Of a stretch of 64,000 nt of DNA, positions 1 through 64,000 are shown in pieces. The notes under the pieces were generated by a model, which saw nothing but the letters and a program-made list of their open reading frames with translations, ran no database searches and had not been told where the DNA came from. A program made the translations under genes and the position numbers. Numbering within the stretch: position 1 is the first letter of the stretch; every line of letters begins with the position of its first letter. Location of the stretch: the NCBI GenBank assembly GCA_963664705.1, contig OY761556.1, positions 4,704,001 through 4,768,000 of the forward strand, given 5' to 3'. Source of the stretch: Acidobacteriota bacterium (GTDB lineage Bacteria > Acidobacteriota > UBA6911).

Positions 1-1
1 G

Positions 2-1669
2 CTCTTCCAGCTGTCCGGCGACGTTGGCCTTCCCGCCCCCAACCTGCAGTTGCTTTATCCGCTTAGCGGGGCAGGCAAGCTCACAGCCGATCAACAGGGA
101 ATGCCCAGCGCGACAGGACGATGGGTCACCCTTCCATACTCCGCGAATGTCCCGCAGCCATTCGCTCTCTTTTACAAGTTCTTCCCGTTTTTTAAGAACT
201 TTGCCTTTGGATACAATCTCACCGGTATCAACTGGTTCTCGGGCGAAGGAATTCCGGCGACACCCTATGATGATCTTGGCCGCCAGAATCCCTATCCTCT
301 GATGCGCCTTCAGTCCTATGCCGCTCAAGGCAACACGCAGGGGCTGAAGACCGGAACGGTGATGACTTCTCTGGATGTCGTCACTCCGGTCTCCGGCGAG
401 GTAAGCTGCGGCAATTGCCATCTTGCAGCGCCATACGGCAACGGAATGGCCACTTCGGGAATCATCCCAGCCACCCCGTTGAATGATCCTCAATACGGAG
501 CAGTTCCCTCGGCGGTCAGTCTTGAGTATGCTTTTGATGTCAATATTCTCCGCCTGCATGACCTCCGGAACGGGACGAACCTTCAGAACCAGACTCCAGT
601 TTCCTGCCAGCGTTGTCACTATACGCCGGCTCTGGACCTTGCGCATGTAGGTCCTTCCAATGACAATGGCCGTCAGCAGACAACCCACGAGACGTTCTCG
701 CGGGCGATGCATGCTTTCCATGGCAGCCTGGGAGTGTTCCCATCCATGCCATCACCGGCGGCCCGGAACGCTGCCACGCGAGACACCGTCCTCGGACAAA
801 CCTGCTACCAGTGCCATCCGGGGCAGGTCACCAAGTGCTTCCGCGGAGCCATGTATAACAGTGGAGCTGCATGCCAGGACTGCCACGGAAACATGGCCCA
901 GATCGGCAACGATTTCTCCAAAACCGTTCCTACGAACGGCACGTTCACTGTCCGGGGAGACTTCTATACCAACTCGTCTACTCCGCGCGTTCCTTGGGCG
1001 AATGAACCGATGTGTCAGTCGTGCCATACGGGAGACATAAACAAGAATCTATCGACAGCAACCGGTGTTGTTAAGGCATCGGATGGACTGCGGCTGATCC
1101 AGGCCTTCAAGACCGGCGATGCCAATGCCAAACCGATTGTCGCCAGCAACCGACGCTTCGCCGAGAACCAGACCGGAAGCGGCTCCACAACCAAACAGGT
1201 TCTGTTCCGCCTCAGCAAGGGACACGGTGGAATATTCTGCGAAGGCTGCCATGGCAGCACCCACGCGGAATGGCCCAACGCAACCGCCAATGCCAATGAC
1301 AACATTGCCGCGACGCAGCTGCAGGGACATACCGGAAAGATCGTCGAATGCGTTGCCTGCCACGGCAGCAATACTTTGACGACCTCCGATTTCGTCGGAA
1401 ACTTTGATGCCAACGGCATGATGAAGGGACCTCACGGCATGCATCCGGTTGGTCAAAGCTGGATTTCAGGTCACCGTACGGTATTCAAGGACAGCCGGAC
1501 ACCGGCCGGAAATTGCCAGGCTTGCCATGGCAATCAATTGCAGGGCTCGGTACTGGCCAAGGTAGCGACCAACCGTAGCTTCAACGTGGAGCATTCAACC
1601 AGAACCCTGGCTCAGGGAACTCAGGTAAGCTGCACCCTGTGCCATGAGAATCCGTTGTATGAAGACTAG
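2..1669 (+). CDS. Multiheme c-type cytochrome (5'-partial; at least 9 CxxCH)
   Basis: Frame is open from the window edge. Motifs CGNCH, CQRCH, CYQCH, CQDCH, CQSCH, CEGCH, CVACH, CQACH, CTLCH. Confidence 0.9.
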   Translation, partial: LFQLSGDVGLPAPNLQLLYPLSGAGKLTADQQGMPSATGRWVTLPYSANVPQPFALFYKFFPFFKNFAFGYNLTGINWFSGEGIPATPYDDLGRQNPYPLMRLQSYAAQGNTQGLKTGTVMTSLDVVTPVSGEVSCGNCHLAAPYGNGMATSGIIPATPLNDPQYGAVPSAVSLEYAFDVNILRLHDLRNGTNLQNQTPVSCQRCHYTPALDLAHVGPSNDNGRQQTTHETFSRAMHAFHGSLGVFPSMPSPAARNAATRDTVLGQTCYQCHPGQVTKCFRGAMYNSGAACQDCHGNMAQIGNDFSKTVPTNGTFTVRGDFYTNSSTPRVPWANEPMCQSCHTGDINKNLSTATGVVKASDGLRLIQAFKTGDANAKPIVASNRRFAENQTGSGSTTKQVLFRLSKGHGGIFCEGCHGSTHAEWPNATANANDNIAATQLQGHTGKIVECVACHGSNTLTTSDFVGNFDANGMMKGPHGMHPVGQSWISGHRTVFKDSRTPAGNCQACHGNQLQGSVLAKVATNRSFNVEHSTRTLAQGTQVSCTLCHENPLYED

Positions 1670-1780
1670 GAATCTCTCAATTTAAAGGAGACATGCGTGG
1701 GGCTTCGAGTCCCTTACAGGCTGAACGTGAAAACGAGCGACTGAATTCGACAACCAGCCCCACCGCATGACCGCAAATCC

Positions 1781-1819
1781 CACCGGCCGGTGCCTACATG
1801 CCCGGCCGGTGTTTTTTTT
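1781..1819 (+). terminator. Rho-independent terminator
   Basis: caccggccgg-N-ccggccggtg stem followed by a T8 tract, downstream of the cytochrome gene. Confidence 0.8.
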
Positions 1820-1828
1820 GGAAATCAC

Positions 1829-2002
1829 TTAATTTTTAGATTCCCCTTCAATGGATTCTGGCAGCGGAGCATGGGTTACCTGATTGAAACAGACATAGCA
1901 GATGGGCCCTCTCTCCGTCTGCATTTTCATCCACTCAAACTCCGGTCCCAGATCACGCCCGCAAATGAAGCAGTTATTGGCACCTGTACTGTATTCTTCC
2001 AT
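1829..2002 (-). CDS. Small Cys4 (CxxC...CxxC) zinc-finger-like protein, 57 aa
   Basis: CFIC and CYVC motifs, GGAGAGG RBS before the ATG at 2002, and an FNR-like promoter upstream. Confidence 0.6.
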   Translation of the reverse strand: MEEYSTGANNCFICGRDLGPEFEWMKMQTERGPICYVCFNQVTHAPLPESIEGESKN

Positions 2003-2077
2003 CGATGGATCCTCTCCCCGAAAACGGATACGGTCCTTTTTCAAAAATATCGTTAATGCAAAAACAATAGGCTGTAA

Positions 2078-2091
2078 TTGACCTGCATCAA
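2078..2091. promoter_or_regulatory. FNR/CRP-family binding site
   Basis: TTGAC-CTGC-ATCAA, in the divergent intergenic region. Confidence 0.7.
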
Positions 2092-2189
2092 GTTTCCCGC
2101 ATTTACTCCGTACTAGAATCGTATCTGAGGAATATGTCTCAGCAAAACTGCCGGATCACCCGGCAGCTCGATGATCGGGAGAATATCTG

Positions 2190-2774
2190 ATGAAACTGAT
2201 GAAAGGGTCGATGATCCTGACTCTCTTTGCTTTCCAGGTCGCGACCGCTCCTTCGAACGCACAGATGCAGTGTATATGCCACAGCAAACAGCCTGCCATG
2301 AAACGGATGCACGAAATGACAGGCAAAACCGGCTGCGGCAATTGTCATACCAAAGACGAAAACCTGATGTCGAAGAGGGAGGGGAAGGATCCGGCCGCCA
2401 AAGCCAACACGGAAAGACGACAGAAAGAGGATCGTCTTTGCGTCCCCTGCCATAGCAAAAAGGAAGGCATCGCAAAGGAAGCCGGTCTCAACAAGGACGC
2501 GATGGGAATTTCCGGTACGCTCTATTGCCCCAAGGACAAGCTGAAGCTTCCTCCGGATAGCAAACGTTGTCCCAAATGCAGCGGTCCTTTGTTGAATATG
2601 GATGCTCTCATGGCAACTTCAGCCCAAAGCCCTTCGAACGACATCTGCATGAATTGCCATTTGAGTGAAGAAATCCAGCAGATCAAACGGCACACTATTT
2701 TCAATAATGAAAAACTCAAGAAATGCCTGGATTGTCATACCGGACACAGCGATTGCGGCAACTGCCATCACTGA
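2190..2774 (+). CDS. Secreted small multiheme cytochrome c (5 CxxCH + 1 CxCH) with an internal CPxD..CPxC knuckle
   Basis: Signal peptide; CGNCH, CVPCH, CMNCH, CLDCH, CGNCH and QCICH motifs. Confidence 0.8.
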   Translation: MKLMKGSMILTLFAFQVATAPSNAQMQCICHSKQPAMKRMHEMTGKTGCGNCHTKDENLMSKREGKDPAAKANTERRQKEDRLCVPCHSKKEGIAKEAGLNKDAMGISGTLYCPKDKLKLPPDSKRCPKCSGPLLNMDALMATSAQSPSNDICMNCHLSEEIQQIKRHTIFNNEKLKKCLDCHTGHSDCGNCHH

Positions 2775-2840
2775 CAATCTGAAAACCGGGAGCATCTCCA
2801 TCTCCCGGGAATTGGAAAGGGAGTCGCTCCCGGCAGTAGT

Positions 2841-2882
2841 TCCAGCCTGATTCCCTGCCGGGTCAGGCTGGAGTCCAAAAAA
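2841..2882. terminator. Stem-loop, probable terminator
   Basis: tccagcctga..tcaggctgga stem with an adjacent A-tract. Confidence 0.45.
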
Positions 2883-2889
2883 CAAATCC

Positions 2890-2931
2890 TTGACCTGGAT
2901 CAATTACAGACCGGCGGATTGCATGAATAAT
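2890..2931 (+). promoter_or_regulatory. FNR/CRP box with class II promoter
   Basis: TTGAC-CTGG-ATCAA (2890-2903), overlapping ATTACA, 17-nt spacer, then AATAAT (2926-2931). Confidence 0.7.
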
Positions 2932-2977
2932 GGAATCGATAGTGTGGACACAGCGGATGTTATGAAAGGAGCATTGC

Positions 2978-5353
2978 ATGGCTGATTTAGCTGGAGTAAA
3001 CGGAACCAGAAAAGATTTCAGGGTTGTCGGAAAGCCGAACCTTCCGGGAGTCCTGTCCTGGTCGCAGGCAACGGGTGCTGCAAGATTCGGAATTGACTAT
3101 GCCGTTCCAGACATGCTTCACGCCAAGTTTCTCCGCAGTCCTTATGCGAACGCGCGCATCAAGAGTCTCGACATCACAAAAGCCAAAGCCGTTCCAGGCG
3201 TTGTGGATATTGTTACCTGGGAAGACGAGGACATGAAGAAACTGAGCAGCGGTGGCGACGGCGGCTTTTTCATGGGACCCAGCCAGGCCTTCCTGGACAA
3301 TCTGGCCGATCAGGAAGGAGCCGAAGTGGGCGTTATCGTCGTGGCAGAAAATCCAGATATCTGCGATGAGGCGCTGCGGGCGCTCGTTGTGGAATGGGAA
3401 GAGTTGCCCTTTGTTGTGGACCTGCGCAAAGGACGAACCGCGGATGCGCCGGTCATCCGGCCGCCTTCGCCGGCCGGGAAAGGTGGCGGTGGATTTGGAA
3501 TGGGCGGAGGCAATAATCCTCCCAAGAAAGGCAATGTCAGTTATTCCAATACCAATGACGGCGATGTCGAAAAGGGTTTCAAGGAAGCGGACCACATCCT
3601 CGAATATGACGTGAACACCTCCGCCTTTGCCGGTCATATCCCCAATCCTCTGGGCACCGTTGCCTGGTGGTTCGATGATCCTCTGCACGGAGAAGGCAAA
3701 AGCCTCCAGATAGAAGGGGTTCCCTGGGGACATGATCAGGTTGCCGGCATGAACCGCGTGTCGCCCGACAAGGTTTTCCAGAACTGCATGTTCGTAGGCG
3801 GCCGGTACTGTGACTGGGGCATCCGCAAATCGCAGCAGATCACTCCGCTGCTCGCCAAAAGAGCCGGCCGACCCGTTCGATGCGTCAACACCAGGGCGGA
3901 TATGTACGATTTCAACCTGTGTCAGCGTTACGTGCATATGAAGATTGGATTCAAAAGCAACGGCCTGATTACGGCCATAGAAGATTTTTCAATTGCGGAT
4001 GGTGGGATCCGTGGAAGCTCGATGTTCGGGAATACGATGGATCAGACCTACGGGCCCTATTTCACCACCAAGTGCCTGAACGTCAAACAGAGCATGGAGG
4101 TCGTGGACAGCAACACAGGAATGATGTATGTCAGCGGCCAGCACAATCCCATGGGCTGGGATACACTGATGGTTGGCATCTATCTGATTGCCGAAAAGCT
4201 CGGCAAAGATCCGATCGAAATCGCGACGCTGAATCTGCACGGGCCGACATCTCAGACCGACACGAATCCCGTACCCAGCTATGAGGCCTGCGTTGCGGCT
4301 GTAAAAAAGATGATGAACTGGAACTGGCATCAGACGGGCGCCAAAAAGCTGCCGGACGGCCGTATGCACGGAGCCAGCTTCCGCTACAATCAGTGCCCGC
4401 GCCATTCCGTATCGGGATACAACCCCAAACTCGAACTCCGCAACGGCATCGTGCATCTGCCCTCCAAGGGTCCCATCATCGGCCACTATGGCCTGGAAGC
4501 CAATGCCATGGTCGTGGCGGAAGAACTTGGCCTGGAGTTCAAGGATATCCGCATTGATCTGGATCACCACGAAATCTACCGGCCGTTTGGCGGTGGCAGT
4601 GACGGATCCACGGCATCTTCCTGGGCGGTCAAAGAGTGCGCCAACAAACTGAAGAAGCTGATCCTGGAAACTGCCATCGAGGAGGCAAACAATCCTCCCG
4701 CTCCCGCCGGCTTCGGCATGGGTCCCGGCGCCAAACAGGCTCCCAATCCATTCAAGGGCCTGAAGCCTGAGGACCTCGATATGCAGGGCGGCAAGGTGAT
4801 TGTCAAAGCCGATCCAAGCAAAGGCCTGCCGCTGGCGCGCGCCGTCCAGGCGAATCTGTTCGCAACCTATGCGGGAAGACCTCCGCAAGCTCTCTGGGCT
4901 CAACGGGGAAAAGCATTGGACACAATGAACGTGGTTACATGCGAAGTGGCCGTGGACACGGAAACGGGAGAAGTGGAAATCACCCGGTTTGGTGTAGTCA
5001 CCGATACCGGAAAGGTCATGCGGCGGACATCGCTGGAAAGCCAGATCGATCAGGTGATGGATTTCACCAAGGGTTGCCAGCTTCAGGAAGAATTTATCTA
5101 CGATCAGAGGACTGGAGTAAAACTCAGCACGAATATGTTCGAGTACAAGAAAGTCAGTATGCTGGACATGCCTCGAGTGGATATGGAGCTTCTGGAAACG
5201 CGCGCCGGCAATGCCTGCTACGGGTCCAACGGCATCAGCCATTCTCTTGCCAGCACACATCTGGTCATCATGGCCATCCACAACGCGATCGGCAAGTGGG
5301 TGGAATCGCCGGCCACGCCGGACAGGGTGCTCAAAGCCCTGGGCAAGGCGTAG
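2978..5353 (+). CDS. Xanthine dehydrogenase/aldehyde oxidoreductase family molybdopterin-binding subunit (atypical active site)
   Basis: LHAKFLRSPYANARI N-terminal motif, EVAVDTETGEVEI and C-terminal PATPDRVLKAL; AAGGAG RBS. Confidence 0.88.
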   Translation: MADLAGVNGTRKDFRVVGKPNLPGVLSWSQATGAARFGIDYAVPDMLHAKFLRSPYANARIKSLDITKAKAVPGVVDIVTWEDEDMKKLSSGGDGGFFMGPSQAFLDNLADQEGAEVGVIVVAENPDICDEALRALVVEWEELPFVVDLRKGRTADAPVIRPPSPAGKGGGGFGMGGGNNPPKKGNVSYSNTNDGDVEKGFKEADHILEYDVNTSAFAGHIPNPLGTVAWWFDDPLHGEGKSLQIEGVPWGHDQVAGMNRVSPDKVFQNCMFVGGRYCDWGIRKSQQITPLLAKRAGRPVRCVNTRADMYDFNLCQRYVHMKIGFKSNGLITAIEDFSIADGGIRGSSMFGNTMDQTYGPYFTTKCLNVKQSMEVVDSNTGMMYVSGQHNPMGWDTLMVGIYLIAEKLGKDPIEIATLNLHGPTSQTDTNPVPSYEACVAAVKKMMNWNWHQTGAKKLPDGRMHGASFRYNQCPRHSVSGYNPKLELRNGIVHLPSKGPIIGHYGLEANAMVVAEELGLEFKDIRIDLDHHEIYRPFGGGSDGSTASSWAVKECANKLKKLILETAIEEANNPPAPAGFGMGPGAKQAPNPFKGLKPEDLDMQGGKVIVKADPSKGLPLARAVQANLFATYAGRPPQALWAQRGKALDTMNVVTCEVAVDTETGEVEITRFGVVTDTGKVMRRTSLESQIDQVMDFTKGCQLQEEFIYDQRTGVKLSTNMFEYKKVSMLDMPRVDMELLETRAGNACYGSNGISHSLASTHLVIMAIHNAIGKWVESPATPDRVLKALGKA

Positions 5354-5416
5354 GATGATTAAAAAAGCGCTGCGCTGGATCGGAGATTGAAGGTTCTAAG
5401 CCATTGGAGGCAGTGC

Positions 5417-6703
5417 ATGCCAGAGAGATCGGGTTCCAAACGAGTACGCCCTTTGATTATTGCAGCGGCATTATGTGTCCTGCTGTCTGGTACCAGGCCC
5501 ATGACATCCGCTGCCGCTCCTCCACAAGAGCAATCACCTGGTGGCTTCCCTCAGGGAACGGCAACACCATCAGAGGACTGCGGCAAATGCCACAGGGCAA
5601 TCTATCGTGAGTTTGCCTATGGTTTCGGCGCGGATCTGAAATTCGGTGGAATGGTTCTACAGTCATTAAGGGAAGACCAACTCTTCTTGCCTGGAAATTT
5701 TGCTCCTGGTGCGACGGCTCATTCCGTTGCCGGCGTTGATCCGTTTCCTATCCATGCTCGTGAAACAGAGTCCAAGGGACGATCCTGCAACGTCTGTCAC
5801 TATCCTCAGCCTTTTATGATACCATCGCTGGACTCTCCGGAAACCGCCAAGCCCGCCGCGCGCCCCAAGGACAAAGAAGCGGGCGGAATGACCTGTGCAA
5901 GTTGCCACTTAACTCCTGATGGAAAAATTCGAGGGCCGCATACCGTTAGTGCGCCTCATGCAACAGTGTCGGATGCCAATATACAAACTGCTGCCATGTG
6001 CGCCTATTGTCATAGTTCAGGAAAGCGTGTAAGCGGAAAACAGACGCAAACATTCTTCGAATGGCGTGAAGATTTCAACAAACCCGGCCTGGGTCCTCAG
6101 CATTGCCAAAACTGCCACATGCCCAAAACAGTCCGAAAAACCGCCGAGGCTTTTGATGTCCCCGATCGAGCCGTCTCCAGACACTTGTGGATCGGTGGAC
6201 ACGCACCGCAGCGACTCAAAAGTGCTCTCAACATGGTCCTTCTTCAGCCGGACAAGAACGGGGGAAATCTCGAGTTTCACATTATTAACCTCGGGGCAGG
6301 CCATTCAGTACCCACAGGGTCCAATCGACGGGGAATGTATCTGCGAGCAGAAGCCATTGATGCAAAGGGGAAAGTAATGGACAGACGCCAATGGCTGTTT
6401 GCGCCATGGTATGGAGATCGCCCGGATGACCGCAAATTTCTCGAGGAAGATAAAGGCCGAGACGATGCCACGGCGGCGATGCAGGCCGATGCACAAGGTC
6501 CGCATGAGAACATCATTCGCGCAGGCGAGGAGCGCATTCTCTCGTGGTCGCCGACGCTGAAGGCGGGCAGCTATACGATCAAGGCCCAGCTCGTCTACGA
6601 CCTGAACCGCTATAACGATCCCCAATATGCAGAGGATCAAACAGAACTTACTGTCACCTCATTGAACATGAAGATTGGCCTCGGAGCCGGCTCGGGCAAA
6701 TAA
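5417..6703 (+). CDS. Secreted pentaheme c-type cytochrome (c554-like) with C-terminal beta domain
   Basis: Signal peptide; CGKCH, CNVCH, CASCH, CAYCH, CQNCH; GHSVPTG motif. Start uncertain (5387 or 5417). Confidence 0.85.
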   Translation: MPERSGSKRVRPLIIAAALCVLLSGTRPMTSAAAPPQEQSPGGFPQGTATPSEDCGKCHRAIYREFAYGFGADLKFGGMVLQSLREDQLFLPGNFAPGATAHSVAGVDPFPIHARETESKGRSCNVCHYPQPFMIPSLDSPETAKPAARPKDKEAGGMTCASCHLTPDGKIRGPHTVSAPHATVSDANIQTAAMCAYCHSSGKRVSGKQTQTFFEWREDFNKPGLGPQHCQNCHMPKTVRKTAEAFDVPDRAVSRHLWIGGHAPQRLKSALNMVLLQPDKNGGNLEFHIINLGAGHSVPTGSNRRGMYLRAEAIDAKGKVMDRRQWLFAPWYGDRPDDRKFLEEDKGRDDATAAMQADAQGPHENIIRAGEERILSWSPTLKAGSYTIKAQLVYDLNRYNDPQYAEDQTELTVTSLNMKIGLGAGSGK

Positions 6704-6762
6704 TTCATCGAAACCTGCGCAACCAGGCAAAGGCAGGGCAACAATCAGCATTGGGTGCTGAC

Positions 6763-7314
6763 TCAGAACCAGAATTCAGGGTATTTGCGCGTTTTCGGAA
6801 TGTTGTTCACCAGCAGCGCCACTGCGAGCATGATCATTGCGCCCAATGCGGTCGGGATAATTGGATAAAGGAATCCCAGGCTCTGGACTTTCTCGCCGCC
6901 GATAACGGCAATCAGGGCGGTAGCTCCTCCAGGTGGATGCAGTGTCCTGGTAATGTGCATCAATGCCAGCGCTGTGGCCACGGCAATTGCGGCGGCAATC
7001 CAAATGCATGGGTGAAACAGCTTGTACGATGCGACTCCGATAAATGCCGAAAGCACATGCCCCCCAACAAGATTCCTGGGCTGAGCCAAAGGGCTCTTGA
7101 TAGCACCATAGATCAGAATGGCGGAGGCGCCAAACGATCCAAGCATGAGGCCCATGGCTGAGCCCTCAAGAATGACGTAGTTCAGATAGCCCACGGCCGA
7201 GATCCCAAGAAAAGCGCCAATCCATGACCAGATGATTTCGGAAATACTCACACGGGGCGGCGTGCAGGAAACCGCGCGTAATTTGTTTAGCAATTTATTC
7301 TCAGCGAAAAGCAT
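6763..7314 (-). CDS. HPP family membrane protein (putative nitrite transporter)
   Basis: GSFGASA, SPLAQPRN and HPPGGA signatures with 4 TM segments. Confidence 0.92.
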   Translation of the reverse strand: MLFAENKLLNKLRAVSCTPPRVSISEIIWSWIGAFLGISAVGYLNYVILEGSAMGLMLGSFGASAILIYGAIKSPLAQPRNLVGGHVLSAFIGVASYKLFHPCIWIAAAIAVATALALMHITRTLHPPGGATALIAVIGGEKVQSLGFLYPIIPTALGAMIMLAVALLVNNIPKTRKYPEFWF

Positions 7315-7358
7315 ACGACGGCATCCTCAAGTGATATTGCGGATAGGAATGAGCGCTT

Positions 7359-7973
7359 CTAGAAAGATATGCGGACAATATCTGCGCGAGATACGATCCC
7401 GACAAGCCGCCCCTGCGAATCAACCACGGGAACCCGGTTGATTGCTTTCTCCGTCAGAATAGCGGTGATCTGCCGCAGCGTCGCCTGCTCATCCACCGTT
7501 ATTGCGGGAGACGTCATTATGTCGGCCGCTTTCCCATCCCGTATGGTCATCGCGATGCAGCAATGATTCCTGATGCAGTCGGCAATGACGCCCATCAGGC
7601 TCTTTGCCGTGCGATCTCCCATATGAGAACAGAAATCCTTTTCAGAGATAATCCCCTGAACCCTCATTTCCCTATCAATAACAGGAATTCCGGAAATTTC
7701 GTTTGCGGCTAATATCTCTGCCACCTCGCTGAGTGGAGTGTCCACCCGCACCGTAAAGACCTTTTGCGTCATCAGGTCGCGCGCCTTTACGGAGTTGGCA
7801 ATCCGATCCAGTGCATGTCTGAAGGAGTGGGAATAGATTTCCTTTAAATCAGCGGGAGTAATATCCAGATATCCCGGTATCTCCTTCATCGCCTCATAGA
7901 TGTCTGCATCACTGATTTCCGGCTGGAATAGCGACGATTTTGTTCCGCCATTATCATGCTTGGCTTTTGTCAC
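7359..7973 (-). CDS. CBS domain protein
   Basis: Two CBS repeats (ISGIPVID..GIISEKD; INRVPVVD..GIVSRAD). Confidence 0.9.
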   Translation of the reverse strand: MTKAKHDNGGTKSSLFQPEISDADIYEAMKEIPGYLDITPADLKEIYSHSFRHALDRIANSVKARDLMTQKVFTVRVDTPLSEVAEILAANEISGIPVIDREMRVQGIISEKDFCSHMGDRTAKSLMGVIADCIRNHCCIAMTIRDGKAADIMTSPAITVDEQATLRQITAILTEKAINRVPVVDSQGRLVGIVSRADIVRISF

Positions 7974-8017
7974 GTTCGTCCAACCCTTATCTGTGCTTTA
8001 GTCATTGATCCTATCGC

Positions 8018-8602
8018 CTATCTTCCCTGGCATTGGATATTGTCCATTAGAGCCTTGCCGGCAAGCGAGAGATACCGGATACCACTTTCCTCCAGGATCC
8101 TGCTGAGCGGCTGGGCAATTGTCGAAAGGTGTCGCTGGATGAAGTTTTGGGACGCTTCGCAGGTCGTTTCAGCGTGCTCGGAATCGTCGCAGGCCAGAGC
8201 GTATGCCTCTTTGAGACGAAGGTATCCAATGAAACCTGCTTCTACGGACACATGATCGCATGCCTCGCGCGTTGCGGGGTCGTAGCCAAAGACCTTATAG
8301 TATCCGGCCAGTTCGGATATCAGGCTGCCCAATTCCACTCCCTTATGATAGCTCGCCTCGCGTGGAGATGCCGGGCCACCCGGACCAAACAGCGAGTGAT
8401 AAGAGGACGCAGAGGCTTCGGCCTGCGCAGCCTCCGTGGCGGATTTCAGATCAGCGTCCGGGACAAGGGAAGAAAGCGCCAGCAGACGCTCGTTCCATCC
8501 TTCGCCCGGTGATTCAAACAGCAGGCTGATCAGCCGCCATCGGGCGGAGTCCATAATCATTTCCTGCTGTCTGCTGTTGAAGGAATGTAATTGTGTGCTC
8601 AT
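8018..8602 (-). CDS. TorD/DmsD/NarJ-type molybdoenzyme maturation chaperone
   Basis: EACDHVSVEAGF and FIQRHL motifs; ATGA overlap with the upstream gamma-subunit stop. Confidence 0.8.
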   Translation of the reverse strand: MSTQLHSFNSRQQEMIMDSARWRLISLLFESPGEGWNERLLALSSLVPDADLKSATEAAQAEASASSYHSLFGPGGPASPREASYHKGVELGSLISELAGYYKVFGYDPATREACDHVSVEAGFIGYLRLKEAYALACDDSEHAETTCEASQNFIQRHLSTIAQPLSRILEESGIRYLSLAGKALMDNIQCQGR

Positions 8603-9465
8603 TGCTGTTTTTGCCTCAACAACGGAATCCATCCCGTCCGCATTTTTCTGGAACCGATTTCCCCCTGGGAGCCTTCCCATACGGCAAACGCTGCCTGGGT
8701 TCGTAAACCGGGGCCAAGCCCCGACGGCAGACTGCGATTGATTACAACCTTCCACCCGTCCGTTGTCCTGATCCCTTTTCCCGCGGACCCGGCACGGACC
8801 TCAGGCTTCAATGTACCAGGCCCTTCCGCGAGGAGGTCTTCCACCGGCGTTTCCCTCGGCCCGTTTCGCATGTTCCCTGCCGCCCGCGCCGGCGCATAGC
8901 GCATTGCCATTTCCTTTTGGCTTGCGGAGCCTGCCCCCAGAGGCTGTGCCTGGAATGGATAGTGATCGACGGCAGCGTTGGGATATAAATCCCTGATGCT
9001 GTTGCCTCTTCCATCAACCCAGGCCTGCCAGTCCGCTCGCCAGAGGGTGAGTTCCACCGGACGGTTCGCCTCGCCCATCTGTGGTGACGGCGGTTCCTTT
9101 GCGATCGTTTTGGGAAGTTGTACCGCGCAGCCGTCGACGGAAACTCCAGGCCCTGGAGCATCATCTTTTCGCGGATCCAGCCATTGCAGCCGGAATGCTA
9201 TTCGGCTTCCATCTGTCATGGCTCGCACTCTGACTTCGCGGGTTGAAGCCTTCATCAGGCGTGGATCTGCAACATCCTGCAGAAGCAGACCTGCCGCGTA
9301 TTCGGGAAGCTGATCCCAGATTGGATCTCCGGGATCCGTCGAAAGAGCAGAGGCCGGAACCGCCACGACTTCGGTGGCCGCGGGCGGCACCGTGCGGCAA
9401 CCGGCGACGGTCAACAACACCGCCAGAACGGCAAGCGCGAGGCAACTGCGGAATACATGCCGCAT
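8599..9465 (-). CDS. nxrC: DMSO reductase family type II enzyme heme b gamma subunit (EbdC/NxrC-like), lipoprotein
   Basis: IAFRLQWLD, PQMGE (Met ligand), AFAVWEG..RK (Lys ligand); lipobox VAGC; AAGGAGG RBS. Confidence 0.78.
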   Translation of the reverse strand: MRHVFRSCLALAVLAVLLTVAGCRTVPPAATEVVAVPASALSTDPGDPIWDQLPEYAAGLLLQDVADPRLMKASTREVRVRAMTDGSRIAFRLQWLDPRKDDAPGPGVSVDGCAVQLPKTIAKEPPSPQMGEANRPVELTLWRADWQAWVDGRGNSIRDLYPNAAVDHYPFQAQPLGAGSASQKEMAMRYAPARAAGNMRNGPRETPVEDLLAEGPGTLKPEVRAGSAGKGIRTTDGWKVVINRSLPSGLGPGLRTQAAFAVWEGSQGEIGSRKMRTGWIPLLRQKQQ

Positions 9466-9475
9466 GAAATCCTCC

Positions 9476-10603
9476 TTAAGGACAATTGGTGCGAATAATC
9501 TGATATTTCGAGTCATATGCGGCGCGAATGTGCACGGGTTCCGTTAGCGGTACGCGGACGAGTGCTGCGCCCTTTTCATCCATGCCCGTTACGGTCTCGC
9601 CTTGCCGGGCCCATCGATGAATGATGCTTTCGGTGGAACCAAAGAGGCAGAGCAGTCCTGCAAGGTCCGCGTCCTTAGCGGCGGATCGATATGTCTTTCG
9701 TGCCGCGTCCACCCCCGGACCGAACATCTGCTTCAGAAACGGCATAGACACATGCAGTGGCGGGATGTAATAGATGTTCGGCTCCAGGCCAAATTGCGGG
9801 AAGAGCGGAAGCGCAACCTTGCGAATGTGTACCAGGTAGTCGATGGGGTTGTCGGCACGCGCTTTCCCCGGCTCCGAAATGAACCCGGACATTCGGATCT
9901 TCCCGATGCAATTTACAAAACACTGCGGCTGGAGGCCCTGTTCCCGTTTCGGGTAGCATGCAATACATTTTTCTCCGGTGCCGGTCATCGGGTTGAAAAA
10001 CGATTTTTTGTAGGGACAGGCCCTCAGGCATTCCTGGTATCCGCGGCATCGCCCCTGATCCAGCAACACGATTCCGTCTTCAGGGCGTTTATAAATCGAG
10101 CCGCGCGGACAGCCGGCCAGGCAGGCCGGGTAGGTGCAGTGATTGCAGATGCGCGCCAGATAAAAGAACCAGTTCATGTGCGGCAGTGAAAAGGCAGCGC
10201 CTTTATCCACCTGGCCCGTGCAATCATCTTCGCCTGTGTTGGGATAGGCATAATCATCCGACGTCGGTTTCCATCCGAGGATCCGCTCCCCTGCGGGCGC
10301 CGCTTCAAAAATCGTCTGGCCTTCGTACCGGCTTCCCTGCCACTTCTGACTGCCCAGCGATTCAAGCAGTTTCACGTCCCACGCCAGCGGATAGCTGCCG
10401 TACGGCTTGCTTTCAACGTTGTTCCAGAGCATGTATTCCTGGCCCACACCGGAGGTCCAGGTCGTCTTGCACGCCAGGGTGCAGGTCTGACACGCGATGC
10501 ATTTGTTAATGTCAAAGATAGCGGCAAACTGCTTTTGAGGACGGCTTTCCGGATACCAGTAAGACATCTGCCTGCCAATCTGCCAATTGTTGACCCGAGC
10601 CAT
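9476..10603 (-). CDS. nxrB: Nitrite oxidoreductase / nitrate reductase beta (Fe-S) subunit
   Basis: [49 protein letters not shown] and EKCIACYP motifs. Confidence 0.9.
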
Positions 10604-10605
10604 GG

Positions 10606-13600
10606 TTATTCCTCCTTCGATCCGGTAATAAATTCCCCTGCCAGGTACCGGTTCATTGGCGAGGATTCATAGCGAGGCCGAATGCCGAGAGCTGCAGGCC
10701 GCCAAAGCCCCGTCTTATCAATTCCACCCGCTTCAGCTCGGGTGATTTTGACAATGGCTTCGCGGGGAGCCCCGGTCGGGCAATGCACATCCGGCAGGAA
10801 TCCTTTTCCGATGCCCTGCCCATACACTCCTTTTCTTACAAGTGAATCGGTCATCAGTGTCGGTTTGAGCCAGCCTCTCGTGGGCGACTGATGCGAGCCG
10901 GAGCGGAACATTGCCTGATAATTGGTCCTTGGGTTTTTGGCCAGACCATCCGCACGGTTTTTCTGACCCTCCACAGAGCCGGGCGTCGCACCATACATGT
11001 TGAACCACATGCGCGTGACACCTCGCGGCGTGCCCGGGTAATAGCGGGCGCGGCACAGGAGCCGGGCAAATTCCATATCACGCTTGTTATTCTGCCAGCC
11101 TCGGAAGGGCCGGTCTTCCGGATCGCCGTCAATCCAGACGTAATCGCCATCCTGTACTCCGAGTTCTCTGGCATCGGCCGGGTTGATATCCACATAACCC
11201 TCGGCCACGAAGGGACTGCGCTTGTCGCGTCGATAGACATCGCCAAACGGCCCAAAAAGAACCGCGATCATATCGGTATCGATAGGCGTGGTGTGGGCTC
11301 CGTGGCGAAACTTCGGCGTGTGGAATATGAATCGATATCCTTCCTGAATACGAGGGTGCGCGGATTTGCGCACTTCCTCCCAGGTCATAACCACATTCCT
11401 GCCGCAGCGCGTTTCGCACGAAAGGTCTGTGCGAGCCACGCCATAGGACTCCGGCCCGGCAGGTCGGATCGCTTCATGCCTGGGAGCGACAATCACATTG
11501 GGTTCATAGAAGGTGGAATCGACCGGTTCGCGATGAACAGGCAGGTTCTCGCCTGCCTCGATAAATTCATTTTCCTCCCGGTAAAACTCGAGTCGTCCGC
11601 TTTTGGTGTACCATGGCCGCGAATCCGCAATTTGCTCATACCCGACGGCCTTTGGCGTCGTCCGGCTATTCATCAGCGCGGGCACACCCTCCTTCGCTTT
11701 CGCTTCCAACTCGGCAAATTTGTATCCTTTCGTGTTGGTGGAGTGATCCAGCACGCGCTGGAGATAAACATCCGTGCGGCCTTCGCGAACAAACTTCCAG
11801 TAGTCATTGAAGCGATTGTCTCCGGTCAGCTCGGCCAGTTTCGAACCAACCAAGGCCAGGACCTCGATGTCTCCAATGGTATTGAAGATTCGCTTGAGCG
11901 GCGTTCGCGGAAAAACCTGGAGAAACGGATTCGTTACCGAAGCGGTCATATCGGGATGCTTGAGCTCTGACCATGAATCGACACCAAAGACAATATCCGC
12001 CCACTCGCAGGAGGTAGACCACCACCATTCATTGACCGCAACCATCTCAATGCGGGGAAGAACATTCACAACCGTGTTGTAATGCCATTTGACATTCCCC
12101 AGGATCGAGTTGGCGTTGGCAAACCACAACGACTTCGTAGGCGACGGCACATGTGTCGTCCCGGTGAGCACCTTTTTGCCGACGCGAAGAATGTGGTCCT
12201 CGTGGTTGTAATAGTGTGCGGATTCAGCCTTCCAGAGTTGGCGGGGGCGTGCCGGCTTCTGGGGATCCAATTCAATGTCAAAAGGATTTTCGTTGATGTA
12301 TTGCGGGGAGCCATTGAACAGTGAAACGCGATAATTGCCGGCATACGACCCGACATTCCCGCTGATCTTGCCCACATTCCCCGTAAGTGCAGCCAGTAGA
12401 AATATGTCCCGATCTTTGTTGTCGTTGTTGAAGAACTGATTGGGCCCCATGCCTATGGCAAAGAGCGTGGTCCCCGGCATTTTTGCGACATCGCGCGCAA
12501 GCGATTCCACGGCCTGCGCCGGAGCCCACGTCAGCTCCTCCACCGTTTTGGGGTCGAAATGCGCGGCATATTCACGCACCAGATCGAACACGGGCCGACA
12601 ACGGACCTTTTTTCCATCCGCCAGAGTTACTTCCACGGAACCATCCAGCCGCGCCTCCCCTACACCGGAGTTCTTGCCGACCATATCTCTGGTAAGAGGC
12701 TTGGGGGCACCGGACTTCATATCCCACCATACATAGTCTCCCCACTCGTCCCTGATTTTTTGCGGAACAATCATCTGGTCGTGAGTTTCGGGAGGAGGTT
12801 CTTTCTCTCCGGCTTTTAGTATTTTTGTGCTCTTCAATTCGGCGGAGGTCCCACCGAATACATCCTGAGCCCGCAGGTATTTCAATGTATCCATGCGAAC
12901 AAGAATCGGCAGATCCGTCCAGCGGCGAACATAATCCAGGTCATAGAGCTTCTCTCTCATGATGACGTGGGCAAGGCCGAGCGCGAGTGCCGGAGTGGTG
13001 CCGGGCCGAACGACAATCACATCGTCTCCCTTGCTCGCTGTAGCCGAGTATTCACAGGCAATAACCACAACCCGGACTCCCTTGAGCCGTGACTCCGTAA
13101 GCCAGTGGGCATCCGGCATTTTGGTGGCAATCCAGTTCATCCCCCATACCACAAGAGTCTTGCAGTGCTCTACCGCCGAAAGATCGAATTCAACCGTCTG
13201 CTGCCCGGTAACCATCGGGTGTCCCGGAGGCAAATCCGTATGCCAGGAATAATTGTCAAATCCCTTGCCCCCCTGTGCCGCGTCGGGACCGACCTTTCGA
13301 ATGTGCTCATCGAGCAGCGCGATTGAATTTGCCATTCGATACATGCCAAATACGCGGGTGATGCCCAGCAGAGGCATGCCGCCGCGGAATTTGAGCGCCT
13401 GTGTCCCAGCCCCTTTCATTGCGTCAATAGTCAGTTCATCGTAGTGCTGTGCTTTGAGTCTCCGCCTGCCTTCCTCCCCGCTGTAAGTCTGAGCAATGTT
13501 TTTGAGAGCAGCGGCCGCGATTTTGGCGGCTTCATCATGCGAGATCCGCACCCACTGATCCCGGCCGCGATTGAAGTATTTGCGCAACGGGAGCCCATCG

Positions 13601-14049
13601 CTTTCACGAGGAAACCCATCCTTGTACCATTGCTGGAATCCCGTGCGAACCATGCACTGGTTGACTCGGCGATCTCCATAGAACCTGCGCGTAAGAGCCA
13701 ACCCCTTTTGGCAGACACGCGGATCCCATCGGTTCGTAGTACGGTTTCCGGCAAGGTCGGTGGCCTCACCGTAGCGCATGGTCGGTCCAATACGGGTGAT
13801 AATCCCTTCGCGCACATAAGCATTGAGGATGCAGTTGTGTGTGTCATTGGGCGCGCACAGGAAAGTAAACTTCGAATCATATTTCCAAAGGTCCCGATAT
13901 ACGCGCTCCCAGCCGCGATCCGGATAGGAAGCCAGCGGGTTGGTGACGTTCTCGAGACCCCATGCCTCGCTGGCGGCGCTGACCAGTGCACCAAAGCCCA
14001 TGGCGGAAATCATCTCCAGGAATTCACGTCGCGGGATTTCACTTTTCAT
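10606..14049 (-). CDS. nxrA: Tat-exported nitrite oxidoreductase-like / periplasmic-facing nitrate reductase alpha (Mo-bisPGD) subunit
   Basis: 1147 aa; PRREFL twin-arginine signal; [18 protein letters not shown]0 motif; YSWHTDLP Mo-Asp motif. Confidence 0.88.
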
Positions 14050-15701
14050 TTGCTTCCTCCTGCCCAGGAACGGATGTAGGCAACGATTGTTTCGATTTCA
14101 GATGGCGCCAGAGTCATCCTGGCCGGAGAGGGATTCAAAAATCCTTCCATGCTTGTTCCGCGTCGTCCTTTGCTGATGGTTTCAACCAGGTAGGTGTCGG
14201 TTGCATTGGTCAGAAGAACTGAATTATTCAGCGCAGGGCCTTCGCCCCCTTTCCCATCCTTGCCATGACATAAGGAACACGCTGAAATGAAGAGGCGCTG
14301 GCCGGCCGCGGCATCGCCGACAGCCCAGCGCGGCGGTTTTGGATCAGGTCGTATCTCTCCGCCACCTATTTGCCGCAGGTAATGAATGGCCTGAAAAATC
14401 TCTTCCTGTCTCAACCCTCCGTCTTTCTTTCCCCACGCCGGCATTTTCCTGCCGGGACGCCCCTGGGTTACGGTCTCGGTCAGAAACCCGTCCGACACAA
14501 GCGGCAGAAAATCGGGACTTCCAATGGCCGGAAACGTCTGACGGCCGGGAGCCCGTCTCCCCTGCCCGCGGTTGCCGTGGCAGCCGGCGCAGAATGCACC
14601 AAAAACGGTGAGGCCATCCGAAGCAAATTCTCTCTCTCCGAATTTCTCAATCCTGAGTCGGTCTTTTGGCAGGTAGGACCCGGGAAGCTCGCGCCGCCTC
14701 AAGCTGAGCGTATACAGGGTGAGCAGTTCTAAATCCTCATCCGCAATCGCGACCTGCGGCATCAACGACCCGGCAACAACAGCCGCCGGGGACTGAAAGT
14801 GATTTACGAACCAATTCTCAAGCGAATGTTTGCCTTGTACATTGGCAAAAGCTACCTGTCCCGGATCCTTTTCTCCGACTCGAGTGAGGTCGGGGCCCTC
14901 ATCTCCTCCTGTCCCGCTGACTTTGTGGCAACCCAGGCAGCCGCTCGATAGGAACAGCGCTTTTGCTTCCATCAGCCTGGGCGCGCCCATTTGTGCGGCG
15001 AGGTAAACGGAAACCAGGGAGAGGTCCCGGGCATCGATTGGCGCAAAGGCGGTATGCCACGGACCGGATGCAGCGCCGGCAGATTTTTCGAGGTGTTTTC
15101 GATACCAGTCTTTGTCGTATCCGGAAATGGCCGTACGCGAAAGATCCGGTCCTTCCATGCCAAAGCCATCGGGCCGAAGAACGCCTCCCCGCGAATCTAC
15201 TCGATGACAGGCAAGGCAATCCAGCCGTTCAAACGCGCCTCTTGCCTCCCTGAATAATTCACGATTCGGGATGCCTGGAATCGCGTGACAGGTACCGCAT
15301 CCGGCCTGGCTGAGATTCCTGGGAATCATCGGCTCAGGCCAGAAGTGCACTTCACCATGGGCATCGAGCTTCTCGGTTGCAGCACCCTGTCCCCCATGGC
15401 AAATCGTGCAGCCGAAATCCGCCGGGTCATGGACAACCGCTTTGTGAGATGCCAGAACCCCATTCCCACGAATCCCCTGTTCACTGGGATCCATGCCCAC
15501 ATGACAGGAAATGCATCGGTCGCTTGTCCGGAGTCCCTGGCTGACCACCTGGCGAATACGAACCTTTATGGGGCCGTCCTCAGACGAAGTCGCTCGTTGG
15601 ATCCCGCACCACTCCATGAAGATATCCTGTGTTGCCGCAACAACCAGCAGCAGCAGGACTCCAACACTCGAAAAGAGCAGCAGGTATTTGTTCTTGTTCA
15701 T
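14046..15701 (-). CDS. Membrane-anchored heptaheme cytochrome c (Rieske/cyt b complex c-subunit)
   Basis: N-terminal TM segment; CISCH, CTICH, CGTCH, CLACH, CLGCH, CAGCH, CSLCH; overlaps the nxrA start. Confidence 0.87.
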
Positions 15702-15708
15702 GGCAGTC

Positions 15709-17262
15709 TCAGTGAGTGGGCCATTGAGATGGAGACCAGTAAAAAACCCAATTCGGTCCACGGAAGTAAGTGCCGATCAGGGTCAACACCAGGAATCCGC
15801 AGAGAAAACAGGTAAACAGGCCGAGTGCGCCGGCTCGGGTAGATTGAAAGCGCCTTATAAGCCAAATGGAATAAAGCGCATACAGCAGCGTGAGAACGGA
15901 CCCCGGGTTGAGGAATGTTATCAACAGCTGGGGAGCATGGGAAAACCACTCACGGATCCAGCCAAACCGGATGGCAATGGCCTCGATTCCGATGGCAAGC
16001 GCCAGCCCATAGGCGACAGAACCCAGCACCAGCCTCGCTCCATTGGGTCCGGCAAACCATTGGCCAGTGCCATCCTGCTCCCGCTCCAGAAATGGAATAA
16101 GCCCAAGGCCAAGCAATACGATCGCCGGGATGCCGAATCCCCCCATAAAGGCAGAGAAGGAAACCATCTCCTGAAGGCCAAGGAAATACCACGGTGCCTT
16201 GGCGGGATTTTCGGGAACTGCAGGGTTCGCCATTTCCTTGAGAGGAGCATCCCATACAATGGACAGAGCGAGACAGAGAAAGACCGTTAGCATCAGCACC
16301 GCCAGTTCCGCATAAAAAACATGAGGCATGGCAGGGATTGTGTTTTCAGGCCCATTTCCTACAGCCGGAGTGCGACCGCGGACAATAGCCGCCAGGTGGT
16401 AGGTTCGGCTGGGTGCTTCCGAAAAGACGGGATAGGTGCCTTCAGGCAACGGACCTAATCTTTGATCCGCATCCGCGGGGCGTGCCAACCCTCCATCTTT
16501 TCGAATGCGCCAGAAGTGAACTCCCATTAGAGCCGCAAGTGCCAGGGGAAGAATCATCACATGAAGCAGGTAAAAGCGAATGAGCGCGACCGGACCCACC
16601 ACATCCGAGCCCAAAAGCAGAAGACGCTGCATCTCGCCTGGATCAAACCATCCGGTAATTCCCAAGGCGTCCGTGACTTCTCTTGGGGACTGGGCAATAT
16701 TGGTGCCGATCGTAATTGCCCAATAAGCCAATTGGTCCCAGGGAAGCAGATATCCCGTGAACGACAATGCCAGCGTCACGACCAGCAGTCCCATGCCAAT
16801 CAGCCAGTTGAATTCCCTTGGCTTCCGATATGCCGCGGTAAAAAAGGTCCGAGCCATGTGGAGCAGTACCGCAATGACCATAATGTTCGCGGACCAGCGG
16901 TGAAGATTTCTTATGAATCTCCCGGTCGGCACAATGAAGTGGATGTCCTTGATCGACTGGTATGCAGCATCTGGGTAGGGCTTGTAGTAAAACATCAGAA
17001 GCACACCGGTCACAAACGCAATCAGGAAGGCGGCAGTACTGGCAATTCCGAATCCCAAAGTGGTGGTCCATCGGAGAGTCCACCGATGAACTCGCGTAGA
17101 GTGCAAATGCAGGAAGAGATTGCCAAATATGAAACTGGACCTGGTCCGGTCGGTAACAGGCTTTCCGCTTCGGAAGGCTGCCTCGATGATGCGCCGCGGC
17201 GTGGCCTTGAGATTATTCCAGATTTCGCTGAGGGCATTTACTGGCGGAGAGGTGGCGTTCAT
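15709..17262 (-). CDS. Cytochrome b subunit of Rieske/cytochrome b complex (b6 + subunit IV fused)
   Basis: [38 protein letters not shown] and PAKAPWYF (PEWY-equivalent) motifs. Confidence 0.92.
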
Positions 17263-17744
17263 AGCAGCACCTTCGTTCCGGCGGGAACGGTGGCGCCCTG
17301 ATCAACCAGCACTTTTCCCCCGGCCGCACTCACTTTGAGCCATGCCAGCGGTTTCGGCGCCGGACCTTTGGTCACGGATCCATCCGCAGCAAAACGAGAA
17401 CCGTGGCACGGACATTCAAATCCTTCTGCATTAATTTTTACAATGCAGCCAAGATGAGTACAGACCGTGGTGACAGCCCACGTCCCTTCCGAATCGCGGA
17501 ACAGCGCCACGGAGCGTCCCGGCGGCGAAAACGCCTGACCCGGCTGCAGCGCGTCGGGAAGGGCTACGCTGAATCGCTTGGAGGGAGCGGACAATATTGC
17601 GGCTTTGGGCAGACGTGCCATACCCAGGATGGCGAGGAAAAATGCTGTCCCCGCCGCCCAAAGAGACATGAGTCCAAGCATATCTCTTCTCGGTATTGGT
17701 TCCGGATCCAGACGTGAGTGGGCGGCTTTCGGTGTGGTGGTCAT
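17259..17744 (-). CDS. Rieske 2Fe-2S subunit, Tat-exported
   Basis: PRRDMLG signal; CTHLGC and CPCHGS motifs. Confidence 0.92.
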
Positions 17745-19654
17745 GCGGACCTCCAATGAGCGGAAAAAACAACGCGTTCCATCGTAATCGCTTGTACCGG
17801 GCAACGGGCGACGCACAGCGCACACCGAATGCAGCGGTCTTCATCCTTCAGAATTGCGGAATTCTGCGAACGATCGGCATCAGGGCCTAGCAGGCTCTCC
17901 GTCATGGCATCCAGTTCGCTATCGTCGGAGAGCTGATCCATCGGCGTCAGCTTAAGGCACTGTGTTGGACAAACTTCCGCGCAGCCTCCGCAGAGCACAC
18001 ATCGGCTTCCATCAAACACAGGGGTCACGCCGCAATCAAGGCACCGGGAGGCCTCTTTGACAGCCTGCGGCTGCGTGTATCCCGTCTCCACAACAGTATC
18101 GGGGTGCATCATTCTTGCTTCCGGCAGGGCGATGGGAACAGGAGTGCGGCGCAGCGATTCATAGCCGTATTCACGCCGATAGCCTTCCTGAACAACGTGG
18201 CGGGTCAGGATTTCCGAATATAGCCTTCGTCCTGTGACATATTCATAGACAGAGCGGGCTGCAGCTTTCCCGGAAGCGACAGCATCGATCAACAATCGTG
18301 TCCCGTGTGCCAGATCACCGGCAACGAAAACACCCGGCGCGGTCGTAGCCAGGGTCGAGGGATTGATCCTGGGCCAACCGGGCCGATCCATCCCGACATC
18401 CGCACCTCCGTCATCGAGGAAAGACAGCATCGGTGTTTGGCCCACTGCAAGCAGCACCGTATCGCAGGAAATCGTTGCACGCTGGCTGTCGTCAAATACA
18501 GGGCTGAAGCGATGCTCGCTGTCGTACACTCTGACACACTTGCGAAAGACTACACCGGTCGGCAAGCCGGATTCGTTACGCTGAATCTCAACCGGTCCCC
18601 AACCATTCAAGCGCTCGATTCCCTCTTCATCTCCTTCAAGAATTTCAGCCGTATCGGCCGGCATTTCCTCCAGACCTTCAAGAGAAACCAGCCGGACTAA
18701 AGCCGTGGAGGCGAACCGCGCCGCGGTTCGTGCCGTATCGTACGCAATCTGTCGAAGAACGGTCCGGGCAACATCATAGGCAACGTTGCCGCCTCCGATC
18801 ACGACAACCTCTCTGCCGATCTCAAACGGAAGGTCCAAAGCCACGGCTCTTAAAAGATCTACGCCTCCAAACACGCCCGGCCCATGTTCTCCCGGAAGTC
18901 CAAGCCCACGCGATGACTTGGCACCAACCGCGATGATGACTGCCGAAAAATCTCTGCGTAAATCAGCAAAGCGGATATCGCTCCCAACTGTAATGCCGCA
19001 TCGGATGTCGACGCCCAAAGCCCGGATAACATCCACTTCCCGGGCTATCACAGCCGGAGGGAGGCGATAGCCGGGAACTCCCAACGCGAGCATGCCCGCA
19101 GGAATTCTTTCAGTTTCAAAAACGATCGGCCTGAAATTCAGCAGGGCCAGATCATGGGCTGCAGAAAGTCCGGCCGGTCCCGCCCCGATGATTGCTATCT
19201 TCTCGCCTGAGCCCGGTTTGATTTTCCCATCCAGGCCGGCCCGCAGCAGGCTCGCCATCTCTTCAGCATCGCCACAGACCGGAATCCCATGGAGTTGCGT
19301 CTGCCGCAGAACATCTTCACGAGACCCAGCCTTCATTCCAGCATGAGAACATGCAAAGCCTTTTAGTGCGCGGATCGAGAGGGGCCGATCGTTGGCCACA
19401 AAATGTCCGTCATCGTCGACACGCGGCACCTGTCCGCGACGGCAAGCCGCTTCGCAGGGCGCACCGCAAATCCGCCCGCAAATCGAGGCAAATGGATTCG
19501 GACCGCGCGCAATCCAATAGGCCTCCTCAATCCGTCCTTCGGCAATGGCGCGTACATAGCCCCGCGCATCCGTATGAACCGGGCATGCCACCTGGCAGGA
19601 AATCAGATCCCGATGATAGTTGTCTCCTGGAAGATGCGCCTTTAGTTTGGGCAT
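17741..19654 (-). CDS. NAD(P)H-binding FAD/Fe-S oxidoreductase (GltD/NfnB/DsrL-like) with C-terminal 2x[4Fe-4S]
   Basis: [47 protein letters not shown] and [12 protein letters not shown] motifs. Confidence 0.9.
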
Positions 19655-19793
19655 TTTGGCGGAGCTCCAGGGCTTACCCTGATACGAAATAGCAGCATGC
19701 AAAACCGGTCCGGCATTTGTCTTGCTCCTTGGCTTTTTGCAGGATGTTTCAGCCAGTGTGACGGAAAAATAAGCCAACTCGCCTGTCGTGTAA

Positions 19794-19807
19794 TTGATCT
19801 GAATCAA
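19794..19807 (-). promoter_or_regulatory. Perfect FNR/CRP-family box upstream of the respiratory operon
   Basis: TTGAT-CTGA-ATCAA. On the minus strand it overlaps ATTACA, followed by 17 nt and TATTTT. Confidence 0.8.
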
Positions 19808-20102
19808 GTTTTTGAAAAAAACTATCTGCAGAACGGCAAAGCATGCCGGGCTGCCCGTGGCTGTGTTCCTGAGTCATTCCTGAGCTTTTGGGACAGGAAA
19901 TCGCATATACCAAAAGAATAGAATCCGATCATTTAGGACTTCAAGGGGGGATTTATTCGAAATTGATTCCAGGATTTTGCGTTTCTCATACGCTGTTGCT
20001 TTGCAATATCCACATTCCTGTTGAATCACTGGCGATTTGTTTGCTGTTGGAATATAGTCGCCTTCAATCACCAGATTATCCATTTATCAGCCGGGAGGAA
20101 CT

Positions 20103-20951
20103 ATGGTTCGTGCAATTGCAACGCTAGTCCTTATGTTCAGCATTGCATCCTTGCAGGCCGAGGCTGCGGGATGCACGCGCGCAAGCCTGCAGGGCGCCGT
20201 CAACAAATACCTGAATGCTCTGAAAAAGGGAAAGCCGTCAAAGATGCCGCTCGCCCCTCAGGCAAAGTACATCGAAAATCGGAAGGAAATCCCATTGGGG
20301 CAGGGCATCTGGCGTTCCCCGCTAGCAATCGATTTTGACCGCACCATGGCACTGGACGTAGACATCTGCGAGAGCTTTACAGAAATTATCACCGCCAAGA
20401 CTAAGCCGCAGTATGTCATCGGAACGAGATTGAAGGTCGCCAATGGTAAAATTGCGGAAATTGAAAGCCTCGTCAGTGCCAAAGACGACTGGGGCTTTGA
20501 TGCCGACAGCTATCTGAAATACTCCTCGATAGAAAAATGGGACATTATTGCCTCCGATAAGCGCACCGATCGTCCGACACTAACCAAAGTTGCCAGCGAT
20601 TACTTCGACATTTTCCAGGATTACTCTGCCTTCGACAAAATACCCTGGGGTATTCCTTGCGTCCGAATTGAAGGCGGCATGTATACGAATCCCAATAATG
20701 ATCCTAAACCGTCCTGTACACTGGGAGTTCCCAAAGGGGGCGGTGTCCCGATGACAAACCGTCGCTACATCGTCGATGTGGATCTGGGAACCGTTGTCGG
20801 CCAGGTGGATTTCGGAGGCCCCAAAGGTTTGTGGGATGCACACACTTTCCGGCTTGAGAACGGAAAGCTTCGTTACGTGCACGTGATTACGCTGTGCCCC
20901 GGCGGCTGCCCGAAAATTCCTATGCCCAAGGATGGTCGGCCCCCGCAATAA
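20103..20951 (+). CDS. Secreted hypothetical protein
   Basis: GGGAGG RBS, signal peptide, 282-aa ORF with paired Cys. Confidence 0.75.
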   Translation: MVRAIATLVLMFSIASLQAEAAGCTRASLQGAVNKYLNALKKGKPSKMPLAPQAKYIENRKEIPLGQGIWRSPLAIDFDRTMALDVDICESFTEIITAKTKPQYVIGTRLKVANGKIAEIESLVSAKDDWGFDADSYLKYSSIEKWDIIASDKRTDRPTLTKVASDYFDIFQDYSAFDKIPWGIPCVRIEGGMYTNPNNDPKPSCTLGVPKGGGVPMTNRRYIVDVDLGTVVGQVDFGGPKGLWDAHTFRLENGKLRYVHVITLCPGGCPKIPMPKDGRPPQ

Positions 20952-21001
20952 AAGCGCGCCCGATCCTGCGGCAACGAGCATTTCGCCGCAAGTCGCAAAA
21001 C

Positions 21002-21042
21002 CATCTGCAGGGGGGAGACGGCTCCGTCTTCCCCTGCAGATG
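21002..21042. terminator. Strong intergenic hairpin
   Basis: catctgcagggg..cccctgcagatg stem. Confidence 0.5.
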
Positions 21043-21196
21043 CCGGTACAGCCAATCGGCATTGGCAAACCTGTCCATTCAATTCCTGATATACCGCAAT
21101 TCCGTCACACATTGGCATGCAGATCGGCCCCGGAGGTGGTACCCTTTTTCGAAGTAGGACTCGTCTGTCGTTGGGCATGCAATTCAGGAAGGAAAG

Positions 21197-22477
21197 ATGG
21201 AACTGAAAAAAGATACAGCCGAAGCAATCCCCGAAGCAGCCACGTCCACAACCGATCGACCCGATTTTTTCAAACGCACCTTCCAGGCATTCACCTATCG
21301 TGATTTCCGACTGATGTGGGCAGGCGCCTTTACCTCCACGACAGGGACGTGGATGCAAAGCGTGGCGCAATCCTGGCTCGTGCTGGAAATGACCAGCTCA
21401 AGATCTGCCTTCTTCCTCGGCCTGCTCGGTTTCCTCGGGGATCTGCCGATCATGCTGTTCTCGCTGATCGGCGGTGTAGTCGCCGACCGCATCGACCGCC
21501 GCATCATTCTGCTGGGATCCCAATATGTACAGATGACATGCGCTTTCATCCTTACCCTGCTTGTCTATTTCAAGGTCGTGCATATAAGTCACATGATGGT
21601 CCTGGTGTTTGTAGCCGGTACAGCCATGTCGTTCGGTGGTCCAGCTTACCAGGCGCTCATCCCCGGGCTGGTGGAACGAAAAGTTGTCCCCAATGCCGTC
21701 GCGCTGAATTCGATACAATTCAATCTGGCCAGGGTCGTAGGACCTCTGATCGCCGGAGTCACAATGGCTGCCTTCGGCGCGGCCACCTGCTTTTTTCTGA
21801 ACGGGCTGTCCTTTCTGGCGGTAATAGCCGGCCTGTACATGATCCGAGCCACGTTTTTGCCGCCGAAGACATCGGAATCGGTTTTGGAGGGAATCCGCAG
21901 CGGATTCGCGTTCATTCGCAAACGCGGAGCGCTCTGGCAGCTAACCGTACTTGGTTTCGTCAGTACGTTTTGCGGCATCCCGCTTTTGACGTTGTTGCCG
22001 GTAATTGCAAAAAATACCTTTCATCTCGATGCCAAGGGATACTCCTACCTGCTTTCCATCTCAGGTATCGGATCCATCCTCGGCGCCCTTATATATGCCG
22101 GACTGGCTCAGCGCAAAAATCACGGATTGCTTGCATTGCGCGTTCAATTGACCTTTGCCATTCTGCTTGCGATCTTCGCCGTTTCGCATTACATGCCGCT
22201 CGTTTGCCTTTGCCTGTTCCTGAGCGGGATGTGCCTGATTACCCTGTTTTCCTCCATCAATTCCCTGGTGCAGCTTACTGTCACCGAAGACATGCGCGGG
22301 CGCGTAATGAGCATCTTTATGTTGTCCTTCCGGGGAGGAATGCCCTTGGGAAACCTGGTCGCCGGGTACTTTGCGACAAAATTCTCCCCTTCCCAGGCTC
22401 TCTTTACGCTGGGCTGTGTGCTAGCGACAACAGCCGTGGCATTTTTGTTCTCCAACAGCGGAATCAAGAAGCTTTAG
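21197..22477 (+). CDS. MFS transporter
   Basis: GGVVADRIDRR motif A, about 12 TM segments, MRGRVMS motif. Confidence 0.93.
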   Translation: MELKKDTAEAIPEAATSTTDRPDFFKRTFQAFTYRDFRLMWAGAFTSTTGTWMQSVAQSWLVLEMTSSRSAFFLGLLGFLGDLPIMLFSLIGGVVADRIDRRIILLGSQYVQMTCAFILTLLVYFKVVHISHMMVLVFVAGTAMSFGGPAYQALIPGLVERKVVPNAVALNSIQFNLARVVGPLIAGVTMAAFGAATCFFLNGLSFLAVIAGLYMIRATFLPPKTSESVLEGIRSGFAFIRKRGALWQLTVLGFVSTFCGIPLLTLLPVIAKNTFHLDAKGYSYLLSISGIGSILGALIYAGLAQRKNHGLLALRVQLTFAILLAIFAVSHYMPLVCLCLFLSGMCLITLFSSINSLVQLTVTEDMRGRVMSIFMLSFRGGMPLGNLVAGYFATKFSPSQALFTLGCVLATTAVAFLFSNSGIKKL

Positions 22478-22727
22478 AACAAAGCGCTTCCACAGGCAAT
22501 ACCATGCTGACTGCAATCTGCGTTCACTTGGGGGGGGACAAGAAGCAGGAGTCCTATGTGCGGACAAAAACAGGGTCCTGGTTGCCGATACGGCCCATCA
22601 AGAGTAAGATCGGTTTATATGGCCGCTTCGTCTGTCCTGCAGTTTTCGGTCCGGGGTGGACAGTGCGGTTGCCCCGGGTACAAACAATTGAAGGGTTCAC
22701 AATCGGAGGAGTCTCAGCATGTGCATA

Positions 22728-23645
22728 ATGAAATCAGCGCCGGAAGGAATGACGAGAAGAAATTTTGTCTCCAGTGCCGCGGTGGCCATGGCGGGATCCG
22801 CCGCACTTGCAGATATCGCTCCGGCCGCAACATCACCCGTGGATAAGCCCGCGGGCTCGGCAGAAGCGATGAACGCCTACGGCTCCGATCTGCTGAATAT
22901 GCTGGTGCTGCGAACGTACCCGATTGCGATAAAAATGTTAAAAAACGAGAGCGAGACGCCCCAGGGGGCCGTGAGACCCAAAAGAGATCTCAAAACGCAC
23001 TATGCCGCCTGTCAGGCGTTCGGCGTTGTGAGACGACGCGGAACAACGCTGGCAATGTTTCTCGAAGACCACTGGTGTTTCGAGCCCATTATCGGCTACG
23101 GCCTGGTAGAACCGCCCAAGGACTTTCTGGAGGGATCAGGGAGTGCCTTTTTTGTCCAGAGCAAAGAAGGTGCCCGGCAGCGCAGCCAGGACATTGCGCT
23201 CCTGCCGCATGGCAAATATTCGGGAATGGTTCTGGCGCCACTGCACAAGGCAAATTTTTCTCCGGACCTGACGATGATTTACTGCAATGCATCCCAGTTG
23301 CGCCACATGCTGTTCGCGTATATGAATAAGAATGGACGCCGCGTGACGTCGACTCTAGACCCGATCTGGTCCTGCGTACACTCCATCGTACCATCTCTTT
23401 TGAAGGGCACCTGCGAAGTGACCGTGCCTGATCCCGGGGATTTCGAAAGATCTTCCGCAGGGGATGATGAGATGGTCTTCACCGTGCCTGCAGGCAATAT
23501 GAAGGAGTTTATGGACGGGGTATATCATTATGAGAAAAGCGGCATGGGGTACCGCAGTTTTGGCCGCGACCTGAGAGGCGATTTTCCGCAGCCTTCGTTC
23601 TATCAGGAATATTTTAAGAAATGGGGTTTGGACTCATCGAAATAA
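22728..23645 (+). CDS. DUF169-like protein with Tat-type N-terminus
   Basis: TRRNFV signal-like segment; YPIAIK, ACQAF..VRR, HWC and PDPGD motifs. Start 22728 or 22749. Confidence 0.72.
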   Translation: MKSAPEGMTRRNFVSSAAVAMAGSAALADIAPAATSPVDKPAGSAEAMNAYGSDLLNMLVLRTYPIAIKMLKNESETPQGAVRPKRDLKTHYAACQAFGVVRRRGTTLAMFLEDHWCFEPIIGYGLVEPPKDFLEGSGSAFFVQSKEGARQRSQDIALLPHGKYSGMVLAPLHKANFSPDLTMIYCNASQLRHMLFAYMNKNGRRVTSTLDPIWSCVHSIVPSLLKGTCEVTVPDPGDFERSSAGDDEMVFTVPAGNMKEFMDGVYHYEKSGMGYRSFGRDLRGDFPQPSFYQEYFKKWGLDSSK

Positions 23646-26294
23646 ATGCGGGAAATTGAAGCCTCCGGATCACGGTTCTTCCCGGAGACTTGGAAACCAT
23701 TATCGACCATGAACACATCCGGGCCCAGGCAACGGAATTCGAAACAGGGAGAAGATCAGAAAACAACCGCAACTCCGCTGGTGAACCAATCGGGCGAAAC
23801 CAGTTGCGTGTTGCCCATACCGACAAGCGATCCGCGGATCGGCCTGGAGGTTTCCGAACTCAAGCAATCCTTTCTGGACAGTCTGTTTTGTAACCTGGGA
23901 CGTATTCCCTCGGCAGCCACACCGCACGATCTATACACCGCCCTGGCACTGGCTATTCGCGATCGCGTACTCAACCGCGGAGTTCAGACGCTGGAAACCT
24001 ACCTCGAACGAGACGCTCGGATGGTTGCCTACCTCTCCGCTGAATATCTCCCCGGGCCTCACCTTGCCAACAACCTTCTCAACCTGGGCATTTGGGATCA
24101 GACACGCCAGGCGGTCGGAGAATTGGGCTGCGACCTGGATTTCCTGCAGCAGCAGGAAGAAGAACCGGGTCTCGGAAACGGAGGATTGGGCCGGCTGGCT
24201 TCCTGTTTCATGGATTCACTGGCATCGCTCGAAATTCCTGCGATCGGATATGGACTGCGCTATGAATTCGGCATCTTCGATCAGGTCATACGCGACGGCA
24301 GACAGGTTGAAATTACGGACAAATGGCTGCGCTATGGCAATCCATGGGAAGTGGTGAGGCCGGAACTCACCTATGAGGTCAAGCTGGGCGGCCACACCGA
24401 ATCCTGGACTGACGAACAAGGGCGATATCGTGTGAACTGGAAGCCGCAACGCGTCATCCAGGGAATCGCCTATGATACGCCGGTTCTCGGCTATCGGGTC
24501 AATACCTGCAACCGGATGCGCCTCTGGAAAGCCGAAGCCGTCGAGTCCTTCGACTTTGCCGCATTCAATCATGGAGATTATTACCAGGCCGTCCATGACA
24601 AGATGTTTTCGGAAAACATCACCAAAGTGCTTTACCCGAACGATGAAATCCTTCAAGGCAAAAACCTGCGGCTCGAGCAACAGTTCTTTCTCGTCACATG
24701 CTCCCTGCAGGATATGCTGCGCATACACAAACTGGTCGGCCGCTCGATCGAACAGTTCAATGAAAAATGGGCGGTACAACTCAACGACACACATCCATCG
24801 CTCGCCATTGCGGAATTGATGCGCCTGCTGGTTGATGAGCACTTGCTGGACTGGGACACCGCCTGGCGAGTTACGACGAACACCTTTTCCTACACCAACC
24901 ACACACTGCTCCCGGAAGCTCTGGAGAAATGGCCGGTCGATCTATTCGGAGCATTGCTTCCCAGACACCTGGAAATCATCTACGAGATAAACCGTCGGTT
25001 CCTGGATGCGGCACAGCTTCATTTCCCCGGCGACGCTGCCCGAAGCGCGCGGCTCTCGCTGATTGATGAAGCCGCGGGACGTTCGGTCCGAATGGCCCAT
25101 CTCGCAGCGGCCGGAAGCCGTCACATCAACGGCGTGGCGCGACTGCACTCCGATTTATTGAAGCAGAGCGTCCTGCGGGATTTTGCTGACCTGTGGCCGG
25201 AGAAATTTTGCAGCATTACAAACGGCGTCACTCCCCGCCGTTTCATGGCCGTTGCCAATCGACCGTTAGCCGGACTCATCAGCCGAAGCCTCAGCGACGA
25301 TGGCTGGCTGAAAAACCTGGGCGAGCTCCACCGGCTGGAGTCCCTGGCTGACGATGCGGCGTTTATGGAAGAGTGGCGTGCAGTCAAACTGGCAGCCAAG
25401 CAAACTCTGGCCGCCAGAATTGCCGACCGCACCGGCGTGAGCATTGATCCCACCTCCATGTTTGACATCCAGGCCAAGCGCATCCACGAATACAAACGGC
25501 AGCACCTGAACGTTCTCCATATTCTTGCACTTTACCTCCGGCTGAAGAATGACCCGCTGGCGAATGTGCCGAACCGTACCTTCATTTTTGCGGGCAAGGC
25601 GGCCCCCGGATATTTTATGGCCAAGCTGATCATTGAATTTATTAATGCGGTCGCCGATCTTATCAACCATGACGCGACGATTCATGAACAGCTCAAGGTA
25701 GTGTTTTGTCCTGATTTCAATGTAACCAATGCCCAGTGCATTTACCCGGCGGCGGATGTCAGCGAGCAGATTTCAACAGCGGGCAAGGAAGCCAGCGGAA
25801 CGGGCAACATGAAATTCGCGCTTAACGGAGCCCTGACCATTGGAACGCTGGATGGAGCCAATGTGGAAATACGGGAAGAGGTTGGTGCAGACAATTTCTT
25901 CCTTTTCGGTCTCACCGCCGAACAGGTGCAGGCCTGCCAGTCCGGCGGATACCGGCCTTACGAAACGTATGAAAAAAATGCGTCCTTGCGTGAAGTCTTG
26001 GACTTTATTGCCACGGGCGCGCTATCCTGGGGCGATCGCAACCGGTTTCGGCCCCTGCTGGATAACCTGCTGCAAAGCGATCCGTTTCTTGTACTCGCAG
26101 ATTACCAGGCTTACGTGGATTGCCAGGAACAGGTCAGTGTCCGCTGGCAGGATGCAGAGAAGTGGACGCGACAATCCATCCTGACTGTATCGCGCATGGG
26201 TAAGTTCTCTTCAGATCGCGCCATCCGGGAATATGTAGAACGAATCTGGCTGGTGCCACCCATGCCGGTTCCCGAGCCTTCAGCTTTCGGCTAA
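23646..26294 (+). CDS. glgP: Glycogen/alpha-glucan phosphorylase
   Basis: GLGNGGLGRLASCF, QLNDTHP, KRIHEYKRQ and EASGTGNMKF (PLP Lys) motifs. Start may be 23709. Confidence 0.97.
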   Translation: MREIEASGSRFFPETWKPLSTMNTSGPRQRNSKQGEDQKTTATPLVNQSGETSCVLPIPTSDPRIGLEVSELKQSFLDSLFCNLGRIPSAATPHDLYTALALAIRDRVLNRGVQTLETYLERDARMVAYLSAEYLPGPHLANNLLNLGIWDQTRQAVGELGCDLDFLQQQEEEPGLGNGGLGRLASCFMDSLASLEIPAIGYGLRYEFGIFDQVIRDGRQVEITDKWLRYGNPWEVVRPELTYEVKLGGHTESWTDEQGRYRVNWKPQRVIQGIAYDTPVLGYRVNTCNRMRLWKAEAVESFDFAAFNHGDYYQAVHDKMFSENITKVLYPNDEILQGKNLRLEQQFFLVTCSLQDMLRIHKLVGRSIEQFNEKWAVQLNDTHPSLAIAELMRLLVDEHLLDWDTAWRVTTNTFSYTNHTLLPEALEKWPVDLFGALLPRHLEIIYEINRRFLDAAQLHFPGDAARSARLSLIDEAAGRSVRMAHLAAAGSRHINGVARLHSDLLKQSVLRDFADLWPEKFCSITNGVTPRRFMAVANRPLAGLISRSLSDDGWLKNLGELHRLESLADDAAFMEEWRAVKLAAKQTLAARIADRTGVSIDPTSMFDIQAKRIHEYKRQHLNVLHILALYLRLKNDPLANVPNRTFIFAGKAAPGYFMAKLIIEFINAVADLINHDATIHEQLKVVFCPDFNVTNAQCIYPAADVSEQISTAGKEASGTGNMKFALNGALTIGTLDGANVEIREEVGADNFFLFGLTAEQVQACQSGGYRPYETYEKNASLREVLDFIATGALSWGDRNRFRPLLDNLLQSDPFLVLADYQAYVDCQEQVSVRWQDAEKWTRQSILTVSRMGKFSSDRAIREYVERIWLVPPMPVPEPSAFG

Positions 26295-29233
26295 TCTTTC
26301 ACGCATTTGCGGATCATGTTAACCAGATCGGAGGAGGGTCCGCTTTTGGTCAAATAGCCCACCGCCCCGGCATCGCGCATTGCCTGGCCGCGTTCGCTGG
26401 CTTCAAACATGGACAATCCAATGACACGAATCTCCGGAAATTCCCGGGAGATGGTCCGGGTTGCCTCAATCCCATTGAGCTTGGGCAGGCTGACATCCAT
26501 CAGGATCACATCCGGAAGAAGTCTGGCAGCCATCTCCACGGCTTCCTCTCCATCCGCCGCCACTCCAACAACTTCTATACCCGGCTCATTGTTCAACAGG
26601 GTCGCCAATCCCTCCCGCAAAACCGCATGATCATCAGCCAAAAGCAGGCGAATCGGATTGCCGGGCTTTGATTCCACGGTCAAAGCGCCATCATGACTCG
26701 ACATCCTCGGAACAAAATTCGGCCGGCTCGACTGGATTTCGGCCCTTTCGCTGAATGGAACACTGAGCATAAATCGGCTGCCTCTTTCAGGCATACTGCT
26801 GATTTCCATTTGGCCGCCAATGAGATCCAGCCTCTCGCGAATACTAAACAGGCCAAAGCCGCCGCCGATCTCTCCCGCCTTTTTTAGCTTGCCGGGATCG
26901 AACCCCGAACCGTTATCGCTGACCGTGATCCGGAGTTGCCGCTCCTGCAAACAGCGTACATTCACATTGGCCGATCCGGCGCGCGCATGCTTGGCTGCAT
27001 TGAACAGTAGTTCACGAACCGATTCAAACAACAAAACCTTTACAGTTTCTGCCAATGACGGGATGTCCCCCTCAACCGAGAGGTCCACGATCAGACCATG
27101 CCGGTCAGCCATCCATCGGGCAAGCCACGCCAACCCCGCAGCCAAACCGCCTTCATGCAGAATGGGAGGGCTGAGCTCCGAGGTAAGAGTCCGGGACTCC
27201 TGAATGGATTCATCAAGAAGCTGCACAATTTCGCGGGTAGCCTGCTGAACAATCGGATCTGTATGACGGCTGAGAATTGTGATTCGGAACTTGGCTCCAA
27301 CCAGCAGCTGCTGAAGGTGATCATGAAGCACTTTTGCCAGCCGACGGCGCTCCCGTTGTTCCGATAGGGTCAATTCTCCGGCCAGGGCGCGAAGATGCGC
27401 CGCCCTCTGCTCGAGTTCCGCGGTACGCTCCTGAACGCGATCTTCCAAAACAGCATTGGCCTGTTTCAGGGCCGCCTCCGCCCGCGCCCTTTCCAGGCGC
27501 GGGAAGGTGCGATTCGTAATTTCCGTAATGAGATCCACTTCATCGTCACGCCAGTCTCGCGGAACAGAATCGTTAACGGTGAACATATATTGCCATTTCC
27601 CAACACGATGAAACGGAACCGCAACATACGCATGAATGTTCATGGCAGCATGGCCCCCGGCATCGGTCCGCGAGTCCACCTGCGTGTTGCGAATAATAAT
27701 TGCCTTGCCCGCACAGGCCTCCTGCCGAAACCCGACCGACACATAAGCGGACAGTTGTCGAACCCCCATTGCCAGCGGTGGATCCGGAATACGGCTCCAG
27801 GCCCACTCTATTTTTGCACAGTCCCGATCTTCATCAATTTCCGCAAAGAGGCAGTTCGAGATATTCAGATACTGGCCCACGCGCGAACCCACAGCCTGCA
27901 TGATATCTTCGGCAGAAGAGAGTTTGGCAAAATCCTCTCCGATCTTCGCCAGCAAGCTCAGATGCGCTTCGCGCCGCAAGCGCTCCGATATATCTCTGAC
28001 GATCACAAAGGAATGCGGCGGATCACCCTTTAAAATGACGGAATCAATCTCAACCGGAAATATCTCTCCATTCTTTCGGATGGCGTTGAGTTCCCGTCTT
28101 TGAGCGCGTCCCGCTCGTTCCCGCTCCTCCAGCGCGGCAGGCAATCGCGGGTCGTTCATGTCCATAACTCCAGCACGGCCCATCCGGCATAGCTCTGCCT
28201 CCGTCCACCCAAACATGGCGCTGGCAGCCGGATTTGCGCCCATCACATTTCCATCGGGGGCCGTCAGAAATACCGCATCCAGACTGCTCTCAAAGAGGGA
28301 TCGAAACTCGGCCTCGCTCTCCCGCAGAGACCTTTCGGCCCTTTTGCGTTTTCGCATCTCCCGCCAAAGGAAAATAATCCAGACAGCGGCCAGAGCAACC
28401 ATGCAAACAACCACAATCAGAAAACTCTTCTGTCGCAGATACTGAGCTCTGGTCTGGAACACCACTTCCCGGGGGCGCCACTTCGCCAGAATTTTCTCGT
28501 AGGTACCGTCCGCTCTGATAGACGCGAGGGCCTCATTGATTTGGGCCAGCAGCTCCCGGTTCCCCCTTTTCACGGCAATTGCAGATGAACTCCGGTCGAA
28601 CGCCTCTCCTGCTATTCTGACGCCACCGATATGGTTTTGTGCCAGCACATAGGAACCGACCCAGCGGTCCACGATAACAGCATCGAGCCGGCCATCGGAC
28701 AAACCTCGCATCCCCTGGAGTATGTCGGGAATGAAAACCAGATTAATCGATGGGAAATTATTCAGGATGCTGACCGGCATTCCCTTTTCTTCAACGCCGA
28801 CCCGGGTTCCCCGGAGAGTATTGAGGCTGTAAATCCCCTCCTTGTCAGCACGGACAAAAATGGAAAACTCCGATTCCAGCAAAGGCTCGGAAAAATCATA
28901 GATGCCCCGACGCTCTTCGGTCGGATTGATCTGCAGCAAAGCATCCGCTTTCCCCTCCTGCACAAGTTCCTGTGCCAGAGACCAGTTCATATAACTGAGT
29001 CGTACCGGAATCTTCATGCGGCCGGCAACAGCATCCGCAAGATCCACGACAACGCCGACCGGCTTTCCATCTTCCATGAAGATCATCGGCGGCAGTGCGT
29101 GGTTTCCAAGAAAGAGCCGTGGAGTATTTTCCTCGCCGGAAAGCGGTTGGGAGAAGAGCACTGCCAGCGCGAGCATGGCGCCTAATGCGGATATTAGAGC
29201 ACGAAACATAAACCAATGCCGATTGTCGTTCAT
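26291..29233 (-). CDS. Hybrid sensor kinase (periplasmic SBP3-PAS-GAF-HisKA_3-HATPase-REC)
   Basis: PPM..GVVVDL solute-binding domain, LHDHLQQ His site, GFGLFSIRERL, C-terminal LLADDH receiver. Confidence 0.9.
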   Translation of the reverse strand: MNDNRHWFMFRALISALGAMLALAVLFSQPLSGEENTPRLFLGNHALPPMIFMEDGKPVGVVVDLADAVAGRMKIPVRLSYMNWSLAQELVQEGKADALLQINPTEERRGIYDFSEPLLESEFSIFVRADKEGIYSLNTLRGTRVGVEEKGMPVSILNNFPSINLVFIPDILQGMRGLSDGRLDAVIVDRWVGSYVLAQNHIGGVRIAGEAFDRSSSAIAVKRGNRELLAQINEALASIRADGTYEKILAKWRPREVVFQTRAQYLRQKSFLIVVVCMVALAAVWIIFLWREMRKRKRAERSLRESEAEFRSLFESSLDAVFLTAPDGNVMGANPAASAMFGWTEAELCRMGRAGVMDMNDPRLPAALEERERAGRAQRRELNAIRKNGEIFPVEIDSVILKGDPPHSFVIVRDISERLRREAHLSLLAKIGEDFAKLSSAEDIMQAVGSRVGQYLNISNCLFAEIDEDRDCAKIEWAWSRIPDPPLAMGVRQLSAYVSVGFRQEACAGKAIIIRNTQVDSRTDAGGHAAMNIHAYVAVPFHRVGKWQYMFTVNDSVPRDWRDDEVDLITEITNRTFPRLERARAEAALKQANAVLEDRVQERTAELEQRAAHLRALAGELTLSEQRERRRLAKVLHDHLQQLLVGAKFRITILSRHTDPIVQQATREIVQLLDESIQESRTLTSELSPPILHEGGLAAGLAWLARWMADRHGLIVDLSVEGDIPSLAETVKVLLFESVRELLFNAAKHARAGSANVNVRCLQERQLRITVSDNGSGFDPGKLKKAGEIGGGFGLFSIRERLDLIGGQMEISSMPERGSRFMLSVPFSERAEIQSSRPNFVPRMSSHDGALTVESKPGNPIRLLLADDHAVLREGLATLLNNEPGIEVVGVAADGEEAVEMAARLLPDVILMDVSLPKLNGIEATRTISREFPEIRVIGLSMFEASERGQAMRDAGAVGYLTKSGPSSDLVNMIRKCVKD

Positions 29234-29789
29234 CTATGCTCCTCGCATGCGGCATTGCAAAAAAACCAATGCGTGCCGGCCACGGAATTCGCCCTGGAAA
29301 TCTATGTCGGTGAGAAACGGATATCTGCTGTTTATGTATCAGGGCGGCTCACCGGTCGATTTCATCTATCTGTCTGGATAATTCATAATTAATTCGCCCG
29401 CAGATTGCATTAAAAATTAGCTTAGATTAGATTGCCCTAATCATCAGACCACTACGAGAAGTGACAGATTCGTAATTCTCTATCTTCAAATGAGTTTAAG
29501 AAACCTCACATTTGCTCATCTTCCCGTGAAAACAGACGATATGCGTATAGTAAAAAATTTGATGGGATATGCGAAGCATGGCAAGGCCTCAAATGGTTGA
29601 GCAGAAACACTTTGCCATGAATTGGATCAAACGGAGCGGTGTCTGTCCGGCAACGGTCAGATGTTAAATGGAACTCAGTCATGGCGCGATCCGAAAATGC
29701 GATAGATATCGCCTGACAGATCATTGCTTCTGCAGCTCATCCCTGTTCGTGATGGAAAGGTCGAGCCCTCCGGCTCGGGTAGCTTGCTG

Positions 29790-30998
29790 ATGGATGTATT
29801 TATTGGTCGCCAGCCTATTTTTAATCGAGAGAATGCCATCTTCGGGTATGAGCTTCTTTTCAGGCAGAGCAGTGTCAATCATTTCATCGAAATGGATGAC
29901 GACATCGCCACCGCGGAGCTTATCTATAATTCCTTTCTGGTATTTGGAATTGACAATCTCACTGACGGGGCGATGGCATTCATCAATTTTTCGAAAAACC
30001 TGGTTACCAGCGATTTCATTGAATTGTTGCCGAAAGATCGCATTGTTGTAGAAATCCTCGAGCGCGAGAAAGCCACCGAAGCCACCTTGGAGGCATGCAG
30101 AAAATTCAAGAGCATGGGCTATATTCTGGCTGTGGATGATTTTGTTCTCGACGAGAATAACCAGCCGCTTTTGGATCTGATTGACATTGTCAAAGTCGAA
30201 TTCCCCGCGGTCAGCCTGGAGGATCAGGCGGCCCTGATCAAGAAATACGGAAAGAAGGCCAGGTTTCTGGCGGAAAAAATTGAAACGCGTGAGGAATATG
30301 CGGACGCGGTCAAGCTCGGATATGAGCTTTTTCAAGGCTATTTTTTCTGCAAGCCTGCCGTACTGAATTCGAAGGACATCGGCGTCATCAATACCAACCT
30401 TCTGAGAATCCTCGAGGAGCTGAACCTTGCGGATCCAAGCTACAGAAAGATTTCCGAGATAATCCAGATGGATCTTGGTCTTTCATACAAGCTGCTCCGG
30501 CTGGTCAATTCGGCCTATATTTCGCCGCAATGCGAGATCAAGTCTATCCAGCAGGCTCTCACCTTTTTGGGCACTCGTGAGATTTACCAGTGGATTTCGC
30601 TCATGATGTTGAAGGATTTCCAGAACGCTGCCAACGCAGAATTGGTCAAGCAATCGCTCATCCGCGGGAAGCTGATGTCGCTTCTGTGCAATGATGTGCG
30701 CCGACAGGCAACGACCTTTGAATATTTCTTCGCCGGCATTTTTTCGCTCATGGATGTCCTATTGAACAAGAGCCTTCAGGATGTGCTCAAAGGGCTGCCT
30801 CTGACCGACAACGTTAAACGCGCTCTTCTGGGCGAAGCCAACGAGTTGAGTGCGTTGCTGGATTACATCATCAATTTCGAAAATGGCGCCTGGGATAAAT
30901 TGGATGCGCATCCGCTGGCCAGAACCATCCCCACTGATCGTTTTATGGATTTTTATGTCGACGCTCTGAAGTGGACGAAAAACATCGGCAACTTCTGA
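29790..30998 (+). CDS. EAL and HDOD domain protein (YuxH/PdeH-like)
   Basis: RQPI..GYELLFR, VEILE, LAVDDF, LAEKIET, FQGYFF and DLGLSYKLLRLVNS motifs. Confidence 0.92.
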   Translation: MDVFIGRQPIFNRENAIFGYELLFRQSSVNHFIEMDDDIATAELIYNSFLVFGIDNLTDGAMAFINFSKNLVTSDFIELLPKDRIVVEILEREKATEATLEACRKFKSMGYILAVDDFVLDENNQPLLDLIDIVKVEFPAVSLEDQAALIKKYGKKARFLAEKIETREEYADAVKLGYELFQGYFFCKPAVLNSKDIGVINTNLLRILEELNLADPSYRKISEIIQMDLGLSYKLLRLVNSAYISPQCEIKSIQQALTFLGTREIYQWISLMMLKDFQNAANAELVKQSLIRGKLMSLLCNDVRRQATTFEYFFAGIFSLMDVLLNKSLQDVLKGLPLTDNVKRALLGEANELSALLDYIINFENGAWDKLDAHPLARTIPTDRFMDFYVDALKWTKNIGNF

Positions 30999-31044
30999 TT
31001 CCCGCATGATGTTCTCGACGGTTGTGGAAACCTTCCTCCAGATG

Positions 31045-31080
31045 AAAAAAGCCCGGAGAAGCGCAACTTCTCCGGACTTC
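31045..31080 (-). terminator. Terminator between convergent genes
   Basis: A6 followed by ccggagaag-cgcaa-cttctccgg. Confidence 0.65.
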
Positions 31081-31125
31081 GCAATACTGTGCGGCTGCTT
31101 TCAGGCTCTGATTCGAGCGGCTTCT

Positions 31126-31968
31126 CTATTTTGAAACACCCGCTGCTTTCTGCTCCAGTTCCTGCTTCATGTTCATGCATTCGCCCTCGAGCTTTTCGCT
31201 GGTTTTGAGGGCCACCGCGCGCTCCTGTCTGGCGCATCCCACCTCTCGACGGAATTCCGGGAGGTCGTGCAATCTGCCCATGATGTCGGAAACCAGGATT
31301 TCGCCGGCATGGACATCACTGGGAAAATGGACTCCGCAGACAATGCGGCTTTCCCCGTATTCGCGACCGCGTGTCAGGATGGTCTGGGCACGCTCTGGAG
31401 CCACTTCTGCGAGAAGTAATGCAACGGACCAGCCGAATGTCGCATGGCCAGAAGGATAGGAGTTACCGCTCTTGGGAGCGGCTTCCGCCGTCGGCGCGGT
31501 ACTGAAGCCACATACTTTGCTCATTTGCATGCGCTGGTATGGACGCGGCCGGTTATAGAACATCTTGGCGCGGCCCATGACGCCGGAAAGGTTGGCTTCG
31601 ACTTTATCCAGCAGATGAACGAGGATCGGGGTTGAGGCCGGACTGATGGCGCTGCCGTAAGCTTCCGCGAAGCGTTCATAGGAGACCTGGGCATCTGCCT
31701 GCGCCAGTTGCCAGCGCGGAGTTTCGCCCGATTGCTGCCATTGTCGCACTCCTGCCATATCAGCCTCATCCTCCATGGACTGGAGCACGGGGTACGGAGG
31801 AATCAGCGAAAGATATTCTGATGCCTCGATTTTTAAAAACCCGGACGGGGATTGCCCTTGAGCCGCGGCAAAGTGGCAAAGCAACACAAACACCACCGGT
31901 AACATCAGTATGTTTTTCACATTTCGCATCTTTGCGGCAACCGCTATCTTTGACAGAACCCAATTCAT
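31126..31968 (-). CDS. Class A non-specific acid phosphatase (PAP2 family), secreted
   Basis: KMFYNRPRP, SYPSGH and SRIVCGVHFPSD motifs. Start 31968 or 31929. Confidence 0.9.
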   Translation of the reverse strand: MNWVLSKIAVAAKMRNVKNILMLPVVFVLLCHFAAAQGQSPSGFLKIEASEYLSLIPPYPVLQSMEDEADMAGVRQWQQSGETPRWQLAQADAQVSYERFAEAYGSAISPASTPILVHLLDKVEANLSGVMGRAKMFYNRPRPYQRMQMSKVCGFSTAPTAEAAPKSGNSYPSGHATFGWSVALLLAEVAPERAQTILTRGREYGESRIVCGVHFPSDVHAGEILVSDIMGRLHDLPEFRREVGCARQERAVALKTSEKLEGECMNMKQELEQKAAGVSK

Positions 31969-32200
31969 GAATGGACTCCCTTCACCCTCGCGTTTATGCA
32001 ATTCCTGATCCTTCATCGACAATAACCGACAGGACACGGGCGAAGCAACCTTTTCCTCGAATTCAGGCGCATGGGGCAGGATGTGAATAGCAAGTGGAGT
32101 CTTCGTCCCCCGGCGGGTCAAAGACTCCACGGGAAAAAGGCATGGGCAGGAAGACAGGCACAAAGAACCGGTTCGGATGTAAAGCGTCTTTTTTACACCC

Positions 32201-33124
32201 TCACATCCCCATCATCGAAAATGCGCCATGATGTTGAGTGGGAATGGTAGTCATTATTCCTCCGGTCATTAATAGCCCGAGCGTAACAACTCCCTCGCCA
32301 GATGCATCTATTTGTATGAAGCCGTGAAATGCCCCGGGAATTGCGCTTCCAAAGAGTGAATCTTCGTCAACAAAACGAGCGATCTGATTCCCTGGCGGCA
32401 AGGTCAGTTGTCTGGTTGCAACCGTCTCACCATTCGTGTTTTTGAGGGTCAGCTGCACTGTAGCGGATTGCGCACTGGTATTCACAATTGCCAGGCCGGT
32501 GTCGATCCCCTCCTGAACCTGAACAGGAGTCAGTGATGTAAGATAGCGCTGCATTTCATAAATGCTGGGAATTACGCCCGCGCGGGAAACCACCTGTCCG
32601 CTATCCTGATAAGTATAATAGGCGGTTGCCATGATCCGGTTGGCGCGCATCATCTGCTGTCCGTTCATCATACCCCAGGCATTGGATCCGTCATCATTCA
32701 CTGTTATCAATGCCCATCCGGAAGTAATGCCTCCGGCCGCAGTCATATCCAGGGACATGGAATCAGAGGCGGCAAGCGTGAAAGCAAACTGGGAAACCGG
32801 GCTGGAACCATTGATGCTGACCGGGAGAGGCGATCCATCCTGATGATAGAAGTAAATGTTCCCCGTTAACTGCAGTGTCAGGGGCGTCATCCAGGGCATC
32901 TGAACCATATTGCCCATATTGAAAAGTAGAATGGATGTGGTGTATTGCCCACCCACAGCAAACTGAGGCACAACCATGTTTTCATCCAATTCGTGCCCCT
33001 GATACCCGGACAGAGTCGGCAACGGAGTCCCCATCATCATCCCTGTATTCTGAGCTGAAGCGAGGCAGGTGGAAATGGCAAGAGCGCAGAATGCCATCAT
33101 GCATCTTGTTGAAAACTTATTCAT
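32201..33124 (-). CDS. Secreted Met-rich hypothetical protein (paralog of the N-domain of 53074..54165)
   Basis: Signal peptide; PQFAVGGQYTT and TGLAIVN motifs; GGAG RBS. Confidence 0.75.
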   Translation of the reverse strand: MNKFSTRCMMAFCALAISTCLASAQNTGMMMGTPLPTLSGYQGHELDENMVVPQFAVGGQYTTSILLFNMGNMVQMPWMTPLTLQLTGNIYFYHQDGSPLPVSINGSSPVSQFAFTLAASDSMSLDMTAAGGITSGWALITVNDDGSNAWGMMNGQQMMRANRIMATAYYTYQDSGQVVSRAGVIPSIYEMQRYLTSLTPVQVQEGIDTGLAIVNTSAQSATVQLTLKNTNGETVATRQLTLPPGNQIARFVDEDSLFGSAIPGAFHGFIQIDASGEGVVTLGLLMTGGIMTTIPTQHHGAFSMMGM

Positions 33125-33658
33125 ACCAACTCTCCTGATTGAAAGGCCTGGGTGGATCTGCCAGCAGGATAAGGCGCAGAACAATCTCAGTGTTGCAGTC
33201 ACGCCCACAGTTATTGTGATTATTTCACCTCTCCTCCATTTTCATCGTGAGCATGATCACGTCTTGCGGAGGGGTTACTCCAAACGATTAGGGGGCAATG
33301 AAGCCGATCCTTCCTGGCTCATCGCCCCCATACGATTAGGGACCTCAGGGCCGCTATCAGCAACATCCTTTACTGGTGGAAGAGTTCAAATTCGCATCTC
33401 CTCCCAGCGGTTAAGCCGGTTTGCGCTGCTAAAACCGGCAACCCATGCCGGCAGCGAATCGTAAACGCTGCCCTATATGATTACAGCACTCGGCGGGTCA
33501 TGGTGGGAATCCGTGTAAATGCCCATTCACGGATAGGGAGAATTACTCAAGTTAATATGCAATAATCGCGCAAGGCCGCACATGGAGGGTTTTTGAAGGA
33601 GCCGGTAGCGAAACGAGGCGGCCGATGATATCCGTCCCTGAAAACATGCGAGGATCCC

Positions 33659-35674
33659 GTGCAAGGAAATAGTCAAACCTGGAAGGTATTTGCCGGCGTT
33701 GCCTGCATTCTGCTCGTCATTTCGATTCAGATGGTGCTGACGGCGAATCGCAATTCGATTACGTGGGACGAAGATAATCACCTGTACGCCGGTTTCATGT
33801 CGTGGAAAACGGGAGATTTTGGCATCAATCCGGAACACCCTCCGCTGGTAAAGCTGGTTTCCGCCCTGCCTCTCTTGAATATGCATTTACGGGTACCTGT
33901 CACCCAGGACCGCTTCTTCAAAACGGAAGGTTTCCTGGGCGGGAAGGATTTTCTGTTCAAAAACGATGCCGACACCATGCTGTTTCGCGCACGCATGGCT
34001 TCATCGTTGTTCACTCTGCTGCTTGCGCTGGCCGTATTCTTCAGCACCCGGAAGCTATTCGGAACCGGCGCCGCGTTCATCGCTATTGCCTTGCTGGCCT
34101 TGGATCCCAACATCATCGCGCACAGCGCCCTGGTGACAACCGATATCGCCCTGTCGCTTTTCCTGTTTCTCTCGGTTTATGCTTTTTATCGGTATTCAAA
34201 AGCCCCTTCAGCCTGGAAGCTGATTGCCGTTGGGCTTTCGGCCGGCCTGGCGCTTGGTTCGAAACACACCGGCATTCTTGTCTTCCCTATCCTTTTATTG
34301 CTGGCCATCGTCGAAATTATCCGTCCCGATGAGGATTTGAAAGTTGCACGCAAGCGGCAGATCATCCGAATGGTCGCGGCGCTGGTCGTCGCAAGTTCTC
34401 TGGCTATCGTGATGCTGTGGTCATTCTATGGATTCCGCTACGCTGCAAGACCAGCGGGGAAAATGCTCAATCCTCCCCTGAGCGCATTCGTCCAGGGACT
34501 GCCCAGACCTCATGCAACGAAGCTGATCTCATCGTTTGCACAGCATAAATTATTGCCGGAATCATATTTATACGGATTAGCCGATGTTCTGAGCATGGAT
34601 GGTTTTTATCGAAGCTACGTTCTGGGCAAGACTTACCCCCACGGGGTTTGGTTCTATTTCCCGGTTGCCTTCGCCATCAAATCCACGCTGACCTTTCTCA
34701 TTCTGCTAGGAATCTCGCTGCTCGCATTCATCACGCGCTGGCTCACTATTAAAAAAGAGCATCTTTACCTGATAATTCCGCCCCTTTTTTATCTGCTTGT
34801 GGCGATGAGTTCGGGCATGAATATTGGAGTTCGCCATATTCTTCCCTTGTATGTTTTTGGGGCGGTGCTGCTGGGAGCGACCAGCTGGAGCCTGCTGCGT
34901 CGAAACCGTCAGTGGGCTTACATTCTTGCGGCGCTGATTGCTTTTCAGGCAATCTCGTCCTTTCGGACCTATCCGGCTTTTCTTGCCTACGGGAATGAGC
35001 TTTGGGGAGGTCCCTCCAACACATATAAATATCTAAGCGACTCCAATTCAGATTGGGGTCAGCAGCTCAAGTCGGTCAGGAAATACCTCGAGCGCCGAGG
35101 GATCCGCGACTGCTATTTCGTTTACTTTGCCGGCGGCGTTGTCGACACGGACTATTACAATATTCCCTGCAAGCTCCTTCCTACCGCCGATTCACTTTGG
35201 GTGAATGCGGAATTCCCCGCACCAGAGAGGATTACCGGGACGATTCTGATAAGCGCCGGAGACCTCTCCGGATTTGAGTTCGGGCCTGGCCCTCTTAATC
35301 CCTACGAACAGTTTAGGTCCATCCGGCCGACCGCCGTGATCGATTACAGCGTTTTCGTTTACGACGGCCAATTTGAAATACCGGGCGTTGCCGCCCTCTG
35401 GCATGCGCAGAGGGCCCAAATTCTGATGGGCAAAAAGGATTTCGCGGCGGCATTGGACGAAGCACGGAAAGCACAATCTCTTGCACCAGATACGGTGAAT
35501 CCCAACGCCTTGCTCGGGGACATTCTGATGTCGCTCCAGCGCCCGGCAGAGGCGAAGCCCTTCTATGAAAAAGCGATTTCTCTGGCAAAGACTGTGGAGC
35601 CGGAGTTCCAGGCTGGTCAGATCCCCAAGCTGGAGAATTCGCTGAAGCAAGCTCAAGGCTCCTCCGGGCAGTAA
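33659..35674 (+). CDS. GT-C (GT39/ArnT/PMT-like) glycosyltransferase with C-terminal TPR
   Basis: TWDE, EHPPLVK, many TM segments, DSNSDWGQ, TPR-like tail. Confidence 0.85.
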   Translation: MQGNSQTWKVFAGVACILLVISIQMVLTANRNSITWDEDNHLYAGFMSWKTGDFGINPEHPPLVKLVSALPLLNMHLRVPVTQDRFFKTEGFLGGKDFLFKNDADTMLFRARMASSLFTLLLALAVFFSTRKLFGTGAAFIAIALLALDPNIIAHSALVTTDIALSLFLFLSVYAFYRYSKAPSAWKLIAVGLSAGLALGSKHTGILVFPILLLLAIVEIIRPDEDLKVARKRQIIRMVAALVVASSLAIVMLWSFYGFRYAARPAGKMLNPPLSAFVQGLPRPHATKLISSFAQHKLLPESYLYGLADVLSMDGFYRSYVLGKTYPHGVWFYFPVAFAIKSTLTFLILLGISLLAFITRWLTIKKEHLYLIIPPLFYLLVAMSSGMNIGVRHILPLYVFGAVLLGATSWSLLRRNRQWAYILAALIAFQAISSFRTYPAFLAYGNELWGGPSNTYKYLSDSNSDWGQQLKSVRKYLERRGIRDCYFVYFAGGVVDTDYYNIPCKLLPTADSLWVNAEFPAPERITGTILISAGDLSGFEFGPGPLNPYEQFRSIRPTAVIDYSVFVYDGQFEIPGVAALWHAQRAQILMGKKDFAAALDEARKAQSLAPDTVNPNALLGDILMSLQRPAEAKPFYEKAISLAKTVEPEFQAGQIPKLENSLKQAQGSSGQ

Positions 35675-35844
35675 GGCCGGGTGACTCCGGTTCTCGCAGG
35701 CCAATGCAAGGCTAACCATAATCTGTTTATTTACTTATATTTATTTTGACAAGTGTTGGCTTGAGTGAACTCCTGCCCAGCTAAAATGTCCCGCCTTCCC
35801 TGTCTATAACAGTCAACAAATAGACAATAGATCCATAATTTAGA

Positions 35845-35890
35845 TTGAATGTCAACGATTGGCATGGTATAAATAGACACTTAGTCTATT
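35845..35890 (+). promoter_or_regulatory. Sigma70 promoter with overlapping operator palindrome (likely TetR site)
   Basis: TTGAAT-17 nt-TATAAA (TG-extended), then AATAGAC-actta-GTCTATT at 35872-35890. Confidence 0.7.
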
Positions 35891-35929
35891 GTATAGACTG
35901 TATGTGCGATACATAGAGGGTTGATTGGC

Positions 35930-36610
35930 ATGGGAGTCACGGAACGGAGAAAACGGGAAAGAGAGTCCAGGCGCGAGTTGGCCATTGATGCAGCGATGAG
36001 CATCTACGAAGAGGAAGGCTATCACGCCATTACCATGGAAAAGATTGCCGAACGGTCCGAACTGAGTCGTTCAGTGCTCTACCTGTATTTCAAAAGCAAA
36101 GAAGAGATACTGGTTAGTGCAATCCTGACCCACGCGGATTACTTCGCACAGGTTCTCACGGAGGTTTATGTAAACCGTGAGGATTCGAAAACCCAGTTAC
36201 TGGAAAAGCTGTGGGAAAGCTTCCAGAAATTTTATGAAAAAGACCCGGTGACCTTTACAGCCTGGCAGTACTTCCACCAACGGGACGTCGTCGGCAGTCT
36301 TCCGGAGGAATTGCGCGACAGCCTTCACCAGGCAGGAGCCCGTGTCGTGGCTCTCCAGCACAAAATTATCGCTTACGCCATCGAACAAGGCGTGTTTGTC
36401 GAATGCGATCACCGAACGCTGGCGGAAGTCATTTGGTCTGCCTTTTTGGGCATCATCTATATAGAGCGCAGTAAGAAGGCCTTCTCCCGCAAGAACCACC
36501 AGAATGCCACGCAGGATATGGCAAGGAACATCCTGGCGCAGGGTGTGGTTAAGGCTATATCGTTGGAAATAAACAATTTCGATCTGGAGTTCAGGCGGAT
36601 TATTCAATAG
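35930..36610 (+). CDS. TetR/AcrR family regulator
   Basis: TMEKIAERSELSRSVLYLYFKSKEE HTH. Confidence 0.93.
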   Translation: MGVTERRKRERESRRELAIDAAMSIYEEEGYHAITMEKIAERSELSRSVLYLYFKSKEEILVSAILTHADYFAQVLTEVYVNREDSKTQLLEKLWESFQKFYEKDPVTFTAWQYFHQRDVVGSLPEELRDSLHQAGARVVALQHKIIAYAIEQGVFVECDHRTLAEVIWSAFLGIIYIERSKKAFSRKNHQNATQDMARNILAQGVVKAISLEINNFDLEFRRIIQ

Positions 36611-36620
36611 GGAGCATCGT

Positions 36621-37502
36621 GTGAAGGATTTTGAGTATTTCAGACCCACAAGCGTTCATGAAGCCTTGAACCTGTATGAGAAAAGCGCATCCACCGCAAA
36701 GCTCCTTGCAGGGGGTACGGAACTCGTCAATGAGATGCGCATGGGAAAGACACAGCCGCAGCAGATCATCGACCTGAAATTCATCTTGTCAATGGATTAC
36801 ATGGATCTCGGAGAACAGGGACTGAAAATTGGCGCTCTCTATCGCGTCCGGGATGCAGAGCAGTCCGTTGCACTCAAGCAGAGCCCATATAATGCGTTGA
36901 GCTATGCCGCGAGCACATTAGGATCGCCGCAGGTAAGAAACAAGGCCACCATTGTAGGAAATCTCTGTCGCTGCTCTCCCTCCGCGGACCTGATTCCGCC
37001 GCTTATTGCCTTGAACGCCACGGCACGGATTATGGCGAACAATGCCACCGAGCGCACCACGCCGGTGGAAAATTTGCTGGTTGGCCCCGGCAAAACTTCC
37101 CTGGCTGAGGGCGAAATCGTAACAGACCTGGAAATTCCCCCCATGCCGCCACATGCGGGATGCGCGTATTACAAGCTAAGTCCGCGAAAGTCGCTCGACC
37201 TGGCGGTTGTGGGTGTTGCCGCGATGGTGCGACTCAACCCGCAGCACTCGGAATGTCTGGAAGCCCGCATTGCTCTCGGCGCTGTTGCTCCCACAACCAT
37301 TCGCGCCCGCAGGGCGGAGTTGATGCTGGCAGGTCGACGGCTGACGCCCAAACTGATTGAAGAAGCAGCCCAAAAAGCTTCAGAAGACGCAAAACCGATC
37401 GACGATGTGCGAGCCACCGCCTGGTACCGTAGAAAAATGGTTGCGGTAGCCACAAAACGCGCCATCGTCCTCGCCCTAGAACAGATTCAGACGAGGAGCT
37501 AG
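36621..37502 (+). CDS. Xanthine dehydrogenase family FAD subunit (CoxM/CutM-like)
   Basis: LAGGTEL, QVRNKATIVGNL and PIDDVRATAWYR motifs. Confidence 0.93.
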   Translation: MKDFEYFRPTSVHEALNLYEKSASTAKLLAGGTELVNEMRMGKTQPQQIIDLKFILSMDYMDLGEQGLKIGALYRVRDAEQSVALKQSPYNALSYAASTLGSPQVRNKATIVGNLCRCSPSADLIPPLIALNATARIMANNATERTTPVENLLVGPGKTSLAEGEIVTDLEIPPMPPHAGCAYYKLSPRKSLDLAVVGVAAMVRLNPQHSECLEARIALGAVAPTTIRARRAELMLAGRRLTPKLIEEAAQKASEDAKPIDDVRATAWYRRKMVAVATKRAIVLALEQIQTRS

Positions 37503-37510
37503 ATCTCATC

Positions 37511-38077
37511 ATGGAACAGATTATTCATTTGAACATAAACGGCGAGGAACACGATGTGCTGGCGCACCCCGGAGAATCACTGCTCGATGTACTCCGGAAC
37601 AGATTGTTCCTCACCGGCACAAAGCAAGGGTGCAATGAAGGGGATTGCGGGGCATGCACCGTAATTATGGAAGGACGCCCCGTAAATGCCTGCCTCGTAC
37701 TTGCCGTCGAAGCCGTCGGGCAGAAGATACTCACGATAGAGGGCCTGGCCAATGGATCCAAACTGCACCCGCTGCAAGAAGCTTTTCTAAAATACGGCGG
37801 CTTCCAGTGCGGCTTTTGCACACCCGGAATGTTGTTGTCCGCAAAATCGCTGATCGAGCAGAATCCGGATCCCACGGATGAAGAGATCAAGCAAGGCATA
37901 TCCGGCAATCTCTGCCGATGTACCGGGTACGCAAAGATCGTCGAGTCGATCCGCGAAGCCGCGCGCGTCATGAGGGGCGCGGAAAAGAAATCAGGCCATA
38001 AACGCCGCCACCAACATAAAAAAGCGCATGGAGATTTACCTGCCAATCATGCCGTCGCGCAGGAAAGTCCTATCTAA
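37511..38077 (+). CDS. Xanthine dehydrogenase family 2x[2Fe-2S] subunit (CoxS-like)
   Basis: GCNEGDCGAC, QCGFCTPG and NLCRCTGY motifs. Confidence 0.95.
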   Translation: MEQIIHLNINGEEHDVLAHPGESLLDVLRNRLFLTGTKQGCNEGDCGACTVIMEGRPVNACLVLAVEAVGQKILTIEGLANGSKLHPLQEAFLKYGGFQCGFCTPGMLLSAKSLIEQNPDPTDEEIKQGISGNLCRCTGYAKIVESIREAARVMRGAEKKSGHKRRHQHKKAHGDLPANHAVAQESPI

Positions 38078-38143
38078 GGTGCGGCGACCGAAAACTGAAC
38101 GGCGATAGCTCGAATCTTTCAGGTTTGATTTGGAGAAGACACA

Positions 38144-40582
38144 ATGCTCGATCATTACAACAAGGTTGTAACCAAGGTAATGGATGAACTGGAAAGCGAT
38201 GTCCGGGAATCCAGCGGACAAATTCTCATTGATACCGACGCGGAAAAGGCCGAAGAGGAAGGCGAGCTCACCGGGGCACTTGCTCATAAAACTCACACAG
38301 TGCTCGGTCAAAGAATACGTGCGGTCGATGGAACAGAGAAAGTAACCGGAGCCGCTCTCTATACCGTGGACATGCATCTCCACAATATGCTGTTCGGAAA
38401 GATCCTGCGCAGTCCGTATCCTCACGCCAAAATCGTCAAAATAGATACCAGCAGGGCTGAAAGATATCCGGGCGTCAAGGCCATCGTGACCGCGAAAGAC
38501 ACCATCGGCGCGAAAAATGGCATCTGGCGGCGCTATACCAATCTTTGTGACGAGGAGATCTTGTGCAGCGATCGCGTGCGCTATATCGGCGATTCCGTTG
38601 CGGCTGTCGCCGCGGTGACGGAGGATTGTGCCGAAGAGGCCTTAAAACTCATCGATGTGCAATATGAAGTTCTGCCGGCTGTCATCGATCCAAGAGAAGC
38701 GATCAAGAAGGGCACGGTCGCGCTACACGACCATGCCGGCAGGAATGTAAACATCACGCGTCACCTTGAATGGGGAGATGTAGATAAGGCCTTCGACAAG
38801 TGCTATCACATCCGGGAAGATCGCTTTTATTGCTCCAGCCAGTTTCATGCCTGCATGGAGACCCATGCCAGCGTCGCAAGTTGGGGACATGACGGCAGGC
38901 TGACGCTATATACGTCCTGCCAATCCCAATACTACATTCAGATCCTGCTTGCCGGCATGTTGGGGCTGAGCGAAAGTGACGTCCGGGTTATTCGGCCGCA
39001 CACCGGCGGCGGCTTCGGCGGTAAATTATCGCTGGACTCTTCGCAGTTTTGCGCCTCGCTGCTGTCCATGAAATGCAGCCGGCCGGTCAAAATTGTCCTG
39101 ACGCGCGAAGAGGATTTCATCGCGACCCGTCGACGCACTCCGATGGATTATTACATCAAACTCGGAGCCAGAAGAGACGGCACCCTGCTCGCCAAAGAAG
39201 TGAAAGTAATCACGGAAGGCGGAGCTTACACGGGCATGGGGGCTACGGCACTCTATCTGACCGGCTTTTTCTCCTCGTTCCCCTATAAATACCCCAACTA
39301 CCGTTACGACGGATTGCGTACGTATACAAATACTGAAGGCACCTCCGCCATGCGCGGCTTCGGCGCTCCGCAGGCAATGTTCTGCGGGGAATCACAAATC
39401 GATATGATCGCCGAGGACCTCGGCATCGATCCGGTTGAAATCCGAAGAAAAAATGGCATGACTGCCAACTATAGAGTCCCGGGACAGGCAATCATTCAAA
39501 GCTGCGGACTTCAGGAATGCATCAACGCCATTGACAAGTACATCCGAAAGCGCGGCAAACTCCCGGAAAATCACGGTATTGGCATCGCCGCCTACGGATT
39601 CATGTCCGGCGGCATCTTTAACTGGATTGACACGCCCTATGCTTTCTCGGCAGCCATTGTAAAAATCAACATAGACGGAAAGGTGGATCTCTTCACCGGT
39701 GCGGTGGATACCGGCCAGGGCGCCAATACAACCCTGTGTATGATTTGCGCCGAGGAACTGGGTATTCACGTCAGCGATATCCGATTGCACACGGGCGATA
39801 CCGCTGTCTGCCCCGTCGATTTGGGCAACTGGGGAAGCCGCACAACCCTTATGAACGGCAATGCAGTAAAAATGGCCGCAGCCGATGCAAAAAGGCAGCT
39901 TCTGCATTTTGCAATTGCCCGGCTTCAGCCGAATGTGATCTACGACCTTGATATCAAGGACCACTGGGTGCACCTGGTATCCCGTCCGGAGCGCGGCATC
40001 TCCTACTTCGATGTAGTCCAGGACGCCATCAAGGGCAGCGAGGGACAGAATATCATCGGCCGGGGCCACTACACTCCACATCGCAAAGGCATGATCTCTC
40101 CGGCCTACAGCTTTGGCGTACAGGCGGTTGAAGTAAAGGTGGACATCGAGACCGGAAAAGTCGAACTCGTGAATGCAGCCACCGCACATGAAAGCGGTAC
40201 CGTCGTTAACCCGATCGGGTTGGAAGGTCAGCTGGATGGTGCATTCCATATGGCCGCGGGATACGCGCTGACCGAAGAAGTTAAAATGAAGGACGGCAGG
40301 ATACTAAATCCGAATTTCCGGGATTATAAATTGCTGCTTGCCCCGGATATGCCGGAAAACGAGGTGCTCGAGATTGACACCTATGAACCGGAAGGCCCCT
40401 TCGGCGCCAAGGAAGCCGGAGAAGGACTGACCAATCCAACGGCCGGAGCCATCGGCAATGCCGTCTACAATGCGGTCGGAGTTCGCATTACGGAGCTTCC
40501 CATAACGCCGGAGAAAGTTCTCAGAGCACTTGAGGAAAAAGCTGCGGCAGCAAAAGACGACGACCATCAAATTGTTGCGTAA
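38144..40582 (+). CDS. Xanthine dehydrogenase family Mo subunit (HcrA/NdhL-like)
   Basis: GGGFGGK, AMRGFG, GQGANT and GAKEAGE (catalytic Glu retained). Confidence 0.93.
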   Translation: MLDHYNKVVTKVMDELESDVRESSGQILIDTDAEKAEEEGELTGALAHKTHTVLGQRIRAVDGTEKVTGAALYTVDMHLHNMLFGKILRSPYPHAKIVKIDTSRAERYPGVKAIVTAKDTIGAKNGIWRRYTNLCDEEILCSDRVRYIGDSVAAVAAVTEDCAEEALKLIDVQYEVLPAVIDPREAIKKGTVALHDHAGRNVNITRHLEWGDVDKAFDKCYHIREDRFYCSSQFHACMETHASVASWGHDGRLTLYTSCQSQYYIQILLAGMLGLSESDVRVIRPHTGGGFGGKLSLDSSQFCASLLSMKCSRPVKIVLTREEDFIATRRRTPMDYYIKLGARRDGTLLAKEVKVITEGGAYTGMGATALYLTGFFSSFPYKYPNYRYDGLRTYTNTEGTSAMRGFGAPQAMFCGESQIDMIAEDLGIDPVEIRRKNGMTANYRVPGQAIIQSCGLQECINAIDKYIRKRGKLPENHGIGIAAYGFMSGGIFNWIDTPYAFSAAIVKINIDGKVDLFTGAVDTGQGANTTLCMICAEELGIHVSDIRLHTGDTAVCPVDLGNWGSRTTLMNGNAVKMAAADAKRQLLHFAIARLQPNVIYDLDIKDHWVHLVSRPERGISYFDVVQDAIKGSEGQNIIGRGHYTPHRKGMISPAYSFGVQAVEVKVDIETGKVELVNAATAHESGTVVNPIGLEGQLDGAFHMAAGYALTEEVKMKDGRILNPNFRDYKLLLAPDMPENEVLEIDTYEPEGPFGAKEAGEGLTNPTAGAIGNAVYNAVGVRITELPITPEKVLRALEEKAAAAKDDDHQIVA

Positions 40583-40638
40583 AAAAGAACCGCATTCGTA
40601 TCCAGTTACTGATTGCGCAGAATAATCGAGGCTGAGTC

Positions 40639-40866
40639 ATGAAATATAGATGTCCGGTATGCAGCAAGATATGGCCTAAAAGCATGCTTGTGGCCAAGCA
40701 TGTCTTCGGAACAAACGACAAACCGCACAGGGATTGGGTGGACTCCCAGGGAGAAGCCGAGGGATTTACCTTCGACGATCTGCTGATTCAGCAGGTCACA
40801 ATGCCCGGGAACCACAGCTATCACAAAATGGCCGAACTTGTGGAAAAGGCACAAGCACAGCAGTAG
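40639..40866 (+). CDS. Small C2H2-type zinc-finger-like protein
   Basis: CPVC-x12-H..H pattern; GAGG RBS; follows the Mo-hydroxylase genes. Confidence 0.65.
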   Translation: MKYRCPVCSKIWPKSMLVAKHVFGTNDKPHRDWVDSQGEAEGFTFDDLLIQQVTMPGNHSYHKMAELVEKAQAQQ

Positions 40867-40887
40867 TCAAAAAGGAGACAGAATGTC

Positions 40888-40929
<42 letters not shown>

Positions 40930-40933
40930 TACT

Positions 40934-42574
40934 TCACTGATCCGCACGCGCCCGTGCCAATACCTGCATGGAAGAACCCGCGGCCGCTTCATAATACTTA
41001 GAAAACCGCTGCGGTTCTTCCGCGTTGTAGCCCTTCAGGTTGACCGCCCAACGATAGCCGATCGGCTGGTAACACAGCTCCGCCTCAACCCTGAAAGGGC
41101 CTTGGGCTGTGCCCGGATCAATCGAATACCGGACCCGGTCGCCTCCACCCACAAAATCCGCATCCTCCATCGCCTGGCCGGAAACCGCGATTTCCTTGTC
41201 TGCGGTTTTTTTATCGAATCCACGCGGAAGCAGCCGGTTGTCCTTGGCATATCGAACCGCATGGAGCAAACCGGTGGTCACACCGCCGTTGCTGTTGGTC
41301 ATGATCGCCTCGTAGATTTGCACCTGGCCGGCGCTTCGGATTTCCGTGTAATGCGGTTCATATTTCGATGCATCTGAATCGTTGTCATTATCGGCAATAG
41401 CTCCGGTTTGATTCATCGCGCCCGATTCGAATACTATCCGATCGCGACTGTCCCTCACGGCAACATGCAGCCACACTCTGCGCGAAGGATAGGCCGTAGG
41501 AAGCTTGTGTCCGCCGAGGTTATCTATGGTCACATCAGCTTCCAGCCTTCCATTGCGTATCTCCGGTTTCCCAACCGAGATTTTCGCCGCCTCGGATTGC
41601 AGATGCTCCTTGGTTCGATTGATGCTGTTGGTAAATTCATCCGGATCAGCCTGGGCATTCAACTCATTGCGGTAACCGTTGAGAATCCCGCCAATAAAAA
41701 AGTTGCCGCCCAGAAAAACATGACGGGCAACACCGGTTCGAGGAACGCCTTGAATGCTGGTGATGGGAACGCTCTCCTGCACAACCGGCATATGGCAGGA
41801 CTGGCAACTGCGCGTCTGTCGATACTGACTGTGCTGCCACTCCTGATAGGGCACCTGTTCGGGGAACTCTCCGATCGCTTTGCCGCCGGGATCGAGCGGT
41901 TTTGTAATCAACGTGTGGCAGGTGGCGCACAGTTCGCTTTCGCGAATATGGGCTGATTCCGCGGGGACGAAGCCGCCCGTGGAGGTTCGCATCACCCGGA
42001 CATGCCCGGCATCGGGAATAAATGGGCCAAATACCTGTCGGTCTCCTTGTACCGTGGGACCTCCAATAACAAAATTGCCCACGTAGCTCTCGCGCATACC
42101 CAGGTTTTCCTTCCCGATCTGGTGACATAGTGCGCATGAGACTCCATCGGCAGCCAATTCGTCGTCGCGATTTCCAGGCTGAAACCCGAGATGAGCAAAG
42201 ACGGTACCTTCGTGTCCCAGGGATTTCGACTCAAAGCGCGACATCGGCATATGGCAGATCGAGCATTCATCCTCGATTCCGGCGCGCGATTCCGGGTGGT
42301 CTATGGTCTCGCGACGCACGCCTGCATGCCAGTAAGGATCCCGTGCCGCATTCGCCATCATGGTAGGCTGCCAGGCTAGCCCGATCGAAATGTCCTCGCC
42401 GGCAGGCGTTGACAGGCGGTTGTGACAGACTACGCACCTGTCCGATGTCTGGAAATGAGGTACCGCCCTCTTGACGGCAGACTGAAAACTCCAAACGGAC
42501 ATTGTCAGTCCGGTTATGGTCAGCGCCATTAGCACGAACAAACGAAAATTCCTGAGTGTCTTTTTACCAGCCAT
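40934..42574 (-). CDS. Secreted pentaheme c-type cytochrome
   Basis: CVVCH, CSICH, CALCH, CATCH, CQSCH; GHKLPTAYPSRR motif. Confidence 0.88.
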   Translation of the reverse strand: MAGKKTLRNFRLFVLMALTITGLTMSVWSFQSAVKRAVPHFQTSDRCVVCHNRLSTPAGEDISIGLAWQPTMMANAARDPYWHAGVRRETIDHPESRAGIEDECSICHMPMSRFESKSLGHEGTVFAHLGFQPGNRDDELAADGVSCALCHQIGKENLGMRESYVGNFVIGGPTVQGDRQVFGPFIPDAGHVRVMRTSTGGFVPAESAHIRESELCATCHTLITKPLDPGGKAIGEFPEQVPYQEWQHSQYRQTRSCQSCHMPVVQESVPITSIQGVPRTGVARHVFLGGNFFIGGILNGYRNELNAQADPDEFTNSINRTKEHLQSEAAKISVGKPEIRNGRLEADVTIDNLGGHKLPTAYPSRRVWLHVAVRDSRDRIVFESGAMNQTGAIADNDNDSDASKYEPHYTEIRSAGQVQIYEAIMTNSNGGVTTGLLHAVRYAKDNRLLPRGFDKKTADKEIAVSGQAMEDADFVGGGDRVRYSIDPGTAQGPFRVEAELCYQPIGYRWAVNLKGYNAEEPQRFSKYYEAAAGSSMQVLARARADQ

Positions 42575-43673
42575 TGCGCAGACCTCCATCGAACCAGTCC
42601 CACATCAGATAGAAGATAACCTGAGTTGGCCTGGGCCCAAAATCATTAACCGGAAGCTTCACGCCAATGCTTGCCCGAATGTGTTGGCGCCGGCTCAGCG
42701 TTACCTGAAACTGCGGCACGATGTCCCAGTTGGTTCGCTCTCCTGATGCGATCTCACGATCAGCCAGCAATTCAACCATTGGAGACCACAATCGTCCAAG
42801 TCCTTTATCAGGCGCAAAGCTCCTCCCGACAACAGTCCTCCAGTACACAGCTCGATTTGCCTTTTTCGTATCGACCGGAGACTCAATCCCGGTTTGAAAT
42901 TGCAGAAATGCACTCCCGGGCAGCACCTGACCGTAGCTGGCAAAACCTTCCAACACGTTAACTCCCTTGCCCATCCCCCGTTCTGCATTTCCCGTGGCAA
43001 AAATAGCTTCTCCGGACAGGCTTAATATGGATCCTGTGCGCAGGCTGCTCAACAATACGTGCTTGTAGCCGGCAACAATGTCTCCTATGCCGCTCTGCCA
43101 GTCGTTTCCGCCTGGCTTCTGAAACTGGAAAGGTACGACAACATCCAGTTGCCCACGAGGCCCCAAACGTCTCTCATACACAACCCTGCTGCCGATGGCT
43201 GCATCCCCTTCGGTATCAAAGGTCGCATCCAACACCATTTCATCCTCGGGAAATGCCTTTTCTGTCACCAGTGCCCGGGGAAAATTCAGGTCGCCGCGCG
43301 GCCATGCCGGCTCAGTGCAGAATTTTCGGACATATTCCATGACGCGTGTGATTTCGTCATCCGTCAGCAGTTCACGGAAGGATGGCATGATTTCCGAAAA
43401 CCCCCTGTCCCTTCCGCCGTTATGCAGAATGGCGTTCCAGAAAACATCCGGCTCGCGTGCCGTGGCTCTGCATGTTGTGAAATCCGGAAAGGTTGATGGC
43501 TTCTCAAAACCACGCAACCTGTCCTTGGTGCCTCGCCCGTCGGCAGCATGGCATGCTGTGCATGCGGACCGGTAGATATCCCGACCGCTGGCCTTCGCAT
43601 CGGCCTTGCTCAGTCTCTGAATGAATCCAGTCATCAGGAAAAAGCAAAATATTAAAAATGCGCAGCGTTTCAC
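42564..43673 (-). CDS. Monoheme cytochrome c fused to a probable outer-membrane beta-barrel
   Basis: Signal peptide; CTACH..MP class I cyt c; C-terminal amphipathic beta strands (GIGDIVAGYKH) ending in W. Confidence 0.75.
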   Translation of the reverse strand: MKRCAFLIFCFFLMTGFIQRLSKADAKASGRDIYRSACTACHAADGRGTKDRLRGFEKPSTFPDFTTCRATAREPDVFWNAILHNGGRDRGFSEIMPSFRELLTDDEITRVMEYVRKFCTEPAWPRGDLNFPRALVTEKAFPEDEMVLDATFDTEGDAAIGSRVVYERRLGPRGQLDVVVPFQFQKPGGNDWQSGIGDIVAGYKHVLLSSLRTGSILSLSGEAIFATGNAERGMGKGVNVLEGFASYGQVLPGSAFLQFQTGIESPVDTKKANRAVYWRTVVGRSFAPDKGLGRLWSPMVELLADREIASGERTNWDIVPQFQVTLSRRQHIRASIGVKLPVNDFGPRPTQVIFYLMWDWFDGGLRNGW

Positions 43674-44021
43674 GATTGAATTTCCTCCGGCGTTTTTTCA
43701 GATTTCAACCATCCACTTCTGCATCCCGAACAAACAGGTTCCAACAATCCACTGCCGGTACATGCTTCGAGCCGCAATTTTGAAAATGGTGAACAACGGA
43801 TGCAACCGCCAAATTCCACAAAGGGGGGCAGGAGTAAAGATTAGTAAATACCAACAACCATACCCAAAATCAAGACAACTCATTGGTTCCACAGCAAGTT
43901 GCGCGCGAACAAAACAGAATATTGCAGGACCGGCGCGAAGCCAAGGCGGATACCTTCCATGATGAAATATCCAGGGGCTGGAATTCACACGCTTCTCATA
44001 TAAAATTTATCTAGAGGGTGT

Positions 44022-45332
44022 ATGGATTATTTTGCCCAATCTGCCGCCGTAAGAAATGAACGATCCCTCGCTGCGTCCATTCTCGAACAGGCTCGGATCC
44101 TTTCCCTGCTATATGACATCGGTAAAGAGCTGACCTCCATACTCGATCGCGACACCCTGTTGCGAAGAATCGGTCAGCGCGTAAAGTCCCTCGTGGATTA
44201 CGATCTGTTCAATGTGATGATTCTCAATCCTGATACGAACAGGCTTGAACATGCCCTTTCGCTGAAATATGACGAAAGAGTCGACGTGCAGCAGACTCTT
44301 GCTCTCGGCGAGGGGCTTTGCGGCACAGCAGTGCTTGATAGAAAATCCATCCGCGTCAACGACGTATCAGCCGATCCACGCTATGTGTTGTGCGAGATTG
44401 GCATCGGAGTGAAATCTGAACTGGTCGTCCCGCTCATCGTTCAGGATCGCGTCCTCGGTGTAATGGACTTGGAGAATCTTGAACCTGATTCCTTCTCGGA
44501 AGCACACGAACAGATGCTTACGATGCTGGCATCCATCGTTGCAATTGCTTTGGAAAATGCCGGTCTCTACGAGGAGCTGCGTAGAGTTGAACAGCATAGG
44601 AAAGATGATTTAAGACGGGCTCGGGAGGTCCAGGAACTACTGCTGCCGAAGGATACGCCTCAGATTCAGGGACTGGACCTTGATGTAGTTTATCTTCCGG
44701 CCCAGGAATTGGGCGGCGATTTCTATGATTTTCTGCCCTATGGCGATGGCTGCCTGGCCATCGCGGTTGGCGATGTCTCCGGGAAAGGGCCGGCAGCTGC
44801 ACTGCTGGCTTCCCTTGGCATCGGCATATTGCGCGAACACGCCATGCACCAGCCCACAAGCCCGGCTGAATTGCTCCTGGATCTTAACGGCCACCTCCTT
44901 GTCCCCGGCGGAAGCGGGCAATTCATTGCAATGACCTTCGGCGTTTACAACCCGCGGACTCGGGAATTATCTCTCGCAAATGCCGGGTTCCCTCCGCCTC
45001 TGCTTATCAGCAACGGTCAGGTTCGAGTGCTGGAGCTGTTCGGAACACCGTTGGGTTTGCTTCCGGATTCCTCCTACGATCACATCCGCCTTCGCCTCGA
45101 GCCCGGAGACGCCGTGGTCTTTTGCTCGGACGGCTTGATAGAGCAGACAAATGCGGAGGAGGAGCAATATGGAACCGAGCGTCTGGTTTCAAAGCTCGTG
45201 GAATCGACTCATTGCATGACGGCCGGGCAACTCGCCGCCAGCATTGTAAACTCGGTCAACCGGCATGCCGGCGACAATCCAAACGCCGGCTACCGGGACG
45301 ACTGCACGATCGTCGTGCTGCGGGTTGTATAG
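44022..45332 (+). CDS. GAF + PP2C (SpoIIE/RsbU-like) phosphatase
   Basis: LGGDFYD, GDVSGKG, SDGL and DDCT motifs. Confidence 0.93.
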   Translation: MDYFAQSAAVRNERSLAASILEQARILSLLYDIGKELTSILDRDTLLRRIGQRVKSLVDYDLFNVMILNPDTNRLEHALSLKYDERVDVQQTLALGEGLCGTAVLDRKSIRVNDVSADPRYVLCEIGIGVKSELVVPLIVQDRVLGVMDLENLEPDSFSEAHEQMLTMLASIVAIALENAGLYEELRRVEQHRKDDLRRAREVQELLLPKDTPQIQGLDLDVVYLPAQELGGDFYDFLPYGDGCLAIAVGDVSGKGPAAALLASLGIGILREHAMHQPTSPAELLLDLNGHLLVPGGSGQFIAMTFGVYNPRTRELSLANAGFPPPLLISNGQVRVLELFGTPLGLLPDSSYDHIRLRLEPGDAVVFCSDGLIEQTNAEEEQYGTERLVSKLVESTHCMTAGQLAASIVNSVNRHAGDNPNAGYRDDCTIVVLRVV

Positions 45333-45666
45333 AAAAACCGCCCCGGCTGTTTTCGGAAGAAGATATCGACGCCTCTCTGTTTGGAAGCCATTCCGCAAAG
45401 ATAAAATAGACGCAGTCTTTGACATCAACTAATTCGAATCCTATCACAATGAAACAGGAAGCAAGGATTCGCTGAGCCGCAATCAGCAATCCAATTGACG
45501 GCGATTAGGATAGGATGTCTGACAATTTGTGCCGGGAATAGCAATTCCGGCGAAATTCCCCCTTGGTTGTCAGGCAAAGCAATCCCTTCTACGGCCAGCA
45601 CCGGCAATGGGATGCCTTGGTATTTGTGATCTGTCTTCGTATTGATTATTGCCAAGGAGGTACGGG

Positions 45667-46059
45667 ATGAAAATAAAGCTACTGATGCTTGTTTGTGCGT
45701 TTACCCTGTTTGGAACAAGTCTCACATGGCCGCAGGATAAGTTTCTGCGCGTGGAAGTGCCGTTCCCATTTACCGTCGGAGAAAAAGAGCTTCCGGCCGG
45801 GCGATATGATTTTGCGCGTCAGGCCTTGAACAGTGCAATCCTGGTTACGAGCGTAACGGGCGGACCTTCCGCAAACTGCGTAATTAAAGCCAGGGTTTGG
45901 CAGGGAATCCACACAACCCCAAAAGACTCGCATCTGGTTTTCGATCAGGAAGGAGAAAAATATATTTTCTCCGAGCTGTGGATACCCGGATCCGACGGTT
46001 ATCTGTTCAACATTGCCGCCAAAGGAGAACGCAAGTACAAGATCATTTCCGTTCCCTAG
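45667..46059 (+). CDS. Secreted hypothetical protein
   Basis: AAGGAGG RBS; signal peptide; VPFPFTVG..LPAGRY motif. Confidence 0.78.
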   Translation: MKIKLLMLVCAFTLFGTSLTWPQDKFLRVEVPFPFTVGEKELPAGRYDFARQALNSAILVTSVTGGPSANCVIKARVWQGIHTTPKDSHLVFDQEGEKYIFSELWIPGSDGYLFNIAAKGERKYKIISVP

Positions 46060-46199
46060 CCTTGCATCATCGTTTCGAGCATTCCCTTCTTCCCGGGTCC
46101 CGCCGCTTATGGTGCTTCAACCATTAGCAGCCCCGGGACGCCATGGAAGCGGCCAGGATCTTGCCGGCGAGACGACCAATGCCATTTATTTGCAATTCC

Positions 46200-46340
46200 C
46201 GTTCTTTCGCCCTTCCGGCGCTTAGTAAAGATAGAACAAAGTTCCAGCGCCGGAGGCGCGAAAGATGGTAGTCAGGGGTGAGCGGAGCGAACCCCTGGTA
46301 GAATAGTGAAAAATGTGAGCCCTGAAGGGGCGAGAGAACG
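46200..46340. repeat. REP-like palindromic element
   Basis: Nested inverted repeats; GTAG..caggggtgagcggagcgaacccctg unit shared with 52670-52869. Confidence 0.65.
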
Positions 46341-46450
46341 GCAATTGCAAAAGAGTGAATGGCATTAGGCGAAACACAGGCGGTCCGGTGGGCACCTCCT
46401 ATCGCGACGGCCCGAGCCATGGCGTATGATTAGTCCTGGAGCAATCAGGA

Positions 46451-47875
46451 ATGCCTCAAACAGTTCTCATCGTCGATGACAATCTGGAGTTCAGTCTCGT
46501 TACCCAAACCCTTGTAGAGGTGGAGGGATTTACCGCCTGCCTGGCCGCAACCGGGGTTGAAGCCTTGAGTTGTTGCCGTGAACGCTCCGTTGATGTTGTG
46601 CTTCTTGACTGGATGCTGGGAAACGCCTCCGGTCTCCACGTGCTGCGCGAGATCGTCAGAACCTATCCTGACCTGCCGGTTATGGTGATCACCGGGCATG
46701 GATCGCTCGAATCGGCGGCAGAGGCTTTGCGCGAAGGGGCCTTTGACTATATTGGTAAACCATTCCCGGCATCAGATCTGATCAGCAGTATCCGCAGGGC
46801 GCTTGAATGGCGCTCGCAGCTGAAGGAGCACGTGGACGAGCCTCTGCCGAAATCCAGAGGCCTGACTGCAATCATTGGCAAGAGCCCTGCCATGATTGCG
46901 GTCTACAGGACGATTGCCAAAGTCGCCCCCACGGATTCAACGGTGCTGATTGCCGGGGAAAGCGGCACCGGAAAGGAACTGGTGGCACGCGCTCTTCACG
47001 ACAATTCCCGGCGAGCAAAACACCCTTTCATTGCAGTCAATTGCGGCGCCCTGTCCGAAACGCTTCTGGAATCCGAGCTGTTTGGCCATGCACGGGGCTC
47101 CTTTACAGGAGCCCAGGCGAGCCATCGCGGCATGTTTGAAAATGCAAATGGCGGCACTCTGTTCCTGGATGAGATTTCCGAAACCTCTTCTGCCTTTCAG
47201 GTAAAACTGCTTCGCGTGCTGCAGGAACGCGAAATCCGTCCGGTTGGATCAAGCGAAACACGCCGCATTGACGTTCGAGTTGTTGCGGCCACCAATCGGC
47301 GCATCCCCGATTTGCTCAGCTCCGGGATTATTCGAAGCGATCTGCTCTACCGTTTGAGCGTCATCAATATGGAGTTGCCTCCACTTCGTGAACGTCGCGA
47401 AGACATCCCGCTGCTGATCGATGCCTTCCTGCATCGAGCCAATACCCGCCTCGGCCGCAAGGTGGCGGCGACCGATGAAACAATTGCATGGCTGAGCTTA
47501 CTTGACTGGCCCGGCAATGTCAGAGAGCTGGAAAACGCGATAGAACGCGCGGTCACGCTCAATGCCGTGGGGCGCCTGTCCCCCGAAGATTTCGGTCCGC
47601 TGGGCCAGGCAACCGCTCGGCTCTCCGTTCAACAGGAACCAGCTATGGCCTTTGTCTCCGGGGACAGCTGGCTCTGCAAGCTGCCGCTGACTTTGGACGA
47701 AGTTGAACGGGAGCACATTCTGGCAACGCTCCGATATACCAAAGGCAACAAATTGAGAGCTGCAGACCTGCTTGGAATCGGGCGCTACTCGCTGTATCGC
47801 AAGGCCAGGCGCCTGGGGATTGATTTGGATGGACCGCATCTGCTGCCTTCAAGCTCAAAAGCCAACACCGGGTGA
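46451..47875 (+). CDS. Sigma54-dependent response regulator (NtrC/AtoC family)
   Basis: REC domain, GESGTGKE, GSFTGA, WPGNVRELEN, Fis-type HTH. Confidence 0.95.
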   Translation: MPQTVLIVDDNLEFSLVTQTLVEVEGFTACLAATGVEALSCCRERSVDVVLLDWMLGNASGLHVLREIVRTYPDLPVMVITGHGSLESAAEALREGAFDYIGKPFPASDLISSIRRALEWRSQLKEHVDEPLPKSRGLTAIIGKSPAMIAVYRTIAKVAPTDSTVLIAGESGTGKELVARALHDNSRRAKHPFIAVNCGALSETLLESELFGHARGSFTGAQASHRGMFENANGGTLFLDEISETSSAFQVKLLRVLQEREIRPVGSSETRRIDVRVVAATNRRIPDLLSSGIIRSDLLYRLSVINMELPPLRERREDIPLLIDAFLHRANTRLGRKVAATDETIAWLSLLDWPGNVRELENAIERAVTLNAVGRLSPEDFGPLGQATARLSVQQEPAMAFVSGDSWLCKLPLTLDEVEREHILATLRYTKGNKLRAADLLGIGRYSLYRKARRLGIDLDGPHLLPSSSKANTG

Positions 47876-47881
47876 GAATGG

Positions 47882-48646
47882 ATGAGTTTCTCAATTCGTA
47901 AATGCGCCGGCATCCTCCTGGCAATCTGCGCGCTGGTCTTTTCGACGGATGTTCCAAGTGCTGTTGCGCCCTTGACTCAGAACAGTATCCATTGCCTGGT
48001 GCACGGACAAATTGCGATCATCAATCCGAAAATCAAACTTCGTAACGGAAAAGCTGACTGCAGCGGAATAGCGGTCTGGCTGGACCCACTGAAGGAAACG
48101 CCGAAGACGGAGCCTCCCCGTCTATCCAAAAGAACGCTGGAGCAACGGGGTAAACGCTTCATCCCGCATATCATGGTGATTCAGGTTGGAACAGAGGTCG
48201 ATTTCCCGAACCGGGATCCCTTTTTCCACAATGTCTTCTCGGTTTATGACGGCAAACCATTCGACCTGGGGCTTTATGCAAACGGGGAGTCCCGGCCGGT
48301 GCGTTTTAACCGCCCCGGCATTTCGCACATCTTCTGCAACATTCATCCGCAGATGAGCGCCGTTATTGTAGCCGTTCAGACCCCATACTTTGCTGTGAGT
48401 GCTCCTGATGGAAGCTATTCCATTGAGGACGTTCCCGCAGGAACCTATCGATTGCGCCTTTGGCACGAACGCAGCGATGAGCAACAGCTGGCGGCCGAAA
48501 GCCGCTTTGTAACAATCGAATCCGCGGTTGCCAACCTGGGCTTAAGTCGGCTGGATGAAGCCGGATACATACCTGCGGCGCATAAGGATAAGAATGGCCA
48601 GGATTATGCTGACGAGAGTCACCTGCCTGCCTATCGAAAGCCATGA
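47882..48646 (+). CDS. Secreted cupredoxin-like (MauL-type) protein with carboxypeptidase-regulatory-like domain
   Basis: FPNRDPFFHNVFS and FCNIHPQM (His/Cys/His/Met) motifs. Confidence 0.82.
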   Translation: MSFSIRKCAGILLAICALVFSTDVPSAVAPLTQNSIHCLVHGQIAIINPKIKLRNGKADCSGIAVWLDPLKETPKTEPPRLSKRTLEQRGKRFIPHIMVIQVGTEVDFPNRDPFFHNVFSVYDGKPFDLGLYANGESRPVRFNRPGISHIFCNIHPQMSAVIVAVQTPYFAVSAPDGSYSIEDVPAGTYRLRLWHERSDEQQLAAESRFVTIESAVANLGLSRLDEAGYIPAAHKDKNGQDYADESHLPAYRKP

Positions 48647-48692
48647 TTGCGTGCCTATGCAATAGCTGAGGCTCATCGCAAACCAGGATGAT

Positions 48693-50497
48693 ATGGCAGA
48701 TACCCTCTATGGCAGTAAATGGTCCCCTTCGCTCAGAGATAAGCTTTTCATGAGCTTCTCTATACTCTCCGTTCTTATCCTGATCGCTGCGGCATGGGTG
48801 ATCGCCACCCAGGTCGTAACCCAGGGGCGTCAGGAAGTGCGGGATGAGATGAAAGCATCGGTTCCCATATATAATGCCGTCTGGGAAGAGCAGGCGGGCC
48901 GACTCTCCGCACTGGGGATGGCTATGGCCGGCTCTCCGATCATCAAAACCATTCTGGGAAATCCGCGCGCCTCACGCGACAAAGGAACCGTGCGCCAGAT
49001 GCTGTCCGAGTTCGGGCAGCAATTATCAGAAAACGCCGACCTGATCATGATAAGCGATGGCGGCGGCAGTGTCACATTTGTGGAAAGCAACGATCCCGGC
49101 CTGCTGCAACTAAAAGAACTGCCCGATGCCCGAGCTGTTGCCGAGACGCAAAGGCCGGGCCAGTCCTTTTCAATCCTTGGAAACAAGCTGTTCCATCTGG
49201 TGTTAACACCCGTCCTTTCACATTCGCAGAATAGGGATTTCGACAATACGCTGGCGGTCCTGATTGCAGGCTCTGAGCTGAATCATGTCATGGCATCGGA
49301 ACTGCAAAAGAGAGCACACAGCGATGTTCTCTTTTTTTCCGGAGAACGTCTTTATGCCTCTTCTCTTCACCCGGCGATTGAAACAATCCTGGCCGGGACT
49401 CCTTCGCTTCGCGCCGTTGGCAGTCTTCCCCTGGATCAGCCGACAGACATAGAGATTGCCGGAGACAACCGACTCGCTTTTGTGCGGGCTCTGACCGGTT
49501 TTGACGGACATCCGGTCGGATATGTTGTTATCCTGCATGCTCTCGGCGGCGCCGGCAAGCTCCTGCACGCCGTTTCCACAAAGCTTGTGATCATTGGCAC
49601 CCTCAGTCTCATTCTTGTTTTAGCTATCAGCTATTTCATCGCCAGGCATATTACCCGACCCATCGAATCGCTTGCCGCCGGTGCTCGAGAGCTGGGGCGC
49701 GGCAATTATGATCATAAACTGGATCTCTCGACGGACGGAGAGGTGGGACAGCTTGCCTCAGCTTTGATCAGATGCGGCAGTCTATCAAAGAAGGCCAGAC
49801 GGTGCTGCTGAAGAGCGAACGCCTGGCGACCGTTGGACAAATGGCCAGCGGCATCATTCACGATCTTCGCAGCCCTCTCGCGGCCATTTCAAATGCGGCT
49901 GAACTGATTGCCAGGGAGGAATTATCCTCATCTCAGCGGCAGATCCTGGCCGAGAGCCAGTTGGGTGCTTCGAAGCGCATGGAGACAATGCTGGGAGAGA
50001 TCCTCGAATACTCGCGCGGCGATTATCGACTGACTCGTTCACGGCATCAGCTCATTTCTCTGATCGATTCAGCGCTCCAGGAATGTGTCAATCCCAGCCG
50101 CGCTCCACTGGTGACGGTAATATCGGAGATTTCGCCGGAGCTGTTTGTTCAGGTCGACTATGAGCGGGCGCGAAGGATTTTTGAAAATCTGCTGGGGAAT
50201 TCAGTTCAGGCCATGCCCCAGGGCGGAACGATCACCATCAAAGCCCAAAAAGCCGGAAACAGAGTGCAGATCCTCATTGCCGACACAGGATCAGGCATAC
50301 CGGCGCAGCTACGGAATAGGTTGTTTGAACCGTATGTAAGCCAGGGCAAACAGGGGGGTACAGGACTTGGACTGGCAATTGCTAGGAGTATTGCGGTAGC
50401 GCATGGCGGTTCACTCACGCTGGTTTCCTCCGATGACCAGCCGGCTGAGTTTTGCCTCGAGTTGCCACTCGAATCCGGTGAAGGCAATGGCAAGTAG
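48693..50497 (+). pseudogene. HAMP sensor histidine kinase split by a 1-nt frameshift near 49763
   Basis: Sensor and HAMP are in one frame, HisKA (HDLRSPL) and HATPase in another. Adding one T to gctttgat restores AFDQMRQ. Confidence 0.75.
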
Positions 50498-50879
50498 CGT
50501 TCTTCTTGTTGAGGACGATCCCAATTTCAGCGCCGTACTCGCCCTGGCGCTGGAACTTCAGGGTTACCTTGTACACAAGGTTTCAGGCGGGAGCCAGGCG
50601 ATGGAGTTCCTGAGCCGGGCGCGGCCGGATATCATCGTCTCCGATCTGGAAATGCGCGGAATCGACGGACGCGCATTGTGCAAATATATCCGCCGAATTT
50701 CTGCGAATATTCCATTTGTAATCCTCTCGGCCTTTATAGATCCCAACAGTCCGGGCGATTTGGATGACCTGCCTGCGGACCGATGCCTGAGCAAGCAGGT
50801 CCCCGTGTCCGAGTTGGTTCAAATCGTCAGGGAATTGCTGAACGGTTCTAACGGAGAGCTTCCGCCAGAAGATAACTGA
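50487..50879 (+). CDS. Single-domain response regulator
   Basis: VLLVEDD..SDLEMRGIDG receiver motifs. Confidence 0.88.
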   Translation: MASSVLLVEDDPNFSAVLALALELQGYLVHKVSGGSQAMEFLSRARPDIIVSDLEMRGIDGRALCKYIRRISANIPFVILSAFIDPNSPGDLDDLPADRCLSKQVPVSELVQIVRELLNGSNGELPPEDN

Positions 50880-50900
50880 CGGCATGGAAGGAGTGGAGCT

Positions 50901-52466
50901 ATGAAACTGTGCCATGGTCTTGTGGTGGCCTTGTTCTGTCTTCTGGTCAATGGTGCAAAAAGCAGTCTGATCTACGGCCAGGAGGTCCCTCCAAACTCTG
51001 AAATACTGGACCTCATAAGAAAGACCCAGGATTTGGCCGCACAATCGCAAGCTGAACTAAAACGCTCCCGCGAACAAAATGAACGGCTTCAGCAACTGCT
51101 GGAGCAGACAAACCAGGAATTGGTCCGCCTCCGTGAAGAGGTGAATCTATTGCGCTCCAATGCGACAACCCATCTGCCTTCACCCTATCAACTCTCCGCG
51201 AGGGCCACTGCTGCAGAACAGGCTCAGGAAAAATCAGACAATGCTGAACACGCTGATCCGGAGAAAAACCTGCGCACCCGTCTGATGCGGCTTGAGGACC
51301 AGGTCGGGCTCAATACCGCACAACTAACAGAACAGGCTCAGACAAAGGTTGAGAGCGAGTCGCGTTTCAAAGTGCGTTTGTTTGGCACGGTTCTAGACAA
51401 TACCTACTTCAACACAGCAGACACCTCCGATAGCGCTGTGCCCGCATCTGCGCCATCGCCATACGAAGCAGCCGGCCACAACCTGGGCGCCACTTTGCGT
51501 CAGACACAATTTGGCTTTTCCATGACAGGTCCGAAACTCGGCGCTGCCCGCCTGAGCGCAGATATCGACTTTGATTTCTTCGGAGGTACTTCCACAAGCT
51601 ATTCAGCAAATGTATTGGGAGCACTTCGGATGCGCACCGCTTCCGTTCGACTTGACGGACAGCGAACCTCACTGGCTCTTGGGCTCATGGCGCCATTGAT
51701 TTCCAGCCTGAACCCCACTTCCTTTGCGGCGGTCTACTACCCATCGATGGGCGAGTCCGGCAACCTCTGGCAATGGATACCCCAAATGACTGTGGAGCAC
51801 CGCATTCCTGCCGGAGAAGATCGCGATCTCATTCTTCAGGGCGGCTTGATAATGCCGTTTGGTGAGAATATCCACGGCACGACACTCAGAGGCGGCCCGG
51901 GCTATGAAACACGCCTGGCATTTTCCCGGGAAGCGGATCCGGACATGCCCTTGGAAATTGGCGTGGGAGGCTATTTTCAACCCCGCCGGCTTGGGCCGCT
52001 TCATACCGCCAATTCCTACGCCGTTACGAGCGATTGGCAGATCCCGCTGACTCGGCATATGGAGTGGAGCGGAGAGGCTTTTTATGGTCAGGGCATCAGC
52101 TTGAGCGAACAGAGCGGGACAGATATTGCCAATGCGTTTTCGTATTACGGGTCATTGAGTGATGCTTTGACCAGGGTGCGCGGCGTTCGCTCTACAGGTG
52201 GCTGGACCCAATTGAGTATTCGACCCAATGCCAAACTTGAGTTCAACACAGCCTTTGGCCTGGAAGATCCCTGGAATAGAGATATCTTTGGCGGACTCTA
52301 TCAATATGATGTGCGGCTGAAAAACGAGACTTTTTCCATAAATTCCATCTATCGATTCCGTTCCAATTTTCTAGTCTCTGCAGAGTATCGACGGTTGTGG
52401 ACCCTGTACGCCACTGCTCAAACCACAAATAATCATTTTAATCTTGCGGTCGGATATCTCTTCTAA
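50901..52466 (+). CDS. Outer-membrane porin-like protein with N-terminal coiled coil (DcaP-like)
   Basis: Signal peptide, coiled coil, beta strands, C-terminal YLF. Confidence 0.72.
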   Translation: MKLCHGLVVALFCLLVNGAKSSLIYGQEVPPNSEILDLIRKTQDLAAQSQAELKRSREQNERLQQLLEQTNQELVRLREEVNLLRSNATTHLPSPYQLSARATAAEQAQEKSDNAEHADPEKNLRTRLMRLEDQVGLNTAQLTEQAQTKVESESRFKVRLFGTVLDNTYFNTADTSDSAVPASAPSPYEAAGHNLGATLRQTQFGFSMTGPKLGAARLSADIDFDFFGGTSTSYSANVLGALRMRTASVRLDGQRTSLALGLMAPLISSLNPTSFAAVYYPSMGESGNLWQWIPQMTVEHRIPAGEDRDLILQGGLIMPFGENIHGTTLRGGPGYETRLAFSREADPDMPLEIGVGGYFQPRRLGPLHTANSYAVTSDWQIPLTRHMEWSGEAFYGQGISLSEQSGTDIANAFSYYGSLSDALTRVRGVRSTGGWTQLSIRPNAKLEFNTAFGLEDPWNRDIFGGLYQYDVRLKNETFSINSIYRFRSNFLVSAEYRRLWTLYATAQTTNNHFNLAVGYLF

Positions 52467-52669
52467 AGGCTGGCTCGTGAAGCCCTCCTTTCCAACGCAG
52501 GGATTGCCACTATTTGAGACAGCGTTCGCCGGAGTGAATCAAAAAGAGACACCCTGGAAGCACCTCCGTCCCGCCTAATGCCCCATGCTATTTACCCAAG
52601 AAACCTGGTTGAGCGATGCCTATCGGCCCCAGCATTTGCCCAAGGAAGCCGGAGGCACCATGCTTCCCA

Positions 52670-52869
52670 GCCCTAGGGGGGGCGGCCAGAACGTAGCCGG
52701 GGGTGAGCGCTTTTTGCGAACCCCCGGATTGGATTAGTCATGTAACAAGCCCTGACGGGGCGGCAGAATGCTGACTTTCGCCCCTAGCCGGGGCTCTCTC
52801 TCCCGCTTATCGCTACCGGGGGTTCGCTGCGCTTCACCCCCGGCTGCGATCTTTCGGCCCTCCGGGCCT
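52670..52869. repeat. Inverted REP doublet (REPIN-like)
   Basis: gtagccgggggtgagcg..cgaacccccgg and its inverted copy ccgggggttcg..cacccccggctgc. Confidence 0.7.
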
Positions 52870-53073
52870 GGTGTTTCACTCGCGTCGCAGAGCATAGAAA
52901 AATTGGCATGTGGCATCAGGCATCTCGCCGGCAAGGGGCGTGGCTACTTGCATAGCGCTGATGCCGCCGGGACGGCGGTGTTCCCAGTGGAATGGGAATT
53001 GCAGAAACAGTCGTTGCAATGGTGAGGAACCAAGGCAGTTGTAAATCTGAGCCTTTTGAAATTGGAGGTAGAT

Positions 53074-54165
53074 ATGGGAAAGACCGCGTTTTTTTCGTTG
53101 CTTCTGATAATCGCGCTTGCGGGTCCGCTTGCAGCGCAAACCGGATTCAACGGCCTCGCTATCGATGGCAATCTGATTTTTCCCCAAATAGCCGTCGGCG
53201 GAGGGTACACGACCGATGTTTTCCTGATGAATCCCGGAAGCGTAACCGATGCTTCCGGAGTCCTGTATTTTTTTGACAGCCAGGGCGCTGCATTAGCGCT
53301 TCAATCGAATGGATCCCCCGTAACGCAAATTTCTGTAACCATTCCCAGGGGTTCCATCCAAAAAATCACCCTGACCATCTCCCCGGATGTGTTGACAGTC
53401 GGTTGGGCTATGTTTGTAACCAATCCCGGAACGCCGGACCCTCTCCCTGAGGTTTTTGGATCTGTGGTCTACACGGCTGTCTCCGGTACAACTCTGTTGA
53501 CCCAGACGGGCGTCCTGGGGATGCGGTATTCTACCGGGAATTTTAGAGAGGTATCGATACCGATACAGGTGGTGAATGATCTGAGCACGGGAATTGCCGT
53601 AGTCAATGCCGGTTCATCTCCGCTGAATATTACCTTTCAACTGAAGGACGCCGGCGGAAACGTTGTGAGCAACGATACGCCGCTGCCTATTTCGCCACTG
53701 CCGCCCGGGGCACATATAGCCAAATACATTACGGAGATCTTCCCGAACGTCACCTTGAGCAACTTCCTGGGAACGCTCAACCTGATAACGGACGGAGAGG
53801 GTATGGTACCCCTGGCACTGATCCTGAACGGCCCTGTTGTCTCAACGATTCCGATCATCAACGTACCCGTCAGTACTGTTACGGTTCCGCCTCAGACTGT
53901 CACCGTTTCTTCTCCCGGATTTTCCTTTTCACCGGCATCGGTCACCATCCGCGCCGGCGATACGGTCAATTTTGTCCTGGCAGGTATCCATGATGCGGTT
54001 GAAGTCAGCAAGGCTACCTGGGATGCAAACGGAAACGCTTCCAACGGCGGCTTCAGAATTCCATTCGGGGGCGGCTCCCATACGTTCACCCAGCCGGGAA
54101 CCTATTACTATGTGTGTGAGCCCCACGCATCCATGGGGATGAAAGGTACCATCATCGTGAATTAG
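53074..54165 (+). CDS. Secreted protein with C-terminal plastocyanin/azurin-type blue copper domain
   Basis: GGAGG RBS; IHDA...YVCEPHASMGM type-1 Cu ligands. Confidence 0.85.
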   Translation: MGKTAFFSLLLIIALAGPLAAQTGFNGLAIDGNLIFPQIAVGGGYTTDVFLMNPGSVTDASGVLYFFDSQGAALALQSNGSPVTQISVTIPRGSIQKITLTISPDVLTVGWAMFVTNPGTPDPLPEVFGSVVYTAVSGTTLLTQTGVLGMRYSTGNFREVSIPIQVVNDLSTGIAVVNAGSSPLNITFQLKDAGGNVVSNDTPLPISPLPPGAHIAKYITEIFPNVTLSNFLGTLNLITDGEGMVPLALILNGPVVSTIPIINVPVSTVTVPPQTVTVSSPGFSFSPASVTIRAGDTVNFVLAGIHDAVEVSKATWDANGNASNGGFRIPFGGGSHTFTQPGTYYYVCEPHASMGMKGTIIVN

Positions 54166-54475
54166 CCTCGGATCAGGAGCATCGCGATCTATAAGGGCCA
54201 TGGAGTTGCGACCTGTGAAATACCAAAACATGAGAACCAAGAGGTCCATTCAACCAATGATGTCTATCAGCCTGTCCCTCCGGATGATGAACAACCTCGC
54301 CCACGATGAAGCAAATCAGGGTAGAACACTGATTTTCGCGGAGATAAGATTTATCTACGTTGAGCCCGGAGGTGCGACGGCTTCCGGGCTTCTGCTTCAT
54401 CGCCTGTTTCTGGAATTCTCGAGTTACCTAGCTGTCAATTGTTTTAGACCATCAGGTTCACTGGGAGACCTTCTC

Positions 54476-55444
54476 ATGAAGCTTCGAATAAAGACAAATC
54501 TGGCCCTTTGTTTTGTAGCTGCTTCTTTTTGTCTGGCTTTTGGCGCAGATGAACAAAAACCTTCTGTGGCTATGACCACCACCGCAAATCAGGCTCCTTC
54601 ACCTCAAACAAAATCAGCCCCGCAGGCCGAGCGGCAGGATAGTCCGGTGGAAAAGGTGGAAAAAATTGAGGCCGTAGGCAAAGAGCTGCAATGGGACTCC
54701 CCTGATTTCCCGCGCATCGATCGCGTGGTAAATATTCAAACCGCCAGCACCACGCGACGACATGCCTTCCTCTTTACCATAGATCACAGAGCCTGGCAGA
54801 CCTTTACCGATCATCCAATGGGAGATCTCATGGGATTCGACGTCGGGGCCATGAAAATCGGCCTTGGCTTACGCTTTGGCCTCTTCGACCGTTTCGATGT
54901 TGGTCTCCTGCGACTCAATGGAACTCTTGCCGATTACAATATCGATACCTACGATTTCGACGGAAAGTACCACCTGCTGCGCCAGGCAACGCATCATGTG
55001 GACGTGGCCGTCCGCGGCGGAGTGACGTGGTTCAACGTGGCCGGTTTGCCTGATCGAAGCGCCTTTTTCACTCAATTGCTGGTAAACAGGGAATTGAGTG
55101 GAAGAGTCCGCATCGGTTCCGGCGTGCTCTATCACTCGGACTCTTATAACGACACTAAATTATCATCTGACCCAAAACACTCGGCGGCAATTCCGGCAAC
55201 GGTTGAGGTCCGAGTATTGCCCTGGCTGGCTCTCAATGGTGAAGTAGCCGCCACTGTGAGCGGATATGGATCTGATTTCCCGGCGTTTTCAGCGTCGGCA
55301 AAAATGCTGACTCGCCGGCATACATTTTCTTTGGTTTTCTCAAACACTCAATATCTCGGGCCGGGTGGTATTGCGACCGGATCCGCACGGGGTGCCGGAG
55401 GCCTTATCTTTGGATTTACCATCGTCCGCGAATTGCCCTTGTAG
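54476..55444 (+). CDS. DUF5777-like outer-membrane beta-barrel
   Basis: Signal peptide; IDHR, LMGFD, GLRFG and HTFSLVFSN motifs. Confidence 0.7.
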   Translation: MKLRIKTNLALCFVAASFCLAFGADEQKPSVAMTTTANQAPSPQTKSAPQAERQDSPVEKVEKIEAVGKELQWDSPDFPRIDRVVNIQTASTTRRHAFLFTIDHRAWQTFTDHPMGDLMGFDVGAMKIGLGLRFGLFDRFDVGLLRLNGTLADYNIDTYDFDGKYHLLRQATHHVDVAVRGGVTWFNVAGLPDRSAFFTQLLVNRELSGRVRIGSGVLYHSDSYNDTKLSSDPKHSAAIPATVEVRVLPWLALNGEVAATVSGYGSDFPAFSASAKMLTRRHTFSLVFSNTQYLGPGGIATGSARGAGGLIFGFTIVRELPL

Positions 55445-55509
55445 ATGCAAGCCGGACCCGAAGTGCGCCGAGTCTTCCCAAAGACCGGGTAATGATGCCG
55501 AGGTGAAAC

Positions 55510-55905
55510 ATGCTCAATCGTCGCAAATGGTTAAGAATCTGTGGACAGGGAATTGCCGTGTTCTTAATGCCGGCTTCCCTTCTTTTTGGCAAAAGGATGT
55601 CGATTGATCTGGATCAGGTTCCGAAGCTGAAGGAAATCGGCGGCCAGATCACAATCAAGCTGATGAACGAAGACCTGCTCTTCATTCGTGATTCCGAAAG
55701 AACAGTTCGAATCCTTAGTGCGCGCTGCACACACAAAGGATGCATCGTGAAATACAGTGAAAGAAACAACCGAATTGAATGCCCCTGCCATGGGTCACAG
55801 TACGATTTGAATGGAAATGTTCTAAAGGGTCCTGCTATGAGGTCGCTTGCCACCCATGCGGGAGCAATCGAGGGAAATCAGATTCTCGTGGAATTCCCCG
55901 GCTAG
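55510..55905 (+). CDS. Tat-exported stand-alone Rieske protein
   Basis: NRRKWL signal; CTHKGC and CPCHGS motifs. Confidence 0.9.
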   Translation: MLNRRKWLRICGQGIAVFLMPASLLFGKRMSIDLDQVPKLKEIGGQITIKLMNEDLLFIRDSERTVRILSARCTHKGCIVKYSERNNRIECPCHGSQYDLNGNVLKGPAMRSLATHAGAIEGNQILVEFPG

Positions 55906-56207
55906 AGATCCAGGCTTTCACAGTGCCGGCAACAAAAATGGGCAATCAAGACAAAGCGCTCTGCATGCTTTTACCAAAGGACTAGTAGGCAGTTTCGATC
56001 CTATGTAAGGAGATAGGCCCCGCAAATTCACTTTCCCCCTTGCCCAGGATTGCCGTTGGCAACCATAATTAGAGGGTTCATATGATTTGCGAGTAGTGAC
56101 TAGGGTAATGTCCTCATCCGGTTTGGTTCTGCAAGACTTCGTTGCGGCTGCCCGGCAATAGACAATCCCGACATCATGGTTTTGCCTCCAGGAAACAGGG
56201 CGCACCT

Positions 56208-59147
56208 ATGCCTTCGAAGACCGCATCACAACGGGATCTGCTGCAAACCGTCCGGGAACTAAAACTCCGCCTGGAAAAGACGGAGAGTTTGCTCACACAA
56301 ACAGATTCTCCAATGGCAAATTTGGGTTCCGCCTCCGATCCGGGAGAGCTTTCGGCTCTCGTCGATGTCCTTCAGGATGAGGTCTGCAGTGTTGAAGAAA
56401 ACGCCGCTTTGAAAAGCAGCGCGATCAGAAATCCGGCGGAGGCTGCTAGAAGACAGGCCGAAGAGGCGCTGCGGCTCTCCGAGGAAAAATTTGCCAAGGC
56501 TTTCTCGTCGAATCCGGCAGCTATTGCCATCAGTCGTCTCAGCGATGGGGTCATTCTCGACATAAACGAGACCTGCCAGTCAATGTTCGGATACCGTCGA
56601 GAGGAAGTTGTCGGTCGATCAACCAGGGAATTGAAGTTCTGGCTTTCCCCCGATCGACCTCAACTTCTCAATGAGCTGTCGACGAAGGGCTTTGTTCGCA
56701 ATCGTGAACAGAAGCTTCTCCGGAAATCAGGGGAAATTTTCACGGCGCTCGTGTCGGCGGACGTTCTGGTCGTTTCAGGCGAAAAGCTGATTCTGTCAAC
56801 CTGGCTGGACATCACCGAACTCAAGCTTACGGAAGATGCACTCCGTGAAAGTGAAGCCCGCCTGCGTCTCTTCATTGAACATGCCCCGGCGGCTTTGGCC
56901 ATGTTTGATCGAGAGATGCGCTATCTGAGTGCCAGCCACCGCTGGCTGAGTGACTATGGACTGGAAGGCCGTGATCTGACCGGCCTGTTTCACTATGAAG
57001 TATTTCCGAAGATACCGGCAGGCTGGAAACAGGCCCATGCGCGCGGGCTGTCGGGCGAGGTAGTCCGCACCGAAGAAGATCCATTTGAAAGGGCCGATGG
57101 ATCCCTGCAATGGCTTCGCTGGGAAATTCACCCCTGGCACGACGCATCGGGCGACGTCGCAGGCATCGTGATCTTCACGGAGGATATTACCGAACGCAAG
57201 CTTGCCGCCGAGGCATTGCGGAAAAGTGAAGAGAGATTCCGGGTCATGTTTGAAGGCCATGGAGCCGTGATGATGCTGATTGAGCCGGAGACGGGCGCTA
57301 TCATTGATGCAAACGCTGCGGCGGCGAATTTCTATGGCTATACGAGCCAACAATTGCGCTCCATGCACATCGAACAGATCAATCAACTCTCGCCCGGGCA
57401 GGTAGCGGCAGAGCGCCGAAATGCGGTCGATCTCGATAGGAATCAATTTGTTTTTCCTCATCGGCTGGCCGATTCGCAGATTCGGTGGGTCGAAGTGCAT
57501 TCTTCGCCGGTGATAATTCAAGACCGGCCCATGCTCTTTTCGGTAATCCATGATATTACCGCACGGCGTCAGGCCGAAGCGGCGCTGTATCTGCTAAATG
57601 CCGAGCTGGAACAGCGGGTCATTGAACGAACCACGGAACTGGCCAAGGCTGCCGACAAGGTGCGTGCGGAGCGAAAACGCTTTCTTGACGTGCTGGAAAC
57701 TTTACCCGTCGTCATCTGCCTTATCCGGCCGGATTATCGCCTGGAATTTGTAAACCGCGCATACCGCGATGCGCTCGGACATAATCAGGGGCTGCTCTGT
57801 CACAAAAGCCAGTTCGATCGGGACACGCCATGCGCGGAATGCCAGGCATTTATGCCGCTGGAAACAGGCCAGCCGCATAAATGGGAATGGGCGCTTCCAA
57901 ACGGCAGGATATTCGAAATCCACAATTTCCCCTTCGCCGACATTGATGGCGCGCCGATGATCCTCGAGATGGATGTGGATATCACAGAGCGCAGAACGGC
58001 CGAAAAAAAACTGCTTCATGCCCACGAAGAACTGGAAGCGCGAGCGGCTCAGTTGAGACAGCTCGCCGCCGAATTGACGCTGGCCGAGCAGCGAGAGCGG
58101 AAACGGCTCGCGCTGGTATTGCACGACGGCCTTCAGCAAATGCTGGTCGCCGCCAAGATACAGGTTGCCTTAATAGGTCGCAGCAAGGATATCCCTAGAA
58201 CTGCCGCTGATATTACCAACCTGATTGATGATTGCATCCAGACTTCCAGGTCATTGACGGCCGAGCTCAGCCCGCCGATTCTTCATCAAGGAGGGCTGGT
58301 TCCCGGATTGGAATGGCTGGTCCAATGGATGTTTGACAAGCATGGGCTTTCCGTCGAACTGACCACGCAGGGACAAACCAGGACGTTGCCTGAGGAAATC
58401 ACGATTCTCCTTTTTCAATCCGTCCGGGAATTACTCTTCAACATCGTAAAGCATGCCGGAATCCGCACGGCCCGAGTCGGGGTGGCTTATCACCAGGGAC
58501 GAATCCAGGTTGAAGTGGCCGACGAGGGTTCGGGATTCGATTCCATGCGGCTTGGCAATCGCACATCGCATGAAGGATCGGGAATGGGACTGTTCAGCAT
58601 CAGGGAACGGTTGGGATACCTCGGCGGAACCATGGAAATTGACGCTGCTCCGGGAAAAGGGACCAGGCTTCAACTGGTAATTCCGGCCATCGGCACCGCC
58701 GGCGCCATCCCTGAGCCCGGCACCGGACCCAGAACCTCGGTGGCCACTACCTGGGCGGAGGTGGATAAAGGCGATTCAACGAAGATTCGCGTCGTTCTGG
58801 TGGACGATCACCTCGTTATGCGCCAGGGATTGGCCAGCCTCCTCAGCATTGAATCGGATATTTTGGTCGTGGGCGAAGCCTCCGACGGGAAATCCGCCAT
58901 CGATCTTGTTTTGAATACAAGACCGGCTGTCGTTCTGATGGATATCAGCATGTCCGGAATAGATGGCGTGGAGGCCACGAAGAGGATTCGCGAAAAAATG
59001 CCGGAAGTCAAAATTATCGGACTCTCTATGTTTCAGGAAGGAGAGCAGGCCTCGGCCATTCTTGAAGCCGGCGCCATTGCCTATCTCGCAAAATCAGGAC
59101 CTTCCACCGCGGTCATAGAAGCGATACGCAATTGCATGCGTCCATAG
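56208..59147 (+). CDS. Cytoplasmic multi-PAS hybrid sensor kinase (HisKA_3-HATPase-REC)
   Basis: Four PAS repeats, LHDGLQQ His site, GMGLFSIRERL, C-terminal VLVDDH receiver. Confidence 0.9.
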   Translation: MPSKTASQRDLLQTVRELKLRLEKTESLLTQTDSPMANLGSASDPGELSALVDVLQDEVCSVEENAALKSSAIRNPAEAARRQAEEALRLSEEKFAKAFSSNPAAIAISRLSDGVILDINETCQSMFGYRREEVVGRSTRELKFWLSPDRPQLLNELSTKGFVRNREQKLLRKSGEIFTALVSADVLVVSGEKLILSTWLDITELKLTEDALRESEARLRLFIEHAPAALAMFDREMRYLSASHRWLSDYGLEGRDLTGLFHYEVFPKIPAGWKQAHARGLSGEVVRTEEDPFERADGSLQWLRWEIHPWHDASGDVAGIVIFTEDITERKLAAEALRKSEERFRVMFEGHGAVMMLIEPETGAIIDANAAAANFYGYTSQQLRSMHIEQINQLSPGQVAAERRNAVDLDRNQFVFPHRLADSQIRWVEVHSSPVIIQDRPMLFSVIHDITARRQAEAALYLLNAELEQRVIERTTELAKAADKVRAERKRFLDVLETLPVVICLIRPDYRLEFVNRAYRDALGHNQGLLCHKSQFDRDTPCAECQAFMPLETGQPHKWEWALPNGRIFEIHNFPFADIDGAPMILEMDVDITERRTAEKKLLHAHEELEARAAQLRQLAAELTLAEQRERKRLALVLHDGLQQMLVAAKIQVALIGRSKDIPRTAADITNLIDDCIQTSRSLTAELSPPILHQGGLVPGLEWLVQWMFDKHGLSVELTTQGQTRTLPEEITILLFQSVRELLFNIVKHAGIRTARVGVAYHQGRIQVEVADEGSGFDSMRLGNRTSHEGSGMGLFSIRERLGYLGGTMEIDAAPGKGTRLQLVIPAIGTAGAIPEPGTGPRTSVATTWAEVDKGDSTKIRVVLVDDHLVMRQGLASLLSIESDILVVGEASDGKSAIDLVLNTRPAVVLMDISMSGIDGVEATKRIREKMPEVKIIGLSMFQEGEQASAILEAGAIAYLAKSGPSTAVIEAIRNCMRP

Positions 59148-59529
59148 GTTGGAATACATTCTCCCGCCCTCTCTTCCCTTTTTTGTTGACCCGGTGCCAA
59201 CTGTCGATTTAAATTGTCTATACTGAGATATGTGGTTTCGTATAGGATATCTCGTTAGGAGATGATCCAAACGGGTAAGTTGTCTCAAGGATGAGCAATC
59301 AATTCCCCGGTGTCCCAATGACGTAATTTGGTGACTAATTTTGCAAAGCCAAAATACTGTTATTTCTGATTCAGGAATGTCAGTGGGAGAGCGGCTCCAA
59401 CCGGGGTGGGGTTAGAAGCAAGATATAGGTTGCCGTACGGTTTGGAACATTTTTGTAGAAACAGGTGATCTGCCTCTACGGCAAAAAGATCAAGGCCGCA
59501 AATTCAGTTCTTTTGAGGAGGCGAATTTC

Positions 59530-61347
59530 ATGAGAGCCAGGAAGGTTTGCTTTTTGGTCATTGTTCTGATCGCGGCACTCGCCGCATCGAGTGTGCAGGC
59601 GCAGCAGAAAGCAAAAGCTGCCGTAAAGCCTGCGGTAGAAAAAATTGTCGTGATGAATCCCCGCGGCATACAGCCTGAAATCCGCAAGATTCCCATGGCA
59701 AAGCGTCCGGATACGCTCAATGGCAAGACGGTCTATGTCGTGGATATCAAATATGCGAATACCCGGCCGTTCGTCAATGAACTGATGGCCGCACTGAAGG
59801 CGAAATATCCAAGCACCACCTGGGTGCTGAAGGAAAAACTTGGAATGTACATGGATGATGATCCGAATCTCTGGAAGGAGATAAAGGAAAAGGCATCCGG
59901 AGCCATCGTCCTGGTGGGGCATTGAAGCAGCTGCTCGCCGGCAGTTGTCGGCCATGCAGTGACGCTGGAAAGAATGGGCATCCCCGCAGTACCGATGATC
60001 ACAGCCAGATTCCAGGAGCTTGTGACCACCATCTCCTATAAAAAAGGGATCCCGAACATGCGGATCACCTATACGCCTCATCCCATCACGGACAGACCGG
60101 CCGAGCTTTGCCGGCAGTACGTGCAGGGGAAAGATCCGAACAGCGGCCAGCCGATGCTGGAACAAATCTATGGAGCGCTGACCAAGCCTCTGTCGGTGGA
60201 AGACGCCAAGGCCGGCTTCCTCAAGAGAGATGCGCGCCCGAGGCTGTTGCCCCCGGACACGCCGGAAAACCTGCTGGAATACTTCCACGAACACATCTTC
60301 ACCGATGGCAACCCGATCATTCTCCCGACCGAACAGAAGGTGGCGGAAATGCTGAAAGCCACCAGCCGCAAGCCGGATGAATGGGTCGGACAGATGCGTC
60401 CCTCTCCTCCCCATGAAGCCTGGTACTACACGGTGGAAATGGTCGCCGTGAATGCCGTCATGGCGGGAGCCAAACCGGAATACTTCCCCACGATCCTGGC
60501 GATTGCCTCCAAGGGTTTGACCTCGATGTTCAGTTCGACTTCGTCGTTTGCCCGCATGGTCGTCGTCAACGGCCCGGTGGTGAAGGAAATCGGCATGAAC
60601 ACCAGCATCGGAGCGCTGGGTCCGAACAACCGTGCCAACTCCTCCATCGGCCGCTGCTGGACGCTGATCTCCAAGAACCTCGGCGGATCCGGGAAACCGG
60701 GAGAAACCTACCTGGGCAGCCAGGGGAACCAGTTGAACTACAACAACCTCTGCTTCCCGGAAACGGAAGAAGGGTTGCCGGCAGGATGGAATCCGTTGTC
60801 GGTACAGAAGGGTTTCAAGAAGTCCGACAGCGTGGTCAGCCTGTTCAGCGGCTGGAGCTTCAACGATATCGCCTGGTACTCGCCGCTGCCGCAGCATGAA
60901 GTCATCCGCGGCTGGCTGGAGCATTTCTTTTCGTACGGTACCAGCCAGGCGACTCTCGTTCTCGACCCCATCGTCGCGGCTGACGTGGCGAACATCGGCG
61001 GTTTCTCAACGAAGGAAGCCTTCTCCAAGTGGCTGGCGGAAAAAACAGGAACACCCGGCTGGCTGTACTGGTCAACACACCAGAGAGAGCTGAAGCAGGC
61101 ACAGGATGGAGTAGAACCCTACGCGGGCTGGCTGAAGCAGGGACAGGGTGCGGTAATCCCGGTTTCCCGCTATAACAGGGCTCAGGGCGTTGCCAGGTAT
61201 TCCTCCCGCTCTTCTTTCATTACGCAAAGCGGCAGTGATGCCACCAGTTCGGTTGAAATTGTGGTTACCGGCGGCGGAACGAACACCTTCTGGTCGGGCG
61301 GCGACTTTGGCTATGCGGGCAGCGCGTCCGTGGATCAATGGAGATAG
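59530..61347 (+). CDS. Secreted UGSC-family selenoprotein (Sec at TGA 59923-59925, U-S-S-C)
   Basis: Two ORFs in the same frame separated only by TGA, giving VLVGH-U-SSC-SPAV; SECIS-like hairpin follows; TDGNPIILPT..AVNAVMAG..NRANSSIGR domain. Confidence 0.82.
59931..59959 (+). promoter_or_regulatory. Putative bacterial SECIS element
   Basis: gccggc-AGTT-gtcggc upper stem with loop starting 17 nt after UGA and G at loop position 2; ctgc/gcag lower stem. Confidence 0.68.
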
Positions 61348-61360
61348 GAGGAACGATCAC

Positions 61361-61933
61361 ATGAAAAACAGATTAATGATAGCTGCAATTGCGCTGTTGG
61401 GATTGATGGTCGCGGTAGGCCTCCAGCCTGTCATGGCGCAGGAAAACACGCCCACGAATCCGGTTGCCGTAAAGGTGCCGCTGAAATCGATGGTCGAACT
61501 CGGGTCGGTGTATACCAACATCTATGACATCACGATCACGGTACTTGAAACTGTTCGAGGCAATGCAGCGCTTGAACAGCTCAAGGCGGCGGATCCGAAT
61601 GTCAAAGCGCCGGCAGCGGGCTTTGATTACGTGCTGGCACGCGTCAAGTTCGAACTCAAGGGGCGCTATGTCAGCGACAACCTGTCGTTTGATCTCGGAA
61701 CCGAACCGCTGCAGTGGGTTTTGCTGTCGGGCGCGGATCTGACGGAATATGACCGGGTATCACTGACGGTTCCCAAGCCTGCGCTGGCAGGCATTGTGAA
61801 ACCCGCCGGTTCGATGGAAGGCTGGGTGGGCTTTGCCGTTTCTCAGAAAGACGCCAAGCCGGTGATGGTATTTGATCCGGATACCGGCGGCGCCACCGGG
61901 CGCGGCAAAACTCTCTTCTTCAAAATGTATTAG
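61361..61933 (+). CDS. Secreted hypothetical protein (DUF4352-like Ig fold)
   Basis: AGGAGG RBS; signal peptide; EGWVGFAV motif. Confidence 0.75.
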   Translation: MKNRLMIAAIALLGLMVAVGLQPVMAQENTPTNPVAVKVPLKSMVELGSVYTNIYDITITVLETVRGNAALEQLKAADPNVKAPAAGFDYVLARVKFELKGRYVSDNLSFDLGTEPLQWVLLSGADLTEYDRVSLTVPKPALAGIVKPAGSMEGWVGFAVSQKDAKPVMVFDPDTGGATGRGKTLFFKMY

Positions 61934-61947
61934 TTGCTGAAACAAAG

Positions 61948-61982
61948 AGGTTCGTGGCCAATAAAACATTGGCCACGAACCT
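61948..61982. terminator. Strong hairpin between convergent genes
   Basis: aggttcgtggccaat-aaaac-attggccacgaacct, a 15-bp perfect stem. Confidence 0.65.
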
Positions 61983-62078
61983 TACCCGCATTGCATCACC
62001 TCGTATATTTTTTGGCCGCCGCGTTGCAGGTCGGAATAATACCTGCCCTTCAATGCATGTCGAAACCGCCCAAAGGAA

Positions 62079-63029
62079 TCAGATAACCACTCCGGCAAGG
62101 ACTCTTGCGGATTCCAGCGATGTTCGATCAAGCTGCGGGTCGATCTGCAAAACCCGCGGATTCTGCCGCTGCTCTCGAGGCACCTCCCCCCGCACGCCCG
62201 GACCGATGAGGTAGTAATCATACTCGGAGCTGCCGAACAGCTTATTCAGGTTCGGTATCTTTTTGATTGAGCTTGAATGAATGCTGACATCTGAAGATGT
62301 CACGAGGTTTCGTATCTGCTCCACCATGTAGTGAACCCTGTGTACAGGCTGTGGCTGGTGGAGAAGCAATACGGATGAGTTGGAACGTATCTCCGCCAGC
62401 AAATGGATTGTTTGAGCAGAAGCGCGGACTTCAACAGGAATAATCTCAGCCTTTTTGCCGGACACCATCGAACGGGCATATTCGTACAAAATGTGATTGA
62501 CGATTATTTTGGGAGTTGCATGACCCCTGGCGACGCTCTCCTTTAATGCCCGGAAGGTCAGCCCTTTAACCGGCACTTTCCATAGCTGCGATATTTCCGC
62601 GGCAGCCTGGGTTGCGATTTCCTCATGAATATCCACAAAAGAAATGAGCGGAGCTTTGCGTTCGCTCTCCTGGGCATGCCGGCTGAGGTACCGGGCAAAA
62701 GCTGTCGGCGATATGCCCATCTGACGGGCTCGGGCCGTGATCTTCTCACTCAGCTTAAAACAGCTTTCATTGATGGATCGCGGAGATTCTGTTGCGGTCT
62801 TGATCACGCTTCCTTTGCCGCGCATCAGAGCAATCAGACCGGATCTTCTCAAGGCCAGGTAAGCCTTGTGTATCTGGCTGTGGTGAATGCCCGTCTGTTT
62901 CTCAATATCACGAATTGAAGGCAAGGTATCGCCGTTCCGAAGGATTCCCATCATTACGGCAAACTTGATCTGTTCCTCGATCTGGTTGACTACGGGAGTA
63001 GGACTATTTTTCTCGATGTAAAATTCCAT
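62079..63029 (-). CDS. GntR family transcriptional regulator (YtrA-like HTH, long C-domain)
   Basis: QIEEQIK..GDTLPSIRDI..KAYLALRRSG..RGKGS; AGGAGG RBS. Confidence 0.88.
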   Translation of the reverse strand: MEFYIEKNSPTPVVNQIEEQIKFAVMMGILRNGDTLPSIRDIEKQTGIHHSQIHKAYLALRRSGLIALMRGKGSVIKTATESPRSINESCFKLSEKITARARQMGISPTAFARYLSRHAQESERKAPLISFVDIHEEIATQAAAEISQLWKVPVKGLTFRALKESVARGHATPKIIVNHILYEYARSMVSGKKAEIIPVEVRASAQTIHLLAEIRSNSSVLLLHQPQPVHRVHYMVEQIRNLVTSSDVSIHSSSIKKIPNLNKLFGSSEYDYYLIGPGVRGEVPREQRQNPRVLQIDPQLDRTSLESARVLAGVVI

Positions 63030-63082
63030 CCTTCGCCTCCTGAGATAACTGCCCCCAATTATGAACTTACTCCCTCTAAATT

Positions 63083-63595
63083 CCAGATTGCAGATTTCAG
63101 ATTCCAGACTAAGGCCGGGTAAATAGTAACCCAGGCCTATTTCCATGGATGCGTCTTTGCGTGCGCACTTGCCCGCACGATGGTTTCCATCCGCATGGAA
63201 TCATACTTGGAATTTGCTATCCGGGAGCAATTTTCCCAGGCCCTCCCAGATTGCAGATTTCAGATTCCAGACTAAGGCCGGGTAAATAGTAACCCAGGCC
63301 TATTTCCATGGATGCGTCTTTGCGTGCGCACTTGCCCGCACGATGGTTTCCATCCGCATGGAATCATACTTGGAATTTGCAATCCGGGAGCAATTTTCCC
63401 AAGCCCTCCCAGATTGCAGATTTCAAGATTCCAGATTGCAGATTCCAGATTTCAGACTAAGACTGGGGACATAGTAGCCCCGGCCTATTTCCATGGATGC
63501 TTCTTTGCGTGCGCACTTGCCCGCACGATGGTTTCCATCCGCATGGAATCATACTTGGAATTTGCTATCCGGGAGCAATTTTCCCAAGCCCTCCC
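63083..63595. repeat. Tandem array of three ~163-bp structured units
   Basis: Units start at 63083, 63246 and 63409. They are near-identical, and the third carries extra AGATT(C/G/T)C heptamers. Confidence 0.92.
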
Positions 63596-63652
63596 ATATT
63601 CGGGAGAGCCTGGGATGTTGCGGGTTGACTGAAAAACAACGCAGGCACCGAT

Positions 63653-64000
63653 TTAGAAATTGAAACGTATCTTTGCCTGGAAAGTGCGGCTACCTACCTT
63701 TGTGCCCAGGTATCCGAATGGGGTTGTATTCCCATTGATGCTCAGCGCCGGCAAATTAGCGAAGTAAATGCGTGTACTTGCTGAGTTCACCGTCTGCGAA
63801 GGCTGCGCGTGGTTAAAAATGTTCGTTGCATCCACACGTATCTGCACGCCCTTGGTTTCGCTGATCCGAAGCGATTTGCTCATCGCCATATCGACGTTCC
63901 AGGTTGGCGGACCATAGAACCGGTTCTGTCCAAAATTGCCTCGTTGCCCCGGCAGCGGGTTTTGAAAGACAATGTTGCCCTGCGGGTCTTTAAGGGCAAA
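63653..64000 (-). CDS. TonB-dependent receptor (Oar-like), 3' end only
   Basis: GNFGQNRFYGP..NVDMAMSK..RVDATNIFNH..RTFQAKIRFNF, with C-terminal Phe. Confidence 0.82.
   Translation of the reverse strand, partial: FALKDPQGNIVFQNPLPGQRGNFGQNRFYGPPTWNVDMAMSKSLRISETKGVQIRVDATNIFNHAQPSQTVNSASTRIYFANLPALSINGNTTPFGYLGTKVGSRTFQAKIRFNF

Follow-up and report, generated by a model that had tools for sequence, protein, structure and literature searches.

The window, by which we mean the whole 64,000-nucleotide stretch of DNA analysed, holds ten ORFs on its minus strand at 6763..19807, all of which were confirmed and have Pfam and NCBIfam identities that agree with the ten co-oriented genes listed in the original prediction. 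Eight of them, in order of transcription, encode a flavoprotein, a Rieske protein, a cytochrome b, a heptahaem cytochrome c, the alpha, beta and gamma subunits of a molybdoenzyme, and a chaperone; a CBS-pair protein (7359..7973; PF00571) and an HPP-family membrane protein (6763..7314; PF04982) follow in the same orientation, each after a 44 nt gap. Start codons were chosen for the flavoprotein (ATG 19654), Rieske protein (ATG 17744), cytochrome c (ATG 15701), gamma (ATG 9465) and chaperone (ATG 8602); the coverage of homologues fits the shorter proteins given by these starts, with which neighbours among the eight core genes either share 4 nt or are spaced by 2-10 nt. The long flavoprotein ORF opens at TTG 19807, the first base of a perfect TTGAT-N4-ATCAA palindrome (19794..19807), and since this TTG lies inside the palindrome the 688-residue ORF is probably too long and the protein one of 637 residues, leaving the palindrome ~150 nt upstream of the first gene.

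The order of the eight genes is conserved. A synteny search for the flavoprotein, Rieske and cytochrome b genes together with nxrABC, which had been proposed as a check, found the order kept in 42 of 43 related loci (those with at least 6.2 kb of upstream and at least 4 kb of downstream DNA), and the sole exception, L071, has an assembly gap at that place. Given this recurrence the grouping is not due to chance, and the order is common to bacteria of many phyla. A GTDB scan returned 517 confirmed stretches related to alpha, and 27 of 301 sampled genomes of the same phylum carry the operon, a carrier being a genome whose alpha is full-length and at least 68% identical; the flavoprotein is present in all 27 and adjacent on one contig in 25. 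The CBS and HPP genes, originally counted as members of the module, are passengers outside the conserved unit: neither occurs in any of the 53 loci whose downstream DNA reaches 5.5 kb or more, HPP was found in one of five related carrier genomes, ~10 kb from the operon, and in the closest genome of the same genus the CBS/HPP pair lies ~10 kb off the operon. The nearest relatives of alpha, at 90% and 84% identity, come from Acidobacteria MAGs, in agreement with the predicted host, a probable Acidobacterium, and the cultured Thermostilla marina encodes a protein 75% identical to alpha.

[quoted passage not shown] It is predicted to be Tat-exported (R7-R8, with the RR pair in 73/73 full-length orthologues), its FS0 motif is C65-x3-D69-x3-C73 plus C113, and D272, the Mo ligand, is invariant along with T309, M534, Q538 and K913 (79/79). 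Beta (9476..10603; 375 residues) has conserved Cys motifs for four Fe-S clusters and no signal sequence of its own. Gamma (8599..9465; 288 residues; PF09459) is a haem b protein of the EbdC/NXR-C-like kind, is predicted to have a lipoprotein anchor and aligns to chain C of 7b04; C23 is conserved in 63 of 66 orthologues, and M130 (66/66) and K274 (65/66) correspond to the haem ligands Met155 and Lys305 of Kuenenia NXR (PMC8387239). The chaperone (8018..8602; 194 residues; PF02613) is of the TorD/NarJ family. Matches to TIGR03477-82, among them TIGR03478 for beta and TIGR03482 for the chaperone, fall below the family cut-offs.

The best PDB match of alpha is NXR-A of 7b04 (845 bits), ahead of 4ydd (168 bits), a type II DMSO reductase that we take to be PcrA, and NarG (122 bits). 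With the Kuenenia stuttgartiensis NXR-ABC complex (7B04; PMC8387239) the window enzyme shares a Tat alpha, a three-Cys/one-Asp FS0 with an adjacent Asn, the Asp Mo ligand, an equivalent of Lys917 and a Met/Lys-ligated haem b in gamma. Comparison of the substrate-site residues also revealed Thr for Asn312, Met for Glu527 and Gln for His531, and the unit differs further in that it has no NXR-T gene, its gamma is predicted to be lipid-anchored and it brings its own Rieske/cytochrome b complex. In trees the alpha clade (SH-aLRT 100) stands apart from that of P0423 and P0124, which serve as proxies for the NXR clade in a tree without a named NOB sequence and reach 1867 and 1590 bits against 7b04, where alpha has 845; it is sister to this Kuenenia-like clade at ~40% identity, and alpha groups with proteins from Natronococcus occultus, Gaiellaceae and SAR202 in a tree without a Nitrotoga or Hydrogenobacter sequence. 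The NXR-type alpha of the original prediction needs correcting to this extent, and an NXR of the anammox/Nitrospira/Nitrospina type was rejected on the separate clade and on the replacement of Asn312 and Glu527 by T309 and M534. Also rejected were a canonical cytoplasmic NarGHI (Tat RR, EbdC-like gamma, CxxxD in FS0 and 24% identity to NarZ), membership of the haloarchaeal pNar group (Haloferax NarG is 28% identical and in a different clade) and a perchlorate/chlorate reductase system with a Pcr/Clr-clade alpha and chlorite dismutase (the 4ydd score, and no PF06778 match in the host genome).

By residue pattern alpha resembles the Nitrotoga/Hydrogenobaculum lineage, whose Asp71/Thr312/Lys917 pattern recurs as D69, T309 and K913. 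The Nitrotoga/Hydrogenobacter group (lineage g, PMC8387239 referee file) has been described as a 'sister clade' of periplasmic NXR/NAR (PMC6050957), and further likenesses are a first beta cluster with Cys in place of Asp, a Tat alpha and the sister position to the anammox-type clade. The lineage includes the nitrite oxidiser Nitrotoga, which has nxrABC and the chaperone only, unlike the eight-gene unit. The original prediction pointed to the FS0 motif as one of Nitrospira/anammox NXR, but neither its Asp nor the residues of the active site indicate reaction direction (referee file, PMC8387239), and Kuenenia NXR is itself bidirectional (PMC8387239). M534 and Q538, near the Mo site, are unlike both NXR-like and NarG/NarZ sequences, which counts against a firm assignment to nitrate.

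The flavoprotein (17741..19654; Pfam Pyr_redox_2, Fer4_20 and Fer4) is a GltD/NfnB/DsrL-like FAD/Fe-S protein, predicted to be cytoplasmic, with 9bov/9bp5 as its best PDB match, four predicted Fe-S clusters, no hydrophobic segment and K98, C538 and C541 invariant in 51/51 orthologues. In 50 of 51, SLE replaces YRR, which makes NAD(H) a likelier cofactor than NADP(H), and the predicted NAD(P)H can be narrowed accordingly while the nicotinamide stands. This replacement and the lack of an NfnA/NfnS partner gene in the eight-gene unit led us to reject a flavin-bifurcating NfnAB. Paralogues (~40-46% identity) occur without a Rieske/cytochrome b gene in 6 of 16 fetched regions, all six among cbb3-oxidase-type genes (CcoG and CcoO were checked in one region each), and the flavoprotein family therefore need not dock on cytochrome b.

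The Rieske protein (17259..17744; 161 residues; CTHLGC and CPCHGS motifs) is Tat-anchored (RR 55/55), and S116 (55/55) and F118 (52/55) form a second sphere that predicts a high potential. Cytochrome b (15709..17262; 517 residues), a fusion of cytochrome b6 with a subunit IV-like part and the only cytochrome b/b6 match in the host genome, has the hallmarks of a Rieske/cytochrome b complex: H121, H135, H234 and H249 ligate haem in all 59 aligned sequences, and the Qo motif P357-W358-Y359, which lacks Glu, and R254/K255 are present in 58/58. An extra histidine, His52, is found in 56 of 58, with gaps in the other two. The haem-cn Cys (CxGG) is missing from 56/56 aligned orthologues, as it is from the split variants L108 and L109, and Arg occupies what we take to be the bc1-type Qi His position. 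Cytochrome c (14046..15701; 551 residues) has a single N-terminal hydrophobic segment, which would anchor it in the membrane, and seven CxxCH motifs in 63/63 orthologues, confirming the predicted heptahaem protein; it likely carries electrons from the Rieske protein to the haem of gamma. Co-folding of cytochrome b (residues 20-395) with the flavoprotein (12-634) scored 0.56 against 0.00 for the best control, with run agreement of at least 86% and partner pLDDT of at least 75, a mark reached by 116/157 solved and 2/215 mismatched pairs, although 18 solved pairs and both mismatched pairs score 0.60 or less; the model is a weak indication of contact between the two. We consider it quite probable that the flavoprotein is a true subunit of the complex.

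Each half of this widespread unit has a precedent. In anammox bacteria, the NAD-linked complexes of Rieske protein and cytochrome b (Kuste4569-74 and Kustd1480-85, PMC12954380; subfamily G, PMC5600118) likewise include a GltD/Nfn-like FAD/Fe-S subunit and a multihaem cytochrome c. In the account of Hauser et al. 2025, their flavoprotein subunits are 9bp5-like and have a Lys close to the FAD-proximal cluster, an extra haem is predicted on His43/His62, ~204 residues before an Arg/Lys pair, subunit IV has five helices and the Rieske protein is of the Ser/Phe kind, at +335 mV (PMC12954380). NAD+ reduction by these complexes is a proposal. K98, H52, R254/K255 and S116/F118 are the window counterparts, His52 being equated with His43/His62 by motif and by a similar spacing, 202 residues as against 204, and not by alignment. 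The window complex differs in its fused cytochrome b/subunit IV without the haem-cn Cys, in a co-encoded acceptor that is a nitrate/nitrite molybdoenzyme and not an HAO-like protein, and in hosts that are not anammox bacteria. The pNar genes of Haloferax mediterranei pHM300 (L092) run in an analogous order (Rieske, cytochrome b, a small gene, narG, narH, EbdC-like gamma, chaperone), but without a multihaem cytochrome c, a flavoprotein or the His52 motif. A published arrangement, linked to this one by gene order alone, is THTE_1506-1512 of Thermogutta terrifontis (Rieske, cytochrome b, cytochrome c, NarG, NarH, third subunit, TorD chaperone), an organism grown with nitrate; a role of its complex III in nitrate respiration was proposed (PMC5673643). 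In the parts of that 2017 paper available to us the cluster is taken as a cytoplasmic NarGHI and no flavoprotein is mentioned; part of the arrangement, flavoprotein aside, was already in print.

The front module of four genes is not confined to this enzyme; it precedes clade II NosZ in 3 of 16 fetched regions and another type II molybdoenzyme in one. The palindrome matches what we take to be the Crp/Fnr-family consensus and is likely an anoxia/NO-responsive control site. The perfect form occurs 18 times in the genome against 12.7 expected, once before hcp. Only 1 of 52 relatives has it, which counts against our preferred reading. A relaxed form, picked after the data were seen, lies within 1.2 kb upstream in 24/52 related loci against 3% of resampled controls, with one internal control window positive, and also upstream of qNOR and hcp in the host genome. 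Genes for Rrf2, RIC, Crp/Fnr, YwiC or haemerythrin are close by in 41/52 loci, and nrfA is found in 20/27 carriers against 65/274 other genomes of the phylum, kin among these not being independent. The host genome, 98% complete, encodes NrfAH, qNOR, menaquinone enzymes (mqnA/D-family) and complex I nuoD; searches of it for RuBisCO, ACS, NapA, a second type II enzyme and the chlorite-dismutase family (PF06778) found none. Carbon-fixation markers are mostly absent among carriers: the RuBisCO family appears in 4/26 other carriers, with a strong full-length match in just one, and the ATP citrate lyase family exceeds the cut-off in 1/26, having matched no control genome. In the host, ACIII with an A-type oxidase, plus cytochrome bd, would offer an oxygen sink for nitrite-derived electrons. 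On balance the genomic context favours nitrate reduction.

The original idea of a self-contained unit by which quinol and a nicotinamide cofactor are coupled to a nitrate/nitrite molybdoenzyme in the periplasm is supported. Our preferred reading, held tentatively and at slightly under an even chance, is of an anoxia-induced machine that oxidises menaquinol at its own Qo site and sends one electron to periplasmic nitrate and the other to NAD+. That the alpha-beta-gamma enzyme reduces nitrate is quite probable; that the NAD branch runs as NAD+ reduction rather than NADH oxidation is only somewhat favoured. On the high-potential side electrons would pass from the Rieske protein through the heptahaem cytochrome c, the gamma haem b and the beta Fe-S chain to Mo, where nitrate would become nitrite outside the cell for NrfAH to take to ammonium. 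On the low-potential side they would pass from haem bP to haem bN, to a predicted His52-ligated haem b at the dimer interface and through four Fe-S clusters to FAD and NAD+, and the resulting NADH would go to complex I for re-oxidation or into biosynthesis. With potentials of -70 mV for menaquinone, -320 mV for NAD and +420 mV for nitrate, the coupled reaction is ~0.24 V downhill before one charge crossing per turnover, and hence feasible but tight; a heterotroph, moreover, has little obvious need for extra NADH. [quoted passage not shown]

The same operon could instead encode a periplasmic nitrate reductase fed by menaquinol, its flavoprotein loosely attached or running in reverse so that NADH re-reduces menaquinone from the cytoplasmic side, as proposed for FNR on b6f, to give a self-contained NADH-to-nitrate chain. 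Every datum for the nitrate direction applies here too, NADH to menaquinone is downhill, heterotrophic hosts presumably have surplus NADH and DsrL-type flavoproteins operate in both directions (PMC7596348). We nonetheless regard this as rather unlikely, given that cytochrome b has no recognisable quinone-reduction site on the cytoplasmic side (neither CxGG nor the presumed Qi His), that the high-potential Ser signature of the Rieske protein (PMC12954380) would be unusual in a plain menaquinol Q cycle and that the host already has nuoD of complex I.

A change of direction or of substrate at the molybdoenzyme fares worse. Were nitrite oxidised, with proton-motive force driving the bc complex backwards so that quinone and NAD+ are reduced, the carriers would be nitrite oxidisers, perhaps mixotrophic, that have been overlooked; the bidirectional Kuenenia NXR as closest solved structure, the Nitrotoga-like pattern, the host's ACIII/A-type oxidase and similar claims for Planctomycetota MAGs (PMC10732223) all fit, the kinship with Nitrotoga in residue pattern and the oxidases weighing against our main reading. 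Reverse electron flow from nitrite, one option of the original prediction, is nevertheless the weaker reading and very improbable, opposed by the Crp/Fnr-type box held in common with qNOR and hcp, nrfA enrichment, the scarcity of RuBisCO and ATP citrate lyase families, and the service of the front module to NosZ, a terminal reductase. A reductase of another oxyanion (chlorate/perchlorate, selenate, iodate or other), with nitrate at most a side substrate, is hardly less improbable. Type II DMSO-family enzymes are often promiscuous, M534 and Q538, both invariant, stand near Mo in place of Glu/Ala/Lys and His, and the 4ydd enzyme likewise has an aromatic residue where Y573 lies, but the score to 4ydd is far below that to NXR, the chlorite-dismutase family, though present in 14/26 other carriers, is missing from the host and from the annotated recurring flank clusters, and the recurring neighbours are nitrogen-oxide stress genes.

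Alpha goes under the names 'nitrate reductase', 'nitrate reductase / nitrite oxidoreductase' and, in some sources, plain 'molybdopterin oxidoreductase', so that nitrogen-cycle surveys may wrongly count it towards nitrite oxidation or overlook it as a sign of nitrate respiration. The operon links, in one transcription unit, an anammox-type NAD-linked Rieske/cytochrome b complex to a defined high-potential acceptor enzyme, and a member of the alpha clade in the cultured Thermostilla marina could make a long-standing bioenergetic question testable. If the bifurcation reading is true, the front module would be a general plug-in with N2O reductase among the enzymes it powers, and the supercomplex, found in about one in ten sampled Acidobacteriota and in many other phyla, could when looped through complex I move, for each nitrate, up to ~3x the charge that NarGHI does; the anammox NAD-reduction hypothesis would then come within reach in cultured heterotrophs.

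Ten minus-strand open reading frames were confirmed at 6763..19807, with the positions and families of the original prediction. With corrected starts, the first eight (flavoprotein, Rieske protein, cytochrome b, heptahaem cytochrome c, the alpha, beta and gamma subunits of the molybdoenzyme, and a chaperone) are joined by 4-nt overlaps or spacings of 2-10 nt, and 44-nt gaps precede the CBS and HPP genes that trail behind. We infer that the eight genes are co-transcribed; sigma-70 and terminator scans gave signal at or below chance. A GTDB scan with alpha confirmed 517 related stretches, and the best 80 of these (72-90% identity) were compared. They come from Acidobacteriota, Planctomycetota, Myxococcota, Binatia, Eisenbacteria, Zixibacteria, Desulfarculaceae and others. 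Among these best 80 of 517, the flavoprotein, Rieske, cytochrome b and cytochrome c genes stand in this order in 52 of the 53 loci that have 6.2 kb or more upstream, and beta, gamma and chaperone are found in all 58 loci with at least 4 kb downstream. The eight-gene order is intact on both sides in 42/43 loci with enough flank, the single miss lying at an assembly gap.

The HPP transporter and CBS gene, originally counted as members of the operon, do not belong to the conserved unit: neither is found in any of the 53 loci of this best-80 set with at least 5.5 kb downstream. HPP was present in just one (G007) of five carrier genomes related to the window's, where it is paired with CBS ~10 kb from the operon. 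The idea that HPP serves the module as its own nitrite transporter was rejected, since it is not conserved and a periplasmic enzyme needs none. Separately, in 17 loci (L003:13426-13962 and Blastocatellia loci related to it) alpha and beta are separated by the gene of a membrane protein of 165 aa that has no Pfam match, and 13 loci have a DUF7009 gene.

The genome carrying the window is a single contig of 6.9 Mb, 98% complete and 6% contaminated, and because the nearest relatives of alpha are from Acidobacteria MAGs the host is probably a member of the Acidobacteriota, as anticipated. In an even draw of 301 same-phylum genomes, 27 are carriers, defined by a full-length alpha with an identity of 68% or more. 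Every one of the 27 possesses the flavoprotein, adjacent to alpha on one contig in 25; three have a more distant form of it, and a split cytochrome b was seen in two of those examined. The unit is patchy within the host's genus (4/25 genomes). Elsewhere in the window, a converging plus-strand group at 50-6703 encodes a decahaem cytochrome tail, a small pentahaem protein, a xanthine-dehydrogenase-family molybdoprotein and a further pentahaem cytochrome c; at 35921-43673, a three-gene xanthine/aldehyde dehydrogenase-family set has a regulator-like gene upstream, and beyond it come multihaem and monohaem cytochrome c genes in converging orientation; and at 54200-55905 a DUF5777 beta-barrel gene is followed by a small Rieske-domain gene bearing RR.

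The best solved relative of alpha is Kuenenia NXR-A (845 bits, versus 168 bits for 4ydd and 122 bits for NarG). Alpha has a Tat motif, the FS0 residues C65/D69/C73/C113, N68, the Mo ligand D272 and K913, and alignment of gamma to NXR-C places Met130 and Lys274 as haem ligands. Gamma Cys23 is conserved after a hydrophobic stretch, as judged by an alignment column count that was used as the measure of a lipid anchor instead of a loose lipobox expression, which matched 48/67 gamma rows. The Tat motif, the likeness of gamma to NXR-C and Cys23 together predict a periplasmic, lipid-tethered catalytic trimer. Alpha had been expected within the NXR or pNAR clades. In two quick LG+G4 trees with SH-aLRT support only, the second with 25 rows removed, including long branches and near-duplicates, its relatives instead form one clade of their own (SH-aLRT 100). 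In these trees, which hold no named nitrite oxidisers and no named Kuenenia, Nitrospira, Nitrotoga or T. terrifontis sequences, this clade and proteins of Gaiellaceae, Natronococcus and SAR202 are sister (95-96) to a clade scoring 1590-1867 bits against the Kuenenia structure 7b04, with 39-40% identity between the window clade and its 7b04-like sister. M534 and Q538 are invariant in the window's alpha relatives, and other residues stand at these positions in the rows of NXR-like proteins and of NarG/NarZ. Other same-phylum genomes have a second enzyme of the NXR clade that is more Kuenenia-like and ~41% identical to the window alpha (loci L085, L086 and L087), and such a match occurs in ~14/301 of the sampled genomes. 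A 49%-identical alpha relative on a Natronococcus occultus plasmid (L091:13527-19302) is found without Rieske/cytochrome b; it is an open frame not annotated as a gene and without the N-terminal FS0 part.

The Rieske protein has Ser116/Phe118 and in this resembles anammox Kustd1480, for which +335 mV was measured (PMC12954380). The cytochrome b, the sole cytochrome b/b6 match in the genome, has b6 and subunit IV fused in one chain and carries four haem His residues and a PWY Qo motif; alignment with orthologues shows no haem-cn Cys. The flavoprotein's best PDB match, 9bov/9bp5, is shared with anammox Kuste4570, and its invariant Lys98 lies at a cluster where the anammox proteins also carry Lys (PMC12954380). 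It has SLE at the position of YRR in NADP-specific relatives, which points to NAD(H) as the cofactor. Flavin-based bifurcation was rejected because no Nfn partner gene is present in the eight-gene unit. For anammox, Hauser et al. (PMC12954380) place a predicted extra b haem between two cytochrome b monomers on His43/His62, with Arg or Arg-Lys ~204 residues further on. Here His52 and Arg254-Lys255 are conserved, and His52, also present in eight further flavoprotein-linked cytochrome b sequences, is absent from that of Haloferax, a cluster without the flavoprotein; by motif and spacing, His52 may be the counterpart of anammox His43/His62. Co-folding of cytochrome b with the flavoprotein scored 0.56, the highest of three controls being 0.00; runs agreed to 86% or better, and partner pLDDT was no lower than 75. 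This weakly suggests that the two may associate: 116/157 solved and 2/215 mismatched pairs reach the mark used, but of these only 18 solved pairs and both mismatches lie at or below 0.60. The AlphaFold2 model of cytochrome b (mean pLDDT 52, pTM 0.40) is unfit for fold search or His geometry. Further near-invariant residues of this protein (15709-17262) are His54, His59, His314, Cys330, Cys485/Cys488 and the C-terminal His517.

The best reading of these features is that electrons from menaquinol are split between nitrate and NAD+. Menaquinol would be oxidised at Qo. One of its electrons would reach nitrate by way of the Rieske protein, heptahaem cytochrome c, gamma, beta and Mo, while the second would take the b haems and flavoprotein to NAD+, as proposed for anammox. 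Potentials of -70 and -320 mV (PMC12954380) and +420 mV (PMC8387239) allow this split with little margin, and a flavoprotein fed by NADH, rather than one reducing NAD+, is nearly as likely. Nitrite oxidation by the enzyme and reduction of another oxyanion are weaker alternatives. The FS0 Asp and Thr/Asn312 were rejected as guides to direction: in the referee text of PMC8387239, the D69/T309/K913 pattern marks lineage g (Nitrotoga NXR; Hydrogenobaculum and Beggiatoa nitrate reductases) and such residues are a phylogenetic, not directional, signal. The sister clade with Nitrotoga holds nitrite-oxidising as well as nitrate-reducing activity (PMC6050957).

Evidence on direction also comes from the host and other carriers. 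The window's genome encodes NrfAH, a qNOR-like protein, an ACIII with A-type oxidase, a cydA-like gene, mqnA/D-family genes and nuoD (NrfH, qNOR, ACIII and cydA identified by reading the sequence); searches of it turned up no RuBisCO, ACS, chlorite dismutase family member, NapA or second type II alpha. Blanks for ATP citrate lyase and clade II nosZ in this genome carry no weight, as neither family search matched any control genome. nrfA is present in 20/27 carriers versus 65/274 non-carriers. Counting against a clean nitrate-reduction reading, a RuBisCO-family gene occurs in 4/26 other carriers, a chlorite-dismutase-family gene in 14/26, and an ATP-citrate-lyase-family match over cut-off in 1/26, a family that matched no control genome. 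Positions 19807-19794 form a perfect TTGAT-N4-ATCAA palindrome, one of 18 genome-wide versus 12.7 expected, another being ahead of hcp. A relaxed form, picked post hoc, precedes the flavoprotein gene in 24/52 loci, many of them close kin, mostly 70-160 nt away (3% in controls); it also precedes qNOR and hcp in the window's genome. Rrf2, RIC, Crp/Fnr, YwiC or haemerythrin genes are close by in 41/52 loci. The window's clade includes GAB6165915.1, 75% identical to alpha, from Thermostilla marina, an organism that respires nitrate. PMC6995999 describes it only as a facultative anaerobe.

Each half of the eight-gene unit has precedent. In nitrate-respiring T. terrifontis, THTE_1510-1512 (cytochrome c1, cytochrome b, Rieske) adjoin narG/H/'I'/chaperone, and the Rieske-to-chaperone order, the same as in the window, was noted in 2017 and read there as cytoplasmic NarGHI (PMC5673643). 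On whether the cluster was already characterised in exact form, searches of the literature outside subscription papers turned up no description of the complete unit, only that partial Thermogutta account.

The front module (flavoprotein, Rieske, cytochrome b and multihaem cytochrome c) also occurs with other enzymes among 16 hand-picked regions fetched around more distant flavoprotein matches. In six (L097, L099, L100, L101, L105 and L106) the flavoprotein paralogue lies without Rieske/cytochrome b, amid cbb3-oxidase-type genes (ccoO-, ccoG- and ATPase-like), which shows that the family has other partners, and in four the module has no adjacent terminal enzyme that was recognised. It precedes the window's alpha clade in 2/16 and a TIGR03479 type II molybdoenzyme in 1/16 (L096:4145-14033; cytochrome b 59%, flavoprotein 53%, enzyme of 921 aa, over cut-off). 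In 3/16, flavoprotein, Rieske, cytochrome b and a pentahaem cytochrome c are immediately ahead of a clade II NosZ (L102:6738-13881, L103:6873-13815 and L104:1633-8696; TIGR04246 over cut-off, nosD downstream in L102), an arrangement that may be read as an NAD-linked bc complex tied to N2O respiration. The position of the module ahead of NosZ and of molybdoenzymes argues that it is reusable and would feed quinol electrons to periplasmic reductases.

Follow-up and report, generated by a model that had tools for sequence, protein, structure and literature searches.

UGSC proteins have, to our knowledge, been without an assigned function since 2007. They are among the commonest environmental selenoproteins, with 255 selenocysteine (Sec) sequences in GOS, and the 2008 report suggests a thioredoxin-like fold for them and shows, in Fig. 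S1A, a fusion of UGSC to a domain called Unknown_1 (PMC2398784). GrdB (PF07355) and PrdB work in cytoplasmic or membrane-associated Grd and Prd complexes. Glycine reductase is fed by thioredoxin (PMC13188914). A periplasm-associated multiheme selenoenzyme is described in PMC13510729, so exported selenoenzymes are not unique. As for numbers, PMC9312934 and PMC13188914 give 39, 57 and 63 genes for the record whole selenoproteomes, and in the Olavius dataset selenoprotein families have 2-12 genes each, with one UGSC. Here we compare with these systems a gene from an uncultured acidobacterium. Taken alone, this gene is nothing unusual within its family, and both that family and the fusion have been described before; what is new is the predicted export, a genus-wide expansion, a reassignment of the fold, and the partners. 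No report of this expansion or of a link between UGSC and GrdB/PrdB was found in the literature, with most subscription papers outside the scope of the search.

The gene lies in a stretch of 64,000 nucleotides that was analysed as a whole (the window), from a genome assembled as a single contig of 6.9 Mb with a contamination estimate of 6.18%. Two open reading frames, 59530-59925 and 59959-61347, are called here with table 11. As the original prediction held, they are one frame split by TGA: translation with TGA as U yields 605 codons with a single internal TGA and the context ...IVLVGH-U-SSC-SPAVV, that is, H-U-S-S-C (Table 1). The Pfam match to PF24696 crosses the junction (105.8 bits against a cut-off of 25, profile positions 2-160 of 172), which bears out the claim of a single fused UGSC-family selenoprotein, although the fusion itself was already published in 2008. 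PF24696 across the TGA, U-x-x-C and the Unknown_1 block are shared with that family and fusion. Unlike the family motif U-G-S-C, however, the motif here is U-S-S-C after His. NCBIfam NF041046, an equivalog, gives 69.5 bits (E 2.9e-19), under its curated cut-off of 125, so that by sequence the protein is homologous to that family but falls outside the equivalog. A predicted signal peptide, a coupled DUF4352-like partner and a predicted fold that is not thioredoxin-like set it further apart. The closest named relatives are from uncultured Acidobacteriota MAGs (up to 89% identity); those of Desulfobacteraceae, Gammaproteobacteria and Chloroflexota are more distant. The N-terminus reads MRARK-VCFLVIVLIAALAASS-VQA, with a best 10-residue hydropathy of 3.63. 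Basic residues, a hydrophobic core and VQA, judged by eye, make it a predicted Sec-type signal, and the export proposed earlier is upheld as a prediction.

Table 1. Features of the locus, in positions of the window
Feature	Positions	Strand	Basis or remark
Shine-Dalgarno GAGGAGG	59515..59521	+	sequence; 8 nt before ATG
One CDS of 605 aa with predicted signal peptide, Sec domain (UGSC, GrdB/PrdB-like) and Unknown_1 domain	59530..61347	+	
Predicted Sec-type signal peptide, aa 1-24	59530..59601	+	cleavage presumed after VQA, by eye
UGSC domain PF24696, aa 41-199, predicted flavodoxin-like	59650..60126	+	Pfam, model
In-frame TGA, putative selenocysteine U132	59923..59925	+	frame, paralogues, homologues
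Cys135, putative resolving cysteine of U-S-S-C	59932..59934	+	in 31/31 Sec paralogues
Candidate SECIS upper stem-loop GCCGGC-AGUU-GUCGGC	59937..59952	+	possible lower-stem extension 59926-59966
C-terminal Unknown_1 domain, about 370 aa, without conserved Cys	60235..61344	+	confident model
Shine-Dalgarno AGGAGG overlapping TAG stop	61346..61351	+	sequence
Partner gene for 190 aa without Cys; signal peptide predicted; likeness to DUF4352 as a lead only	61361..61933	+	
16-bp hairpin between convergent units, terminator-like; U-run on minus strand	61948..61982	.	
GntR-family regulator, convergent neighbour, no link shown	62079..63146	-	

This genome has 31 paralogues that encode Sec, the present gene included, and the expansion spans the genus. 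Both tblastn and PF24696 give 35 copies in this genome. One TGA stands at the aligned site in 31 of them, with Cys three residues on in every case; in the remaining four the site holds Met, Leu, Asn or Ser. Identity to the query ranges from 25 to 88%, and a quick tree separates several old clades. Export is predicted, by a heuristic count, for most of the 31: the N-terminal 10-residue hydropathy is at least 2.1 in 27; of the rest, one shows a twin-arginine motif and three show neither feature. All 24 same-genus genomes searched have 9-45 matches each, so the pattern is not confined to one genome with 6.18% contamination; such kin genomes are not independent, however, and the expansion therefore counts as one lineage-level event. 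Among the matches in the three genomes listed in full, 33/45, 17/27 and 6/11 contain the TGA. In other families of the class, two of 16 genomes have a match, one each, and in a sample of the phylum 15 of 200 genomes match at E <=1e-8 with 1-2 copies each, compared with 16 for this genome at that cut-off. The 31 Sec copies contrast likewise with the one UGSC of the Olavius dataset.

Two parts of the window, 60238-60937 and 61438-61837, are 95-100% identical in DNA to paralogue copies at 2633983, 3995510 and 6758420; the same three copies are 70-88% identical to the query in the N-terminal domain and 56-86% at the gene end. Such patchy identity may reflect gene conversion or recombination between copies. 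Other architectures were seen as well, namely Cys-type UGSC proteins bearing two C-domains and tails that resemble surface anchors, and tandem C-domain proteins without a UGSC domain.

We regard decoding of the TGA as Sec as very probable. The Sec machinery for which the original prediction advised looking is present twice over: profile searches find two selA, two selB and two selD above cut-off, and two tRNAs match Rfam tRNA-Sec (70.6 bits). One set is scattered; the second forms a cluster at 3.072-3.079 Mb, next to genes for corrinoid methyltransferases. Besides the 31 paralogues, related loci of other genomes have TGA at the same site in 20 of 21 cases, the 21st being without the N-domain; 17 of these 20 have U-x-x-C and three are without the second Cys. 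Since the site is conserved in paralogues and outside loci, and since PF24696 spans the junction, the TGA is above chance. Homologues were also expected to show Cys at this position, and 33 of 73 full-length representatives do (GH-C-STC among them), the other 40, likewise without TGA, having neither Cys nor Sec. The 73 derive from 150 representatives of a profile search, of which 79 have at least 60 residues before the site, after six tandem C-domain rows that were out of register had been dropped. Contigs from the sequencing runs of one sample carry the same TGA; as this is likely the source sample, they add no independent support. The sequencing-run search listed no RNA runs carrying the sequence.

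If the TGA were instead a real stop, the locus would encode two separate proteins or a pseudogene. This would agree with the annotation of the best 120 database homologues (word search), all given as 410-460 aa and starting past the TGA, but gene callers typically begin proteins after Sec codons. Moreover, a stop at this point would cut one predicted domain in two and leave the signal peptide on the first half only. It would also have to be kept in 31 paralogues and 20 outside loci, and within 25 codons past the TGA none of the 31 has a start accompanied by a Shine-Dalgarno-like motif. We find this reading scarcely credible. It is very improbable, too, that the TGA specifies Cys or Trp through a suppressor or a second SelB/tRNA system. 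The two sel sets, three tRNA-Cys and a third TCA-anticodon ARAGORN call of 72 nt leave some room for it; against it, both full-length TCA tRNAs match Rfam tRNA-Sec, both selA and both selD copies score over their cut-offs, the acceptor stem of the 72-nt call is broken, and TGA is a normal stop codon in this genome, as it ends seven of the 35 paralogues.

Several observations can be added around Sec decoding. The 72-nt call (1625651-1625722, minus strand) is probably a tRNA remnant or a false call. Three Chloroflexota homologous loci read W-U-S-N-A or W-U-S-G-A and have neither a second Cys nor a signal peptide. The second selA-selB-selD-selC set (3.067-3.079 Mb in its wider extent) includes a corrinoid protein, two MtaA-like methyltransferases, an activase and an ArsM-like gene that has an in-frame TGA, and its SelD bears a C-terminal AhpD-like domain. 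A noisy hexamer screen for other Sec genes gave 239 candidates, 46 after filtering, which are mostly gene junctions. Possible further in-frame Sec codons, as candidates only, are at 4666877 (-), 3078482 (-), 6396412 (-) and 6757229 (+); a rhodanese-like YCT-U-PNE context is an example from this screen.

The hairpin after the UGA has a 6-bp stem and an AGUU loop that begins 17 nt past the UGA, with G and then U at loop positions 2-3. It fits the bacterial SECIS model as given in PMC13188914, the criterion being a G-containing loop on a hairpin placed 16-37 nt past the UGA. The SECIS geometry of the original prediction was thus seen correctly, but the single hairpin carries no significance of its own (dinucleotide shuffles give z -0.2 to -1.6, synonymous-codon shuffles p=0.06). 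The signal emerges from the family: 21 of the 31 Sec paralogues pass a strict SECIS model against 12.4 expected from synonymous shuffles, the same model being passed by 505 of 1988 control windows, and the mean MFE z is -0.73, where 280 control windows average -0.23 (p=0.002). With the register fixed, covariation was not above shuffles (68.8% paired against 68.2), and the register of the stem shifts among subfamilies.

The original prediction, like the 2008 suggestion, called the Sec domain thioredoxin-like. An AlphaFold2 model of the mature read-through chain (pLDDT 91.2, pTM 0.90) has strand and helix alternating five times in the N-domain, with strands before and after U within one domain and U-x-x-C opening the helix that follows strand 3. 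On this model the Sec domain is predicted to be flavodoxin-like; a thioredoxin fold would have a beta-alpha-beta / beta-beta-alpha topology with the motif after strand 1, and similarity to thioredoxin profiles. HHalign of the N-domain profile against 20 GrdB/PrdB-family Sec domains, drawn from a PF07355 search of the phylum, gives 96.7% (P 3.8e-10) over 73 columns with U-x-x-C in register, against 0.7% for thioredoxins (a small control of five thioredoxin-like sequences of this genome), 0.4 for receivers, 0.3 for SDR and 1.0 for B12-binding domains. NCBIfam GrdF and GrdB match the same stretch weakly (E 0.014 and 0.039). Because of the GrdB/PrdB profile match and the order of elements in the model, the thioredoxin-like fold of 2008 (PMC2398784) is not supported. 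Thioredoxin-fold selenoproteins (Trx-, Prx- and DsbA-like) do share U-x-x-C at a helix N-terminus, but their topology is different from the predicted one. PDB sequence searches gave nothing significant, Foldseek with the full model gave one weak match, a flavodiiron protein (E 8.5e-4), and the VIA-align list for the N-domain consists of flavodoxin-like and receiver-like domains, with no thioredoxins among the 50 rows listed, which by itself excludes nothing.

With GrdB and PrdB the domain thus shares a homologous strand-U-x-x-C-helix-ExxGIP-strand core and, by analogy, a likely Sec nucleophile with thiol-based re-reduction. Unlike them, it has no PF07355 match, is fused to an unrelated large domain and is predicted to be exported. 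PF07355 has no match anywhere in this genome, and the same search finds it in 77 of 301 phylum genomes. GrdA and GrdE/PrdA also had no match in the genome, in a search whose controls were likewise silent. In the phylum, short genes for PrdB-like U-P-x-C selenoproteins occur commonly; none was found in the four genomes of this genus that the same search included.

The literature's label implies a different role, in which the protein does contain Sec and is exported, but serves as a general oxidoreductase of thiol-disulfide, persulfide or sulfoxide type in Dsb/Msr-like periplasmic housekeeping. We consider this unlikely: the profile match and the repeated beta-alpha order with the motif after strand 3 speak against it, and it would leave 31 copies that have diverged so far, each with an extra domain of 370 aa, unexplained.

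Another suggestion can be made from the top VIA-align row. Chain H of 8s7v, from the MCR activation complex, aligns with the N-domain over 139 residues (Z 11.3, rmsd 4.6), 1.5 above the next row, and from its size we infer that it is Mmp7. Cluster-loaded proteins are usually exported by Tat. According to PMC12176620, Mmp7's McrC-like domain binds an [8Fe-9S-C] cluster via His and Cys. The query could then be a periplasmic metal-binding, cluster-binding or ligand-sensing protein, with His131, Sec132 and Cys135 as ligands and redox catalysis secondary, and the 40 homologues without Cys or Sec at the site would agree with this. The identity to chain H is only 14%, however, with no sequence-level match; His precedes U in only 16 of the 31 Sec paralogues (others have Asp or Gly), and the hydrophobic N-termini of the 27 are Sec-type-like, with one twin-arginine. 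Further, nifB is absent in 24 of the 27 UGSC-bearing genomes searched, and that of this genome sits in a nif cluster. As nifB is so rarely present, and here belongs to that cluster, this role is lowered in our estimate and we hold it to be quite improbable.

The nitrogenase cluster, at 4.623-4.633 Mb, is apparently complete. Judged by eye from the sequences, it has nifH, D, K, E, N and B, a nifV-like gene and one for P-II; for nifB the name comes from TIGR01290. At 4.92 Mb a short NifB-like radical SAM gene stands beside two further genes, which from their motifs we take to be a YedE-like membrane protein and a class V aminotransferase-like protein. This cluster is possibly for selenium or sulfur handling.

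The C-domain, modelled alone, has a pLDDT of 92.6. By sequence it is Unknown_1: the Unknown_1 block in the supplement of PMC2398784 matches residues ~306-357 by eye. Foldseek gave no match at E <=0.001, and the best VIA-align Z is 5.0 over ~76 residues; a new fold is not proven by this. The Atlas search with the C-domain led to unnamed clusters. The conserved residues include D259, E303, N308, N370, R375 and E411, and no Cys. The family profile is matched by 9,614 representatives at E <=0.001. With its ~370 aa, its wide spread and no clear relative among solved structures, the domain is well suited for structure determination.

The genes around the locus were considered next to its relatives elsewhere. 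The 190-aa gene starts 13 nt downstream, and its Shine-Dalgarno sequence overlies the query stop, which suggests translational coupling. Eight of its nine copies in the genome adjoin a paralogue, and it is present in 11 of 21 related loci; the Atlas ties it loosely to DUF4352, as a lead only. The secreted downstream gene of the original prediction has thus become a conserved, coupled, DUF4352-like partner, likely an accessory subunit. The GntR neighbour, by contrast, is adjacent as was claimed but does not belong to the operon, since it is convergent on the opposite strand. Elsewhere UGSC is often stand-alone, of ~180 aa and without a signal peptide, and 13 of 14 fetched loci with stand-alone UGSC have a C-domain gene. 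AhpC-TSA/Redoxin N-domains (Pfam), with D-C-x-T-C motifs, occur in five of the eight long partners scanned, and two more have a CxxC motif without a Pfam match. Thioredoxin-fold proteins are thus found as partner domains in split UGSC systems, and in one split locus (L092) a thioredoxin reductase-like gene is directly upstream of UGSC. These partners echo the Trx-fed glycine reductase. There is no thioredoxin-like gene beside the present copy; the genome has one DsbD.

The neighbours of the paralogues vary (esterases, transporters, Mo/W enzymes and TonB-type receptors, from 109 of 207 neighbouring ORFs scanned). Around 29 paralogue clusters there are eight TonB receptors against 2.0 expected from random cluster placement, five AFOR against 1.2 and four MFS transporters against 0.9. 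As the 11 families tested were chosen after the neighbours had been seen, and the null is random placement, the p-values of this enrichment are overstated. The enrichment fits loci of substrate use. In the genome as a whole, tblastn finds a large set of Mo/W enzymes, with ~24 loci of xanthine-dehydrogenase type and 22 of aldehyde:ferredoxin-oxidoreductase type.

What, then, might such a protein do? We give about an even chance to an exported, single-chain selenol reductase of the GrdB/PrdB type, likely cofactor-free, whose paralogues would take different substrates. Beyond gene, motif, fold and partners, the steps are drawn by analogy with Grd and Prd. SelB would read the hairpin and insert Sec132, and the chain would leave through the Sec translocon in unfolded form. 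Sitting where the helix after strand 3 begins, the selenolate would attack a small substrate bound by Unknown_1, and this domain would play the role that GrdE/PrdA plays for GrdB/PrdB. Cys135 would free the product through an Se-S bond, and a thioredoxin-fold protein would re-reduce the Se-S form; in cytoplasmic split forms the latter would be fused to the large subunit, and in exported forms re-reduction would likely be fed by DsbD. The 31 Sec paralogues would then likely broaden the range of substrates, through reductive cleavage of C-N, C-S, S-S or S-O bonds in organic compounds outside the cytoplasm.

The strongest fact against such a mechanism is that 40 of the 73 full-length non-TGA representatives have no Cys at the site. 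These homologues may be non-catalytic subunits or binding proteins. Taken with the four paralogues that have neither Cys nor Sec and the three Chloroflexota loci without a second Cys, they mean that redox function is not universal in the family. Also counted against a GrdB/PrdB-type enzyme are the span of the profile match, only 73 columns, and the top structural match of the N-domain, which is not a reductase.

Whatever the reaction is, 31 Sec copies of one family in a closed genome approach the record whole selenoproteomes, and the expansion is hidden by gene callers, which cut every copy. Moving UGSC from "thioredoxin-like" to the GrdB/PrdB clan, with a thioredoxin-like partner, gives it a testable reaction type. 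We suggest tentatively, and with some doubt about the whole, that in one uncultured genus of Acidobacteriota a genome has up to about 30 extracytoplasmic selenoenzymes of GrdB/PrdB type, every one of them joined to a substrate-binding domain of unsolved fold and, in the present genome, served by doubled Sec machinery. If correct, this would be the largest expansion of a single selenoprotein family in a prokaryote, and these proteins would form a new class of periplasmic, thiol-driven enzymes for the reductive cleavage of organic substrates.
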